This document shows, in pieces, positions 1-32,000 of a DNA stretch of 32,000 nucleotides. The stretch comes from an uncultured candidate division Zixibacteria bacterium. Lineage in GTDB: Bacteria > Zixibacteria > MSB-5A5 > UBA10806 > 4484-95. Made by a program: the position numbers and the translations under genes. The stretch is from NCBI GenBank assembly GCA_963668625.2, contig CAXXKA010000008.1, forward strand, positions 1,007,747 through 1,039,746. The letters run 5' to 3'. Under the pieces are notes generated by a model. That model did not search any database and had not been told where the DNA came from. It saw nothing but the letters and a program-made list of their open reading frames with translations. Numbering within the stretch: the first letter of the stretch is position 1; every line of letters begins with the position of its first letter.

Positions 1-1
1 T

Positions 2-2461
2 ATCGACATTACCATAGAGGATCCGGTTGTTCTTGAACCACCACCGGGAGCTTATATGGAACAGGAGGCCTGCGGTGATAGCACAAATAATACCGACCCG
101 ATCAACGAGGCGGAACTTATAAGTTGTGGCTATACCGTTTGTGGCGCTATCTGGGCGGATTACTTGGAAAATGAGAACGATTATACTGGTGACGCTGATT
201 TTTATACATTTACATTGGAGGACACTTACGAGCATTGGAAAGTTGATTTAACTGGAATGTCTGAATTTAGGACGAGGGTAGCCCTGTATGAGATTATTCC
301 GGATTTACCATTTCCAATGTGGTGGAATATTGAATCATTTTATCCGGGTCAGCCATTTGCCAATGAAATTACTGTTCGCCCGGGCACTTATTTATTGGCA
401 ATTTATCCAGCGAGACTAGCAGCCGACATCGTTTGCGATGATAACAGCCTTTACTATTTTCAACTCGACTGTGGCCCCATAGAACCGGGAGGACCAGTGA
501 ACGACTGGTGTGATGATGTAACACCGCGTCTTCTCGAAAGCGGTGATTCTCTGATTTTCACTGGCAACACCACTAACGCTACAATCGATTGTATTCAGAA
601 CGCACTGGTTCCAGATTTTGATATCATACCCACTCAAACCTTCTCTGGTGAAGTCTGGACAGCATTTACAACTACAGACACACTTGATGTGATTGTTGCT
701 TTTTGCGATTCTGATCCCAACTCGGTGGGTCAATGCGCTTCATTGCTTTATAATGATTGCCCTTGCGGCTACGATGGTGTTTCGGCCGATAGCTATAATT
801 ATTTATATTGTTCTGACGGCAGTTTAGCGTTGTATTTTAATGCTCTTCCCCCGGGAACGTACTATTATGAAATATTCAGAGATCTTGATATACTCGATGT
901 CACCGATTACAGGCTGGCTATCAGCGGCACTCTTTGTCCCCAACCGCAGCCGAATGATAACTGCGCGAATGCCATAGCTGTCTATGAGGATATACAAACT
1001 GAATTCAATACCACTTATGCCAGTTTTGATGGCCCCGGCTATTGCCTGGAATCGAAAAATGTCTGGTTTATATACGAGCCTGATGAAACCCATGCGGTGA
1101 GCGTGAGCTTGGAAGGGTCACGTTTTAACACCAAGATGGCTATTTACGAGGGGGGCGAGTGTCCTCCAAGTCAGGAATCGATGATCGAATGTAATAATAA
1201 TTACAACTCACTTTCCAATTTCTCGTATATCGAGTTCCTGGCAGTTGAAGGAACGCGATATTTGATCGAAGTCGGCGGGACAAACTTAGAAGCAAGAGGC
1301 GCCGGCTTTATGCTTATCTCCCCTATTGCCTCTCATGACGTACGCGTGGATAAGATAATCAGCCCCCTGCCGGGAAATATTCTCGATCCAGGAACGGACT
1401 ATGAATTAAACGCCATCGTTTCAAATAGAGGATTCTACGAAGAGACATTCAATGTAATTGCAGTTGACAATTATGGTTTCGAGTTAATCGAGGAATACAT
1501 TACGTTAGCCCCAGGCGAACAGACGAATTTATTCGAGGGCAATTTCTATACTTCTCCTTCCGAAACTTGCGAGGACCATGAATTTAAAGTAATAACATCG
1601 CTGAATAGTGATGAATTTACATCAAACGATACTTTCACTGTTACTTACAACATCCCTCGTGAAGGTGATATAAGGCATTATGGTTATTACACCGACGGTG
1701 AAGATGCATGGATAAGTGGCCCAGTGTTCTCCGAAATGATATCAGCGACTAAATTTGTTGCCGATGGGCGGGATGCGATTGTCTATATCGGTGGTAAATT
1801 CGCTAATACCACTTCGATCGATAGCACGATTGACCCGGTTAAGCTTTATCTTTTCCAGGATGATAACGATGACGGTTTCCCTGATGATGAACCGAGATTC
1901 GAGGCTGTCGTTCAGCTTCAGGGGATGGAATATAACTGGGTCTATGCTGTCTTACCGTGCGATGTAGTTGTTGACAGCGGCCAGGTTTTCTGGGTCGGCT
2001 TCGGTATAGTTAGAGATGGCCGTGAAGGCTTTGAGGGTATCTTCGTCGATGCTCATCCTGAGTGCGATAGCTCGTGGCTAAGGAGCCAATATGGCTATTG
2101 GGAGAGAAACGTTGAAGCTAACGGGGATAAGTTAATAGGCGCCTGGGCCTTGCCTGATTCTCTTACCGGTATCGATGATTGCGAGACGGGCTTACCGTTA
2201 TTCTATGGGCTGGCTCAAAATTACCCCAATCCTTTTAACGCCCGGACTGTAATACGTTACAACCTGGCTGAGCCTGGCTTAGCTACTATTACAATATTTG
2301 ACATTTTAGGACGAAAGGTCGAAACACTGGTTGACGATTACCAGACAGCAGGCCTTCATCAAGTTACCTGGAACGCAGGAGACTTTGCTTCCGGATTGTA
2401 TTACTATAGAATTCAGGTTGGTGACTATACTGAAACGAAAAATATGCTGCTTATGAAGTGA
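2..2461 (+). CDS. Secreted multidomain protein (PPC-like and CARDB-like regions) with C-terminal T9SS sorting domain; 5' end probably outside the window
   Basis: The frame is open from nt 2 with no stop before the first in-window ATG at 56. The product from M56 (MEQEACGDS...) has no signal peptide, although the C-terminus is a typical Por/T9SS tail (NYPNPFNARTVIRYNL...GLYYYRIQVGDYTETKNMLLMK). GDADFYTFTLE resembles a pre-peptidase C-terminal domain and HDVRVDKIISP...NAIVSNRG resembles CARDB. Confidence 0.8.
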   Translation: MDITIEDPVVLEPPPGAYMEQEACGDSTNNTDPINEAELISCGYTVCGAIWADYLENENDYTGDADFYTFTLEDTYEHWKVDLTGMSEFRTRVALYEIIPDLPFPMWWNIESFYPGQPFANEITVRPGTYLLAIYPARLAADIVCDDNSLYYFQLDCGPIEPGGPVNDWCDDVTPRLLESGDSLIFTGNTTNATIDCIQNALVPDFDIIPTQTFSGEVWTAFTTTDTLDVIVAFCDSDPNSVGQCASLLYNDCPCGYDGVSADSYNYLYCSDGSLALYFNALPPGTYYYEIFRDLDILDVTDYRLAISGTLCPQPQPNDNCANAIAVYEDIQTEFNTTYASFDGPGYCLESKNVWFIYEPDETHAVSVSLEGSRFNTKMAIYEGGECPPSQESMIECNNNYNSLSNFSYIEFLAVEGTRYLIEVGGTNLEARGAGFMLISPIASHDVRVDKIISPLPGNILDPGTDYELNAIVSNRGFYEETFNVIAVDNYGFELIEEYITLAPGEQTNLFEGNFYTSPSETCEDHEFKVITSLNSDEFTSNDTFTVTYNIPREGDIRHYGYYTDGEDAWISGPVFSEMISATKFVADGRDAIVYIGGKFANTTSIDSTIDPVKLYLFQDDNDDGFPDDEPRFEAVVQLQGMEYNWVYAVLPCDVVVDSGQVFWVGFGIVRDGREGFEGIFVDAHPECDSSWLRSQYGYWERNVEANGDKLIGAWALPDSLTGIDDCETGLPLFYGLAQNYPNPFNARTVIRYNLAEPGLATITIFDILGRKVETLVDDYQTAGLHQVTWNAGDFASGLYYYRIQVGDYTETKNMLLMK

Positions 2462-2540
2462 GACCCGAACGCAGGCAGTAGGATAACGGCTCATCAGCCC
2501 TGTGGCTGGTGAGCCTGTCGATTCCGATTTAAGGAGAATT

Positions 2541-3779
2541 ATGAAATACTTAAAAATTGTTTTGTTGGTAATGCTCTTAACGGCGTTTAGCTATACGATT
2601 GTAACTGCCCAGACAGTCGAGTTTGTCGGCAGTTATGATACACCGTCAATCGCCCGTGGTATTACTGTTACTGATAATTACGCTTATATTGCCTCAGGCT
2701 CATCGGGTTTGCTGATAGTAGATGTCTCCGATCCTGAAAATCCAGTATTTACAGGAAACTATCAAACATCAGGTACTGCCAATGATGTCTGTATCTCGGG
2801 AGATTACGCATATATAGCCGCCGGTTTTTCAGGCCTTCAGATAGTTAATATTTCCAATCCGGGCAGTCCATCACTTGCCGGCAGTTACAGTACTCCCGAT
2901 CGTGCTTTAACTGTTCAGGTTATAGGTAACTACGCATATATAGCCGACAGGGCTTCATTCCAGATAATTGACATTTCCGATCCAGAAAATCCCGCCTTAG
3001 CCGGGAGTTGGAACAATTCAGCAAATGATCTTACAAGCGTTAATGTCAGCGGAGATTATGCTTATTTGACCAGGTTAACATATGGACTGATTCTGGTGAG
3101 TATAACCGATCCTGAAAACCCAGAATATGTAGGCGAGTACTACAATGGAAGTAACACCACCTATGACGTTCATGTCTCCGGCGATTACGCCTTTGTGGTT
3201 GATGGGTCATCACTGAAAATGATTAATACTTTTATCCCAAACGCTCCTACACTTTACGCGACGTGTTATGATTTGTCGATTGCGAAGAGTGTTTATGTTT
3301 CGGCCGGTTACGCTTATGTAGCCGACTTTGATTACGGGCTTCACGTGATATATAATCCTGATCCATTTCATCTTACATATATCACGGGTTATGAGACGAC
3401 CGAACATGTCTATGACGTTTTTGTTTTAAATGAATACATTTATATAACTGAGGGATCTTCTCTTTTGATTTTAAGATATTCTCAGGTTGATATTAATGAA
3501 GAATTCAACCTGCCACAGGAGTTTTCACTATCGGGTAATTATCCCAACCCTTTTAACTGTTCTACGGTCATATCATATGAGCTGAAACAACCCACAGCGA
3601 TCAGGCTTGATATCTATGATCTTTTAGGTCGCCGTATTGAGACGCTGGTTAATGAATACCAGCAAGCGGGCCAACACCGAATCACCTGGGATGCAACAGG
3701 TGTCAACTCCGGCGTTTATTTCTATAAAATGCAGACAAATGAATATACTGAAATGAATAAAATGATATTGTTGAAGTAA
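2541..3779 (+). CDS. LVIVD-repeat beta-propeller protein with signal peptide and T9SS C-terminal sorting domain
   Basis: ATG at 2541 follows AAGGAG (2531-2536). N-terminus MKYLKIVLLVMLLTAFSYTIVTA is signal-like. Units like YAYIA..GLLIVDVSDPENP recur about 7 times. The tail is NYPNPFNCSTVISYEL...GVYFYKMQTNEYTEMNKMILLK. The GTG extension to 2502 is unlikely. Confidence 0.85.
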   Translation: MKYLKIVLLVMLLTAFSYTIVTAQTVEFVGSYDTPSIARGITVTDNYAYIASGSSGLLIVDVSDPENPVFTGNYQTSGTANDVCISGDYAYIAAGFSGLQIVNISNPGSPSLAGSYSTPDRALTVQVIGNYAYIADRASFQIIDISDPENPALAGSWNNSANDLTSVNVSGDYAYLTRLTYGLILVSITDPENPEYVGEYYNGSNTTYDVHVSGDYAFVVDGSSLKMINTFIPNAPTLYATCYDLSIAKSVYVSAGYAYVADFDYGLHVIYNPDPFHLTYITGYETTEHVYDVFVLNEYIYITEGSSLLILRYSQVDINEEFNLPQEFSLSGNYPNPFNCSTVISYELKQPTAIRLDIYDLLGRRIETLVNEYQQAGQHRITWDATGVNSGVYFYKMQTNEYTEMNKMILLK

Positions 3780-3842
3780 GCCATTGAGTATAAAATATGT
3801 TACTCCAGAAATATCAACAACAGTAACCGAACAGGGTCGCGA

Positions 3843-5066
3843 ATGAAACCGGAACCGATCATAAAATTTCTTAAAGCTTTCGATTTAAATACTTACGAGG
3901 CTAAGTGCTATCTGGCGCTTTTAAAACGTGATAACTTGTCGGCTGCCGAAGTAGCTAAGTTATCCGGGGTCCCCAGGGCGCGGGTGTATGAGATTCTCGA
4001 CAATCTTATGGACAGAGGTTTTTGCCATTTGGTCGCGGGACAAGTGAAAAAATTCAGGGCGGCGAGTCCGCTGGTTTTTCGTGATCTGGTAGAACAGAAA
4101 CATGAAAAAACCAAAATTGAAATCGATCGACAAGAAGAATCGCTTAAATCCAATATTGTGGGTAGAAAACAGAAATTAAATTCCGCAATTGAGCAAAAAA
4201 AGCAAGAGTTCGCTTCTAAAGTAGAACAAGAGAGGCAGAAATACGACTCTGAAATAAAACGAAAAACAGAGGAATTCAACTCCGAGATGGAGCGAAAAAA
4301 GCAAGACTTCGACTCTGGAATCGAGCGAAAAATAAAGGAATTTAATTCGCGAATCGAGCGGGAAACCGAAAGGGTTGATGCCGTAATCATGCGGGAGAAA
4401 AAGAAATTCGATTCCGAAGCTGAAAAAGAAAAACGAGAAATCGAATCGCTAAAGAAAAATGTGGAAAATGTTGTCGAAACTTTCGTAGAGACTTATAAAA
4501 AAGGCCGTATGAACACCGCCCCTCTTGATTACATCGAAATCTTAAGAGAGCCTACGCAGATTTTTAATAAATTCATGCAGTTTGAAAAAAAGGCCCAGCA
4601 TGAAGTTTGCGCCTTTATAAGGACAAGTTACAGTAGTGCCAGACCTTCGCTGGAACTCGCGAAAAAATATGATAAGGCTGAAAAAGACCTGAGGTTTAAT
4701 TTGCTTAAAAAGGGTGTAAAGTACAGAGTTATATATGAAGCGCCAGGTTTAGATAAGTCTATTATAGATAAGTCCCAGCTTGACAAAGAAACGATTATTA
4801 AATTTTCCAAGTGTAATGATAAATTGGCCGAAGCCGGCGAGGAAGCTAAAACATTACCGGAATTGCCAATGGTTATGTCTATCTGGGATTCCAAAGCCTT
4901 TGTGGTCTTGCTCAACGATCCGGTTTCCGGGGAACCGACTCATACCTCGTTGTTCATTGAGCATCCGGCGATGGCGCAGAGCATGAAAATAGTATTCGAA
5001 GCGTTCTGGGCGAAGGCCGAAGACCGTCAAGTTTGGAAAGAACGCGAACATAAAAAATTGAAATAA
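3843..5066 (+). CDS. TrmB-family transcriptional regulator with an internal array of 11-residue repeats
   Basis: The N-terminal winged HTH (LNTYEAKCYLALLKRDNLSAAEVAKLSGVPRARVYEILDNLMDRGF) is typical of TrmB. Residues 116-203 are 8 tandem hendecads. A C-terminal globular domain follows. Confidence 0.75.
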   Translation: MKPEPIIKFLKAFDLNTYEAKCYLALLKRDNLSAAEVAKLSGVPRARVYEILDNLMDRGFCHLVAGQVKKFRAASPLVFRDLVEQKHEKTKIEIDRQEESLKSNIVGRKQKLNSAIEQKKQEFASKVEQERQKYDSEIKRKTEEFNSEMERKKQDFDSGIERKIKEFNSRIERETERVDAVIMREKKKFDSEAEKEKREIESLKKNVENVVETFVETYKKGRMNTAPLDYIEILREPTQIFNKFMQFEKKAQHEVCAFIRTSYSSARPSLELAKKYDKAEKDLRFNLLKKGVKYRVIYEAPGLDKSIIDKSQLDKETIIKFSKCNDKLAEAGEEAKTLPELPMVMSIWDSKAFVVLLNDPVSGEPTHTSLFIEHPAMAQSMKIVFEAFWAKAEDRQVWKEREHKKLK

Positions 5067-5111
5067 ATCAGTGGTAATAAATAAAGTCGCCGAGCGTAAA
5101 CGCCCGGCGAT

Positions 5112-5277
5112 AAGGACGATAACGACCTTTCTTGTCGAAAGGTGTAATCATCCCAATACTAAACAAAAGAAATCAGGTAAGCAAGGCAAATTTGGTAATT
5201 GAAAAAGAGAGGAGAGACAATCGCTGATTAATTATTAATCGCAAAAGGACGATAACGGCCTTTCTTGATGGAAAGGT
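5112..5277. repeat. Two copies of a ~32-nt hairpin repeat flanking a 15-bp perfect palindrome, upstream of the Cys-rich gene
   Basis: 5112-5143 is aaggacgataacgacctttcttgtcgaaaggt and 5245-5277 is aaggacgataacggcctttcttgatggaaaggt. Each has a CCTTTC...GAAAGG stem. GATTAAT-T-ATTAATC lies at 5226-5240. A 13-nt piece of the repeat (gtcgaaaggtgta) recurs near 7879-7892, downstream of the gene. Confidence 0.5.
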
Positions 5278-5392
5278 ACAAACGATAACGCTTCAAATCA
5301 GAAAAATCTAAAAATAGTCACGGCCCCGCAATTTTAAAAGCGGGGGGTGTGTAAATCTATCATTTAAGTTATTAGCGAATGGTGTTGGAAAT

Positions 5393-7717
5393 ATGAGAAA
5401 TACAAAAAAGCAATCCATGATTGGGTTAGTCCTGGTATTGATGTTCCTGGCTATTCCCAGTCTGACTTTTGCCGATGGCGCCTGCTGTACCTCTAGCGGA
5501 TGCGTGGAGGTTGCGGACGTTACGACCTGCTTAATGTCTAATGGAGTCTGGATTGGTGAGGGCACGAGTTGCTCGGACGATCCTCCACCCTGCAACGGTG
5601 CCTGCTGCACCGGTGAAGGATGCGTAGATAATCTTGATGTTACGACTTGTATGATGACTTACTCCGGCCTGTGGATGGGCCCGAATACATCATGCAGCGA
5701 TCCCGATATTTGCAGTGGCGCGTGCTGTATTGGTACGTCCTGCCAATTTATCACCGAAACAGAGTGTGCTAACCTTTCCGGAAGCTTCTCCGGTTTTGGC
5801 ATAACCTGTGATCCGAACCCATGTGTTCAGCCAACCGGCGCCTGTTGTACCCTGGAGGGGTGCGTAGCCGATGTTGATGCAATGACCTGCGCGGTGGTTT
5901 ACTCCGGCGTGTGGATGGGATCCGAGACATCATGCAGTGACCCTGACCTATGCTCAGGCGCTTGCTGTATAGCCGATACCTGCCAGGTTATGGATCCAGC
6001 CCTATGTAGTCAACTCAATGGAGATTTTGCGGGCTATGGTTCGGGCTGCTTCCCTGATCCCTGCGGCCCTACTGGTGCCTGTTGTCTGCAGACGCCAGTT
6101 GGCGCATTCTGCACGGATATGACCGAAGAACAATGTGTCTTGATGGGCGGTTCCGCTACTTATCACGGTGATGGTACCTTCTGCGATGGTATTGACGGTG
6201 ACGGTAATGGCGTGCCGGATCTCTGCGAAGATCTCGAAGGTGCTTGCTGTATTGGTGAAGATTCGTGCTTATTCGTTACCGATTCAGAATGCCAATTGGC
6301 CGGTGGCGAATTCAAAGGAATTGGTACTGACTGTTCGGATATGAACTCGAACGGTGTCGCCGACGTTTGCGAAAACAGTACGGAAGGCGGCGCTTGCTGT
6401 ACTTTCATGCAGGGTTGCGTGGATGTTGCCGATCAGGCGACTTGCGAAGGCGATCCTTATTTGGGTCAGTGGATGGGCGCCGGCACTAGTTGTTCGGACG
6501 ATCCTCCTCCTTGTAATGGCGCTTGCTGTACGGAAACCGGTTGTGTCGATAATGTCACTGCTATGACCTGTCTGTCAGCTCATGCCGGACAGTTCGTTGG
6601 TGCCGGCACTAGTTGTTCGGACGATCCTTCTCCATGTAACGGCGCCTGTTGTACGGATGAGGGATGCATTGATGGTATTGATGCTATGACTTGTATGACT
6701 ACATATTCAGGTCAATTTATGGGCGCGGGTACGTCATGTAGCGACCCGGGTATTTGCAGCGGTGCCTGCTGTACCGGTGAGACCTGTCAATTTGTTACCC
6801 AAACAGAATGTAGCAATTTGTCCGGAACCTTCTATGGTTATAACACGACCTGTGATCCGAATCCATGTATCCAGCCAAGCGGCGCTTGCTGCACTCCTGA
6901 GGGATGTATAGCGGATGTAAGCGGAATAACCTGTGCGACGGTTTACTCCGGCATGTGGATGGGACCAGGATCATCATGCAGCGACCCTAACCCTTGTGTG
7001 GGCGCTTGTTGTATAGATGATAGCTGTCAGGTATTGGATCCAGGTGAATGTAATCTCCTCGGTGGGGAATTCCTTAATTACGGCTCGGGCTGCGATTTTA
7101 ATCCCTGTGGCCCTACTGGAGCTTGTTGCACAGAGTTTCCCGTGATCACTATCTGCTCAGATATGACAGAAGAAGGATGCGCGGCGTTAGGTAGTGTCGC
7201 AACGTTCCATGGCGTTGGCACTTATTGTGATAATATTGACGGTAACTCAAACGGTATCCCGGATATCTGCGAGGATCTCGAAGGCGCTTGCTGTTACAGC
7301 GATGGTTCTTGCATGATGCAAACCGATGAGGATTGCCAACTGGACGGTGGCGAGTTCAAGGGGATTGGCACTGACTGTAGTACCCCGGATATTTGTCCAG
7401 CGCCTCCCGGTTTAGATTATCTCCCCGGTGATGCCAACATGGCTGCCGGCTCGTGGCCGCCGAACGTAATCGGCGCTGATGTCACCTACCTGGTGAACTA
7501 TTTCCGGGCTATTGCCGCGCCATGTTTACTGGATGGTTTCTATACCTCCGGCGATGCTAACGGTGACTGCTCGGTAATCGGCGCTGATGTCACTTACCTG
7601 GTACAATATTTCCGAGGCGCGAACGAATTACATTTCTGCCCGGACTATCAACCATCCTGGTCTGGCAGCGGCGATTTACCGACCGAGGCTCCCGATGGTT
7701 GGCCGAATTGCGAATGA
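5393..7717 (+). CDS. Secreted cysteine-rich repeat protein (15 GACC six-Cys modules) with C-terminal dockerin-like domain
   Basis: Signal peptide MRNTKKQSMIGLVLVLMFLAIPSLTFA. GACC modules start at residues 29, 69, 109, 149, 189, 228, 283, 333, 376, 417, 457, 497, 537, 576 and 631. The C-terminus carries GDAN..VIGADVTYLV(N/Q)YFR twice, which is dockerin type I-like. Confidence 0.85.
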   Translation: MRNTKKQSMIGLVLVLMFLAIPSLTFADGACCTSSGCVEVADVTTCLMSNGVWIGEGTSCSDDPPPCNGACCTGEGCVDNLDVTTCMMTYSGLWMGPNTSCSDPDICSGACCIGTSCQFITETECANLSGSFSGFGITCDPNPCVQPTGACCTLEGCVADVDAMTCAVVYSGVWMGSETSCSDPDLCSGACCIADTCQVMDPALCSQLNGDFAGYGSGCFPDPCGPTGACCLQTPVGAFCTDMTEEQCVLMGGSATYHGDGTFCDGIDGDGNGVPDLCEDLEGACCIGEDSCLFVTDSECQLAGGEFKGIGTDCSDMNSNGVADVCENSTEGGACCTFMQGCVDVADQATCEGDPYLGQWMGAGTSCSDDPPPCNGACCTETGCVDNVTAMTCLSAHAGQFVGAGTSCSDDPSPCNGACCTDEGCIDGIDAMTCMTTYSGQFMGAGTSCSDPGICSGACCTGETCQFVTQTECSNLSGTFYGYNTTCDPNPCIQPSGACCTPEGCIADVSGITCATVYSGMWMGPGSSCSDPNPCVGACCIDDSCQVLDPGECNLLGGEFLNYGSGCDFNPCGPTGACCTEFPVITICSDMTEEGCAALGSVATFHGVGTYCDNIDGNSNGIPDICEDLEGACCYSDGSCMMQTDEDCQLDGGEFKGIGTDCSTPDICPAPPGLDYLPGDANMAAGSWPPNVIGADVTYLVNYFRAIAAPCLLDGFYTSGDANGDCSVIGADVTYLVQYFRGANELHFCPDYQPSWSGSGDLPTEAPDGWPNCE

Positions 7718-7794
7718 ACTCTCTGATTTGAGTAATTAAACTCAGCTACTACTTCTTGAAAAGTGCTCTAACACTTTGACCTTGATCTACGATA

Positions 7795-7819
7795 GGCGGC
7801 CTTAACGGGCCGCCTTTTT
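7795..7819 (+). terminator. Rho-independent terminator after the Cys-rich gene
   Basis: GGCGGCC-ttaac-GGGCCGCC followed by TTTTT, about 80 nt after the stop at 7717. Confidence 0.8.
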
Positions 7820-7967
7820 CATGTCAACAATACGGTAACAACTGCGGTATATCTGTGGTAATCTCTGATGCTTTATGGTGTCGAAAGGTGTAGATCGGAT
7901 TTATTGCAATTCGCTATCAATCAACAGAGTAAGTTTAATACCAATAATTTAGCAAAATAGCATGAAT

Positions 7968-8016
7968 AGGAATCATAATCCTCGTGTCCGGGGTTTGAGT
8001 CCCTGCTCCGCTACTT
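7968..8016 (+). repeat. Orphan copy of the 3' half of the tRNA(CAT) gene (att-like direct repeat of 21842-21890)
   Basis: aggaatcataatcctcgtgtccggggtttgagtccctgctccgctactt matches 21842-21890 at 47/49. Both differences fall in the T-loop (ttcaag versus tttgag). No 5' half of a tRNA lies upstream. Confidence 0.8.
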
Positions 8017-8164
8017 GTCTTTCAATAATTAGGGATTAGCCTATATTTAGTTTAGTGCTCAATTATATATGACTGTGAGGTTTTAGCTTGCCCACCCTAT
8101 TGGTGGGTTACCTGTTGAAAGGCTAACCTTTTCGATAGAAAATGAGGTAGATTTCCCGTTCATA

Positions 8165-8794
8165 ATGGGTAAAATACAGGATATTATTGATCCAGATTTT
8201 CCCAAACAAACAGGAGTTGAAAACAGGTATAAGATAATTGACCAGCCGTTTGTCAATGAGGTTGGCCTATTTAAACAAGCCATCAATATTGGTGAATTCG
8301 GATGGTATTTTATACAATTTCCCGAGAAAACGGTCTTTCAAAAATTAATTGTCCAGCCAGGCGAATTGGATATGGATTTATATATAAGCCGCGATAATAA
8401 TTGCCTGCTATATAGCTTCTATAACTCAAGTACCAATAAAATAACAATCACAGGAAAAATTGTCCCAGATACTCGATCAATATACTCAAAAATTAAAGAT
8501 AACATAGATGACCTCGAGTTGCGGCAATACTATTTGAATTCCAGCCTTGCGAAAACAATTGAGGCCGAACAAATGGCAGAATCTGTTCCTGAGTTGATGA
8601 ACATGGAAGAAGCAGCCAGATATCTCGGAATTGAGGAAAAGACATTGTACAACTGGGTTAGTGCTGAAAAAATACCAGTGACTAAAGTTGGCGGCAGGAA
8701 TAAATTCCGTAAGGAATTTCTCGATAACTGGTTGGATCAACAAACCGGCGTAAAGGGGAAAAAGCGACTGGCAAAGCGCCGCAGAAGGAAATAA
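8165..8794 (+). CDS. Hypothetical protein with C-terminal excisionase-type (HTH_17/MerR-like) DNA-binding domain and basic tail
   Basis: MEEAARYLGIEEKTLYNWVSAEKIPVTKVGGRNKFRKEFLDNWL fits the excisionase/AlpA-like wHTH pattern. The tail is KGKKRLAKRRRRK. The N-terminal ~140 aa are unrecognised and the start codon is uncertain. Confidence 0.6.
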   Translation: MGKIQDIIDPDFPKQTGVENRYKIIDQPFVNEVGLFKQAINIGEFGWYFIQFPEKTVFQKLIVQPGELDMDLYISRDNNCLLYSFYNSSTNKITITGKIVPDTRSIYSKIKDNIDDLELRQYYLNSSLAKTIEAEQMAESVPELMNMEEAARYLGIEEKTLYNWVSAEKIPVTKVGGRNKFRKEFLDNWLDQQTGVKGKKRLAKRRRRK

Positions 8795-8933
8795 CATGTG
8801 CCAGATTTGTGCAAAAAGGGGTATGAAAACGGGTGAAATTCAAGGAAAACCAAGGAAACAATAAAAGTCCATAAATAGCCGTAAGATGTTATCCTGCAGT
8901 GTAATACGTTGGTTTTTAAGGGAAATAAAAAAG

Positions 8934-9008
8934 CGGGGTTGACGAGACTCGAACTCGCGACCTCCTGCGTGACAGGCAGGCGTTCTAACCAAACTGAACT
9001 ACAACCCC
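8934..9008 (-). tRNA. tRNA-Asp (anticodon GTC)
   Basis: The reverse complement folds as a cloverleaf: GGGGTTG TA GTTC AGTTTGGTTA GAAC G CCTGC CTGTCAC GCAGG AGGTC GCGAG TTCGAGT CTCGT CAACCCC G. It is 75 nt and closely resembles bacterial tRNA-Asp. Confidence 0.95.
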
Positions 9009-9042
9009 GTAGAGTAATCTATTTTAAAGAACAAGCCCTGGA

Positions 9043-9297
9043 TTAATTATCGGAATTAGGTTCGGGTTCTACAACCCCGGTGGCTTCATCCGTACTTTTG
9101 ACTTTCTTGCCGTATAGTATGGCCAGAGGCAATACTGCGCAATAACCCAGAACGAGCAAAATCGGAGCGCCGGTGATATCACCGACACTTAGAAGGATGT
9201 AACCAATTACGATCAATCCCAAACCAACCGCCAACAGGATATAGTTGATTTTGGTAAATCCAAGAGATTCTTCTGATTTCTTCGATTTCCGTGCCAT
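9043..9297 (-). CDS. Small two-TM membrane protein (possibly DUF3098-like)
   Basis: MARKSKKSEESLGFTKINYILLAVGLGLIVIGYILLSVGDITGAPILLVLGYCAVLPLAILYG has two hydrophobic helices. The ATG at 9297 is preferred over the longer ORF reaching 9372. Confidence 0.55.
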   Translation of the reverse strand: MARKSKKSEESLGFTKINYILLAVGLGLIVIGYILLSVGDITGAPILLVLGYCAVLPLAILYGKKVKSTDEATGVVEPEPNSDN

Positions 9298-9414
9298 TAA
9301 ACCAACCCGGTTAACTCGTTTGAACCCTAATTTTGCAACAATCGAAGTTAAATAATTATTGATAAAAGTCAAGCAATATTTCTAACATATTATGAAACTT
9401 ATAATTCCGGCGTT

Positions 9415-10758
9415 CTATTCGGGTTTCCCTCGCGCGGAAATCAGCCTTAATATCAAGTCCAGATCTTCCCGCCCTAAGCCCTTTGACAGGATCAACACTA
9501 ATAGAAATGACAACGCTCCACAGACTATTCTCAGCAATACCTGCAAGTTTTCTGATAGAACGAGCACTAAAGTCATTGCCACAAGCGCTGGAATCAGTTT
9601 TAACAACCAGCGTAATACCTTACTGATACTCAGGTTATGACCAATCATCACGAAAAAGCCAACGCCTGTTAGAGCCTCCGAAATAAGGGTGGCTATAGCA
9701 GCCCCCTGAAAACTATACCGGGGTATAAAAATGAAATTAAGCCCGATATTAAGTACTGCCCCGACCGCAGTTATATACATCAGGGAGCGTTTCCAGTTAC
9801 TGGCGATCATATATGAACTCTGTATAGAATTAATGAACATCAGCACCAGAGCCCAGATAAGTATTTTCAGCGAGATAACACCCGGCAAATACGATTCCGG
9901 GTATACCATCTCATATAGCGAACCGGCGATAAAGACCGTACCGAGAGCCACGGCCAGGCCCAAATACATCAGATATTTGAAACCGATACGGTATATGTTG
10001 TTCATGCTGGTTTTATCAGCATTGAAATATCCCGAAAGCCTGGGCAATATCGCAGCTGAAAACGAAGTCGATACCATCAACATGCCGTTAATAAGCGCGT
10101 AAGCCGAGTTATAATAACCAACTGCCTGATCGCCTTTCATTAATGACAACATGACAAAGTCGGCGCGATAATAGATTGTCATCAAAACGGCCGTAACAGC
10201 CAGCGGCAAAGCCGATTTGACGAAAGCAACCGGCTCGGTCAAACCGACTTGGAAAGATAAACGGCATACCCTCACGTTAACTACTATCGCGATGGTCAGT
10301 GTAGCTATCGTGGCGCTAACGAGATGAGCAACACCTATGCCAAGCAAACCATAGCCTAATATCAGCGCCGTAAACCCCAGCAGTGTCAGCATGAGCTGGG
10401 TGAGCATGGCCAGCATACCGTAGAGGCGGAAACGCTCATAGCCCAATAAAGTCGCAGAGAAACCGCCCATCATGAAATTTACCCCCATAGCCATAGCAGC
10501 GAATCGCATGAACTGTTTTACGGTATCCGGTTTATTTATATAGTATGATAATGCGAATGCGATACCAACAACGATCACTATGGTAAACAGCCGGGCTATA
10601 ATCGAGCTGCCGATTAGCCTGCCGACCTCGGTTTTATCTTTTATGAATGCAATTTGCCGGGATTGATATGTATTTAGGCCCTTATCGGAAATTACCGCCA
10701 GAAGAACCAACAGCGAGAGAACGAAACCATACTGACCGAACACCTCCACCCCGAGCAC
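9415..10758 (-). CDS. Wzx-like (MOP superfamily) polysaccharide flippase; N-terminal ~37 codons lie in another frame across an A9 run (reconstructed gene 9415..10868)
   Basis: Multi-TM protein with the flippase-like ...ARVLGVEVFGQYGFVLSL... motif. The upstream frame from GTG 10868 encodes NDVGGKSSLARNSIILLSSQIVIKLLGFF, a typical flippase N-terminus. That frame is lost at the homopolymer 10777-10785. Confidence 0.8.
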   Translation of the reverse strand: MLGVEVFGQYGFVLSLLVLLAVISDKGLNTYQSRQIAFIKDKTEVGRLIGSSIIARLFTIVIVVGIAFALSYYINKPDTVKQFMRFAAMAMGVNFMMGGFSATLLGYERFRLYGMLAMLTQLMLTLLGFTALILGYGLLGIGVAHLVSATIATLTIAIVVNVRVCRLSFQVGLTEPVAFVKSALPLAVTAVLMTIYYRADFVMLSLMKGDQAVGYYNSAYALINGMLMVSTSFSAAILPRLSGYFNADKTSMNNIYRIGFKYLMYLGLAVALGTVFIAGSLYEMVYPESYLPGVISLKILIWALVLMFINSIQSSYMIASNWKRSLMYITAVGAVLNIGLNFIFIPRYSFQGAAIATLISEALTGVGFFVMIGHNLSISKVLRWLLKLIPALVAMTLVLVLSENLQVLLRIVCGALSFLLVLILSKGLGREDLDLILRLISARGKPE

Positions 10759-10860
10759 ACGAGCGGCATAGATGGTAAAAAAAAACCTAGAAGTTTTATA
10801 ACTATCTGAGAGGAAAGCAGGATTATGGAATTTCTCGCCAGGCTGGATTTCCCGCCGACA

Positions 10861-11439
10861 TCATTCACCGAAAAGCTCCGTTTCGATTATATCGATTAAG
10901 ATATGGCCAACTGCAATATGAGATTCCTGTATATATTGCACCACCTCTGTGGGTATGACCAAGCATTTGTCGGCTAACTCTACCAGCTTGCCGCCATCCC
11001 CACCGGTGAATCCTATCGTGTTGATATCAAGCTCTTTTGCTTTCTCCACGGCCTTTATCACATTAGATGAGTTGCCGGAGGTCGAGATAGCAATCAAGAT
11101 ATCTCCGGGCTTGCCTAATGCCTCCACCTGACGGCTGAAAATATGATCGAAACCGTAATCGTTCGAGCAGGCTGTCAGTATCGAGGTGTCGGTGGTCAGG
11201 GCGGTTGCAGCTAATGCTCTACGCTCCCTTTTCGAGGAGAGTCTTACAACCAGCTCTGTTGCCAGATGCTGGCTATCAGCCGCCGACCCCCCATTGCCGC
11301 AAAGCATGATCTTGCCGCCACCAGAGAGCGATTGGGCGCATAGCTTACCGATTTCGAGTATCAACCCGGCCTGATCCGCAGCGATCATCTCTTTAACTTT
11401 CGCTGATTGAAACAATTGCCTTTGTATTTTATTGATCAT
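10861..11439 (-). CDS. gmhA: D-sedoheptulose-7-phosphate isomerase (SIS domain)
   Basis: MINKIQRQLF...MLCGNGGSAADSQHLATELV...ISTSGNS match GmhA hallmarks. The ATG at 11439 sits 4 nt after the stop of the upstream gene. The longer ORF to 11574 would overlap that gene. Confidence 0.85.
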   Translation of the reverse strand: MINKIQRQLFQSAKVKEMIAADQAGLILEIGKLCAQSLSGGGKIMLCGNGGSAADSQHLATELVVRLSSKRERRALAATALTTDTSILTACSNDYGFDHIFSRQVEALGKPGDILIAISTSGNSSNVIKAVEKAKELDINTIGFTGGDGGKLVELADKCLVIPTEVVQYIQESHIAVGHILIDIIETELFGE

Positions 11440-11443
11440 ATTC

Positions 11444-12181
11444 CTATTTCCAATGCAAAGCCTCCGTGAACCTTTTCGCCAGCGAGGGATCGCGTTCCAA
11501 TGCGTTACCAACGACAACCATCGAGGCGCCCGCTTCAGCCAATTTGCCGGCATACTCGGGATCGGTGATACCACCGCCGACCATCACCGGTATATCGACA
11601 TATTCACCTACTGCAGTAACCATATCCTCGGGCACCGGATACAACGCCCCTGAGCCTGCCTCCAGATAGATAAGTTTCATCCCCAGGTATTGCCCGGCCA
11701 GGGCATGAGCGCAGGCGATCTCAGGCTTATCACGAGGGATCGGTAAGGTATTCGAGAGATACGACACCGAGGTTAACACGCCTGATTCGATCAACATATA
11801 GCCTGTCGGGATAGTTTCCAGGTTCAGAGCTTTAATCATCGGAGCCGATTTAACGTGCTCCTCTATAAGAAGATTCGGATTTCGTCCTGAAATAAGCGAG
11901 AGATACAGGATAGCATCGGCATTAGCGCAAACATTGGAGGATGAGGCCGGGAATAATATCACCGGTTTATCCGTAGCTTTTTTCACCTCGGATAAGGTGT
12001 GCTCGAATTTGTTTGCCATCATAAGGGATGAGCCGAACAGGAAAGCATCCGCGCCGGCGTTCTCGTAATCGGAAACCAGAGATATTAAATCATCGCCCGA
12101 TTTACGGTCGGGATCAAGAAGTACAAGAAAGCAACAACCATGACGCTCTCTTGCTTTCAATAAACTATCATAAACTGTCAT
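11444..12181 (-). CDS. Geranylgeranylglyceryl/heptaprenylglyceryl phosphate synthase family (PcrB/GGGPS) prenyltransferase
   Basis: TIM-barrel family pattern: ...FLVLLDPD..., ...YLEAGSGA...VGGGI...VVVGNA.... The start ATG overlaps the alaS stop (ATGA at 12178-12181). Confidence 0.8.
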   Translation of the reverse strand: MTVYDSLLKARERHGCCFLVLLDPDRKSGDDLISLVSDYENAGADAFLFGSSLMMANKFEHTLSEVKKATDKPVILFPASSSNVCANADAILYLSLISGRNPNLLIEEHVKSAPMIKALNLETIPTGYMLIESGVLTSVSYLSNTLPIPRDKPEIACAHALAGQYLGMKLIYLEAGSGALYPVPEDMVTAVGEYVDIPVMVGGGITDPEYAGKLAEAGASMVVVGNALERDPSLAKRFTEALHWK

Positions 12182-14820
12182 TTTGAAAAGAACTTCGTTA
12201 GGCCCTCAATGGCATTATCGATTTTCTCGGCCGGCATAGCTCCGCGAATAGTCGGCTTACCGCCACCACGAGCTCCGGCAGCTTCGGTCATGACATCCCG
12301 GACTTTATTGATAAAACCCAGAGATGGTCCGGCGATAGCGAATTTACCATCCCCGGCGGAGATTACCAGTACCGCTTTATCATTATATTTTACTTTAAAA
12401 GTATCGATAAACGCCATCATTTCTTTAGGATTAGACATCTTAAGCTTAAATACCAGCAGTTCGCCATCACTTGAGCTAAACTCATGGTCGGGCGTTGTAT
12501 CCGAGGCTTTCTGAGATATCTCTTTCTCGGCTGATTTCTGTTTATCCTTCTCGAGTTTCTTCAACGCATCCAGATAATCGGCCAGCTTGGTATCCAGACC
12601 ATCTTTGCGTAAGATACGCGGATGAATCTGCGACTGTATCTCGCGTATGCTATCAACAACCTCTTTGGAGGCTTTAGCGGGCTCAGTTTTAAGCTTCTCT
12701 GAAAGCTCCGATATCAGCTTATCTTGTATTTGGAAAAACTCTTCAGATTTACTGCCTGTTATGGCCTCGATACGTCTGGTGCCGGCGGCTATGGCGCTTT
12801 CGGTCGTTATAAAGAACTTGCCGATATCCGCCGTGTTGCTGACATGCGTGCCACCGCAAAGCTCCATCGAGAAATCACCGGATTTAACCACGCGCACGGT
12901 ATCACCGTATTTCTCGCCGAATAGCGCCATTGCGCCAAGCTTCTTGGCCTCATCGAATGGGTATTCTTTCCAGCTAACCGGCAAATTCTCGGCGATTTTC
13001 TCGTTAACGATTTTCTCGACCTGCTCTATCTCCTCGTCGGTCATCCCCTGGAAATGCGAGAAATCGAAACGCAAGCGATTGGGATCGACAAGCGAGCCCT
13101 GCTGATAAACATGATCGCCTAAGGTCAGGCGCAGCGCTTTGTGCAGTAGATGTGTAGCCGTATGGTTGCGTTTGATATCGGCACGGCGGGCGTGATCGAT
13201 CTCGGCGGTGACTTCGCCCTCGTAATTTTCCGGCACATCACCTTCGATTTTTTCCGCTATATGCAGGTGCTCATCACTAAGCTTAACCGTATCGATAACT
13301 TTCAGCTTGAATTTATCAGAGGAGATAATGCCCGTGTCGCCGACCTGCCCGCCAGATTCGGCGTAGAAAGGAGTATGTTTAAGTAGCAAATGATATTCTA
13401 TATGGTTATTCGGGTTGGCGATAATAGCAGGGCTTTCATATGATTCGTTATCATAACCTACGAATTTGGAAGTATCTTTATCGTATTTCCACTTGGGATT
13501 CAATATGACCCCCACAGCATGGAACTTGCCCGACTCTTTACTGCGCTCGCGCTGTTTCTCAAGTTCGCTATTAAACGCGGTCCAGTCGATCTCCAGCCCC
13601 TTCTCATGCGCCATGATCTCGGTTAAATCAGCCGGGAAACCGTAGGTGTCGTAAAGCTTGAAAACCTCCTCACCGGGGATAACTTTGCTGCCTCGCGAGC
13701 CTGTTCTGGAAACTATATCCTCGAAACGAGCGATGCCGGTTTCGAGCGTACGCCCGAACTGCTCCTCCTCGGTTTTGATAACCAGCTCAATCTTGCCGCG
13801 CTGGGCCGAGATCTCGGGGTAAACATCCCCCATATAATCAACCAGCGGCTGCACTATCTTATATAAAAACGGTTCGTTTAAGCCAATTTGATGTCCGTAC
13901 CTGGAGCCACGCCTCAGTATCCTGCGAAGTACATAGCCACGCCCCTCATTGGAGATATTGGCGTTATCGGCTAAGGCGAATGTCAGCGCCCGGACATGGT
14001 CGGCTATCACGCGATGAGGCACGCCCGCCGGCCCCGGATCGTAGCCTTTACCGGAAAGCTCGGCCACCTTGCCGATTAGCGGCTCGAATAAATCGGTGGA
14101 GTAGTTGGAATCGACATTCTGCATCACCATGCAGAAACGCTCCAGCCCCGCGCCGGTATCGACAGAGGGTTTGGGCAACGGCGTCATCTTGCCGGTATCA
14201 TCCCGGTCGTACTGCATGAACACCAGATTCCAGATCTCCATGAACCTGTCACCCTCGCCGTTTAGCTCGCCCTCTACACCCTCGCCTCGATCGTAATGTA
14301 CCTCGGAACAGGGGCCGCATGGGCCGGTGTCGCCCATCGACCAGAAATTATCCTTCTCGCCGAATCGCACAACCCGGTCGCCAAGCTCAGGGGCGATTTT
14401 GCGCCATAGCGCATCGGCATCGTCATCATCTTTGTACACGGTGGCATACAGACGTTTGGGGTCGAGGCCGAGATGTTTGGTGACAAACTCCCAGGCGAAA
14501 TGTATCGCCTCCTCTTTGAAATAGTCACCGAAAGAGAAATTACCCAGCATCTCAAAAAATGTTTGATGGCGGGCGGTGAAACCTACGTTATCGAGGTCGT
14601 TATGCTTACCCCCGGCGCGGATACATTTCTGCGAGGAGGTGGCACGGTTGTAGTCACGTTTTTCGATGCCCAGGAACGTGTTTTTGAACTGCACCATCCC
14701 GGCGTTGGTAAACAATAGAGTTGGATCATCCAACGGCACCACCGGCGAGGATTTCACGCGGTGATGGTCATACTTCTCGAAATATTCGAGGAACGATTTT
14801 CTTATCTGATGTGATTTCAT
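12178..14820 (-). CDS. alaS: Alanine--tRNA ligase
   Basis: 880 aa. It has the class II AlaRS N-terminus (FLEYFEKYDHHRVKSSPVVP..DPTLLFTNAGMVQFK), an editing domain with HTATHLLHKAL and CGGTHV, and a C-terminal DHHA1-like region. Confidence 0.97.
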   Translation of the reverse strand: MKSHQIRKSFLEYFEKYDHHRVKSSPVVPLDDPTLLFTNAGMVQFKNTFLGIEKRDYNRATSSQKCIRAGGKHNDLDNVGFTARHQTFFEMLGNFSFGDYFKEEAIHFAWEFVTKHLGLDPKRLYATVYKDDDDADALWRKIAPELGDRVVRFGEKDNFWSMGDTGPCGPCSEVHYDRGEGVEGELNGEGDRFMEIWNLVFMQYDRDDTGKMTPLPKPSVDTGAGLERFCMVMQNVDSNYSTDLFEPLIGKVAELSGKGYDPGPAGVPHRVIADHVRALTFALADNANISNEGRGYVLRRILRRGSRYGHQIGLNEPFLYKIVQPLVDYMGDVYPEISAQRGKIELVIKTEEEQFGRTLETGIARFEDIVSRTGSRGSKVIPGEEVFKLYDTYGFPADLTEIMAHEKGLEIDWTAFNSELEKQRERSKESGKFHAVGVILNPKWKYDKDTSKFVGYDNESYESPAIIANPNNHIEYHLLLKHTPFYAESGGQVGDTGIISSDKFKLKVIDTVKLSDEHLHIAEKIEGDVPENYEGEVTAEIDHARRADIKRNHTATHLLHKALRLTLGDHVYQQGSLVDPNRLRFDFSHFQGMTDEEIEQVEKIVNEKIAENLPVSWKEYPFDEAKKLGAMALFGEKYGDTVRVVKSGDFSMELCGGTHVSNTADIGKFFITTESAIAAGTRRIEAITGSKSEEFFQIQDKLISELSEKLKTEPAKASKEVVDSIREIQSQIHPRILRKDGLDTKLADYLDALKKLEKDKQKSAEKEISQKASDTTPDHEFSSSDGELLVFKLKMSNPKEMMAFIDTFKVKYNDKAVLVISAGDGKFAIAGPSLGFINKVRDVMTEAAGARGGGKPTIRGAMPAEKIDNAIEGLTKFFSK

Positions 14821-14896
14821 AGTCTTTGTAGATAAGAAAAATCGGTTTAAAAATCAAGTTATAAACATATTATAGATAAATTCCAACACTGTCTAT

Positions 14897-16042
14897 TTAT
14901 CTCTCCAAATCCGTGGATACCAGCTTGTATGATTCGGGTAACCATCTAACTACATGCTTATGATTTGATGCATTTTCGGCGAACACGGGGGCATTGCCTC
15001 TTTCAACAACCTCTACTTCCACGTTTTTATCAAACTTCACCAGTATCAAAGATTCTAGATGGATTTCGGATTTTATCATCTGTTCGGAGTTATCGATATT
15101 ATCAACAACCACAATAAGTGTATCGTTTTCCAATAATGAATTAGAAAGCAAATCAAGGCTGGCGACTATATGATCGGACATGCGCTGTTTTTCCCGGAAA
15201 AGATCGGATAATATCCCGATCGCGGTAAAATTGCCTGCAATATAAAATATTGTAAAAGCCAATAAAGTTTTTCTAATTCCCCAAAACTTAAATCGGCTGT
15301 TATAGAGGTTGTTTAAAAAGTAGGCAACAATCAATAACACACCGGGCACAGCTGAATACATATAGCGTGAGATTGGCCTGCCGGGGAAAATATCGAACAG
15401 GTTCAGATCCATCTTAAAAACTGACACTGTCGATAGAAACATTATTGACCATGCTCCGAAAAACAGCAAGCTCTTATTCCTACTTTTTATTAGTAGGATA
15501 AAAAATATCGGTACAACTATAGAAACAATCACTTTTATAGATTTTAATACCCACAGATAACTTTCCGGGAACATAACCGCCGCCCTTTGGGATATTGGAA
15601 CAGCGATATATCCTAGATAATACCAGATGTTCACGAAAACTTTCATATTAACTTCAATATCCTGATCAACGAAAGTTTGTGTTTTAAAATAAAAAAACAG
15701 ATAAAGTGAATATAACAGTATCATGATGATAGAATAGGGTATTAATTTTAATCGAAATGAATTCTTGGAATACAAAATTACAATAGTAAAAAACAAACCA
15801 ATCGTTACGAATCCTGATTCTTTAAATAAGACTGCACTGAGTCCCAAAAACAGGAGATATAAAAAGCTAATCGGACCGGGATTATCTATAAAATCAAATG
15901 TCTTTATAGCAAACAATAACGACAAAGCAGTGACCCAAAGATCACCGGAGCTGGATATCCAAAGCAGAATGGGGGAATTCAAATAGTAGAAAGAAAACAG
16001 AAAAACAGCAGTTATTCCTACTGATTTTTTAATATTTAGTTT
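14897..16042 (-). pseudogene. C-terminal part of a GT-C fold (ArnT/PMT-like) membrane glycosyltransferase, separated from its N-terminus by an IS4-family insertion
   Basis: Polytopic membrane protein. Its frame continues exactly from the N-terminal fragment once the IS and one TSD copy are removed (...WKLTDKLN|IKKSVGITAVF...). Confidence 0.75.
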
Positions 16043-17308
16043 CACTAGTGTCCGGGCTTTGAGGCTGGCTTGACAGACCTCCTATAATAAGGGTGTAAAC
16101 GCTAATTATAACACCTTTGTTTACAGGAGGTTAAAAATGCAAGGGAAGGTTACAATACTTCGCCAGATAACGCAAATGATTTCTCGATACGATTTCCAAA
16201 AAGCAGTTTCGACTGGCAAAGGGCGGCATTTCACGGTTTCTTTCGGCTACTGGTCGCACCTGGTGGCGATGATATTCGGGCAATTATCGGAGCAGCAATC
16301 GCTGCGTGATCTGGTCTTGAATCTTTCCCGTCAGGCGCATAGGTTTTACCATCTGGGTATGTCAAAGATACGCCGTTCGACTTTTTCGGATGCCAACAAT
16401 CATCGGCCCTCGGCAATATACGAGAACTTGTTTTACATATTATTGAATCGTTACGGTTGTCATTTTCAAGGCAAAAACCGGAAGCTGGGGAATAAATTAT
16501 ACTCAGTTGATTCGACGGTCATAGATTTGTGTCTGGGGTTATTTTATTGGGCTAAATTCAGAACGACCAAGGCCGGTGTCAAGCTTCATGTCAGGTTAAA
16601 CCATGATGGTTACATCCCTGATTTTGCGGTTGTCACCAATGCCAATATTCATGATTCCAGAGTCAGGAAGATGTTCAATTTACCGGCTGGCAGTATCGTG
16701 ACTTTCGACAAAGGCTACAATGACTACAGTCTTTTCAAGTTATTAAATGATAAGGGGATAATCTTTGTCACGCGGCAGAAGAATAACGCTAAATACAAAG
16801 TAATCAAACGGTGTAGAACTAATCGTAAGCAAGGAGTCACCTCCGATCATTGGATTGAATTTACCGGTTTTTACTCCAAGCAAAAATGTTCGATTAGGCT
16901 GAGACGAATCCGTTATATCGATAAAGAAACCGGTAAAGTTTATGTATTCCTGACCAATGATTTCAAACATGCCGCCTCGACTATTGCCGACATTTATAAG
17001 CAGCGCTGGCAGATAGAATTGTTTTTTAAAGCGTTAAAACAGAACCTTGTGATCAAGACTTTCTGGGGTACCTCCAAGAACGCAGTATATTCCCAGATCT
17101 GGGTGGCTTTGATAATCTATTTGTTAATGAGCGCGCTGAAATACAAATACAAAATATCGGCCTCAGTTGGAAAGTTAATTCAGAGAATCCGGTCATTCGT
17201 GTTTGAAAAAGATGATGTCCTGAGATTCCTTAAAGACCAAATACCAATCCCAATACAAATCGCTCAAACATCTCAAATTAACCTGTCCCTAAAGGCCGGA
17301 CACTAGTG
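16043..17308 (+). mobile_element. IS4-family insertion sequence (1266 bp) with 22-bp terminal inverted repeats and a 9-bp target site duplication
   Basis: Left end CACTAGTGTCCGGGCTTTGAGG, right end (reverse complement) CACTAGTGTCCGGCCTTTAGGG, 19/22 identical. The direct repeat ATTTAGTTT lies at 16034-16042 and 17309-17317. Confidence 0.92.
16137..17306 (+). CDS. IS4-family DDE transposase
   Basis: 389 aa with a DDE_Tnp_1-like core (VDSTVIDL..., FDKGYNDY...) and the IS4 Y-x2-R-x3-E-x6-K signature (YKQRWQIELFFKALKQ). The ORF ends inside the right IR. Confidence 0.9.
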   Translation: MQGKVTILRQITQMISRYDFQKAVSTGKGRHFTVSFGYWSHLVAMIFGQLSEQQSLRDLVLNLSRQAHRFYHLGMSKIRRSTFSDANNHRPSAIYENLFYILLNRYGCHFQGKNRKLGNKLYSVDSTVIDLCLGLFYWAKFRTTKAGVKLHVRLNHDGYIPDFAVVTNANIHDSRVRKMFNLPAGSIVTFDKGYNDYSLFKLLNDKGIIFVTRQKNNAKYKVIKRCRTNRKQGVTSDHWIEFTGFYSKQKCSIRLRRIRYIDKETGKVYVFLTNDFKHAASTIADIYKQRWQIELFFKALKQNLVIKTFWGTSKNAVYSQIWVALIIYLLMSALKYKYKISASVGKLIQRIRSFVFEKDDVLRFLKDQIPIPIQIAQTSQINLSLKAGH

Positions 17309-17626
17309 ATTTAGTTTATCTGTCAATTTCCAGAAGAGATAAACATTAGCTGCATGCAATAAAATACTCATGAAACTATGAAAGTAAGCGTTAACGCCGA
17401 ATATAAAATACCATAGGAAATTAGCCCACAAACTCAAAGGCCTGAAATAACCGTAAATAATGCTTCTTTGAAAGAATATCTCCGGATTACTTAATGCTAT
17501 CTTGGAATAAGATAAACACAACCAATCATCTCCTATAAATTGACGGCTTAAAAACGGCAGATAAAATACGATAGCTAGTGAAACGATAAAATAAACAGCA
17601 TGCTTTTCTACACTTAGTGTTTTCAT
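17309..17626 (-). pseudogene. N-terminal part of the IS-disrupted GT-C glycosyltransferase
   Basis: MKTLSVEKHAVYFIVSLAIVFYLPF...IGDDW...YFRPLSLWANFLWYFIFGVNAYFHSFMSILLHAANVYLFWKL is typical of the first TM helices and loop of ArnT/PMT_2-type enzymes. The annotated stop (17303-17305) lies inside the IS inverted repeat. Confidence 0.75.
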
Positions 17627-17846
17627 TAGAGAGCCTCTCCAATCTCCGGAATACACCGATAAAGCAAGATTATAATTCAGGTATTTTTCAACACCATGTT
17701 ATAGAGAATGTAAGGCGCGTTCTTTCTACTATAGTATAAGTGTTAACAATAGTCGATTTATGTATGATATTATAATTCGGTATTTCCCGTACCGATTCCG
17801 CACTATTATAATTGCATAAAGGAAAACTCGGATGCGAGAAATAAAT

Positions 17847-20105
17847 TTATCTGTTCAAAACCTCGAGCGCGGCATATTTGGGCATAATCTTTTTCACCGA
17901 GGTCTTGAACTGAATCGTAAGCATCATGTTCTCGCCTCGCCCTTCTTTGTCGACTATCCTGCCGACACCGAACTTAGCGTGTGATACTGTCAGCCCGACT
18001 TTCAGCATACCATCGATACCAGACTCGTCCTCATCGTATATATCTACATCGAGATAGCTGGGTTTCTTTTTCGGCTTTTTCTGCCTCGTGGAAAAACCGC
18101 TCAATCGATTGGTGACATTCCGGGCCATACCGCCGTTTTCGTAATAGTTGATTTTCTCGACCTCTAAAAGTTCCTCGGGAATATCGCTCAAAAAACATGA
18201 GGGGGAGGTAATATTTGGGCCGTCAAAACGGCGACGGAATCCCGCCATCGAAAGATAGAGTTTGCTCATGGCGCGAGTTATCCCCACATAACACAGACGT
18301 CGCTCCTCCTCCAATTCAGAATCGGCCGAGAAAAGAGTTTGCTCTCGTAGCAATGGGAAAAGGCCTTGCTCCATACCGGTAAGAAACACGGTATCGAACT
18401 CTAGACCTTTGGCCGCGTGCAAAGTCATCAAGACAACCGCGCCCTCACTTCGGTTCATCTTATCCACCTCGCTGATCAGCGCCACCTCCTCGAGGAATCC
18501 TCTCAGTCCCGAATCGCGATCGGAGTCGGTTTCCTCCTGGGCGCGAATAGCGAAAGCGCTGACAGCATTAACCATCTCCCGCACGTTCTCCAGCCGGACA
18601 TCGGATTCCGGCGTATCCTCGGTCTCGAGCATCCTGAGATAACCGGTCTGATCGATAAGCTGACGGACTAAATCATCCGGCGGAATATCATCGACTTTAG
18701 CCGCTAATTGAGTCATCACTTTATTCATTTTGGATAGCTCGGCGCCTGCTTTGCCTTTCAAGTCGACTAAGTCGAGATTACCCAGTAATTCGAAAGCAGG
18801 GCGATCCAACGCGGTAGCGGTAGCCAGGATTTTATCGACCGACACTTTGCCAACACCGCGACGGGGAACGTTTATAATACGCAATAACGCCTCGTTATCG
18901 GACGGGTTCACTAGCAACCGCAGGTAAGCGATGATATCCTTGATCTCTTTGCGCTCGTAAAACTTGGTGCCGCCTACGATCATATATGGTATACCCGAGT
19001 CTCTCAAGGCATCCTCGATTGACCGCGATTGTGAATGAGTACGATACATTATGGCGAAATCCGAGGGGGATTTATCCTCGGCAATCGAGTATTTTATTCT
19101 TTTAGTGATAGTCTCCGACTCGTCGCGTTCATCCCCGCACATTAGCAGGGTTATCTTATCCCCGCCCTGGCGTTCGGTGAATAGCTTTTTGGATTTGCGG
19201 CCGATATTTTTGGATATCACCGCGTGCGAGGCATCCAGTATGATATTCGTAGAACGATAATTTTGCTCCAGCTTTACTACTTTACAGCCGGGATTATCGC
19301 TTTCGAAATTCAGGATATTGGATATATCCGCGCCGCGCCATCCGTAAATTGATTGATCATCATCACCGACAACACAAATATTTTTAGTCTCGCCGGCCAA
19401 TAATTTCACCAGCATATACTGGGAATGGTTGGTATCCTGGTACTCATCAACCATGAGGTATTTATAGTGTTCGTTATAAAGCTTGCGGACCTCGGGAAAC
19501 TGCTGCAGGAGTTTGACCATCTCGAACAGGAGATCATCGAAATCGAGCGCGTTATTTTTTTTCAACTGCTTCTGGTATTCGACATATATACGGGCAATGT
19601 TGTTTATGATATAATCATCCGCCGCCTCGAGGTATTCATCGGGACCGACAAGCCTGTCTTTGGCTTTCGAGATGGCATTCTGGGCGTGACTGTGAGTCGG
19701 CTGATCCTCCGGGGTACCCAATTTCTTGATGATACGTTTGATCAGAGCTTTGCTGTCGGAGGAATCATAAATGGTGAAATCGCGTTTGAAACCGAGTATT
19801 TCTGCGTGATGTCGTAGCTGACGAGCGCAGAACGAATGGAACGTGGAGAGATTCGCGAACCGGCCGCTGCCGCCCAGTAGACTGATTACACGTTCTTTCA
19901 TTTCACCGGCGGCTTTATTAGTGAAAGTAACACCCAGTATCCGATCCGGGCGTGCCAGGCCATTGGTAACAATATGGGCAATGCGATGCGTAATCACGCG
20001 GGTTTTGCCGGAGCCCGCACCGGCCAACACTAACAGAGGTCCCTCGGTGTGGGTGACGGCCTCGTGTTGCGCGGGATTTAATCCTTGAAGATGCTTATCA
20101 TTCAT
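17847..20105 (-). CDS. pcrA: ATP-dependent DNA helicase PcrA/UvrD (SF1)
   Basis: LNPAQHEAVTHTEGPLLVLAGAGSGKTRV (motifs Q and I), VDEYQDTN (motif II), QNYRST, TLHAAKGLEF, and a C-terminal FGVGRIV Tudor-like tail. Confidence 0.95.
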   Translation of the reverse strand: MNDKHLQGLNPAQHEAVTHTEGPLLVLAGAGSGKTRVITHRIAHIVTNGLARPDRILGVTFTNKAAGEMKERVISLLGGSGRFANLSTFHSFCARQLRHHAEILGFKRDFTIYDSSDSKALIKRIIKKLGTPEDQPTHSHAQNAISKAKDRLVGPDEYLEAADDYIINNIARIYVEYQKQLKKNNALDFDDLLFEMVKLLQQFPEVRKLYNEHYKYLMVDEYQDTNHSQYMLVKLLAGETKNICVVGDDDQSIYGWRGADISNILNFESDNPGCKVVKLEQNYRSTNIILDASHAVISKNIGRKSKKLFTERQGGDKITLLMCGDERDESETITKRIKYSIAEDKSPSDFAIMYRTHSQSRSIEDALRDSGIPYMIVGGTKFYERKEIKDIIAYLRLLVNPSDNEALLRIINVPRRGVGKVSVDKILATATALDRPAFELLGNLDLVDLKGKAGAELSKMNKVMTQLAAKVDDIPPDDLVRQLIDQTGYLRMLETEDTPESDVRLENVREMVNAVSAFAIRAQEETDSDRDSGLRGFLEEVALISEVDKMNRSEGAVVLMTLHAAKGLEFDTVFLTGMEQGLFPLLREQTLFSADSELEEERRLCYVGITRAMSKLYLSMAGFRRRFDGPNITSPSCFLSDIPEELLEVEKINYYENGGMARNVTNRLSGFSTRQKKPKKKPSYLDVDIYDEDESGIDGMLKVGLTVSHAKFGVGRIVDKEGRGENMMLTIQFKTSVKKIMPKYAALEVLNR

Positions 20106-20190
20106 AGCGTGCCAATATATATGAAATTTCTTTTTATGGAAATGGTTTATGAAAAAAAATAATAATATATACGATTATGAACAACCGTCT

Positions 20191-21654
20191 TTACTTTATC
20201 AGTATCATGCGACGGGTATTAGTATAATCGCGACTTGTCATCCTGTAGAAATACGAACCGGATGCAACCGGTTTACCCGATTGTGCCCGACCATTCCAAT
20301 CGAACGCGTAATGTCCCGGCAATTTATACTCATCCAATACCGTTTTTACGAGTTGTCCCCGGATATTAAATATCCGTATCAGCACCGGCCCGGCTTTCGA
20401 AACATTATAAGATATTTTTGTAGAACCATTGAACGGATTAGGATAATTTGCCTCGAGGGAGGTGGCAACAGGCAAAGAATTTCCCGTAACACCTACATCA
20501 TTTAATATATCATCCAAAGCGGTTATGAAACTCTCCATCTCGGTCATGGTACCGGTGGATACCCTGATATGATTCTGCAGTCCCCAGCCGGTTCGCACAC
20601 TCACGCCTCGTTGGTTGAGTAAATTGGCCAATTGAGCCGAATCGAATTCGGTTTCAAGTAAAAAGAAATTAGTTTGCGAGGGCACATATCTCATCTCGTT
20701 CTGATCGAAATAATCGAAACAGTAGGCTTTGGCCTCGTTATTTAGCGTAACCGTATTATCTATATGTTCCTGATCCTCGAGCGCGGCGATAGCTGCAGCT
20801 TGCGACAGCCTCGTAATCGAGGCGTATATCAGCCACGATTGCATCTGCGAGATCAACTCTTGCCTTCCGATAGCATAACCGATACGCAATCCTGCCAGAC
20901 CGTATACTTTTGAAAACGTTCTTATAACGATGACTTTCCGATCATCCTGAACTAACCGTATTGCGGTCTCATACGAGGGATCATCCACGTACTCGTGATA
21001 CGCCTCATCGATAATGGCAACGACCTGCGAGGGCAAGTTATCGACAAAATCCTCGATATCATCGGCGGAAAGTACCCTGCCGGTCGGATTGTTGGGATTA
21101 GTAATAATCACCGCCTGGGTAGAGCTATCCACTCGGGAGGCCATATCATCCAGATCGATATCGTAATTACCATCGAGATAAGAATAATGGATATCAGCGC
21201 CTATCAAATCGGCATCCGAGGGGAACTGGCTGTATGAGGGATAGGGTGAAACTATATTATTGCCGCCGGTAATAAAAGACAGAGCCGCCAGGCGCAGGAT
21301 TTCGGTGGCGCCACAACCGGCTATCACCTGGCCAGAGTTAACATCATGACTATTGGCCAGATAGTTTTTAAGCCCGCCGGCATACCAGTCGGGGTAGCGA
21401 TGGCTCATATCGATATTGTCGGAAATCGCTTGCATCGCCAGCGGAGATGGCCCCAGCGAGTTCTCGTTATAACAGAGCCTGTTAACATAATCGGTTAATA
21501 CCGGGAAATCATCCCGTCCGGTGTGATTCTCGGAAAAAATCGGCGCGGTATTAAATAGCGAAAAGGCGGCGCTTCCAGCAACCAGCCCTAAAAACTTACG
21601 CCTCGATAACTCTTCCCTGATATTACCGGTGGTGTGTTTCTTATCCATATACAC
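20191..21654 (-). CDS. HisC-like class I/II PLP aminotransferase with N-terminal twin-arginine (Tat) signal and C-terminal T9SS sorting domain
   Basis: SRRKFLGLVAGSAAFSLF fits the Tat consensus. The aminotransferase core has ITNPNNPTG, IIDEAYHEY and RTFSKVYGLAGLRIGYAIG (PLP lysine motif). The last 88 aa (20194-20457) are NYPNPFNGSTKISYNV...GSYFYRMTSRDYTNTRRMILIK. Confidence 0.85.
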   Translation of the reverse strand: MYMDKKHTTGNIREELSRRKFLGLVAGSAAFSLFNTAPIFSENHTGRDDFPVLTDYVNRLCYNENSLGPSPLAMQAISDNIDMSHRYPDWYAGGLKNYLANSHDVNSGQVIAGCGATEILRLAALSFITGGNNIVSPYPSYSQFPSDADLIGADIHYSYLDGNYDIDLDDMASRVDSSTQAVIITNPNNPTGRVLSADDIEDFVDNLPSQVVAIIDEAYHEYVDDPSYETAIRLVQDDRKVIVIRTFSKVYGLAGLRIGYAIGRQELISQMQSWLIYASITRLSQAAAIAALEDQEHIDNTVTLNNEAKAYCFDYFDQNEMRYVPSQTNFFLLETEFDSAQLANLLNQRGVSVRTGWGLQNHIRVSTGTMTEMESFITALDDILNDVGVTGNSLPVATSLEANYPNPFNGSTKISYNVSKAGPVLIRIFNIRGQLVKTVLDEYKLPGHYAFDWNGRAQSGKPVASGSYFYRMTSRDYTNTRRMILIK

Positions 21655-21774
21655 CTCCGTAAAATAAATAGATAATACTGACTATGTCCTGTTATATAAC
21701 AAGTTACCAGTCGTTAAAATATAACATTTTCGGGGAAATAGTCAAGATATATGCCGATATAGTAAAAGAAGTGC

Positions 21775-21802
21775 TTGACAATCGGGTTTTTAGAAATAAA
21801 TT
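21775..21802 (+). promoter_or_regulatory. Sigma-70-like promoter for the tRNA(CAT) gene
   Basis: TTGACA (21775-21780), a 16-nt spacer, then TAAATT (21797-21802), about 12 nt before the tRNA 5' end. Confidence 0.55.
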
Positions 21803-21813
21803 TGTGTGTCTGT

Positions 21814-21887
21814 GGCGGAGTAGCTCAGTCGGTTAGAGCAGAGGAATCATAATCCTCGTGTCCGGGGTTCAAGTCCCTGCTCCGCTA
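21814..21887 (+). tRNA. tRNA with CAT anticodon (elongator Met, or Ile2 if lysidine-modified); integration target
   Basis: Cloverleaf: GGCGGAG TA GCTC AGTCGGTTA GAGC A GAGGA ATCATAA TCCTC GTGTC CGGGG TTCAAGT CCCTG CTCCGCT A. It is 74 nt with no encoded CCA. The anticodon stem lacks the three G-C pairs of initiator tRNA. Confidence 0.93.
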
Positions 21888-21986
21888 CTTTTTATCTTGC
21901 TGAACGACAATATGTTATAGGCCTCCTTCTTCAGGTTGGATTTATCACTTTTTATCCCACGGTAACATAGCGGTAACAAAATAGCT

Positions 21987-22017
21987 AAAAAAAGACCGCC
22001 CAAATACAAGGGCGGTC
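21987..22017 (-). terminator. Rho-independent terminator downstream of int (minus strand)
   Basis: The minus strand reads GACCGCCC-ttgtattt-GGGCGGTC followed by TTTTTTT. It begins about 27 nt after the int stop codon. Confidence 0.75.
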
Positions 22018-22043
22018 AACTTAATACTATATCGGCTACTGTA

Positions 22044-23099
22044 CTAATACGGGAGTTTACTTAGCATTTCGTCTTTGTGATCAGGTGCCAAATGTGAGTA
22101 TATCATTGTCGTCTCAATCTGGGCATGTCCAAGAAGCTTTTGCAACGTGAATATTGGCACATTAACCATTGCCAAATGGCTGGCAAACGTATGCCTGAAT
22201 GTATGGCATGTAGCCCACGGCAGGCCTATCGAAGTGAGAGTCTTTGATATGAATCTGCCTACCCACCATTCTCGCCACTGCGGTTGCTCCTTGCCATGGC
22301 TATCAAATGGCCCAAACACTTTACCATCGCTTCTTCGCTTCATCGATTTCAACATGTCCCGAAGTCCCGGTGAGTACTTGAATGGTAGTATACGATTACG
22401 TTTACCCTTGGCATTGATCCCTCTTATGACAAGCTGGTTTCTTTTAAAATCGATATCGTCCCAGGTTAACGAAAGCGCTTCACCTAACCGTGTTCCAGTA
22501 CCCAGATAGAAATCAACTAACTCCGCAAAGGATGTATCCTTAAATTTATCCTTCACCCTGCTGATCTCTTCCAAGCTCAGGTATCGTGGGTACTCTGACT
22601 GCGGCACTCTAATGTACCGGATTTTATCTAACGGGTTTTTATCCAGCATCTCCCATCGGACAGCTGTATTAAATGCAACTTTCAGATGACGGAATTCGAG
22701 GTTTACGGTTGATGGCGCAATTCCATTATCTAATCTGTGTTTCCGATAGTTCTCCATCGTCAAAGGCCGTATCGAACGGATTTCCTTATTACCAACAAAT
22801 TCAAGCAAATGCTGAAGTATTCTACGTTCACGTATTACCGTACGTGGTGCCTTCACCTGATTTGAATGATCCAAATACTCATCGATAAACTGACTCAACT
22901 TTATAACCTCATCATTCGACTCAATTGGTTTTCCCTCAGCCAATAGAGAGCAAACTTGATGAAAGACTTTATCAGCGGTACGTTTATCACAATTGCCGAT
23001 TTTAAAGGTTTTCTGCACACCATTCTCCCAATAAAAGATCCGCCAACAGTGCTTACCAGATTTATACTTCCGCTTAACCAGAGAAGGCACCTCAATCAC
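22044..23099 (-). CDS. int: Tyrosine site-specific recombinase (phage-type integrase)
   Basis: Catalytic signature: GTGTRLGEAL (Arg), HTFRHTFASHL (H-x-x-R), LLGHAQIETTMIYSHL (His and Tyr). It lies next to a tRNA gene. Confidence 0.93.
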   Translation of the reverse strand: MIEVPSLVKRKYKSGKHCWRIFYWENGVQKTFKIGNCDKRTADKVFHQVCSLLAEGKPIESNDEVIKLSQFIDEYLDHSNQVKAPRTVIRERRILQHLLEFVGNKEIRSIRPLTMENYRKHRLDNGIAPSTVNLEFRHLKVAFNTAVRWEMLDKNPLDKIRYIRVPQSEYPRYLSLEEISRVKDKFKDTSFAELVDFYLGTGTRLGEALSLTWDDIDFKRNQLVIRGINAKGKRNRILPFKYSPGLRDMLKSMKRRSDGKVFGPFDSHGKEQPQWREWWVGRFISKTLTSIGLPWATCHTFRHTFASHLAMVNVPIFTLQKLLGHAQIETTMIYSHLAPDHKDEMLSKLPY

Positions 23100-23322
23100 C
23101 TCCTTTCGATCTCATAGGATAGCTTACAGTTATTTTCTCTTCGCATGATTTTACGTATTCAGTAACCTGGCCCCAGGTAAACTGAACAGAGTTACGGCTA
23201 AAGCGTGTACACGCGATCTTGCCTGATTTGACCCAGCGCAGCACTGTATTACGATGTACGCTGAGAGCCTCGGCTACCTCGTTTACCGTTTTAGTCAATT
23301 TGCCATCGGGCCAGGTGTTCAT
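23092..23322 (-). CDS. xis: Excisionase/AlpA-like HTH DNA-binding protein
   Basis: VNEVAEALSVHRNTVLRWVKSGKIACTRF fits an HTH_17-type motif. It is 76 aa and its stop overlaps the int start by 8 nt. Confidence 0.8.
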   Translation of the reverse strand: MNTWPDGKLTKTVNEVAEALSVHRNTVLRWVKSGKIACTRFSRNSVQFTWGQVTEYVKSCEEKITVSYPMRSKGGD

Positions 23323-23389
23323 TTTTCTTATACCTAAAAAATTACCTCCCGGTCATCATGGTAAATGACTGGGAGGATTTATAAAACGC

Positions 23390-23869
23390 CTATCCTTTTA
23401 AGCGATTGTCCTCATCGGAATCGTGGTTATCTTCATCGTCTGACACAATTTGATTTGCCCGAAATAGAAATTCATGGGCTTTAGCTACATGATCAGCGAG
23501 ATTTCTATACCCCGAAATGGCAATATCAAACATTCGCTTTAATTCTGCTGGCTGATTTTCCCCGCTTTGGGATAGTACAACACCAAGATGATTTATGAAT
23601 TCATGCCGAGTGTCAAAAAAGCCAGTCGCAACACTTACATAATCATAAGCATCGCTTGGAGAATCACTATTATTGGCTTTGTCCTTTAATCCGCCTAGGA
23701 ATTCTCCTATATCATAGTCGTATTTGGGGAAATCGATGAACTGCACTCCTTCAACAACTATCAGCGCATCTGCTCTCTTGATCGAATCCAGTACATGATT
23801 ATAGCAATCATTGCAGATATCTGGATTACAGAAGTAGTCGCGAACTAAAATTAAATTATCTGTATTCAT
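23390..23869 (-). CDS. Hypothetical acidic protein (159 aa), island cargo
   Basis: Long ORF in the same orientation as its neighbours, with no recognisable family. It is very D/E-rich with an acidic tail (SDDEDNHDSDEDN). Residues 31-50 resemble residues 38-57 of the 176-aa protein. Confidence 0.6.
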   Translation of the reverse strand: MNTDNLILVRDYFCNPDICNDCYNHVLDSIKRADALIVVEGVQFIDFPKYDYDIGEFLGGLKDKANNSDSPSDAYDYVSVATGFFDTRHEFINHLGVVLSQSGENQPAELKRMFDIAISGYRNLADHVAKAHEFLFRANQIVSDDEDNHDSDEDNRLKG

Positions 23870-23961
23870 TTAAAATACCTTTCCTGGTTTGTTTTCCTGC
23901 GCCAGCTAGAAAGATGGCACAGGTAGGTTAATACTAATGCTGTTAGTTTCTAGGCGACCCT

Positions 23962-24921
23962 TTACATTCCATCGTCAGCCATTATGATGATAGCGTCCAG
24001 GGTATAGCTATAAATCGCGCGGAAGCAATCAATGGCATTTCCCCATAATCTTTCAAAATATTCGTCGCTCAAACTATCATCATTAAGAAATTGATATTCT
24101 ACTATATACAGCAGTAGCATTGTCCAGATAGAGAGGTACCGGAATGATAAGAAGGTATAATCTCCTAAGGTTTTTTTTGAACGAAGTACACCGGCCCTCA
24201 AGCGAAGATGTTCCAGATCGTTCAAAACATACGTTAGGAACCCGAGAGAAAGCACCCACTTATTACCTTTAGCCTCGATAATAATATCCTGTTCAACCAT
24301 GGCTTGATACCGCTGCTTTACTTCCGGACCACCCTGTAAAAGCCCGTTGAATGCATCCAGCGGAATTGCTAAGGCAGGAGGGTCATCATCTTCAAGAAAC
24401 TTCTTTTTATCGAAGTCCTCTCCCGGTGGAATCTTTAAAATTAATTCCATTTCCTCAAGCACAACATCTTTCGTCCCTGGGGCGTTAATCCCAAACGCTA
24501 TTTCCAGCGCATTTAGAAGGTGTTTGAAAATATTATGGAAGTAAGGCAGATGGGCTTTTAATAGAAGTCGATTTGCCTCAACTGCATCTTCGGTGTCAGC
24601 CGTAGTGTTAGAAAAGTCGAATGATGTCAGATAGTTAAACCAAGAACGCAGATAGCTTAGAGATGTTTTGGCATAACAAACCCTATCTTCGTATGTAGGC
24701 TCAGCGTCATTAGAGGTATACCTATCCAGTTCATTCTCAACATACTCCCCTAATTTGGGGGCCGAGACGAATTCTTCCGAGCCAACCTCAAATATCAGGC
24801 CATTTTCAATTAATGCCTGGCGGAGGTCATTTAAATCGGCATTTTTCCAGCCGAGCTTTTCAGTAAATAGTCTCAAGGCTGCCGGAAATTCGTTTGTATT
24901 AGAGTTATTCATGTTTATCAC
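23962..24921 (-). CDS. Hypothetical protein (319 aa), island cargo
   Basis: Long ORF with no recognisable motif. It has a hydrophobic stretch near the C-terminus (FLSFRYLSIWTMLLLYIVEY). The start could be 24921 or 24912. Confidence 0.6.
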   Translation of the reverse strand: MINMNNSNTNEFPAALRLFTEKLGWKNADLNDLRQALIENGLIFEVGSEEFVSAPKLGEYVENELDRYTSNDAEPTYEDRVCYAKTSLSYLRSWFNYLTSFDFSNTTADTEDAVEANRLLLKAHLPYFHNIFKHLLNALEIAFGINAPGTKDVVLEEMELILKIPPGEDFDKKKFLEDDDPPALAIPLDAFNGLLQGGPEVKQRYQAMVEQDIIIEAKGNKWVLSLGFLTYVLNDLEHLRLRAGVLRSKKTLGDYTFLSFRYLSIWTMLLLYIVEYQFLNDDSLSDEYFERLWGNAIDCFRAIYSYTLDAIIIMADDGM

Positions 24922-24977
24922 TTTATTGTTTTGCCCGCAGCCGGATAGAACGGCGATGCGGGCGGGTTAACATTTTG

Positions 24978-25508
24978 CTAATCTTCAGACTCTGTGTCTG
25001 AATCAGCGTTGTCTACACCGGCTTTTATGCCGAGCTCTTTCAGCCGTTTCTCGACTTTTTCCAATGTTATTTTGTTTGAATCAATCATTACAGGCAGATT
25101 ATCCTGACGCTCTTTGAGTTTCCTTTTCTTCTCAGGATCAGGTTCAGTCGCTATTATTTCAGGAAGATTCTGAAGCTCAGATTCATGTTCAGCATTTAGG
25201 CGTGTCAGTCGAGTAAACTGGCCACGAAGAATGCCTGGATTGTCAGTGGTTTCTATAGTGGTACGGGATGACGGATTAGCTTTTTCGGCTTGGCGTTTAT
25301 CTTTATCGATTTTCTGGAGTTCCTTGTTTTTCTCTAGGAATTCAGGGACATCGATATAGAAAACACCACCGACATTAATTAGGGAATCACATCTTCGAGC
25401 CTGGCGAGTCAGCTTCTTAAGATCAGCGCCAATCATTTCGGCATAGGCTGAGAGAAGCATATTGTCGCCAAAAACTAATCCGATATTTAATTTGCTATCG
25501 TTTGACAT
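24978..25508 (-). CDS. Hypothetical protein (176 aa) with N-terminal excisionase-like wHTH, charged coiled region and acidic tail
   Basis: SAYAEMIGADLKKLTRQARRCDSLINVGGVFYIDVPEFLEK follows the same helix-turn-helix plus wing pattern as the two HTH_17 proteins in this window. The tail is DNADSDTESED. GGAGGAAAAG lies upstream of the ATG. Confidence 0.6.
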   Translation of the reverse strand: MSNDSKLNIGLVFGDNMLLSAYAEMIGADLKKLTRQARRCDSLINVGGVFYIDVPEFLEKNKELQKIDKDKRQAEKANPSSRTTIETTDNPGILRGQFTRLTRLNAEHESELQNLPEIIATEPDPEKKRKLKERQDNLPVMIDSNKITLEKVEKRLKELGIKAGVDNADSDTESED

Positions 25509-25866
25509 TTCTTTTCCTCCTTTCCTACCGTTGATAAAATCAACCGCAATTTTAAAAACGGATTATTTATGTTAGCGATTTTAAACGATCGATTGATGCC
25601 AGTTAGCATTGGCTCGTTTTTGGTAGTTATTAAGATTTTGCCCAATTAAACACAGCGTATTGGGTTCGCTATAATAGTAGGTTGTATGCAACCCTTATGA
25701 ATAAAAAACTGTTTAATTGGTGTGAATATATTTGCTATCTTTATTTAATTCATTGAGTTATAGGTGTCAAATGATTGAGGAATATTGCGGCGAGAAATAA
25801 AAATATCCGAAAATTACCTTAAGGTTGCGTAACCCAAGATAGCTTCAAATTTAGATATAGATTTTT

Positions 25867-26535
25867 TTATATTTCTCTAATTGTTATTTGAAATTTGGGA
25901 ATATAATATCCATGGTCCGACCACTTGTAAAATGGGTCTTCAGTGATTTCAAAGCAATTTTTAAGGACTCCTCTTATTTTTGAAATATTGGATTTAAGAG
26001 TCCCCCGCTTCATTGCATTTTGTATTTTCCTTGCTTTTTTTTCATCAGCAGTAAACATTAAAGTTGCCCACCATTTTCCTATTTTTTCCCCTTTTCCTTT
26101 ACGGAATCCTAATTTAGAGTAATGGACTTTTTTAGTTTTACTACCTGCAATAATACATACCCTTTCATAATTCGAATCAACAATAAATTTTACATTTTGC
26201 CATTTTGATACGTGCGGGAATTTAAGAAATTTTTCTTTTTGCTTTGAAGTTTTAAGTGATAATTTTTCTATATTTCTTGAAATACTTTCGATAATTTCAG
26301 ATTTATCCGAATCAGACAATCTGGTATAAGTTGGGAAGGAATCTTTATTCCATAAGTGATTTACAGAATATTCTAATTGCTGTTTAGATGGAGGATGAAT
26401 ATTTATACCGGCTATTATTCGATTTTTTATTTTTTTTAATATACCCACATTTTCTTGCGCAGCATAGCGTATTGGAACATCTGCTAAATGAAAATGTACA
26501 ACGTTTTTCTTGAAGGAAATTAAATACAAAGGCAA
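25867..26535 (-). CDS. Hypothetical basic protein (222 aa) in AT-rich cargo; 5' end uncertain
   Basis: Long ORF in visibly AT-rich DNA. Its only upstream start is TTG at 26535, and the frame stays open up to the IS3 junction at 26604. No family recognised. Confidence 0.5.
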   Translation of the reverse strand: MPLYLISFKKNVVHFHLADVPIRYAAQENVGILKKIKNRIIAGINIHPPSKQQLEYSVNHLWNKDSFPTYTRLSDSDKSEIIESISRNIEKLSLKTSKQKEKFLKFPHVSKWQNVKFIVDSNYERVCIIAGSKTKKVHYSKLGFRKGKGEKIGKWWATLMFTADEKKARKIQNAMKRGTLKSNISKIRGVLKNCFEITEDPFYKWSDHGYYIPKFQITIREI

Positions 26536-26619
26536 TAATTCATCGGATGTTTTATTTTGTATCGAAGATTTATATGCATCCTCTGTTAGCTTCCCCCCAT
26601 TGTTTGGACAGTAATTTAG

Positions 26620-27498
26620 CTAAAATAAGGTGGAATTTCTAAGTATTAGTCCATTATTTTTCTGTTTAATCGATTCCTTTTTTGAATTTAAATTATAAAC
26701 CTCATAAGGCGTCTTGCCGTTTAAGGCCTGATGGAAACGTTCGGTGTTGTAGAATTCGAAATACCTCTTCAAACCGAGGTAAGCCTCCGCCGGCGTCTGG
26801 TAATCGTGAAGATAAACCTCCTCGTACTTGACCGATCTCCACAGACGCTCGACAAAAATATTGTCAAGATACCGACCGCGACCGTCCATGCTGATAGCGA
26901 TCCGCTTGTCTTGCAGTACACCGGTGAAATCCTTGTCGGTAAACTGTGTTCCCTGATCGCTGTTGAATATCTCCGGCTGTTTGCCATCCAACGATTCCTC
27001 CAATGCCTCCACGCAGAAAGAGCTCTCAAGAGTATTGGACAAACGCCAGGCAAGAACGTAACGCGAGAACCAATCAATCACTGCCGCCAGATAGAGAAAG
27101 CCCCGGCTAAGACGAATATACGTGATATCGGCGCTCCAGACCTGGTCAACATGATCAATCAGGACATCGCGTAAAAGATACGGATATATCTTGTTAGACG
27201 GACAAGGCTTGCTCGTATTTGGTTTAGGGTAAACAGCTTGAAGACCCATAATCCTCATCAGACGTTCAACCCGCTTGTGATTTATATCATATCCCTGAGA
27301 CTTTAGACAGAGTGTCATCTTAGGACTGCCGTAAAACGGGGTCCTGGTATATTGATCGTCAAGCAGACGCATAAGTGTCAGGTTCAAATCGCTTTCCCCA
27401 GTAGGCCGGTAGTAGTAGCTTGAACGGGGAAGCCCCAAAAGCTGGCACTGACGGCTAATTGAAATGTCCGGGTTTGATCGTTCCACCAGATTCCTCAA
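26620..27498 (-). CDS. IS3-family transposase OrfB (rve/DDE integrase core)
   Basis: WSADITYI...NSDQGTQFT...ERLWRSVKYEEVY is typical of IS3 DDE cores. The frame is open upstream to the A-run (TAA AAA AAA GGA...). Confidence 0.9.
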   Translation of the reverse strand: MRNLVERSNPDISISRQCQLLGLPRSSYYYRPTGESDLNLTLMRLLDDQYTRTPFYGSPKMTLCLKSQGYDINHKRVERLMRIMGLQAVYPKPNTSKPCPSNKIYPYLLRDVLIDHVDQVWSADITYIRLSRGFLYLAAVIDWFSRYVLAWRLSNTLESSFCVEALEESLDGKQPEIFNSDQGTQFTDKDFTGVLQDKRIAISMDGRGRYLDNIFVERLWRSVKYEEVYLHDYQTPAEAYLGLKRYFEFYNTERFHQALNGKTPYEVYNLNSKKESIKQKNNGLILRNSTLF

Positions 27499-27502
27499 AT
27501 CC

Positions 27503-27787
27503 TCAGGCGAGACGCCCGCTCCTTTTTTTTAGAAATGCCAACTCCACCTGAAGCTTACCAATCTCCTGATAGAGAGCATCCATCCTGGCTTGCTCATCCT
27601 CCCGCAACTTGGCCTTGCCGTTAGAAAAGGCTTCCGGGAGAGACTGTAAAGCCTGCTTCTTCCACATACCAACCTGATTAGGGTGTACTTCGTATTCCGA
27701 GGCTATCTGATTAACGGTCTTCTGACCGCGAATGGCCTCTATGGCTACTTTTGCTTTAAGCTCCCCGCTGTATCGACTTCGCTTCAT
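27503..27787 (-). CDS. IS3-family transposase OrfA (HTH, leucine-zipper region)
   Basis: MKRSRYSGELKAKVAIEAIRGQKTVNQIASEYEVHPNQVGMWKKQ is a Transposase_8-like HTH. ATG at 27787. Confidence 0.9.
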   Translation of the reverse strand: MKRSRYSGELKAKVAIEAIRGQKTVNQIASEYEVHPNQVGMWKKQALQSLPEAFSNGKAKLREDEQARMDALYQEIGKLQVELAFLKKRSGRLA

Positions 27788-27812
27788 CAATTACCCTTTC
27801 TGGACATTTCTA

Positions 27813-28205
27813 CTAATTTAATACCACCTTAAACAATTGTCCAGTTTTTGGGGGAAACCTCACTGCTTCAGGCCATTTACATAGAAAACCTAATAAAGTA
27901 GCACGAAAAATATTTTTAAGAGCACTGTCATGGCAAGTTATTATTGCTTGATACAAATTAAAATAGATATTCCCTCTATCAATTTTCGCTATATACTTGC
28001 TATAATAGATAGGTAGGGAGTATTTAGTTATTGGAGGGGAAAGAATAATATCAAATAAATTATCTAAATCATCATTAAAATATCCGCGGTACAGCTTAGT
28101 CATATTAAAGTTGGTACATATATTATTTACAGGCTTAATTAATTCCATTCTTCTTTTTTCAGCCCATTTTTCAATATTAAATTCATTTTGCTTATCATTT
28201 TTCAT
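27813..28205 (-). CDS. Hypothetical protein (130 aa) in AT-rich cargo; last 10 codons come from the IS3 end
   Basis: The ORF crosses the IS junction at 27843/27844. Removing the IS gives the native end ...AVRFPPKTMGGS*. No family recognised. Confidence 0.5.
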   Translation of the reverse strand: MKNDKQNEFNIEKWAEKRRMELIKPVNNICTNFNMTKLYRGYFNDDLDNLFDIILSPPITKYSLPIYYSKYIAKIDRGNIYFNLYQAIITCHDSALKNIFRATLLGFLCKWPEAVRFPPKTGQLFKVVLN

Positions 28206-28690
28206 ACAAACCTAACCTTTTATATATTTAAACAGTAACAATAATATCTTAAAATAATATTTCAAAGAATAATATTGTTAGTTAACCACCTGAGACATTT
28301 AGTCTTTGATTTTAATGATCCGTTATTACATTCTTGGAAAGTCAAGATTTTTAAGAAACAGTAAGGCGGATAGGGATGGATATGGTATTGCATTTTATAT
28401 AACTAATTGTCTTTCAGGCGATTGCCAGGCAGTACTTTGGCTCCTATATTTAATCTCACCATCTTCCAACGACTTACGAGATCGCACAAACTGCTTTTAG
28501 ATACCCTGAAATATTTTAAGCCTCTGTGAAGGCAAATTTCGAATTGATGAAAATACACGCTAAAGAACGAAAAAAAATATCGGGCCCATATTTACGACTG
28601 GCGATGCAAACACGTCAGCTTCAACAACTTCTAATGGGTTTGTTAAGTATTTAACCTACTGAAAATAAATAAGTTATGGTATTTTTTTGC

Positions 28691-28719
28691 TTGACTTCGG
28701 AGACTAAAAAGGCTATATT
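28691..28719 (+). promoter_or_regulatory. Near-consensus sigma-70-like promoter for the rightward replication module
   Basis: TTGACT (28691-28696), a 17-nt spacer, then TATATT (28714-28719), about 130 nt upstream of the 75-aa ORF. Confidence 0.55.
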
Positions 28720-28848
28720 GAATTTGGTGGCCATAAAGCTTTTCGCATCACATCTTGGAAAATCCCAATCAATGAAATCATGGAAATAAATGATAAGGTA
28801 TGAATGTCATGCCTCTGTCAATAATTAAACATCAAATCAAAGTAGATT

Positions 28849-29076
28849 ATGAATACCAAAGACATGAATTATGCCGCTTACTTGCTGGCAAACAATCGTA
28901 AATTGGAAAGCTGTTATCCTGACGGACGAAAGTTCTGGTTTGTGTTTCCTGATGACGAGGAAGTAAAATTACTTACCCAAAAGTATTATCTAAATACCGG
29001 GCCAATAAATCCGCAGGACTTTGTAAACGCACAGAAGATATTGAAGAACCTGGTTAGAAACTTTCAACCAGCCTGA
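28849..29076 (+). CDS. Small hypothetical protein (75 aa), possibly DUF5659-like
   Basis: MNYAAYLLANNRKLESCYPDGRKFWFVFPDDEEVKLL...FVNAQKILKNLV matches my recollection of the DUF5659 pattern. It lies immediately upstream of the primase gene. Confidence 0.5.
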   Translation: MNTKDMNYAAYLLANNRKLESCYPDGRKFWFVFPDDEEVKLLTQKYYLNTGPINPQDFVNAQKILKNLVRNFQPA

Positions 29077-29159
29077 TAAAGGAATAACAAATATGAAAAC
29101 ATGCAATATTAATAAGGAGCTGTTAAACAGCTCGGCTCTTTTCATTAAAGAGCCACTAT

Positions 29160-31667
29160 ATGAAACCACAATCCATAGTAATTTTAATGAATCAAAAACT
29201 TATTCAAGAAGTATTCTCAACATTAAAGAAAGGAGAATTTATCAGGCTTGCCTGGGAAGATGAAAATGAAAAGTTCCATAAGACTGGAACACAAAATTAT
29301 GAACAATTCATATCAAAAGTAGATGAATTAAAATCCTTCCCTTATATTGCTAGTATTTGGTTTACCCCCAATCCCAGCAATTCACCATCATCACATACTC
29401 AGGATGATATTACCCGAGCCCACTGGGTATATGTCGATATTGATGATGTCTCCCCCGAAGAATTCCTACAAAAATACGATTATATCAAACCAACCTATAC
29501 TGTAGCCACCGGCCATGGAGTCCAGCTTTATTGGAAGTTGAAACGCCCCATAGCTATACCTAATGAACAATGGCAAGCCATAGAAAATGCAATAAAACGC
29601 AAATTCCATGGAGAAAAGGGTGAATCATGTTCATTGCTAAGGGTACCTGATACACCAAACCGCAAGCATCTTATTGAGAAGCATAGAAAAAAGGGCTATA
29701 CGGTTGAAACTAAATGTGAAGTCATTGGATTTTGTGATGAAGAATATGATCTTGATGATTTTATCGAAGCAGGTTTGGATATTGATAATCAGCCCACGGA
29801 GATCGTGACAAGCCCTACAGCTAAACGTTCTCTCGATGACCTGAAACGAATACGCCAGTATTGTCCAGCTATAAACGAAGCCTTTTTATCGATAGAAAAT
29901 AACAAAGGTAACGAAAAGACAATCGGTCATTACAAACGCCTGGCAGTAGCCAGCATGATAAAACATACAATCGATGATGAAAAATATCTGTTGAAATTAT
30001 TCAGCAAGGTATCTGATTTTGATCCTCAAAAAACTTTAAAGTATTACAGAAGTCTGGATAAATGGCCTTTTACCTGTGCAAAACTACAGGAAAAAGAACT
30101 ATGTAGTGAAACTTGCCAATTGATGACAGACCTCAACAAAAAAAGTCCTATAGTATTCGCATATCGCTCCGGTGTTCAATTGAAAACTACCGATACCTTA
30201 TTAAATGAAACCGAGAATGATAGTAGTTTCAAAGAGTTGATGAAGCGCGTAAAATCCATTGAAAACCCGGTAAATCAGGAAAAACTGATAAGCAAGGTTA
30301 TTGCCGAAACCGGCATAAACAAATCTTCTATCAACCGTTATATGAAAAAGATCAAAGTTCGAGATGATATTAAATCATACATCGTCAACGGTGAAGTTGA
30401 TCCCGTGAAAGCGGCGATATATATAATCAGGCAATACCAGCTAATGCGATATCAACAGGATTTCTATAAATATCAGGATGGAATATGGGAGCTTATGCCT
30501 CAGGAGGAAGTCGAGTCGTTAATTCATCACGAGATCAAACAGTATTCGGACAACCATACAATAAGCGAGGTCATAAATGCAGTCAAAAGAGAGGCTTTAA
30601 TTAAACCCAACACGGTTGATAAAGCCCAGGGTAAGTATTGGATAGCAGCCAGCAACGGATTATTAGATGCAGAAACGAAAGCTCTTCGCGATTTTACGCA
30701 GGAAGACTACAGGTTCATCAAAATGAACGCGAAATATAATGCGGCAGCTGATTGTCCTGTCTTTAAAGAATTTTTACGCGAGTTGTTCATGTACGACACT
30801 GATGCCGCTGATAAACGTAAACTCGTTCAGGAGATATTCGGCTATCTGCTGATACCCGACTACTCTCTCATAAAGAAGATGTTTTATTTCTACGGGCCGA
30901 AAGCTAACAACGGCAAATCATCGTTAATTGAAATCATACGATCAGTAATGGGGCCAGGGTATTTTGATAGTGTCCCCATGGATAAATTGAATGGATTTTT
31001 ATTGAAACGGCTGCAGGGAAAACATGCTAACGTCGTAGGTGACCAGGATGCGTATACGAAGGTGCCTGACGGCATATTGAAACAATTGATTGGCGGCATG
31101 GATGAAATCACAGCGGATGTGAAATACAAGGACGCTATTACGTTCACTAATTATGCGAGATTGATATTTGCCGTTAATAAACTGCCGTTTTCAGAAGCGA
31201 AAGACGAAGGTTATTTTACCCGAGCCGTAATCCTAACGTTCAATAACCAGTTTTTAATAAATCCTGATCGTAAGGATCACCGGCAAATGAAAGCCGACGT
31301 TGAGAAAATACAATACATAAAGGATAATGAAAAAGAAGGTATTCTCAACTGGATGCTGGAGGGTTTGAGCAGATTGCTGGCAAACAAGAAACTAACGATT
31401 CCCACTTCATCAGAATCAGCTGTGAAGGATTACAAAACAAACAACAACAGTATATTGTTATTTGTTGGCGATAACTGTCAGCTAGGACCTACTTTCCAAG
31501 TGAGTCAATCTGAGTTGTATACGAATTACAGAGGCTGGTGCCAGGACCAGGGATTTAAAGGCTATGCGAATTCGGTCACGTTTTATGATTTGCTTGAGAG
31601 GGAGTACAAGGTTGTTCGACAGAGAACCAAAAATTCACGACGTCTTGTAGGAATTAAATTAACCTGA
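29160..31667 (+). CDS. Bifunctional primase-polymerase (AEP prim-pol) / SF3 helicase (P4 alpha / D5 family) replication protein
   Basis: N-terminus: VYVDIDD, TGHGVQLYWKL and LLRVPDTPNRKH (AEP catalytic motifs). C-terminus: Walker A FYGPKANNGKSS, then GKHANVVGDQDAY...LKQLIGGMDEITADVKYKDAITFTNYARLIFAVNKLP...FTRAVILTFNNQF, matching the P4-family primase C-terminal domain. Confidence 0.9.
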   Translation: MKPQSIVILMNQKLIQEVFSTLKKGEFIRLAWEDENEKFHKTGTQNYEQFISKVDELKSFPYIASIWFTPNPSNSPSSHTQDDITRAHWVYVDIDDVSPEEFLQKYDYIKPTYTVATGHGVQLYWKLKRPIAIPNEQWQAIENAIKRKFHGEKGESCSLLRVPDTPNRKHLIEKHRKKGYTVETKCEVIGFCDEEYDLDDFIEAGLDIDNQPTEIVTSPTAKRSLDDLKRIRQYCPAINEAFLSIENNKGNEKTIGHYKRLAVASMIKHTIDDEKYLLKLFSKVSDFDPQKTLKYYRSLDKWPFTCAKLQEKELCSETCQLMTDLNKKSPIVFAYRSGVQLKTTDTLLNETENDSSFKELMKRVKSIENPVNQEKLISKVIAETGINKSSINRYMKKIKVRDDIKSYIVNGEVDPVKAAIYIIRQYQLMRYQQDFYKYQDGIWELMPQEEVESLIHHEIKQYSDNHTISEVINAVKREALIKPNTVDKAQGKYWIAASNGLLDAETKALRDFTQEDYRFIKMNAKYNAAADCPVFKEFLRELFMYDTDAADKRKLVQEIFGYLLIPDYSLIKKMFYFYGPKANNGKSSLIEIIRSVMGPGYFDSVPMDKLNGFLLKRLQGKHANVVGDQDAYTKVPDGILKQLIGGMDEITADVKYKDAITFTNYARLIFAVNKLPFSEAKDEGYFTRAVILTFNNQFLINPDRKDHRQMKADVEKIQYIKDNEKEGILNWMLEGLSRLLANKKLTIPTSSESAVKDYKTNNNSILLFVGDNCQLGPTFQVSQSELYTNYRGWCQDQGFKGYANSVTFYDLLEREYKVVRQRTKNSRRLVGIKLT

Positions 31668-31670
31668 TTT

Positions 31671-31904
31671 TGTCACCTTTGTCACCCTCTGTCACCGCGT
31701 AAGTCTATGTGTATCAACAGAGATGACAAAATGACAAGAAAATAGCCTAAAAAAGTTTTACAGGGAAAAAATAAAAAAATTTTGTAAATGAAAATAGTTT
31801 TTAAACCGTAATTTAACATCGTTTTGTCACCCGACCAGCTAACCAGTTATGTATTATTAAGATAAGGGAGTTGGGATGGGTGACAAACGATGACAAAGGT
31901 GACA
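31671..31904. repeat. Iteron field: TGTCACC repeats in both orientations flanking an AT-rich segment (putative origin of replication)
   Basis: Forward TGTCACC at 31671, 31680, 31690 and 31825. Reverse GGTGACA at 31879 and 31898, with degenerate (A/G)ATGACA at 31723, 31731 and 31890. An A/T-rich stretch spans 31741-31820. The field begins 4 nt after the primase-helicase stop. Confidence 0.75.
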
Positions 31905-32000
31905 AAATAATTACCATGACATACAGAAAGAAATTCATTCCTCATATAAATCTGAGGAAAGCATTACATCATCCAAGATTGGACACCATCGAAGCAGAAC

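Follow-up and report, generated by a model that had tools for sequence, protein, structure and literature searches.

A tandem array of six-cysteine GACC modules and a dockerin-like tail in an exported Zixibacteria protein

We describe a large family of bacterial extracellular domains that is missing from curated libraries, the GACC modules, 15 of which form a tandem array in an exported protein of an uncultured Zixibacteria bacterium. The gene lies in a 32-kb window (the whole stretch of DNA that was analysed, 32,000 nucleotides), and its product ends in a divergent dockerin-like tail. The modules resemble part of the iRhom homology domain (IRHD), and we tentatively read the protein as a surface stalk or scaffold.

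An Exported Protein with 15 Six-Cysteine Modules

The ORF and its module array contain the following features:

5393..7717, + strand: complete ORF of 774 aa plus stop codon, with an ATG start, encoding a signal peptide, 15 GACC modules and the dockerin-like tail
5393..5473, + strand: Sec-type signal peptide, aa 1-27, read off the translation by eye
5477..6388, + strand: first copy of the super-repeat, aa 29-332, with modules 1-7 in the flavour order A A B A B C D
6074..6388, + strand: long modules 6 and 7, with the DxDxDG-type acidic loops CDGIDGDGNGVPDLC and CSDMNSNGVADVC, putative Ca2+ sites at motif level
6389..6517, + strand: module 8, flavour A, aa 333-375, an extra module between the two 7-module units
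6518..7411, + strand: second copy of the super-repeat, aa 376-673, with modules 9-15 in the flavour order A A B A B C D
7118..7282, + strand: long module 14, with the DxNxNG loop CDNIDGNSNGIPDIC, at motif level

The protein contains 94 Cys (12.1%), and its mature form carries 103 Asp and Glu against four Lys and Arg, for a net charge near -99. Its secretion, claimed in the initial annotation, is upheld by the signal peptide visible in the translation, which has a basic n-region (MRNTKKQS), a 16-residue hydrophobic core (MIGLVLVLMFLAIPSL) and a cleavage site between TFA and D. As this site lacks a Cys, a lipoprotein was ruled out, and so was a sortase substrate, as there is no LPXTG followed by a hydrophobic anchor. 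A T9SS tail was also discarded, as the protein matched neither entry for the C-terminal sorting domain (PF18962/TIGR04183) in Pfam and NCBIfam. No catalytic domain was found in the protein, which as a whole had no match among PDB sequences.

GACC modules start at aa 29, 69, 109, 149, 189, 228, 283, 333, 376, 417, 457, 497, 537, 576 and 631, and each of the 15 contains exactly six Cys. An HMM of the family, made from 1268 modules, recognised 15 domains in the protein (307 bits, E 3e-95), which excludes chance repetition, and matched no other ORF in the window. The 15 six-cysteine modules that had been proposed are thus all present. They fall into four flavours, rather than the three first described, in the order AABABCD-A-AABABCD. 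The Cys spacing described initially holds for the short modules (here CC-x4-5-C-x7-8-C-x13-15-C-x4-6-C) but not for the long modules 6, 7 and 14, which have CC-x8 and C5-x11-13-C6.

When the protein was compared with itself, identity reached 44% overall at an offset of 348 aa and was at most 20% at all other offsets. This self-identity bears out the 8-module duplication that had been proposed from the 348-residue offset between residues 69-283 and 417-631, which are identical at 142/215 positions at the protein level (66%) and at 540/792 at the DNA level (68%). Tandem Repeats Finder detected no module repeats in the DNA because, at this DNA identity, the duplication is too old. Module 8 is 70% identical to module 1. 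The DNA segments 6481-6534 and 6604-6657 had been taken as a visible trace of the 8-module duplication. Their identity (49/54 nt) stands, but their offset is 123 nt (41 aa), and they compare the junction of modules 8 and 9 with that of modules 9 and 10. This offset indicates a one-module duplication rather than the 8-module one, and, as read from the sequence, the pair is the trace of a separate, younger event.

Gene Neighbourhood

The ORF is flanked by two candidate elements:

5112..5267, + strand: 23-nt direct repeat AAGGACGATAACGNCCTTTCTTG, present twice (5112-5134 and 5245-5267), a candidate regulatory element
7794..7815, + strand: 9-bp hairpin (7 GC) that resembles an intrinsic terminator, with a T-run behind it, 77 nt past the stop codon, found by consensus scan

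No 23-nt direct repeat is expected by chance (0 expected). The ORFs at 56-2461, 2502-3779 and 20191-21654 carry T9SS tails (28-40 bits) and a TrmB-like gene (3843-5066) lies upstream, as had been reported. A hairpin was found by the consensus scan between the TrmB-like gene and the ORF, so co-regulation is not implied, and the ORF probably forms its own transcription unit. The close relatives of the AlaRS that bear a name all come from Zixiibacteriota, which places the gene in a Candidatus Zixiibacteriota genome.

The GACC Family

The whole protein matched no family at E<=10 in Pfam-A 2025 or NCBIfam r20, and nothing above noise came up in these libraries for single modules or for a block of six (HpuA, E 0.17; DUF433, E 0.059), in line with the earlier remark that the module was not recognised as a named family. 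Most of 120 homologs likewise have no precomputed Pfam domain across the array. We define the GACC family here as tandem modules of ~41 aa with the spacing CC-x4-8-C-x7-8-C-x10-15-C-x4-6-C, a conserved Gly in the centre and usually GA before the CC, a definition that covers the 774-aa protein with its 15 modules at 307 bits. The family has 9,659 cluster representatives (50% identity), mainly from Eisenbacteria, Planctomycetota and Zixibacteria, with a maximum of 38 modules per protein; the 774-aa protein ranks about 90th among them (356 bits, 15 stretches). Word-indexed homologs number 889. As the family has not been modelled, thousands of 'hypothetical' secreted proteins from these three lineages are now without annotation over most of their length.

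Exactly six Cys occur in 1344 of about 1444 family modules, with a modal spacing of CC-x5-C-x7-C-x13-C-x4-C. The AF2 model of modules 2-5 (mean pLDDT 94.1, pTM 0.67) shows a recurring E-E-H-E pattern, in which the predicted unit is a beta-hairpin, a short helix and a beta-strand. This compact, confident model and the alignment of the six Cys with IRHD cysteines make the disulfide scaffold that had been suggested plausible. An analysis of disulfide pairing by Cys co-loss found few degenerate modules and a single CCxCxC case. CysRRep (preprint bioRxiv 10.64898/2026.06.07.730663) was considered as the GACC module and rejected, as its spacing differs (Cx6-9Cx5-7Cx8-11Cx7-8CC).

In the 120 homologs, a median of 215 aa precedes the array and 112 aa follows it. 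GACC arrays are often fused to other domains: the enzymes include S8, M43, reprolysin-like and C1 peptidases and multicopper oxidases, and the other partners include a lamin-tail domain, FlgD_ig, T9SS tails and dockerin.

Similarity to the iRhom Homology Domain

Two independent module profiles were compared with the whole PDB, and their sole matches were iRhom1 and iRhom2 (E 0.02-0.13; 8SNL chain B residues ~571-608 and 9XY4 chain A residues ~201-238). All six Cys are in register in the profile alignment. Foldseek searches with the AF2 module model also returned iRhom1 and iRhom2 as sole matches (E 0.5-1.6). A local HMM scored 27.7 bits on the iRhom2 segment and 5.6 +/- 3.6 bits on shuffles in which the Cys were fixed (z 5.4-6.2 for the iRhom match), and HHalign of the GACC module against iRhom gave 74.6% probability (P 2.6e-5). 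These comparisons make homology between GACC and the IRHD probable but unproven. A second iRhom match, weaker and split, lies upstream of the main one, which suggests that the IRHD holds two GACC-like modules.

Whether the GACC module and the Cys-rich core of the metazoan IRHD are truly homologous, with the IRHD itself consisting of two GACC-like six-Cys units, is in our judgement evenly balanced. The IRHD has been published as resembling no other domain, and as 'unprecedented' (PMC6451368; PMC11248996). If the homology is true, its first relatives would be bacterial, about 10,000 clusters in all, in which fusion to secreted proteases, ADAM-type metalloproteases among them, is frequent. The origin of the IRHD, by ancient common ancestry or by bacterial-to-eukaryote transfer, would then become testable, as would a generic function as a protease-docking platform. 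Within iRhom, a medically important regulator of ADAM17/TNF shedding, no other part is as conserved or as poorly understood as the IRHD.

A Divergent Dockerin-Like Tail

The region after module 15 contains the following features:

7412..7714, + strand: C-terminal tail domain, aa 674-774, divergent and dockerin-like, with four conserved Cys
7427..7510, + strand: tail segment 1 GDANMAAGSWPPNVIGADVTYLVNYFRA, a loop in which 5 residues are inserted, and a predicted helix after it
7550..7618, + strand: tail segment 2 GDANGDCSVIGADVTYLVQYFRG, a canonical 12-residue D-x-N-x-D...D loop, then a predicted helix
7619..7714, + strand: tail C-terminal extension ANELHFCPDYQPSWSGSGDLPTEAPDGWPNCE, 32 aa, conserved across the tail family

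The tail is 89% identical to that of the paralog P0002 and has 34 close relatives on varied cargo. The two repeats that had been placed at about 7418-7618 were found at 7427-7510 and 7550-7618. Segment 2 (DANGDCSVIGAD followed by VTYLVQYFRG) fits the dockerin loop-helix pattern exactly, and the loop of segment 1 has 17 residues, with NG.WPP inserted. The AF2 model of module 15 and the tail is poor (pLDDT 53), with two helices at the expected places at low confidence. The tail itself had no Pfam match at E<=10, and in isolation it gave no usable NCBIfam match either. Among 26 related tails PF00404 was the only recurrent Pfam family, matching nine (E 0.004-10, best 0.0038), and 2/52 full-length tail proteins matched it (E down to 1.9e-7, position unverified). 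The best PDB matches of the tail profile were mostly cellulosomal dockerins (E 0.03-1.7). The C-terminal extension, which lies outside the aligned part of the dockerin matches found, is strongly conserved, ends in GWPNCE and occurs in two discrete length classes. The dockerin assignment made initially is thus retained in a narrower form: the tail is, on sequence evidence, a divergent, sub-threshold relative of the dockerins that are its main PDB matches, and it falls below the Pfam threshold.

A genome scan for the tail yielded 168 confirmed stretches; of the 72 loci retained, 64 belong to a single Zixiibacteriota MAG. There the tail forms the very C-terminus of proteins that start with a signal peptide and range in length from 94 to over 2100 aa; their cargo domains include beta-helix, SBBP, FG-GAP, S8, M28, PPAD and LVIVD. 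That more than 60 exported enzymes of one genome share a dockerin-like tail suggests that a cellulosome-like or surface-display system has gone unrecognised in this uncultured phylum, where T9SS is used as well. A literature search for Zixibacteria together with dockerin found no paper.

Possible Functions of the Array and Its Tail

The acidic loops of modules 6 and 7 are inserted between Cys5 and Cys6, and the short motif form D-x-[DN]-x-[DN]-G-x-x-D occurs in three modules. Of the TSP type 3 likeness noted earlier, the DxDxDG-type motif holds; Pfam TSP_3 (PF02412) did not match modules 6 and 7, where the full D-x-D-x-D-G-x-x-D-x-x-D-x-C repeat is also absent. Among the 120 homologs, such loops are confined to the 774-aa protein and its paralog.

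The reading that we tentatively favour, with slightly less than even confidence, is a disulfide-stapled, calcium-binding surface stalk or scaffold that is docked by its tail; in this reading, the disulfides, the bound Ca2+, the docking at the surface and the stalk or scaffold role are what we infer. Most likely, each module would be stapled by three disulfides, as its six Cys align with IRHD cysteines, all 16 of which are disulfide-paired (PMC11248996; PMC10148629), and in tandem the modules would make up a stalk or scaffold that is extended and resists proteases. The DxDxDG-type loops of three modules probably bind Ca2+. The tail is a general C-terminal tag for exported proteins in this lineage, and would most likely dock the protein, in a Ca2+-dependent manner, onto a putative cell-surface or scaffold receptor. 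In homologs from other phyla, an enzyme or binding domain lies on the N-terminal side of the array and a sorting domain on its C-terminal side, which points to a general role as a rigid spacer or interaction platform; in the 774-aa protein the array is the entire cargo.

The array may instead be a polyvalent binding protein (an adhesin or an array like those of carbohydrate-binding modules), which we consider a doubtful but real possibility. Through a conserved Gly-aromatic-x-Gly surface, its modules would contact a polymer such as a polysaccharide, a mineral or the surface of a host, with the 15 copies giving avidity and the tail tethering the array to the cell. The centre of every module has a nearly invariant Gly together with an aromatic residue (G.W/F/Y.G), and this conservation would fit a ligand-binding role equally well. 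Like carbohydrate-binding modules, the arrays occur in fusions with degradative enzymes, the family's up to 38 copies suit avidity, and the extreme negative charge could bind cations or mineral surfaces. However, the modules show no likeness to known binding modules in Pfam, NCBIfam or the PDB, no ligand can be inferred, and outside the Cys, Gly and Pro-Asn-Pro positions they are on average ~33% identical, which looks more structural than ligand-binding. That the 94 Cys, with carboxylates, serve as metallothionein-like thiolate ligands for extracellular metal buffering or detoxification, an option raised in the initial annotation, is very improbable. Their abundance, the vicinal CC pairs and the net charge would suit such sequestration. 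Against it stand the strictness of the six-Cys framework and a compact beta/alpha fold predicted with confidence, both typical of disulfide-rich domains. Moreover, every iRhom cysteine in the alignment is engaged in a disulfide (PMC11248996), the protein leaves the cell, and Pfam gave no likeness to metallothionein or Fe-S motifs. It is also quite unlikely that the arrays bind and position, or inhibit, secreted proteases, by analogy with the IRHD, which acts on ADAM17 as a buttress and restraint; they would do so in cis in the fusions and in trans in the cargo-less 774-aa protein. In favour of this role, the sole PDB relatives of the module are iRhom1 and iRhom2, whose IRHD touches the prodomain of ADAM17 as well as its ancillary domains (PMC11248996), and homologs include fusions to reprolysin-like (ADAM-type), M43, S8 and C1 peptidases. 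Against this, the iRhom homology is borderline (E 0.02-0.08), peptidase domains occur in a minority of homologs while most have no recognised partner, no protease gene adjoins the ORF, and the analogy is based on one eukaryotic system.

The tail, too, has a second reading, which we judge unlikely: rather than a cohesin-binding dockerin, it would be an export or sorting signal peculiar to the lineage, with a function like that of the T9SS C-terminal domain on the neighbouring gene products. A machinery for secretion or attachment at the outer membrane would recognise it, and it would possibly be removed or covalently processed. That it invariably ends the sequence of its more than 60 cargo proteins fits such a signal, as do cargo classes (LVIVD, S8, PPAD) that bear T9SS tails elsewhere and the conserved extension with its two length classes, and no cohesin was found in the 32-kb window. 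Cellulosome producers have 70-200 dockerin proteins too, so copy number cannot separate the two readings. The detectable similarity of the tail is mainly to dockerins, however; its AF2 model, poor as it is, has two helices and not the beta-sandwich of T9SS tails, and it shows no hydrophobic anchor or known sorting motif.

Comparison with Known Systems

The acidic loops (D-x-D/N-x-N-G-x-x-D-x-C) resemble those of TSP type 3 repeats (PF02412) in fitting the DxDxDG-type Ca2+ pattern followed by a Cys, whereas here they are insertions within a different module. As ~40-aa six-Cys modules in long tandem arrays of secreted multidomain proteins, GACC modules resemble EGF-like and furin-like repeats and the cysteine-rich Myxococcus repeat TIGR02232, but they match none of these in sequence or fold (Pfam, NCBIfam, PDB), and their vicinal CC start and spacing differ.

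The tail shares with type I dockerins (PF00404) two tandem segments with a predicted loop-helix form, a 12-residue loop (D-x-N-x-D-x-x-V-x-x-x-D) followed by a predicted helix in segment 2, and a position at the C-terminus of many different secreted enzymes of one genome. Unlike them, it lies below the Pfam gathering threshold and has the 5-residue insertion (NG.WPP) in the segment 1 loop, four conserved Cys and the 32-aa extension ending in GWPNCE; unlike cellulosome producers, its host is a Zixibacterium with T9SS cargo. With the T9SS sorting domain (PF18962/TIGR04183), it has in common that it is a C-terminal tag on the same secreted cargo classes; the two helices in its poor AF2 model, in place of a beta-sandwich, set it apart.

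The eukaryotic pseudoprotease iRhom is a membrane protein whose TM1-TM2 loop of ~230-240 aa, with 16 Cys and additional loops, forms the IRHD, whereas the GACC protein is a soluble, bacterial tandem array. The rhomboid-like seven-TM context of iRhom is also absent, as no hydrophobic stretch follows the signal peptide in the translation and the Pfam scan gave no rhomboid domain. The Cys spacing of the two is alike (CC-x6-C-x7-C-x13-C-x4-C in the IRHD and a modal CC-x5-C-x7-C-x13-C-x4-C in GACC). Beyond the Cys, they share a G before Cys3 and a T after it, the central G-aromatic pair and T-x before Cys5, and both are extracellular or luminal.

Architecture of the GACC protein

The GACC ORF occupies exactly the position given by the initial annotation (5393..7717, forward strand), and its 774-aa product begins with a textbook Sec signal peptide, recognised by inspection (MRNTKKQS followed by MIGLVLVLMFLAIPSL and TFA|D). 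Cysteine accounts for 12.1% of the protein (n = 94), Gly for 13.4% and Asp for 8.9%, and the mature protein carries 103 Asp and Glu against four Lys and Arg residues. 'GACC' occurs 15 times with exactly six Cys per interval, which bears out the 15 six-cysteine modules described initially. Where three module flavours had been proposed, pairwise module identities define four, in the order AABABCD-A-AABABCD.

Features of the GACC protein
Flavour A: modules 1, 2, 4, 8, 9, 10, 12
Flavour B: modules 3, 5, 11, 13
Flavour C: modules 6, 14
Flavour D: modules 7, 15
Acidic loops: modules 6, 7, 14, between Cys5 and Cys6, D-x-[DN]-x-[DN]-G-x-x-D
Conserved tail domain: residues 674-774, four conserved Cys

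The Cys spacing first stated (CC-x3-4-C-x7-9-C-x13-20-C-x4-6-C) does not hold for the long modules 6, 7 and 14. The internal duplication with a 348-residue offset is real: self-identity is 44% at this offset and at most 20% at every other, and residues 69-283 and 417-631 are 66% identical at the protein level and 68% at the DNA level. The DNA pair 6481-6534 and 6604-6657, taken initially as a trace of this eight-module duplication, is indeed identical at 49 of 54 positions. As its members lie 123 nt (one module) apart, it instead records a later duplication of one module, where modules 8, 9 and 10 join. Tandem Repeats Finder detected no DNA-level module repeats.

The GACC module family

Neither the protein, nor single modules, nor a 6-module block matched Pfam-A (2025) or NCBIfam r20 at E<=10, in line with the module not being recognised initially as a named family. 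A word-indexed search returned 889 homologs. Of the cluster representatives scanned exhaustively with HMMER, using a module profile of 41 positions, 9,659 matched at E<=1e-3 and 1,429 at E<=1e-30. The GACC protein belongs to a large repeat family without a curated model, in which proteins reach 38 modules and 4,145 aa; those members that are named come from MAGs of Candidatus Eisenbacteria, and of Phycisphaerae and other Planctomycetota. The best 120 of the 889 homologs contain 1,546 modules, with a modal length of 41 aa, a modal Cys spacing of CC-x5-C-x7-C-x13-C-x4-C, exactly six Cys in 1,344 of ~1,444 regular modules, and 'GA' ahead of CC in 1,245 cases. The module consensus is ACClpDGtCevlTeadCaaaGGtylGdGTtCdPNPC. 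Arrays typically follow a ~215-aa N-terminal domain and precede ~110 aa of C-terminal sequence. Recognised partners include enzymes (S8, M43, reprolysin-like and C1 peptidases; multicopper oxidases) as well as a lamin-tail domain, PEGA, FlgD_ig, T9SS tails and PF00404 dockerins.

A paralog, P0002 (734 aa, 39% identity), is encoded on the same 1.4-Mb contig outside the window. Its tail is 89% identical to that of the GACC protein, and its module array is different and more recently amplified. In P0002 a 4-module unit is present three times in nearly identical form, poly-Asn (IHIDNNNNNINDLCED) and poly-acidic (DDPEDEDDIAEVC) loops included, which shows recent tandem amplification. These genes evolve fast, a frequent trait of surface proteins.

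The DxDxDG Ca2+-loop pattern is also used by TSP type 3 repeats and dockerins. The likeness to TSP type 3 or calcium-binding loops noted initially holds for this pattern in modules 6, 7 and 14; it does not extend to a match of the loops to Pfam TSP_3. Among the best 120 homologs, loops of the form D-x-[DN]-x-[DN]-G-x-x-D are found only in the GACC protein and P0002.

Similarity to the iRhom homology domain

When a first profile, built from 115 diverse modules, was compared with every PDB sequence, the matches at E<=10 were confined to iRhom2 (8snl_B residues 571-608, E 0.03) and iRhom1 (9xy4_A residues 201-238, E 0.1). The iRhom homology domain (IRHD) of these metazoan proteins aligns over the whole GACC module with all six Cys in register, and a weaker split match lies upstream within the IRHD. 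A second profile of 148 randomly sampled modal-spacing modules, built without reference to iRhom, recovered the same four iRhom chains and nothing else (E 0.024-0.083).

The check by AlphaFold and Foldseek named in the initial annotation gave a confident AlphaFold2 model of modules 2-5 (aa 69-227; alignment of 67 four-module windows; mean pLDDT 94.1, pTM 0.67), in which every module is predicted to form a beta-hairpin, a short helix and a beta-strand. When this model was searched with Foldseek against 350,542 PDB chains, only 9xy4_A (E 0.51) and 8snl_B (E 1.6) matched at E<=10, neither being individually significant. In comparisons made post hoc on the best match, the iRhom2 segment scored 27.7 bits against a 1,268-module HMM, versus 5.6 +/- 3.6 for Cys-fixed shuffles (0/2000 reaching it), and the iRhom1 segment 23.8 bits (1/2000 reaching it); ~20 bits are therefore carried by non-Cys residues. 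HHalign of the module against iRhom gave 74.6% probability (P 2.6e-5). These tests all agree in direction, and homology of the GACC module to the IRHD is judged slightly more likely than not. The IRHD structure, stapled by eight disulfides, has been termed 'unprecedented', with nothing similar among PDB entries or human AlphaFold models (PMC11248996; also PMC10148629).

In four homologs (P0043, P0088, P0089 and P0106), GACC arrays are joined to metalloproteases of the reprolysin-like (ADAM-type) and M43 kinds, which is curious as the IRHD, the sole PDB relative of the module, is a binding platform for the protease ADAM17.

A dockerin-like tail shared by Zixibacterial secreted proteins

The tail consensus is YLPGDANMxNGxWPPxVIGxDVTYLVNYFRGxxxPCLLxGFxxSADANGDCxVIGSDVTRLVNYFRGxxxIxxCPDYxPxWxTPxDLPxxAPxGWPNCE. 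Its second segment has the canonical 12-residue D-x-N-x-D...D loop and helix of dockerins, from which the first differs by a 5-residue insertion. The tail profile retrieved mainly cellulosomal dockerins from the PDB (4fl4_A at E 0.029, then 6kge, 6kg9, 6kgc, 2y3n and 8ajy). The dockerin ending proposed initially is partly supported, as a divergent relative: the protein's own copy has no Pfam match, and 9 of 26 related tails matched Dockerin_1, the sole recurrent family, at sub-threshold level (best E 0.0038). The AF2 model of the tail was poor (pLDDT 53), with just two helices, both expected.

In a genome scan with each species represented once, 168 stretches were confirmed, and 72 loci were kept, 64 of them in the Candidatus Zixiibacteriota MAG Gpa_9. 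There, the tail ends proteins that carry a signal peptide and range from 94 to more than 2,100 aa, with CarboxypepD_reg, SdrD_B, beta-helix, DUF7948/SBBP, NosD, FG-GAP, arylsulfotransferase, LVIVD, S8, M28 and PPAD domains; only two contain GACC modules. These cargo classes bear T9SS tails elsewhere, including within the window. With this distribution across varied cargo, the tail is a modular C-terminal tag used throughout the lineage, and its sequence is dockerin-like.

Two tail length classes occur among these loci (L001-L072; Gpa_9, JAAEQD01): 39/72 proteins end 1-2 residues past WPNC, and 23/72 run on for another 15-17 aa; in many of these extensions a loose [KR]-[IV]-[IV]-P-x-[GDS]-x-x-K motif occurs. 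The extension may be a processing or attachment signal.

Genomic context

Every named close relative of the window's AlaRS (58-72% identity) is from Candidatus Zixiibacteriota. The T9SS-tailed neighbours and the upstream TrmB-like gene of the initial annotation are both present.

Features of the window
56-2461, T9SS-tailed secreted protein, upstream
2502-3779, T9SS-tailed secreted protein with LVIVD repeats, upstream
3843-5066, +, TrmB-like regulator, upstream
5087-5110, GC-rich hairpin, 3' of the TrmB gene
5393..7717, +, GACC ORF, ATG start, 774 aa
7794-7815, good terminator-like hairpin, 3' of the GACC ORF
16137-17306, +, IS4-like DDE transposase (DDE_Tnp_1 + DUF4372)
21814-21888, tRNA-Met, abutting the tyrosine integrase
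22044-23099, -, tyrosine integrase
26620-27498, -, IS3-type rve transposase
29160-31667, +, D5-like primase/helicase

Downstream genes encode an HTH_17 protein, tRNA-Asp, a polysaccharide flippase, SIS, PcrB and AlaRS. The 32-kb window contains no cohesin and no further GACC or tail gene. Given the two flanking hairpins, the GACC gene looks monocistronic.

A 23-nt direct repeat, AAGGACGATAACGNCCTTTCTTG, is confined to the 5' intergenic region of the GACC gene (5112-5134 and 5245-5267, 133 nt apart; 0 copies expected by chance), and GAAAGG after each copy completes a small hairpin. The palindrome CCCCGCAATTTTAAAAGCGGGG occurs at 5324-5347, shortly upstream of the start codon. These elements could serve as an operator for the TrmB-like regulator encoded next to them, or represent a regulatory RNA. 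The regulator itself has an unusual ~150-aa internal stretch of Lys/Glu-rich repeats (…KKQEFxSxxERK…), probably a coiled coil, between its N-terminal HTH and C-terminal domain.

The GC content of the GACC gene is 0.48-0.52 (5001-8000), against ~0.40 in flanking genes. Its closest array homologs are from other phyla (34-40% identity), and a related Zixibacteria MAG is nearly devoid of GACC arrays. This pattern could reflect lateral acquisition, or merely Gly/Cys/Ala/Asp codon composition.

Elsewhere, a class I/II aminotransferase (20191-21654, reverse strand; PF00155, E 5e-49) is fused to a T9SS sorting domain (Por_Secre_tail / FlgD_ig); such a PLP enzyme is unusual secretion cargo. Across 21814-31667, where four ORFs without Pfam match separate the integrase from the IS3-type transposase, GC drops to 0.32-0.39, and the region has the appearance of a mobile element integrated at a tRNA gene. 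The IS4-like transposase is flanked by a 381-aa ORF without Pfam match and a UvrD helicase.

Possible roles of the GACC protein

We tentatively favour an exported, disulfide-stapled, Ca2+-binding stalk or scaffold. The array would consist of spacer modules alone, and the dockerin-like tail would attach it to the cell surface or to a larger assembly. That the protein is instead a polyvalent adhesin or a CBM-like array seems doubtful, and a tail that directs sorting instead of binding a cohesin is somewhat less likely still. By analogy with IRHD-ADAM17, the protein might be a platform for a protease partner, a role that we regard as improbable. Metal sequestration is the least plausible, and very unlikely, as likely kinship with the IRHD favours disulfide bonding over metal coordination for the GACC cysteines.

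The GACC module, its likely IRHD kinship and the Zixibacterial tail repertoire appear new to description, because no Pfam or NCBIfam model and no description in the literature were found. Tandem disulfide-rich spacers and dockerin-like tags are themselves of kinds already known.

Follow-up and report, generated by a model that had tools for sequence, protein, structure and literature searches.

A HisC-like aminotransferase family with a predicted twin-arginine signal and a type IX secretion sorting domain in Zixibacteria and other lineages

The window analyzed here is a stretch of 32,000 nucleotides from a 1.4-Mb contig of an uncultured candidate division Zixibacteria bacterium. [quoted passage not shown]

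A mechanical search for open reading frames (ORFs) assigns 487 amino acids to the aminotransferase (20191..21654, reverse strand), with a GTG start at 21654. Given that this GTG sits within the Shine-Dalgarno sequence GGAGGTG, that an ATG at 21648 lies five bases downstream of GGAGG, and that translation from the ATG yields the 485 residues of the database gene call P0001, the ATG is likely to be the true start. The earlier note, which was made from the sequence alone, had considered the possibility that the protein starts at an internal methionine and so lacks the twin-arginine pair. The pair is retained with either start, no plausible start removes it, and the RR-x-F pattern is invariant in 42 homologues. 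A promoter-like site precedes the start codon by about 70 bases; the scan that detected it returned 11 sites, compared to 5.3 expected in shuffled sequences.

Table 1. Features of the aminotransferase gene and of the two other genes for CTD proteins, in positions of the window
Feature	Position	Strand	Basis and remarks
Coding sequence of the tripartite aminotransferase, 485 aa + stop	20191..21648	-	ATG start; 100% identical to database gene call P0001 (485 aa)
Promoter-like site: TTGACT, 16-nt spacer, TATATT, TG extension	21718..21745	-	10/12 matches; consensus match only
Shine-Dalgarno sequence GGAGG	21654..21658	-	Precedes the ATG at 21648 by five bases; read straight from the sequence
Predicted Tat signal peptide, residues 1-39	21532..21648	-	Polar n-region, SRRKFL, weakly hydrophobic Gly/Ala/Ser-rich h-region, no lipobox Cys
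Twin-arginine motif S15-R16-R17-K18-F19-L20	21589..21606	-	R16, R17 and F19 invariant in 42/42 family members
Fold-type I (class I/II) PLP aminotransferase core, HisC/PtaA type	20515..21480	-	PF00155, 5e-49; AF2 pLDDT mostly > 90
Codon of Schiff-base lysine K247, motif RTFSKVYGL	20908..20910	-	Aligns with E. coli HisC K214; conserved in 82/82 relatives
Flexible linker between core and CTD, DVGVTGNSLPVATSLEAN	20446..20499	-	Residues 386-389 of low pLDDT; regular secondary structure resumes at the CTD; variable in alignment
T9SS type A C-terminal sorting domain, 84 aa, YPNPFN...TRRMILIK	20194..20445	-	TIGR04183, PF18962, model; ends at the stop codon
CTD protein of the same genome, no other domain recognized	56..2461	+	TIGR04183, 44.6 bits; tail 45% identical to the aminotransferase tail
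LVIVD-repeat beta-propeller protein; classical Sec-type signal peptide; same CTD type	2502..3779	+	Passes TIGR04183

The class I/II aminotransferase core recognized in the earlier note is borne out by the Pfam profile Aminotran_1_2 (PF00155), which matches residues 59-380 with 167.8 bits (gathering score 19.7; E = 5e-49), and the quoted motifs are present in the ORF (IITNPNNPTG, IIDEAYHEY, RTFSKVYGLAGLRIGYAIG and ELSRRKFLGLVAGSAAFSLF), the PLP lysine included. The best fold matches of the core are 3ly1, 3get and 3ffh, with target-normalized TM scores of up to 0.89; the scores against HisC structures range from 0.72 to 0.89. Alignment with E. coli HisC equates K247, D214, N187, Y217, T244, S246, R255 and Y85 with K214, D184, N157, Y187, T211, S213, R222 and Y55, respectively. 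Every catalytic residue is present, and the enzyme is, by sequence, catalytically intact.

The substrate pocket appears to differ in part from that of HisC. In the E. coli enzyme, D85, Y110, R322 and R335 belong to this pocket, and D85 contacts the imidazole ring. The two substrate-anchoring arginines are retained as R352 and R362 and the tyrosine is kept as Y139, whereas T115 takes the place of D85 in 18 of the 19 members of the clade of proteins that combine a Tat signal with a CTD (hereafter, Tat+CTD). The invariant residues specific to this clade are W88, T115, Q141, H295, G354 and W355. Among the NCBIfam models, hisC (TIGR01141) gives the best score, 261.7 bits against an equivalog cut-off of 276.55, followed by PRK09105 (230.7 against 444) and PtaA (NF051461; 209.5 against 500), and the models of the threonine-phosphate decarboxylase CobD and of the cyclodehydratase GntC reach 172 and 136 bits, respectively. 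None of these five curated equivalogs could be assigned: scoring covered the window protein and four exported relatives (three with a Tat signal only and one Tat+CTD protein), and none attained a cut-off. No his genes were found in the 32-kb window or at related loci. Because the protein scores below the hisC equivalog cut-off, lacks his-gene context and differs at a substrate-pocket position, its sequence features indicate that it is not a bona fide HisC; the "HisC type" of the earlier note needs correction in this respect.

The 84 C-terminal residues, previously suspected to be a Por/T9SS tail that might fail the thresholds of the respective profiles, pass both of them, with 38.0 bits for TIGR04183 (cut-off 23; positions 2-70 of the 72 profile positions covered) and 28.2 bits for Por_Secre_tail (PF18962; cut-off 27). 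The tail also matches the Pfam family FlgD_ig (32.8 bits; cut-off 27), which represents a generic Ig-like fold. The CTD is modeled with a pLDDT of 96.5, and the core and CTD are both modeled confidently in one chain. The best match of the CTD model in the PDB is PorU (6za2; E = 4e-5, query-normalized TM score 0.77), next come PorZ (5m11) and the CTD of NucA as bound to the T9SS translocon (8glk), and FlgD structures are also among the top fold matches. In every member inspected, the CTD occupies the extreme C-terminus and ends at the last residue. The likeness to the two CTD proteins at the beginning of the window, which had been noticed before, amounts to 40-45% identity between the tails, and both proteins pass TIGR04183; no signal peptide was identified in the one at 56..2461. 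In related lineages, the same CTD is found on typical extracellular proteins, for example, a GH18 chitinase, a BNR protein and beta-helix proteins, and at locus L008, the aminotransferase gene lies within a run of four genes for CTD proteins. According to the literature, secretion by T9SS requires a CTD, which also seems to suffice for it, and T9SS has been placed in several phyla of the FCB group other than Bacteroidota (PMC11285876); we found no report on T9SS in Zixibacteria in the literature.

At the other end of the protein, the Tat motif followed by an h-region that the earlier note had described conforms to the S-R-R-x-F-L consensus, and the h-region is weakly hydrophobic (Kyte-Doolittle 1.78). 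The window protein scores 13.1 bits with the Tat-signal profile TIGR01409, below the cut-off of 16.7, so that evidence at the level of the family is needed. In an alignment of 42 diverse homologues, which are 45-73% identical, R16, R17 and F19 are the only invariant columns of the signal peptide, and the rest of the n-region varies freely. At E <= 0.1, 27 of the 42 N-termini match the Pfam profile TAT_signal (PF10518) and 29 match TIGR01409, and such Tat-signal profiles are the sole recurrent match in this part of the family. The h-region hydrophobicity of the family is 1.64 +/- 0.20 compared to 2.79 +/- 0.18 for the Sec signals on other CTD cargo of the same lineages, with no overlap (p = 3e-6). 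The profile alignments with PRK09105 and PtaA begin at residue 14-15 and so take in the signal peptide and the RR motif. Together, these observations provide strong family-level evidence for the predicted Tat signal. Such a signal departs from a rule given in reviews, and seen in all T9SS cargo verified by experiment, that the cargo depends on Sec (PMC10202324, PMC12398890, PMC11285876), and one T9SS cargo predictor excludes Tat proteins outright (bioRxiv 10.1101/2023.03.31.535141). In the literature, we found no report of a Tat-dependent T9SS cargo and encountered explicit statements of Sec dependence instead.

The two comparisons that the earlier note had proposed, a database survey of the architecture and a phylogeny of exported and cytoplasmic paralogues, were both carried out. 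The survey identified at least 120 protein clusters with the core and a CTD-type Pfam match; all 120 listed are 45-100% identical to the query, and nearly all have the same length, about 480 amino acids. Full-length matches come from Zixibacteria, Eisenbacteria, Ignavibacteria, Marinimicrobia, Krumholzibacteria, Stahlbacteria, WOR-3 and Gemmatimonadota MAGs. In a library clustered at 50% identity, the family comprises about three full-length representatives (P0040, P0221 and P0222) along with fragments; it is widespread but compact. The Tat+CTD fusion was detected at 19 genome loci in about ten lineages, and in a neighbor-joining tree that included 19 Tat+CTD proteins, 20 relatives with a Tat signal only and 43 cytoplasmic relatives, all 200 of 200 bootstraps unite the Tat+CTD proteins in a single clade; cytoplasmic HisC falls outside it, and so do the periplasmic Tat-only relatives, which are themselves widespread. 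The tripartite architecture is real, conserved and monophyletic. The same conserved combination of Tat signal and CTD is present in an unrelated family, DUF362.

Two cysteines, C59 and C310, are invariant in the subclade of Zixibacteria and Eisenbacteria. A disulfide between them as a family-wide mark of an extracytoplasmic protein was considered but is not supported, C310 being absent from the three sequences of the second subclade that were inspected (L007, L015 and L017).

The genomic context gives no hint at the function or substrate, as there is no conserved neighbor: none recurred on three long contigs or in an all-against-all ORF comparison of 18 Tat+CTD loci, where the only clusters obtained consisted of antisense-ORF artefacts and of common two-component regulators. 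Genes for B12-radical SAM and DUF362 proteins are found near some of the loci, although not consistently. A second aminotransferase next to the orthologue at locus L001 was evaluated as a candidate hisC and turned out to be CobD-like. Siderophore gene context was not detected at the window or at related loci, and Pfam and NCBIfam searches with all larger ORFs of the window yielded no tatA/tatC, no T9SS core genes (porK/L/M/N, sprA/sov, porU, porV) and no gld/spr genes.

The possibility that the fusion is an artefact, either a frameshifted or chimeric joining of hisC to a tail or an ordinary cytoplasmic hisC with a miscalled start, is practically negligible. The general risk of metagenome assembly applies, and the mechanical GTG start is indeed not the likely true one, but the same in-frame fusion, for which the earlier note had considered a frameshift or assembly join, recurs in the 120 or more independent clusters, from many samples and phyla, and at the 19 loci of the single clade; furthermore, the surrounding gene order is shared with a Zixibacteria MAG, core and CTD are modeled with confidence in one chain, the hisC cut-off is missed, and no his genes lie nearby. 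We assign very little probability to the notion that the signal is an ordinary Sec signal with a chance RR pair, which would make the protein a conventional Sec-dependent T9SS cargo. This would accommodate the Tat-profile score below threshold of the window protein and the use of Sec by all known T9SS cargo. It is hard to reconcile with an RR-x-F pattern that is invariant in 42 members at 45-73% identity while neighboring positions vary, with an h-region hydrophobicity far below, and not overlapping, that of the Sec signals on CTD cargo, and with the Tat-signal profile matches of most family members (27-29 of 42). Besides, Tat serves cofactor proteins of the sort that a fold-type I PLP dimer represents, PtaA being an example (PMC6206403). 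An unlikely but real alternative is that the protein is a periplasmic Tat substrate like PtaA, in which the Ig-like domain is not a secretion signal but a tether to peptidoglycan or an outer-membrane component, or else has a role in assembly. Such a role would be in line with the Pfam scores, slightly higher for FlgD_ig than for Por_Secre_tail (32.8 against 28.2 bits), with the FlgD structures among the top fold matches, with the Sec dependence of all known T9SS cargo (PMC10202324) and with the evidently periplasmic location of the Tat-only relatives. It sits less well with the TIGR04183 score, which exceeds the cut-off by 15 bits across the full profile length, with the exactly C-terminal position of the domain in every member, and with its presence on further proteins that this genome encodes as well as on hydrolases and adhesins that these lineages secrete with Sec-type signals. 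In structure, the domain is closest to a genuine T9SS CTD, and DUF362 sister proteins carry a dockerin, an extracellular module, in the C-terminal position of the CTD.

The chemistry, too, could differ from transamination. The protein might be secreted as proposed and yet act on an extracellular substrate as a decarboxylase, lyase or cyclodehydratase of the HisC/CobD/GntC superfamily, in which case an external amino acceptor would no longer be needed. The CobD and GntC models match as well (172 and 136 bits), no family's equivalog cut-off is reached, and the residues W88, T115, Q141, H295, G354 and W355 point to a remodeled pocket. We nonetheless consider this quite improbable, given that the top scores belong to the transaminase models hisC, PRK09105 and PtaA (262, 231 and 210 bits) and that the residues HisC uses for transamination are all retained.

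We favor, with some confidence, the view that a HisC/PtaA-like PLP enzyme is exported by Tat and then by T9SS and performs PLP chemistry outside the cell. The gene suggests a previously undescribed route by which a metabolic enzyme, already loaded with its cofactor, would reach the cell surface or the outside of the cell; that the protein does use Tat and T9SS, where it ends up, its oligomeric state in transit and its substrate are all points that we infer. Judging from the sequence and from the characterized relative PtaA, the enzyme, a homodimer by homology, would fold and bind PLP in the cytoplasm and would be carried over the inner membrane by the Tat translocase through its SRRKFL signal peptide, which signal peptidase I would remove near residue 39. 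The domain match and the predicted fold suggest that the 84-residue C-terminal beta-sandwich on its flexible linker would then be recognized as a type A CTD, that the T9SS translocon would take the folded enzyme over the outer membrane, and that the CTD would be cleaved, after which the enzyme would either stay anchored at the surface or be set free. Its reaction outside the cell would be transamination or related PLP chemistry on a substrate with an anionic anchor group, a carboxylate or phosphate; the two substrate-anchoring arginines are kept, and pocket residues differ from those of true HisC. The tailoring of an exported metabolite by PtaA in the periplasm would be a parallel. The enzyme may be located at the surface or outside the cell and may carry out the transformation of extracellular amino or keto acids or the amination of surface glycans that the earlier note had put forward. 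Two difficulties attend it: an obligate dimer of about 85 kDa with two CTDs would be an unusual T9SS passenger, and an extracellular transaminase needs an external keto acid or amino donor for PLP/PMP recycling.

The earlier note knew of no characterized example of this architecture; of its parts, only the T9SS tail is new, as PtaA already provides a case of a HisC-like transaminase exported by Tat (PMC6206403). Retention of both the Tat signal and the T9SS domain over about ten lineages, and again in the DUF362 family, argues that Tat substrates can pass to T9SS. It is conceivable, at somewhat less than an even chance, that FCB bacteria other than Bacteroidota possess a general Tat-to-T9SS route that brings pre-folded cofactor enzymes of at least two unrelated passenger families, PLP aminotransferases and DUF362, to the surface, with PLP chemistry taking place outside the cell, such as interconversion of extracellular amino and keto acids or (de)amination of a surface polymer or secreted metabolite. 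If so, the rule that all T9SS cargo is Sec-dependent would be overturned, cargo inventories of FCB bacteria would systematically under-count cofactor-containing enzymes, and the T9SS translocon would need to take in a PLP enzyme that arrives already assembled, probably as a dimer. PLP enzymes that work outside the cytoplasm are a small set, PtaA and PvdN, which would gain a rare extracellular member and extend to the cell surface or the medium. This raises the questions of how PLP/PMP is recycled outside the cell and which amino or keto compound is transformed by these largely uncultured bacteria of sediment and groundwater.

Among characterized systems, the pyoverdine periplasmic transaminase PtaA of fluorescent Pseudomonas (periplasmic transaminase A; NF051461) is exported by Tat in a folded form with PLP and has an exported metabolite as its substrate (PMC6206403). 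The window protein shares with PtaA and with PRK09105, the HisC-like aminotransferases with a Tat signal, a HisC-like fold-type I PLP core behind an N-terminal twin-arginine signal. In contrast to these, it scores far below the respective cut-offs, belongs to a clade apart from all sampled Tat-only relatives, has an additional C-terminal T9SS sorting domain and is encoded without siderophore context. The best structural match, 3ly1, is an uncharacterized "putative HisC" from Pectobacterium. With HisC itself (TIGR01141; 3ffh, 1fg3/1gex), the protein has in common the fold, the PLP-binding residues and both substrate-anchoring arginines, but it is predicted to be exported rather than cytoplasmic, lies outside a his operon, falls short of the equivalog cut-off, and has T115 in place of D85 as well as the clade-specific W88, Q141, H295 and W355.

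The C-terminus resembles that of T9SS type A cargo (RgpB, ChiA and NucA, and the CTDs of PorU and PorZ), with a terminal Ig-like beta-sandwich of about 85 residues. The N-terminal signal is of the Tat type, unlike the Sec-type signal of Bacteroidota cargo, the host lineage is outside the experimentally studied Bacteroidota, and T9SS would here carry a metabolic enzyme with a bound cofactor, by homology a dimer, instead of a hydrolase, adhesin or protease. A precedent is known from the Tat substrates of the type II secretion system (T2SS): after the passage of the inner membrane by way of Tat, a second machine takes the protein, folded and even oligomeric, over the outer membrane (PMC9251779). 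The two-step route proposed here would be of the same kind but would employ a different outer-membrane machine, and whereas the T2SS signal is conformational, the T9SS signal is a discrete C-terminal domain.

The reading frame described in the earlier note is real and holds every motif quoted there. Its GTG lies inside the ribosome-binding sequence GGAGGTG, and the true start is likely the ATG at 21648, 5 bases past GGAGG, giving a product of 485 aa, the length of the identical protein in a database gene call (P0001). Residues are numbered here on the 485-aa protein, except for the Pfam core range, which refers to the 487-aa frame. This core, read previously as a class I/II aminotransferase, matches the Pfam domain of that name over residues 59-380 (E = 5e-49), and among solved structures HisC proteins are closest in sequence (3ffh, E = 2e-44). 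The AlphaFold model, computed from the alignment of the family, reaches a mean pLDDT of 83, with most of the core above 90 and the T9SS type A C-terminal sorting domain (CTD) at 80-94; confidence is low only in the linker at about 386-389, the N-terminal arm of the mature protein and the signal peptide. The model most closely resembles 3ly1 (target-normalised TM 0.89), a Pectobacterium protein recorded as 'putative HisC' but uncharacterised, together with 3get, 3ffh and Rv3772.

In the alignment, all PLP-binding residues and both substrate-anchoring arginines of E. coli HisC are retained: Y55, N157, D184, Y187, T211, S213, K214, R222, R322 and R335 correspond to Y85, N187, D214, Y217, T244, S246, K247, R255, R352 and R362. 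T115 takes the place of E. coli HisC D85 in 18 of the 19 members of the clade that combines a Tat signal with a CTD, and W88, A114, Q141, H295, G354 and W355, (near-)invariant in this clade, are not conserved in cytoplasmic HisC. Assignment to a curated equivalog was rejected, every cut-off being missed: hisC (261.7 bits, cut-off 276.55), PRK09105 (230.7, 444), PtaA (209.5, 500) and CobD (172.5, 290.55). Three Tat-only relatives and one member of the second Tat+CTD subclade, which lies outside the Zixibacteria/Eisenbacteria subclade, likewise fall below all of them. The conserved active site and the missed cut-offs together mark the protein as a PLP enzyme that looks active, belongs to the HisC/PtaA superfamily and probably acts on a substrate with a carboxylate or phosphate. 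All 42 aligned members share a cysteine, C59, as do the three sequences examined from the second subclade, but E. coli HisC and those Tat-only relatives that were examined lack it; another, C310, is invariant in the Zixibacteria/Eisenbacteria subclade only.

Among the matches listed from a search of 5.8 billion proteins, at least 120 clusters show 45-100% identity, nearly all of about 480 aa, and all 120 listed clusters have both the core and a CTD-type Pfam match; the named sources are 'candidate division' bacteria and Candidatus Eisenbacteria MAGs, with generic annotation only. The survey suggested in the earlier note thus reveals a conserved family, not an accident, and an assembly artefact behind the tripartite architecture is very unlikely. 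In a genome scan with each species represented once, full-length matches extending through the CTD occur in Zixibacteria, Eisenbacteria, Ignavibacteria, Marinimicrobia, Krumholzibacteria, Stahlbacteria, WOR-3 and Gemmatimonadota, as well as in one MAG labelled Lentisphaeria and several unclassified MAGs. At 50% identity, the family reduces to about three full-length representatives and is therefore widespread but compact. Sorted by simple rules on N-terminal motif and tail length, 82 relatives comprise 19 with Tat, core and CTD, 20 with Tat and core only (including Flavobacteriaceae, Cytophagales, Roseobacteraceae, Latescibacteria, Terriglobia and Woeseiaceae) and 43 without a signal. The phylogeny proposed earlier, here a neighbour-joining tree of the core domain alone, unites the 19 Tat+CTD proteins in one clade and recovers the subclade of the window protein, each in 200 of 200 bootstraps; this monophyly suggests that the family has retained both targeting signals since its origin. 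The Zixibacteria MAG Gpa_9 encodes two Tat+CTD paralogues (loci L009 and L023, the latter identical to L001), with 48% and 60% identity to the window protein.

A Sec-type signal, the kind found on other CTD proteins of these lineages, could be considered for the window protein, where HMM support for Tat taken singly is weak (TIGR01409, 13.1 bits, cut-off 16.7). The family argues against it. Among the matches listed, nearly all full-length members have [ST]-R-R-x-F, those lacking it being visibly truncated gene calls; R16, R17 and F19 are invariant across 42 aligned sequences, in an otherwise unalignable n-region. When these N-termini were scanned singly, Pfam TAT_signal matched 27 and TIGR01409 29 (E <= 0.1), and Tat-signal HMMs were the sole recurrent families. 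In the window protein, a Gly/Ala/Ser-rich hydrophobic stretch follows SRRKFL and a lipobox cysteine is absent. Tat signals typically have h-regions of low hydrophobicity; on the Kyte-Doolittle scale, the most hydrophobic 12-residue stretch averages 1.64 +/- 0.20 in the family (1.78 in the window protein) versus 2.79 +/- 0.18 in nine Sec-type signals of other CTD proteins from the same lineages, with no overlap in range (p = 3e-6). A Sec-type signal is thus very unlikely. The signal-peptide end LPG[IV]GR[IV][KQ]A is kept in the second subclade (L007, L008, L010-L016, L032; Ignavibacteria, Marinimicrobia, WOR-3, Stahlbacteria and Krumholzibacteria), unlike the c-regions of signal peptides in general, which are usually variable.

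Export by T9SS has one main rival, namely that the enzyme is periplasmic and its Ig-like tail serves another role. In Pfam, the tail does score with the related FlgD_ig (32.8, cut-off 27) as well as Por_Secre_tail (28.2, cut-off 27). Scanned alone, it reaches 38.0 bits against TIGR04183, the model for type A sorting domains of T9SS, where 23 bits would suffice, and spans positions 2-70 of the 72 in the profile, as the earlier note had anticipated. The last 93 residues, modelled alone, form a beta-sandwich of six to seven strands (pLDDT 96.5) that best matches P. gingivalis PorU (6za2, which includes its own CTD; E = 4e-5, query-normalised TM 0.77), followed by PorZ, FlgD Ig-like domains and the NucA and RemZ chains (8glk_D, 8gl8_D), substrates in T9SS translocon complexes. 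The likeness noted earlier to the proteins at 56-2461 and 2502-3779 amounts to 40-45% tail identity; the latter begins with a Sec signal peptide of the classical type. Searching related loci with an HMM built on this domain revealed more CTD proteins (GH18 chitinase, BNR/sortilin, beta-helix and FG-GAP proteins among them), with the domain at most about a dozen residues from the C-terminus in all. In locus L008, the aminotransferase gene stands within a run of four consecutive CTD genes; the other three products, each with a Sec-type signal, are an FG-GAP/VCBS-like protein and two proteins with beta-helix repeats. We regard the periplasmic alternative as rather unlikely.

Wherever their N-termini are readable, the CTD proteins of related loci have Sec-type signals, with one exception, a DUF362 protein whose gene in locus L017 follows that of the aminotransferase some 3.4 kb downstream. 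The DUF362+CTD architecture recurs in roughly 35 clusters (homologues P0121-P0159), with the RR motif in all full-length members; sister DUF362 forms lack the CTD and resemble Tat lipoproteins, or carry a dockerin in its stead. This is a second, independent Tat+CTD family, unrelated to the aminotransferase, and the same signal pair on two unrelated passengers makes a functional Tat-to-T9SS hand-over appear more likely than coincidence.

Across 18 Tat+CTD loci compared, no conserved neighbour gene hinting at the substrate was found. The closest genome match, a Zixibacteria MAG (60% identity, one genome per species), shares with the window the gene order aminotransferase, uvrD/pcrA, alaS, pcrB, SIS gene, flippase, differing solely by an extra cupin gene; this synteny makes a Zixibacterium the most likely source of the window. 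The syntenic locus L001 has no insert between alaS and pcrA, so that 14897-17656 looks like a recent insertion. Just upstream of the promoter-like site of the aminotransferase gene, the stretch 21814-31667 probably represents a mobile element that inserted at tRNA-Met. The PcrB/alaS/SIS arrangement is kept in L001; archaeal-type lipid genes are reported in FCB bacteria, and the PcrB-family gene may bear on them. Near the orthologue, L001 also has a gene cluster lacking in the window, whose CobD-like decarboxylase scores 162 bits with TIGR01140, below cut-off. Histidine-kinase genes (L003, L005, L015, L017) and sigma-54 response-regulator genes (L010, L015, L017) lie no more than a few kb from the aminotransferase at five loci of different phyla, which could be chance because such genes are so common.

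Features of the window and of related loci (L001, L008, L017)
Feature	Location	Strand	Remarks
Aminotransferase ORF (mechanical)	20191..21654	-	487 aa, GTG start
S15-R16-R17-K18-F19-L20	N-terminus		twin-arginine motif, read from sequence
C59	21472-21474		motif GRLCYNENPLGPS
C310	20719-20721		
Promoter-like site	21745-21718	-	TTGACT, 16-nt spacer, TATATT, TG extension; sequence match
tRNA-Met	21814-21888	+	
Tyrosine integrase	22044-23099	-	after tRNA-Met
Four ORFs without family match			between integrase and rve transposase
IS3-type rve transposase	26620-27498	-	
D5-like primase/helicase	29160-31667	+	
Orphan ORF	14897-16045	-	between alaS and pcrA
IS4-type DDE transposase	16137-17306	+	between alaS and pcrA
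Orphan ORF	17303-17656	-	between alaS and pcrA
PcrB-family gene	11444-12181	-	geranylgeranylglyceryl-phosphate-synthase-like; adjoins alaS and SIS-domain gene
PcrB-family gene in relative	L001:15181-15918		Zixibacteria
Gene cluster	L001:3607-6234	-	NTP-transferase, CobD-like PLP decarboxylase, CDP-alcohol phosphatidyltransferase
Run of four CTD genes	L008:622-10691		
DUF362 protein	L017:10839-12212	+	Gemmatimonadota CP070758; TRREFL motif, Por_Secre_tail CTD

Sec-dependent signal peptides have been ascribed to all T9SS effectors (PMC10202324; also PMC12398890, PMC11285876, PMC9251779), and T9GPred, derived from 102 verified cargo proteins, demands 'no Tat signal' (bioRxiv 10.1101/2023.03.31.535141). 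The earlier note knew of no characterised example of the architecture, which stands insofar as our full-text literature searches found no published report of Tat-dependent T9SS cargo, but not for Tat-exported HisC-like enzymes. Pseudomonas PtaA, a 'normal' PLP transaminase exported by Tat in the folded state with its cofactor, acts in the periplasm in pyoverdine tailoring and is present also in species that do not produce pyoverdine (PMC6206403); the Tat half of the architecture is therefore of a known kind. A Tat-to-T9SS route is mechanistically plausible because T9SS transports folded proteins and the CTD is described as necessary and apparently sufficient for secretion, even of GFP (PMC11285876), and because T2SS, which likewise exports folded proteins in two steps, takes Tat substrates and oligomers (PMC9251779). 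Several non-Bacteroidota FCB phyla are reported to have T9SS genes (PMC11285876). The conserved family supports the original reading of both signals on one PLP enzyme, an architecture that would imply a hand-over from Tat to T9SS not described before and a PLP enzyme placed on the surface or outside the cell. Like PtaA, the window protein is a HisC-like PLP enzyme with a Tat signal, here a predicted one, to which it adds a T9SS type A sorting domain, and it is this junction that is new.

What the first reader, a model, noticed from the sequence alone, without database searches (positions are those of the whole stretch)
21842..32000. Satellite-like integrative element at tRNA(CAT): an int-xis module and a prim-pol/SF3 helicase plus iterons bracket about 5 kb of unknown cargo
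The order on the element is as follows. First the tRNA (attL core at 21842-21890), CGGTAACA repeats and a terminator. Then int and xis, which overlap by 8 nt, and three unknown genes, all leftward. Next an AT-rich pair of unknown ORFs interrupted by an IS3. Then a divergent region with a near-consensus promoter. Finally a small DUF-like gene, an 835-aa AEP primase / P4-alpha-like helicase, and a TGTCACC iteron field. No capsid, terminase, tail or lysis genes appear in the 10 kb visible. That resembles P4-like satellites, PICI-like islands or integrative mobilisable elements more than a full prophage. Such elements are known carriers of anti-phage and anti-defence cargo between their integration and replication modules. 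That position is exactly where the unrecognisable genes sit here.
Basis: partly seen in the sequence, partly recalled or inferred. Interest (0 to 1): 0.7.

Follow-up and report, generated by a model that had tools for sequence, protein, structure and literature searches.

The report
Self-replicating genomic island at tRNA-Met
This is the left 10 kb of a real but ordinary kind of mobile island (integrase, excisionase, its own primase-helicase and replication origin) inserted at a tRNA-Met gene; its unknown genes recur in related elements and so are not cargo, and one of them is broken by an insertion sequence.

Summary
The described features are nearly all present: tRNA-Met(CAT), CGGTAACA repeats, terminator, int/xis, three leftward unknown genes, an AT-rich gene split by an IS3, DUF5659, an 835-aa AEP-primase/SF3-helicase, and a TGTCACC iteron origin. 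No phage structural genes are visible.

The element belongs to a rare family, with 12-24 homologues among 5.8 billion proteins and none in IMG/VR. Members sit at tRNA-Met, tRNA-Leu or tmRNA genes in T9SS-bearing (FCB-group) bacteria.

Comparison with six relatives changes the interpretation. The "5 kb of unknown cargo" is shared family backbone: paralogous small proteins and a recurrent 350-aa gene at the head of the leftward genes. The variable cargo lies downstream of the origin: type I R-M, Druantia, GmrSD, and a NACHT/Cap4-domain protein. In this copy that position is beyond base 32000.

This copy lacks the HTH_3 regulator seen in four relatives and carries an IS3, so its control region looks damaged.

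The 49-mer att repeat does recur in the window, at 7968-8016. That is upstream of the tRNA, and it looks like the right end of a second, related element.

Verdict: a tycheposon/PICI-like integrative replicative island, a new member of a known kind. The helper-phage satellite lifestyle is unproven.

The parts
21814..21888 (+). tRNA-Met(CAT), the integration target (attL side)
   Evidence: ARAGORN and Rfam RF00005. The same tRNA with the same neighbouring aminotransferase gene precedes a 78%-identical int in L023.
21842..21890 (+). 49-bp identity block (candidate att core), from the anticodon stem to 2 nt past the tRNA 3' end
   Evidence: A second copy lies at 7968-8016 with 2 mismatches, against 0 expected by chance.
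21960..21978 (+). Two CGGTAACA repeats 11 bp apart, candidate arm-type integrase sites (P' arm)
   Evidence: There are only 3 copies in the window, all next to the 49-mers. Both copies and their spacing are conserved in the L023 attL.
21994..22017 (-). Intrinsic terminator after int
   Evidence: Conserved in L023.
22044..23099 (-). Tyrosine integrase
   Evidence: PF00589, Int_N and SAM-like domains; phrog_1. Identity is 78% to the L023 int and 46% to the L001 and L025 ints.
23092..23322 (-). Excisionase-type HTH protein (xis)
   Evidence: PF12728 HTH_17; TIGR01764 at 37 bits against a cut-off of 28.8. Identity is 79% to the L023 protein.
23390..23869 (-). ORF159, a family-specific backbone protein of unknown function
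   Evidence: Homologues lie at the same position in L001, L004, L005, L008, L023 and L024. Only 7 homologues exist in 5.8e9 proteins. The AF2 model has pLDDT 84.5 and no PDB fold match.
23962..24921 (-). ORF319: N-terminal 146 aa paralogous to the ORF159 family, with a unique C-terminal extension
   Evidence: hhalign probability 83%, E 9.5e-6. No family hits.
24978..25508 (-). ORF176, a second family-specific backbone protein
   Evidence: Its N-terminal 97 aa are 74% identical to the L025 97-aa gene. It is 32% identical to L001 4740-5609.
25867..26583 (-). C-terminal part of a ~353-aa AT-rich gene cut by the IS3
   Evidence: phmmer: residue 3 of this part aligns to residue 93 of the 378-aa and 358-aa homologues. 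A 349-aa homologue occupies the same slot in L025.
26584..27862 (-). IS3-family insertion sequence (orfA 27503-27790, orfB 26620-27498); ends approximate
   Evidence: NF033516 at 259 bits; rve and HTH_21. Terminal repeats TGTTAGCTTCCCCCC / TGAGGTTTCCCCC were read.
27863..28205 (-). N-terminal part of the IS-split gene
   Evidence: Its residues 83-114 align to residues 59-90 of P0022 and P0023.
28206..28848 (.). 643-bp non-coding divergent region; the HTH_3 regulator found here in four relatives is absent
   Evidence: No tblastn trace of the HTH_3 gene. L001, L004, L005 and L025 carry it in this interval. A promoter-like TTGACT-17-TATATT site lies at 28691-28719.
28849..29076 (+). DUF5659 small protein, always directly upstream of the primase
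   Evidence: PF18903. Identity is 69-77% in L001, L004, L005, L008 and L009.
29160..31667 (+). Pri-Rep: AEP primase, D5_N, SF3 helicase and a winged-helix C-terminal domain (the true start may be the ATG at 29187)
   Evidence: D5_N, DUF5906 and Pox_D5; TIGR01613 at 173 bits. The best PDB sequence match is 7OLA, SaPI5 PriRep5. The N-terminal model matches RepB' and S-2L PrimPol.
31667..31908 (.). Replication origin: three direct TGTCACC iterons, an 18%-GC centre, and an inverted iteron set (two exact TGTCACC plus one TGTCATC variant)
   Evidence: (I1). The same layout is conserved in L001, L002 and L005.
31880..32000 (+). 5' end of a conserved small ORF (about 74 aa in L002), cut by the window end
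   Evidence: tblastn gives 82% identity to the L002 74-aa gene.
7968..8016 (+). Second copy of the 49-mer (a tRNA 3' fragment), probably the attR of a different, related element lying to its left
   Evidence: To its left are a terminator (stem about 7788-7809 plus T-run) and three 11-bp-phased CGGTAACA-like repeats at about 7833-7862. Host core genes lie to its right.

Best explanation
Bases 21814-32000 are the tRNA-proximal half of an integrative, self-replicating genomic island. It works like PICIs and tycheposons.

**Integration and excision**
- A tyrosine integrase recombines a 49-bp block shared with the 3' half of tRNA-Met(CAT). I infer that it is guided by 11-bp-phased CGGTAACA arm sites.
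- An HTH_17 excisionase supplies directionality (inferred).
- The leftward gene string runs: 353-aa gene, ORF176, ORF319, ORF159, xis, int. I infer that it forms one operon.

**Replication**
- Replication genes run rightward from a divergent control region.
- After excision, the AEP-primase/SF3-helicase would bind the TGTCACC iterons through its C-terminal winged-helix domain. The iterons sit just past its own stop codon and flank an 18%-GC centre. The protein would melt this centre, load itself and prime synthesis. This is inferred from the SaPI Rep mechanism.

**Cargo and state of this copy**
- In the family, variable defence cargo follows the origin. Here that position is beyond the window.
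- This copy has an IS3 in the first leftward gene and lacks the HTH_3 regulator. Its control is probably impaired.
- How the element transfers between cells is unknown.
For: **Domains**
- Integrase, excisionase, D5_N/DUF5906/Pox_D5 and TIGR01613.
- AEP fold of the N-terminus: 3H20 at E 1.3e-7 and 6ZP9 at E 4.4e-7 with TMt 0.72. DIDD, GHG and RVPDTxN residues are invariant.
- The best PDB sequence match is SaPI5 PriRep5, 7OLA.

**Origin**
- Iterons are enriched 6-fold and clustered, with an inverted set across an 18%-GC centre.
- The same iteron layout recurs in L001, L002 and L005. L004, whose primase C-terminus is divergent, has GTGAAAG repeats instead.
- This layout matches the SaPI ori as described in PMC9371898.

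**Att site**
- The 49-mer repeat; CGGTAACA is found only beside the 49-mers.
- attL is conserved with L023, at the same tRNA and beside the same host gene.

**Family context**
- The backbone order is shared in L001, L004, L005, L023, L024 and L025.
- Cargo downstream of the origin: type I R-M in L001 and L024, Druantia plus PDC-S11 in L002, and GmrSD with MmeI/Eco57I-type genes in L023.
- The window's own contig encodes the conserved 171-aa gene that follows the origin in relatives (P0088).
- No phage structural hits and no IMG/VR relatives.
Against: - No attR was seen for this element. The only second 49-mer is upstream of the tRNA.
- No attR could be found in any relative within the sequence held. 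Element ends and sizes are therefore unproven, and the downstream defence genes could lie outside the mobile unit.
- The HTH_3 regulator and the sigma54-type AAA+ protein seen in relatives are absent here, and an IS3 disrupts a backbone gene. This copy may no longer be mobile.
- In L002 the closest relative of the primase (89% identical) is 5'-truncated and has no int nearby. It is clearly a fixed remnant.
- No transfer function (relaxase, terS or capsid) was recognised anywhere.
- Function is inferred from homology only.
Confidence: 0.7

Rival explanations
1. It is a true phage satellite (PICI-like or P4-like) that depends on a helper phage for packaging and transfer.
For: - It has int, an HTH_17 excisionase/AlpA-like protein and a Pri-Rep. 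These are three of the five PICI core components listed in PMC10085698.
- The SaPI-type origin lies right after rep.
- No structural genes are visible.
Against: - No terS, capsid-morphogenesis, psu, sid or delta homologue appears in the window or within 10 kb downstream in relatives.
- PMC10085698 treats three-core-gene "Type C" hits as ambiguous.
- The family is absent from 2.9 million IMG/VR contigs.
- If the downstream genes belong to the elements, L001 and L023 span more than 19 kb without ending. That exceeds the median PICI size of 9.5 kb.
Confidence: 0.15
2. It is a decayed, immobile remnant of such an island, retained as part of a tRNA-linked genomic island.
For: - An IS3 splits the first leftward gene.
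- The HTH_3 regulator present in four relatives is missing, with 643 bp of non-coding DNA in its place.
- No downstream attR is visible.
- The L002 relative is a truncated remnant.
- A probable remnant end of another element lies at 7968-8016.
Against: - int, xis, DUF5659 and the primase-helicase are full-length compared with homologues.
- The iterons and arm repeats are intact.
- The IS looks complete and so may be a recent insertion.
- The conserved 171-aa gene is present further along the same contig.
Confidence: 0.3
3. It is the left end of a complete temperate prophage whose structural genes lie beyond base 32000.
For: int-xis next to a tRNA, and a phage-type primase (PHROG DNA primase families).
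Against: - In L002, DNA 87% identical to the primase-origin region runs on into a 74-aa gene, a 170-aa gene, UDG, PDC-S11 and Druantia.
- L001, L004, L005, L023, L024 and L025 likewise show no structural genes within 5-10 kb.
- There are no IMG/VR relatives.
Confidence: 0.04
4. It is an integrative mobilisable element (NBU-like) moved by a conjugative helper.
For: - The host has T9SS-sorted proteins and so probably belongs to the FCB group. From general knowledge, tRNA-integrating mobilisable elements with an integrase and a primase-like gene (NBU1) are common in that group.
Against: - No relaxase or mobilisation domain was detected in the window or in any relative (and the precomputed Pfam columns).
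- An oriT cannot be recognised by sequence alone.
Confidence: 0.1

Closest known systems
Tycheposons (Hackl et al., bioRxiv 10.1101/2020.12.28.424599)
   Same: - tRNA-specific tyrosine integrase, excisionase and a primase/helicase replication module, plus a cargo module.
- No capsid or conjugation genes.
- Partial tRNA copies and remnants accumulate beside tRNAs.
   Different: - Tycheposons were defined in marine picocyanobacteria as one gene-sharing group. Homology to their hallmark profiles was not tested here.
- This family has its own backbone: ORF159/ORF176 paralogues, DUF5659, a sigma54-type AAA+ protein and a conserved 160-aa gene.
- Its hosts carry T9SS.
PICIs / SaPIs, with the SaPI5 PriRep5 replication module (PMC10085698; PMC9371898, PDB 7OLA)
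   Same: - int, an HTH regulator/excisionase and Pri-Rep.
- The helicase part is the best PDB sequence match, at E 1e-12.
- The origin is built from iterons directly after the rep ORF, with an AT-rich centre and iterons in opposite orientation.
   Different: - No terS or capsid-morphogenesis gene was seen.
- Sequence similarity is only distant.
- If the defence genes downstream of the origin in relatives belong to the elements, the elements are larger than PICIs.
Satellite phage P4 (alpha primase-helicase, ori/crr iterons)
   Same: - The C-terminal half matches TIGR01613, "phage/plasmid primase, P4 family".
- It integrates at a tRNA, replicates by itself and carries defence genes.
- From general knowledge, P4 alpha binds short repeats in ori and crr, and the iteron TGTCACC resembles the P4 octamer.
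   Different: - No psu, sid, delta or ash/epsilon homologue was found.
- The N-terminal primase has the AEP fold.
- The hosts are not enterobacteria.
RSF1010 RepB' and cyanophage S-2L PrimPol (PDB 3H20, 3H25, 6ZP9)
   Same: The predicted fold of residues about 10-210 matches these AEP catalytic domains, with E 1e-7 and TMt 0.66-0.72.
   Different: Sequence identity is 12-13%. Here the AEP domain is fused to a D5-type SF3 helicase and a winged-helix domain.

Membership tests
PICI (SatelliteFinder definition, PMC10085698) | Integrase | tested here: met
   PF00589 at E 1e-23.
PICI (SatelliteFinder definition, PMC10085698) | Regulation module (alpA, merR or stl homologue) | tested here: inconclusive
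   An HTH_17/TIGR01764 excisionase-type protein lies next to int. It was not shown to be an AlpA-type regulator. The HTH_3 regulator of relatives is absent.
PICI (SatelliteFinder definition, PMC10085698) | Primase-replicase | tested here: met
   D5_N, DUF5906 and TIGR01613, with best PDB match SaPI5 PriRep5.
PICI (SatelliteFinder definition, PMC10085698) | Small terminase and/or capsid-morphogenesis gene | tested here: not met
   None was found by PHROGs or Pfam in the visible 10 kb or in the genes downstream of the origin in L001, L002, L004 and L005. The unseen part of this copy remains untested.
P4-like satellite | Psu, Sid, Delta and Ash/epsilon hijacking genes | tested here: not met
   No PHROG or Pfam hit in the window or in relatives.
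P4-like satellite | Alpha-type primase-helicase | tested here: met
   TIGR01613 (P4-family primase C-terminal domain) at 173 bits against a cut-off of 108.7. The N-terminal primase has the AEP fold.
Tycheposon | tRNA-specific tyrosine integrase, excisionase and replication hallmark genes next to a full tRNA | tested here: met
Tycheposon | Distal partial tRNA bounding the element | not testable with these tools
   The window ends at 32000, and its contig is not retrievable. The only other 49-mer is upstream.
Tycheposon | Membership of the tycheposon gene-sharing cluster (hallmark profiles) | not tested
   The profiles are not available here.
Temperate prophage | Capsid, terminase, tail and lysis genes | tested here: not met
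   None in the window. None downstream in relatives.
Integrative mobilisable/conjugative element | Relaxase (and coupling protein or T4SS for an ICE) | tested here: not met
   No such Pfam domain in the window or in relatives.
AEP (archaeo-eukaryotic primase) superfamily | AEP catalytic fold with DxD, sxH and hhRhPGs.N-type motifs | tested here: met
   Foldseek hits to 3H20, 6ZP9 and 3H25 at E 1e-7 to 6e-5. D93-I-D95-D96 and H119 are invariant, and R161-V-P-D-T-x-N nearly so. No Pfam AEP model matched.
IS3 family (the insertion) | orfA/orfB with an rve DDE domain and terminal inverted repeats | tested here: met
   NF033516 at 259 bits; rve and HTH_21. The inverted repeats were read. A target duplication was not resolved.

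The most novel reading that the evidence does not exclude
The window shows one member of an undescribed family of tRNA- and tmRNA-targeting, self-replicating defence-island shuttles in FCB-group bacteria. The family backbone is:
- family-specific paralogous small proteins;
- a slot holding either a sigma54-type AAA+ protein (with a CARF-like Cas_NE0113 sensor domain in L001) or a ~350-aa unknown protein;
- HTH_3, DUF5659 and Pri-Rep;
- an iteron origin;
- a conserved 160-aa gene.

In this reading the backbone links a stress or infection signal to excision and replication, and carries interchangeable R-M, Druantia, GmrSD or NACHT-domain cargo.
Probability: 0.2. Interest if true: 0.55.

Novelty: new member of a known kind. 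Interest (0 to 1): 0.35.

Why it matters
- It adds a rare family of integrase-plus-primase islands, from poorly studied T9SS-bearing bacteria, to the PICI, P4 and tycheposon kind.
- In this family the defence cargo sits after the origin, not between the integration and replication modules.
- For annotation, the "unknown cargo" should be read as backbone.
- Any search for defence genes in this copy should look beyond base 32000.
- The SaPI-like origin next to an AEP-SF3 fusion is a clean test case for self-loading helicase initiation outside Firmicutes.

Tried and rejected
**Retrieving the rest of the contig.** Exact look-ups with the primase, P0001 and DUF5659 found nothing on record. The distal end could not be read.

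**Searching for attR in relatives.** Repeat and k-mer searches in L001, L004, L023 and L025 gave only chance-level 10-12-mers.

**Reading 8017-21813 as a mobile segment bounded by the two 49-mers.** Rejected for two reasons. The segment holds AlaRS, UvrD and PcrB. Also, integration into a + strand tRNA always leaves the complete tRNA on the left.

**PADLOC on all visible element proteins.** There were no hits apart from a weak HTH match for xis.

**ORF159 family against ORF176 family.** hhalign gave E 0.0046 and probability 7.6%. Paralogy is not established.

**In-frame rejoining of the IS-split gene.** The result depends on IS ends known only to within 1-2 nt. Homologue alignment settled the question instead.

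**Sigma54 promoter scan (TGGCAC-N5-TTGC).** One hit in L004 at 5868 (-) and none elsewhere.

**Pfam AEP models.** None matched the N-terminus.

**Literature.** There were no hits for DUF5659, for NBU1 with PrmN1, or for a combined search on defence islands, integrase, primase, tRNA and Bacteroidota.

Full report
**Observation**

- ARAGORN and Rfam place a tRNA-Met(CAT) at 21814-21888.
- After the tRNA come two CGGTAACA repeats, at 21960 and 21971, 11 bp apart. A minus-strand terminator follows at 21994-22017.
- int is at 22044-23099 (PF00589, E 1e-23). An excisionase-type HTH protein is at 23092-23322 (HTH_17, TIGR01764). Both read leftward, and the mechanical ORFs overlap by 8 nt.
- Three more leftward ORFs of 159, 319 and 176 aa have no Pfam, PHROG, PADLOC or NCBIfam match.
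- An IS3-family element (NF033516, 259 bits) lies at about 26584-27862, inside a stretch of 31-36% GC.
- Rightward genes start with DUF5659 at 28849-29076.
- The 835-aa protein at 29160-31667 has D5_N, DUF5906 and Pox_D5, and matches TIGR01613, "primase, P4 family".
- TGTCACC occurs 12 times in the window against 2.0 expected. Six copies lie within 31671-31904.
- No structural, packaging or lysis family matches any visible protein.
- The "near-consensus promoter" at 28691-28719 matches 10 of 12 positions. Matches of that quality are frequent here.

**The primase-helicase and the origin**

Pfam finds nothing in the N-terminal 340 residues. Nine homologues nevertheless keep D93-I-D-D96, G-H119-G and R-V-P-D-T-x-N.

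An AlphaFold model of residues 1-351 has mean pLDDT 74.6. It matches three solved structures:
- RSF1010 RepB' primase (3H20, E 1.3e-7);
- the cyanophage S-2L PrimPol AEP domain (6ZP9, E 4.4e-7, TMt 0.72);
- the RepB' catalytic domain (3H25, E 5.7e-5, TMt 0.66).

The AEP assignment is therefore supported.

By sequence, the closest solved structure to the helicase half is 7OLA. That entry is PriRep5 of the staphylococcal island SaPI5. The paper describing it says that SaPI Reps bind short iterons through a C-terminal winged-helix domain. It places the iterons immediately downstream of the rep ORF, with an AT-rich centre and at least two iterons on each side pointing in opposite directions (PMC9371898).

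The window shows this layout:
- three direct TGTCACC starting 4 nt after the stop codon;
- a centre of 18% GC at 31740-31829;
- an inverted set (two exact TGTCACC and one TGTCATC variant) at 31879-31908, 90% complementary to the first set.

The arrangement is conserved in L001, L002 and L005. L004 has a primase with a different C-terminus, and it has GTGAAAG repeats instead. That co-variation supports specific binding. I infer a self-loading initiator-helicase-primase acting on its own adjacent origin.

**The family**

The primase has only 12 relatives among 5.8 billion proteins. It has none in IMG/VR, one in the GTDB species genomes, and sixteen loci in JGI metagenomes, about five of which are clear relatives and the rest weak.

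Contexts were recovered for L001, L002, L004, L005, L023, L024 and L025. Where enough flanking sequence is present, the order is the same. The insertion target is known for four of them:
- tRNA-Leu(TAA) in L001 and L025;
- tmRNA in L004;
- tRNA-Met(CAT) in L023.

The shared gene order is:
- leftward: int, xis, and two to four small proteins of about 97-290 aa, most of them about 155-185 aa;
- then a larger gene, either a sigma54-type AAA+ protein (L001, L004, L005, L023) or a ~350-aa unknown protein (L025);
- rightward: an HTH_3 regulator, DUF5659, the primase-helicase, iterons, a 60-90-aa gene and a ~160-aa gene.

The ~160-aa gene is 64-80% identical across members.

L023 sits at the same site as the window. 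An aminotransferase gene with a T9SS sorting domain (52% aa identity) precedes the tRNA-Met. After the tRNA come the same two CGGTAACA repeats and the terminator, then an int 78% identical and a xis 79% identical.

Host genes in the window carry Por_Secre_tail domains, DUF3098 and a DUF4372-type transposase. From this I infer a host in the Fibrobacterota-Chlorobiota-Bacteroidota (FCB) group.

**What the "unknown cargo" is**

Three of the four genes in this interval have relatives in other family members, and the fourth is a paralogue of one of them:
- ORF159 has homologues at the same position in six relatives.
- The N-terminal 146 residues of ORF319 are a paralogue of that family (hhalign probability 83%, E 9.5e-6).
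- The N-terminal 97 residues of ORF176 are 74% identical to the corresponding L025 gene.
- The two AT-rich ORFs are one gene. The end of the upstream piece aligns to residues 59-90 of the 358-aa and 378-aa homologues, and the start of the downstream piece aligns to residue 93. A 349-aa homologue occupies the same slot in L025.

These genes are therefore shared family components, not variable cargo. Their function stays unknown. The ORF159 model is confident (pLDDT 84.5) and shows a small N-terminal alpha/beta domain plus three long helices, but it has no significant PDB match.

**Where the cargo is**

In relatives, the variable genes follow the ~160-aa gene:
- L001: type I R-M.
- L024: type I R-M with NucS-like and REase-ARP genes, and a 1960-aa NACHT/Cap4-nuclease protein.
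- L023: an MmeI/Eco57I-type enzyme, a T5orf172/ResIII protein and GmrSD.
- L005: PDDEXK and UvrD genes.
- L002: UDG, PDC-S11 and a Druantia DruF-DruL-DruE set, at E 5e-177, 6e-63 and 0.

L002 matches the window at 87% DNA identity from 29739 to 31983. The window's own contig encodes a 171-aa protein 84% identical to the L002 copy of the conserved gene (P0088). The element therefore continues past base 32000, and any defence cargo of this copy would lie there.

One caveat applies. No attR was found in any relative, so it is not proven that these downstream genes move with the elements.

**State of this copy**

- The HTH_3 regulator present in L001, L004, L005 and L025 leaves no trace in the window. 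Its place is taken by 643 bp of non-coding DNA.
- The first leftward gene is cut by an IS3.
- int, xis, DUF5659, the primase-helicase, the arm repeats and the iterons look intact.
- In L002 the primase is 5'-truncated and has no int nearby, so that copy is a fixed remnant. Members of this family do decay in place.

I put about 0.3 on this copy being immobile.

**The second 49-mer**

The 49-mer runs from the anticodon stem to 2 nt past the tRNA 3' end. It recurs at 7968-8016 with two mismatches in the T-loop. This copy is 13.8 kb upstream of the tRNA, in the same orientation.

To its left are a terminator and three 11-bp-phased CGGTAACA-like repeats. To its right are host core genes, including AlaRS.

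Integration into a + strand tRNA leaves the complete tRNA on the left and the fragment on the right. This site therefore cannot be the distal end of the element under study. It fits best as the attR of another element with a related integrase, lying left of 7968. That element's tRNA would be outside the window or lost.

**Comparison and verdict**

The element works like PICIs/SaPIs, P4 and tycheposons. It has site-specific integration at a tRNA, excision, and self-replication from an iteron origin next to a primase-helicase gene.

Membership in the named families is not established:
- It fails the PICI and P4 membership tests on the hijacking and packaging genes, at least in the part that is visible.
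- Membership of the tycheposon gene-sharing group could not be tested.

I file it as a new member (a rare family) of a known kind. Interest is moderate to low for the window itself. The family-level picture is the more interesting lead: a shared backbone with an alternative AAA+/350-aa slot and swappable defence cargo after the origin.

Noticed in passing
window 7780-8016: A second att-like site. It consists of a terminator, three 11-bp-phased CGGTAACA-like repeats, then a 49-bp tRNA-Met 3' fragment with 2 mismatches. It probably marks the right end of another related element or remnant lying left of 7968.
   Followed up: partly
window 3843-7717: A TrmB-type HTH protein (407 aa) is followed by a 774-aa ORF of 52-54% GC, against about 44% for the surroundings. 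The 774-aa ORF has no Pfam, NCBIfam or PADLOC match. The pair sits just inside the putative attR at 7968 and may be cargo of that other element.
   Followed up: partly
window 8165-8794: A 209-aa protein whose C-terminal 50 residues match the excisionase/MAD1-type HTH (NF047737 at E 4e-14, below that model's curated cut-off; TIGR01764). It lies directly right of the tRNA fragment and next to tRNA-Asp.
   Followed up: no
window 16137-17306: A second transposase (DDE_Tnp_1 plus DUF4372, IS4-like) lies among host core genes, in a 35-40% GC stretch between an unknown 382-aa ORF and UvrD.
   Followed up: no
L001 6601-8499: The sigma54-type AAA+ protein of this relative has an N-terminal Cas_NE0113 domain. 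From memory, this domain is CARF-like, as in RtcR. That hints the slot could sense a nucleotide signal.
   Followed up: no
L002 13172-22013: Downstream of a 5'-truncated primase (89% identical to the window's) lie UDG, a PDC-S11 candidate and a Druantia DruF/DruL/DruE set. No integrase is nearby. This looks like defence cargo retained after the element decayed.
   Followed up: partly
L004 5868 (-): The single good sigma54 promoter-like match (TGGCACACCTAATGCT) lies between the AAA+ gene and the small-ORF/xis/int genes. No equivalent was found in the other relatives.
   Followed up: partly
L003 1-13905: A 54%-identical primase sits in a different context. All genes are on one strand, including 973-aa and 914-aa proteins without Pfam hits and a cytosine DNA methylase. 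There is no integrase or tRNA in the 13.9 kb held. The replication module therefore also occurs outside this island family.
   Followed up: no

Follow-up and report, generated by a model that had tools for sequence, protein, structure and literature searches.

The window analysed here, a stretch of 32,000 nucleotides from an uncultured candidate division Zixibacteria bacterium (contig CAXXKA010000008.1), carries a small satellite-type island integrated at a tRNA gene. Its left end is marked by the integration target, a tRNA-Met (CAT) gene on the plus strand (21814..21888, identified by ARAGORN and Rfam). Next to it on the minus strand are a tyrosine integrase gene (int, 22044..23099; PF00589, E = 1e-23), with homologous integrases in the related elements L001 and L005 at E about 1e-101, and an excisionase gene (xis, 23092..23322, minus strand) that overlaps int by 8 nt and encodes a basic HTH_17 protein of pI 9.6 (9.56; PF12728, E = 8e-9; TIGR01764, E = 3e-9). 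Upstream of xis, and on the same strand, lie the three genes with which this study is concerned, followed by a backbone gene for a protein of about 350 aa. A divergent rightward unit on the plus strand begins with a DUF5659 gene (28849..29076; PF18903, E = 1.8e-8, 34.6 bits against a cut-off of 23.6 bits), found at the same position in L001/L010 and L003, and continues with a P4/D5-type primase-helicase gene (29160..31667; D5_N, DUF5906 and Pox_D5; TIGR01613, E = 6e-51). An iteron-type origin follows at 31667..31908, where six exact copies of TGTCACC, in direct and inverted orientation, are arranged round an A/T-rich core; the whole window has 12 copies against 2.0 expected, and six of them fall within 234 bp. 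Iterons of this kind beside a primase gene resemble those of P4 ori/crr (TGTTCACC). Downstream of the tRNA-Met gene its 3' end does not recur within the window, which stops 330 nt past the primase gene.

The first-pass annotation had taken the DNA beyond the three genes for AT-rich cargo. It is instead a conserved backbone gene split by an insertion sequence. The C-terminal part (25867..26535, minus strand) matches the family profile and shows 44% identity to L001's 350-aa protein over residues 202-344 of the latter. The insertion, of the IS3 family, occupies 26584..27862 on the minus strand (ends approximate), with orfA at 27503-27790 and orfB at 26620-27498 (Pfam HTH_Tnp_1 and rve) and imperfect terminal inverted repeats. 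Its removal in silico restores an ORF of 349-358 aa. A 130-aa ORF (27813..28205, minus strand) is probably the N-terminal part, as judged from the frame-compatible reconstruction; its own sequence similarity is not significant.

PICMI satellites are defined by a co-localised tyrosine integrase, an AlpA/HTH_17 protein and a DUF5906/DUF3987 primase, and between these they carry a variable set of small genes without known function, as does this island (PMC10803314). The corresponding int-AlpA-primase core (PF00589, PF12728, and PF19263 together with D5_N and Pox_D5) lies here within 9.6 kb, and the integrase at a conserved chromosomal site, the Xis overlapping int and the D5-type primase are further points of likeness to PICMI and P4-like elements. 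The island differs from them in that its integration is not fis-adjacent and in that its visible part has no sid, psu or delta gene, no capsid-redirecting gene and no capsid or packaging gene. Those satellites are not known to have the paralogue array, the 350-aa gene or the hairpins behind single genes that are set out below.

The three genes are co-oriented on the minus strand and encode proteins of 176 aa (24978-25508), 319 aa (23962-24921) and 159 aa (23390-23869), with gaps of 56 and 92 nt, in agreement with the first-pass annotation. For the second gene a start at the ATG at 24912, giving 316 aa, is more likely, since both the stored protein-database form and the homologue P0002 (43% identity to the 319-aa protein) begin at the same MNNSNTNEF. 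All three were originally described as unrecognisable, and this held: the best E values were 0.039-0.47 across Pfam, PHROGs, PADLOC, NCBIfam and PDB sequences, below curated cut-offs wherever a library sets one. Single-protein and profile queries against PDB sequences returned nothing significant for any of the three, nor did Pfam for the 36 superfamily members, and the conserved neighbours of the array had no match in Pfam or PHROGs.

These are nevertheless real genes under purifying selection. They have homologues of conserved length in independent metagenomes, with dN/dS of 0.08-0.25 and synonymous sites near saturation. The 176-aa family has six homologues at 69-75% identity (dN/dS 0.08-0.25) and the 159-aa subfamily six at 55-68% (dN/dS 0.16-0.22). 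Strong acidity, noted earlier for the 159-aa protein, applies to two of the three, the 159-aa protein (pI 4.46, net charge -16) and the 319-aa protein (pI 4.53, net charge -22), while the 176-aa protein has a pI of 5.3 (5.30) and an acidic disordered tail. Across the superfamily the median pI is 4.9, and 25 of 32 representatives fall below 6.

Comparison of the three proteins showed that they are paralogues of one superfamily, all of them traceable by sequence to a single module of about 150 aa. An ungapped match between the 176-aa and 159-aa proteins (RRCDSLINVGGVFYIDVPEF and KRADALIVVEGVQFIDFPKY, 10/20 identical) had been noticed at the outset and was recovered by pairwise BLASTP (E = 5e-4). 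The sharing of a winged helix-turn-helix (wHTH)-like segment was correctly seen, but not its extent: profile searches and hhalign place the segment in all three proteins rather than in two. One copy of the module accounts for the 159-aa protein, and two copies in head-to-tail fusion for the 319-aa protein. With a profile built only from single-module members, hmmsearch matched the 319-aa protein twice, at residues 9-151 (24469..24897, minus strand; P = 1.9e-20, profile positions 4-147 of 159) and at residues 186-311 (23989..24366, minus strand; P = 1.8e-12, profile positions 9-135), and the homologues P0002, P0018, P0021 and P0034 likewise gave two matches each. The 176-aa protein is a diverged and much better conserved member of the family that always stands first in the array. 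Its family aligns to the module family over its full length (hhalign P = 1.3e-5, probability 81%, 171 columns), more weakly than the two halves of the 319-aa protein match it, with a register consistent over three comparisons. Conserved module positions comprise core residues and a Tyr/His pair rather than the putative recognition surface.

The 159-aa subfamily has invariant Cys14/19/22 and His89/94/127. A metal site as a family-wide feature was dropped, since this cluster is not kept across the superfamily.

Among related elements the order 350-aa gene, 176-aa gene, zero to four modules, xis and int is conserved. The 176-aa family occurs in nine of nine such elements (69-75% identity), and its helix 2 is invariant. 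A lack of co-conservation would have counted against the novelty of the trio; the genes are co-conserved at the level of families, the succession from 176-aa family through module(s) to xis and int being found in 6/7 elements in which the region is visible, but not gene by gene, as the number (0-4) and type of modules vary. L003 has no module. Paralogues inside one array are 12-33% identical and members of the same type in different elements 55-83%; the 319-aa type was found in this window only, to which the exact trio is also unique. The trio may be the local version of a variable tandem paralogue array and not a three-component system, a view we hold tentatively and at somewhat less than even confidence.

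The superfamily is rare, with 35 clusters among 1.84 billion representatives, and in those clusters whose gene context was covered (all but ~30) it was confined to a single lineage of islands that integrate at tRNA genes, which shares the integrase, the HTH_17 Xis, DUF5659, the D5/DUF5906 primase and the iteron origin. No GTDB species genome carried the 176-aa or 319-aa families. In IMG/VR there was neither a 176-aa family member nor a relative of the primase, and the 44 loci with distant integrases carry no array family. The L001 contig was the only match among JGI metagenome contigs, and tblastn found no match for the 176-aa protein in phages or for the 319-aa protein in phages and plasmids. 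A 'Hodarchaeales' label on the 5-kb MAG contig of P0008 conflicts with the bacterial features of the window and was taken as a binning artefact. As it stands, the array family is an orphan family in a rare element.

The module is predicted to fold as two helices, a β-hairpin and three long helices, a wHTH-like arrangement. The AF2 model of the 319-aa protein (pTM 0.71) has two H-H-beta-beta-H-H-H repeats with a disordered acidic linker between them; the elements H14-22, H30-39, E43-46, E49-52 and H54-70 recur as a pattern at 188-246, at pLDDT of about 50-85. Its C-terminal hydrophobic stretch, pointed out in the first-pass annotation, is present and is modelled as a core bundle helix (H249-280, pLDDT 86-90). 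By the model it would be a buried helix matching the equivalent one in the N-terminal half, and a membrane anchor was ruled out on this ground. The 176-aa protein is modelled with a confident helical hairpin at residues 91-158. Its N-terminus is predicted to be wHTH-like with an invariant basic helix 2 (ADLKKLTRQARRCD); since the model has low confidence there (pLDDT 30-59), the wHTH assignment is taken from homology to the modules only. An invariant Thr-rich motif, SSRxTIETTxxPGILRGQ, is also present. Foldseek gave no match with E <= 0.001 in PDB or BFVD. Searches with the 319-aa model against PDB and BFVD and with the 176-aa model against PDB found generic helical bundles only (best E 0.17), and hits of E > 1 included PadR, AphA, FadR and phage HTH/Excise (the phage HTH and Excise as local matches, E 2.1-2.5).

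The 176-aa protein had been thought to follow the excisionase/HTH_17 pattern. The modules are modelled with what may be a helix-turn-helix, β-hairpin wing and further helix, a topology like that of HTH_17 (excisionase/AlpA/MerR-type) domains; the array adjoins a tyrosine integrase, and the hydrophobic register resembles the pattern seen at first reading. Membership in that family did not survive profile comparison. None of the three proteins matched PF12728 or TIGR01764 at E <= 1, no HTH_17 match at E <= 0.1 was found among the 36 superfamily members, and hhalign against the element's own Xis family gave P = 0.024 for the 176-aa family and P = 0.48 for the modules. The array proteins are two to four times longer than Xis, have a three-helix bundle and a pI of 4.5-5.3 against 9.6, and belong to an operon that already has a genuine HTH_17 Xis. 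Modules are acidic where Xis is basic: the wHTH-like segments of the modules in this window have net charges of -4, -3 and -1, and the Xis proteins of the same elements have charges of +4 to +7; across modules the mean for the segment is -2.9, with positive values in 12/49, net charge being a weak predictor of DNA binding. A [KR]-R-Q motif is partly conserved in helix 2 of many modules and could still touch DNA.

It had also been proposed that the trio might be a new defence or anti-defence system, or DNA mimics. PADLOC holds no family that matches any of the three proteins at E <= 1, which lends the former no support. The further suggestion, that the trio might serve the element in regulation and interference, stays plausible as a hypothesis. 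Of the latter, the description as small, strongly acidic proteins stands (-16 and -22 for the 159-aa and 319-aa proteins), but Pfam, PHROGs and Foldseek against PDB and BFVD showed no similarity in sequence or fold to known mimics. ArdA, Ocr and lambda Gam are acidic DNA-mimic or anti-defence proteins, and AcrIIA1 is an anti-CRISPR with an HTH and a helical domain. The array proteins are like these in composition and context only, being small, acidic, mostly helical and probably dimeric, belonging to an early or leading gene unit on mobile DNA, quickly diversified and variable in copy number; in sequence and fold they resemble none of them. A parallel in evolutionary pattern, and in that alone, is P4 delta, a covalent duplication of an Ogr-like transactivator. 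There, too, single-domain and head-to-tail double-domain forms exist, as in the 159-aa and 319-aa proteins, which implies a dimer as the working unit. The fold is unrelated (Ogr and delta are Cys4 zinc-finger proteins) and the gene position is different.

Non-coding signals bear out the earlier description of an operon-like unit, which has a conserved leader box, a strong SD, intergenic hairpins and a terminator-like hairpin before xis. An alignment of six upstream regions revealed a conserved box (25578..25589, minus strand) of consensus ATCGTTCAGAAT, after which come TAAC and a hairpin of variable strength. The box lies about 82 nt upstream of the 176-aa start codon, at the same distance in most loci; each locus where it is present, in 5 distinct related elements, has a single copy. 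It is a candidate promoter or leader signal of the array unit. As it occurs once per element, a dispersed operator was dropped; a structured leader RNA was dropped too, the hairpin 5' of the 176-aa gene being strong at some loci but only weakly formed in this window. The 176-aa gene has the strong SD GGAAAGGAGG. Directly 3' of it lies a stem-loop that we call type 1 (24926..24972, minus strand; TTAAC-GCCCGC...GCCG-loop-CGGC...GCGGGC; folding z = -3.4 to -3.75). A covariance model of it (R1) finds the hairpin after every 176-family gene with visible downstream DNA; two of these hits are to sequences not used in training, and the window has a single one. Its sequence is conserved despite saturated synonymous sites and is specific to the gene strand and the array; it has no U-tract, and compensatory change affects three pairs only. 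The 319-aa and 159-aa genes, too, have a GC-rich stem-loop between them (23896..23923, minus strand, from folding and sequence), which precedes the SD of the latter gene (AGGAAAGG). Between the 159-aa gene and xis, a stem-loop resembling an intrinsic terminator, CCTCCCAGTCAT...ATGACCGGGAGG followed by TAATTTTTT (23335..23376, minus strand; z = -2.8 to -3.8), has counterparts with A-tract, stem and U-tract after the last module in L001, L005, L007 and L008. GC-rich hairpins stand behind nearly every array gene in all loci. Tandem co-oriented ORFs each with a 3' inverted repeat, and int at the array end, recall integron cassettes. An integron attC was rejected: most copies have a TTTAAC-like R'' box on the 5' side, and there is no GTTRRRY (R') 3' of the stem.

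Our leading proposal for function, which we put forward with less than even confidence, separates the two kinds of protein. The 176-aa protein would be the core component, a dimeric nucleic-acid-binding regulator of the array unit that acts through the invariant basic helix (ADLKKLTRQARRCD) and the coiled-coil hairpin. DNA binding would have been lost in the acidic modules, which would work as dimers, with the 319-aa form as a covalent dimer, the fused forms and the pTM value being the sole observations from which dimers are read. They would be protein-binding accessory factors with diversified surfaces, whose likeliest partners may be proteins of the host, of a helper phage or of a defence system, and such a role would account for the presence of zero to four modules of different, individually conserved types. 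The hairpins may tune or switch transcription as it passes through the array and on into xis-int.

Alternatively, all three proteins could be DNA-binding accessory factors that act with Xis and Int in recombination directionality or transcription, which we consider rather unlikely. Multiple small Xis-like proteins with extra ORFs are found in Bacteroides CTnDOT (Xis2c, Xis2d, Orf3, Exc) and NBU1 (Orf2, Orf2x, Orf3, PrmN1), and the host here is a T9SS-bearing bacterium, which we take to point to the FCB group, a group with known excision systems of this multi-protein kind. The array sits directly upstream of xis-int in the same orientation in 6/7 elements, the predicted topology is wHTH-like, and helix 2 carries the [KR]-R-Q motif in many members and is basic in the 176-aa family. 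In PICMI satellites, genes of unknown function beside int are essential for excision (PMC10803314), which also counts in favour. Against this, module number ranges from zero to four, types differ between homologous elements and L003 has none, whereas a core role in excision ought to be indispensable. In this window the modules carry a net negative charge in their putative DNA-binding segment (whole-protein pI 4.5), neither HTH_17 nor Xis shows profile similarity to them, and a terminator-like hairpin parts the array from xis-int.

It is improbable that the stem-loops themselves are the key, either as boxB-like RNA targets or attenuators read by the Arg-rich helix of the 176-aa protein, or as boundaries of shuffled cassettes made of a gene and its 3' hairpin. 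Such a role would fit the hairpins behind nearly every array gene, the conserved, strand- and array-specific type-1 sequence with its two out-of-training instances, the differing composition of arrays and the terminator-like form of the last hairpin. The lack of a U-tract in type 1, its three compensatory pairs and the missing attC-like R''/R' pair speak against it, and gene duplication that carried the 3' UTR along would give the same picture. We think it still less probable that the 176-aa protein is a small-terminase-like or packaging-specificity factor, with modules that redirect helper-phage packaging or assembly. Lambda gpNu1 has an N-terminal wHTH, a coiled-coil oligomerisation region and an acidic partner-binding tail, and the 176-aa protein is similar in domain order and size and lies on a satellite-type backbone; HTH_17-type domains are moreover common in TerS PHROG families, as the PHROG matches of the window's Xis show. 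Yet the 176-aa protein has no TerS match in PHROGs or Pfam and only generic helical hairpins in Foldseek, its gene belongs to the excision-proximal unit and not to morphogenesis genes, and the window has no cos/pac site and no capsid genes. Most improbable of all would be a role as replication or partition accessories, in which the 319-aa protein, like the two winged-helix domains of an iteron-binding Rep, acts at the iteron origin. Its tandem wHTH-like domains, the presence of such an origin and noise-level wHTH matches to DnaD-like, Phage_rep_O and ORC-CDC6-like proteins would agree with this, but those matches are non-significant (E 0.06-0.5), the proteins are acidic, and the primase-helicase has its own C-terminal Pox_D5/RFX-like DNA-binding region. 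The modules also vary in number and can be zero, and the array and the origin are at opposite ends of the visible element.

Beyond the proposal of a nucleic-acid-binding 176-aa regulator with protein-binding modules, two more novel readings can be put forward, and we regard the pair of them as improbable though worth stating. In one, cassettes delimited by hairpins would diversify a family of acidic dimeric inhibitors, derived from a wHTH, that act on proteins of the host, the helper phage or defence. In the other, an N/boxB-like circuit would let the Arg-rich helix of the 176-aa protein recognise the hairpins and thereby gate transcription into the modules and into xis-int. Whichever held, phage-satellite-like islands of uncultured bacteria would have a new regulatory or counter-defence module.

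This analysis delimits an undescribed superfamily of ~35 clusters, defines its module and fused double form, describes the backbone of the element that carries it and records a conserved, array-specific stem-loop. Comparable arrays in better-studied elements have often proved to be counter-defence or helper-manipulation factors, a list that a new family would extend. If the leading proposal is true, satellite-type islands of one lineage, hosted by uncultured T9SS-bearing bacteria, have an expandable array of fast-diverging, dimer-forming proteins, descended from a DNA-binding fold, beside their excision switch, and the modules would offer a clean case of a wHTH scaffold reused for protein binding.

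The three co-oriented ORFs lie on the minus strand at 24978-25508 (176 aa), 23962-24921 (319 aa) and 23390-23869 (159 aa), separated by 56 and 92 nt, which confirmed the arrangement described in the first-pass annotation. Their products were called unrecognisable there, and indeed none of the three had a significant match in Pfam, PHROGs, PADLOC, NCBIfam or among PDB sequences. Judged by conservation, the three are real genes: independently sampled metagenomes contain same-length homologues, at 69-75% identity in the 176 family and 55-68% in the 159 family, plus a single 319-family relative at 43%, and dN/dS is 0.08-0.25, with synonymous sites near saturation. The true start of the 319-aa ORF is probably the ATG at 24912, giving 316 aa, because this form is stored in the database and the homologue P0002 begins with an identical MNNSNTNEF. 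All three products are acidic, with pI values of 5.30 (176 aa), 4.53 (319 aa) and 4.46 (159 aa) against 9.56 for the neighbouring excisionase.

The ungapped match between the 176-aa and 159-aa proteins (10/20 identical) was reproduced by BLASTP with a pairwise E of 5e-4. Since related loci on other contigs (L001-L011) carry tandem runs of ORFs of ~150-180 aa among their neighbouring genes, we used profiles to test for paralogy. A 159+319 profile, searched exhaustively with HMMER against 1.84 billion cluster representatives, retrieved only 35 clusters at E <= 1e-3, mostly of 143-182 aa and a few of 305-324 aa. We then used a single-module profile of 34 sequences, from which the 319-aa protein and its close relatives were left out. 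The 319-aa protein matched it twice, at residues 9-151 (P = 1.9e-20) and 186-311 (P = 1.8e-12), both matches spanning almost the whole profile, and two matches each were also found in P0002, P0018, P0021 and P0034 (~310 aa). The remaining ORFs of the window all gave P >= 0.03, the true Xis scoring 0.17. A stand-alone protein, P0026, resembles the C-terminal half of the 319-aa type. Residues 27-78 of the 176 family matched the same profile with P = 8e-5 to 2e-6, and hhalign aligned this family with the module family in the same register (P = 8.7e-4 and 2.9e-4). With type-B relatives (L004_4875, L007_662, L008_274) added to the 176 family, the alignment covered 171 columns with P = 1.3e-5 and a probability of 81%. 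From these profile comparisons, the homology of the 159-aa and 319-aa proteins is established and that of the 176 family to the modules is probable; the trio would thus be paralogues of one module, the 176 family being the more distant.

AlphaFold2 models are consistent with this repeat structure. In the model of the 319-aa protein (pTM 0.71, mean pLDDT 69) an identical succession of elements appears twice, as H14-22, H30-39, E43-46, E49-52, H54-70, H77-99 and H111-142, and as H188-191, H199-210, E214-217, E220-224, H225-246, H249-280 and H286-317, so that each module is predicted to consist of two helices, a beta-hairpin and three long helices. The acidic linker between the halves (residues 146-182) is disordered; the fairly high pTM despite this linker suggests that the two halves pack together, in which case single-module proteins would act as dimers. 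The C-terminal hydrophobic stretch pointed out in the first-pass annotation is modelled as helix 249-280 of the second bundle and not as a membrane segment. In the model of the 176-aa protein (mean pLDDT 68) the N-terminus, with helices 19-26 and 30-38, is poorly defined and is followed by a very confident antiparallel helical hairpin at residues 91-158 (pLDDT >90) and a disordered acidic C-terminal tail. Foldseek searches of the 319-aa model against PDB and BFVD and of the 176-aa model against PDB gave no significant neighbour (best E 0.17), and the hits to PadR, AphA, FadR and phage HTH/Excise proteins all had E > 1.

The N-terminal segment of the 176-aa protein had been likened to excisionases of the HTH_17 type. 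The predicted topology may agree with this, as the model of the 319-aa protein gives the N-terminal part of each module an excisionase/MerR-type winged-helix topology; membership of HTH_17 itself was unsupported by profiles, hhalign or charge. The HTH_17 profile matched neither the trio proteins nor 36 family members, and in hhalign comparisons with the elements' own Xis proteins the 176 family scored P = 0.024 and the modules 0.48. The winged-helix-like segment of the modules has a mean net charge of -2.9 and is positive in 12 of 49; the segments in the window carry -4, -3 and -1, against +4 to +7 for the Xis proteins of the same elements. Conservation across the superfamily falls on hydrophobic core positions, on a helix cap and on the two residues Tyr77 and His127, which form a pair; the putative recognition surface is not conserved. 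An invariant basic helix 2, ADLKKLTRQARRCD, is kept in the 176 family only. Conserved to the same degree is a near-invariant Ser/Thr-rich motif at residues 79-103 of the 176-aa protein, SSRxTIETTxxPGILRGQxTRLTRLN, which lies after the N-terminal segment and ahead of the helical hairpin and may be an interaction motif. In the close 159-aa subfamily, Cys14, Cys19 and Cys22 (YFCNPDICxDCY) are invariant in the turn of the HTH-like region, as are three His (residues 89, 94 and 127). At this position other subfamilies carry Cys/His-rich inserts of a different sequence, e.g. HHDVCGEGC. The cluster is not conserved family-wide and may be a subfamily-specific metal site.

To compare gene order, we classed the ORFs of the related loci with profiles of the module, 176, 350 (a ~350-aa backbone gene) and 104-aa families together with the window Int and Xis. 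The window reads 350::IS3, 176, 319 (two modules), 159, xis, int. Elsewhere the order is 350, 176 (possibly frameshifted), module, xis, int (L001/L010); 435, 176, module, 104, xis, int (L005/L006); type-B 176, four modules, 104 (L007); type-B 176, module, 104, xis (L008); 350 fragment, 176, module (L011); 411, 176, an unrelated CxxCxxCC protein, xis, int (L003); 176, type-B 176, contig end (L004); and 176, contig end (L002). The exact trio is therefore found in the window only, and what is conserved is the order from the 176 family through the modules to xis and int. The integrases of L001 and L005 match that of the window at E of about 1e-101. Paralogues inside one array share 12-33% identity, and proteins of the same type share 83% (162-aa type) or 55-62% (159-aa type) between elements; on these comparisons the within-array paralogues are old. 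The array families were absent from phage records (searched with the 176-aa protein), phage and plasmid records (searched with the 319-aa protein), GTDB species genomes, IMG/VR and 566 kb around distantly related viral integrases.

Several loci depart from the common plan. In L003 the modules between the 176 gene and xis give way to an unrelated protein of 253 aa (3917-4678) that carries a CxxCxxCC (PF03692) domain, making the slot exchangeable. An orphan family of ~103 aa, absent from the window and 41-57% identical between loci, separates the last module from xis in L005 (3130-3444), L007 (3479-3763) and L008 (1463-1771). For the 176-family gene at L001 10001-10528, in an element also represented by L009 and L010, the called proteins have 97 or 111 aa; tblastn covered all 176 residues at 70% identity, which points to a frameshift or stop, or to an assembly error. 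P0008, the 176-family homologue of L005/L006, is deposited under a 'Candidatus Hodarchaeales archaeon' MAG and labelled a V-type ATPase subunit by JGI. Both are apparently artefacts of binning or annotation, given a contig of just 5 kb and a window host that is clearly bacterial (T9SS-sorted proteins with their sorting domains, a bacterial AlaRS and UvrD).

The island carrying the trio is inserted at the 3' end of tRNA-Met and its visible part comprises, from left to right, tRNA-Met, int (22044-23099, with a strong terminator after it), xis (HTH_17; 23092-23322, overlapping int by 8 nt), the 159, 319 and 176 genes, the ~350-aa gene and then a divergent unit with a DUF5659 gene (28849-29076) and a primase-helicase (D5_N/DUF5906/Pox_D5). 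Directly 3' of the primase gene lies an iteron-type origin (31667-31908) with six TGTCACC in 234 bp around an A/T-rich core: three direct copies, the A/T-rich stretch, another direct copy and two inverted ones, plus TGTCATC variants. These resemble the TGTTCACC iterons carried by satellite P4. The integrase, HTH_17 Xis/AlpA and DUF5906 primase are the same core that defines PICMI-type satellites (PMC10803314), and the element is a new member of the already known int-AlpA-primase islands. What had been taken for AT-rich cargo beyond the trio is in fact a backbone gene split by an IS3-family element (orfA/orfB, approximate ends 26584-27862; flanking ORFs 25867-26535 and 27813-28205). The 222-aa ORF at 25867-26535 shares 44% identity with the C-terminal 143 residues of a 350-aa protein in L001, whose gene precedes the 176 gene there, and an ORF of 349-358 aa reappeared once the IS3 was removed in silico. 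The IS3 has imperfect terminal inverted repeats, and its ends showed no clean target-site duplication. Elsewhere in the window, a 23-nt copy of the tRNA-Met 3' end with 2 mismatches (7992-8014, plus strand) is found 13.8 kb upstream of the intact tRNA; after it come a 209-aa protein whose C-terminal domain is an HTH_17 (8165-8794) and tRNA-Asp (8933-9008). The copy is not oriented as the present island would require and may have been left behind by another integration event. A low-GC stretch between housekeeping genes holds a second transposase (16137-17306, plus strand; DDE_Tnp_1 with DUF4372).

The 176 gene has a strong SD and, ~82 nt upstream of its start, a conserved box, ATCGTTCAGAAT then TAAC (25560-25600, minus strand). 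The box is also found ~82 nt upstream of 176-family starts in L001, L002, L005 and L011, with the consensus ATCGTT(C/T)(A/G)(A/G)AAT ahead of TAAC and a hairpin that varies in strength. The window and five related elements have one copy each and no other. The box may be a promoter or leader of the 176-led unit, which is therefore probably expressible despite the upstream IS3. GC-rich stem-loops fill nearly every intergenic gap of the arrays (z -3 to -6 in most). Type 1 (24926-24972, minus strand, with equivalents in L001-L011) has the form TTTAAC-GCCCGG...GCCG-loop-CGGC...CCGGGC and is found 3' of every 176-family gene with visible downstream sequence and of some modules. It is conserved mainly at the sequence level, with compensatory change in three pairs. 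A covariance model (R1) recovered two copies beyond its training set (L011 1654-1700, L002 8150-8198) and one copy only in the 32-kb window, on the gene strand; Rfam returned for this region only a sub-threshold opposite-strand DUF2693-FD RNA (24.2 against a gathering score of 44.5 bits). Type 2 (~23335-23376, between the 159-aa gene and xis) comes after the last module and, with its A-tract, stem and U-tract, has the shape of an intrinsic terminator. Integron attC sites were rejected as an identity for the array hairpins, the R' site being absent. The hairpins could serve in attenuation, in transcript stabilisation, as a protein-binding site or as a cassette boundary.

The anatomy is well supported: a conserved leader gene heads a variable array of paralogous modules, of which one is a fused double, and the array is placed in a leftward unit beside the xis-int of a satellite-type island. 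We favour a reading in which the 176-aa protein would be the core nucleic-acid-binding regulator, given its presence in every related locus, its invariant basic helix and a coiled-coil hairpin suited to dimerisation. The acidic modules would be dimeric protein-binding accessory factors with diversified surfaces, possibly directed at proteins of the host, of a helper phage or of defence systems; a number that varies down to zero, the negative winged-helix-like segment and a conserved core with a variable surface argue for this. The main rival takes all three proteins as DNA-binding accessories for excision or transcription, as used by CTnDOT/NBU1-type systems. It has a precedent in PICMI, where genes of unknown function beside int are essential for excision (PMC10803314). 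Less likely are a mechanism centred on the hairpins, through antitermination or as cassettes, a TerS-like role of the 176-aa protein and a role as replication accessory.

Within a known class of islands, the gene family is undescribed and rare, and the architecture of the array is new in combining paralogues of a winged-helix-derived module with a fused double form and with hairpins behind nearly every gene.
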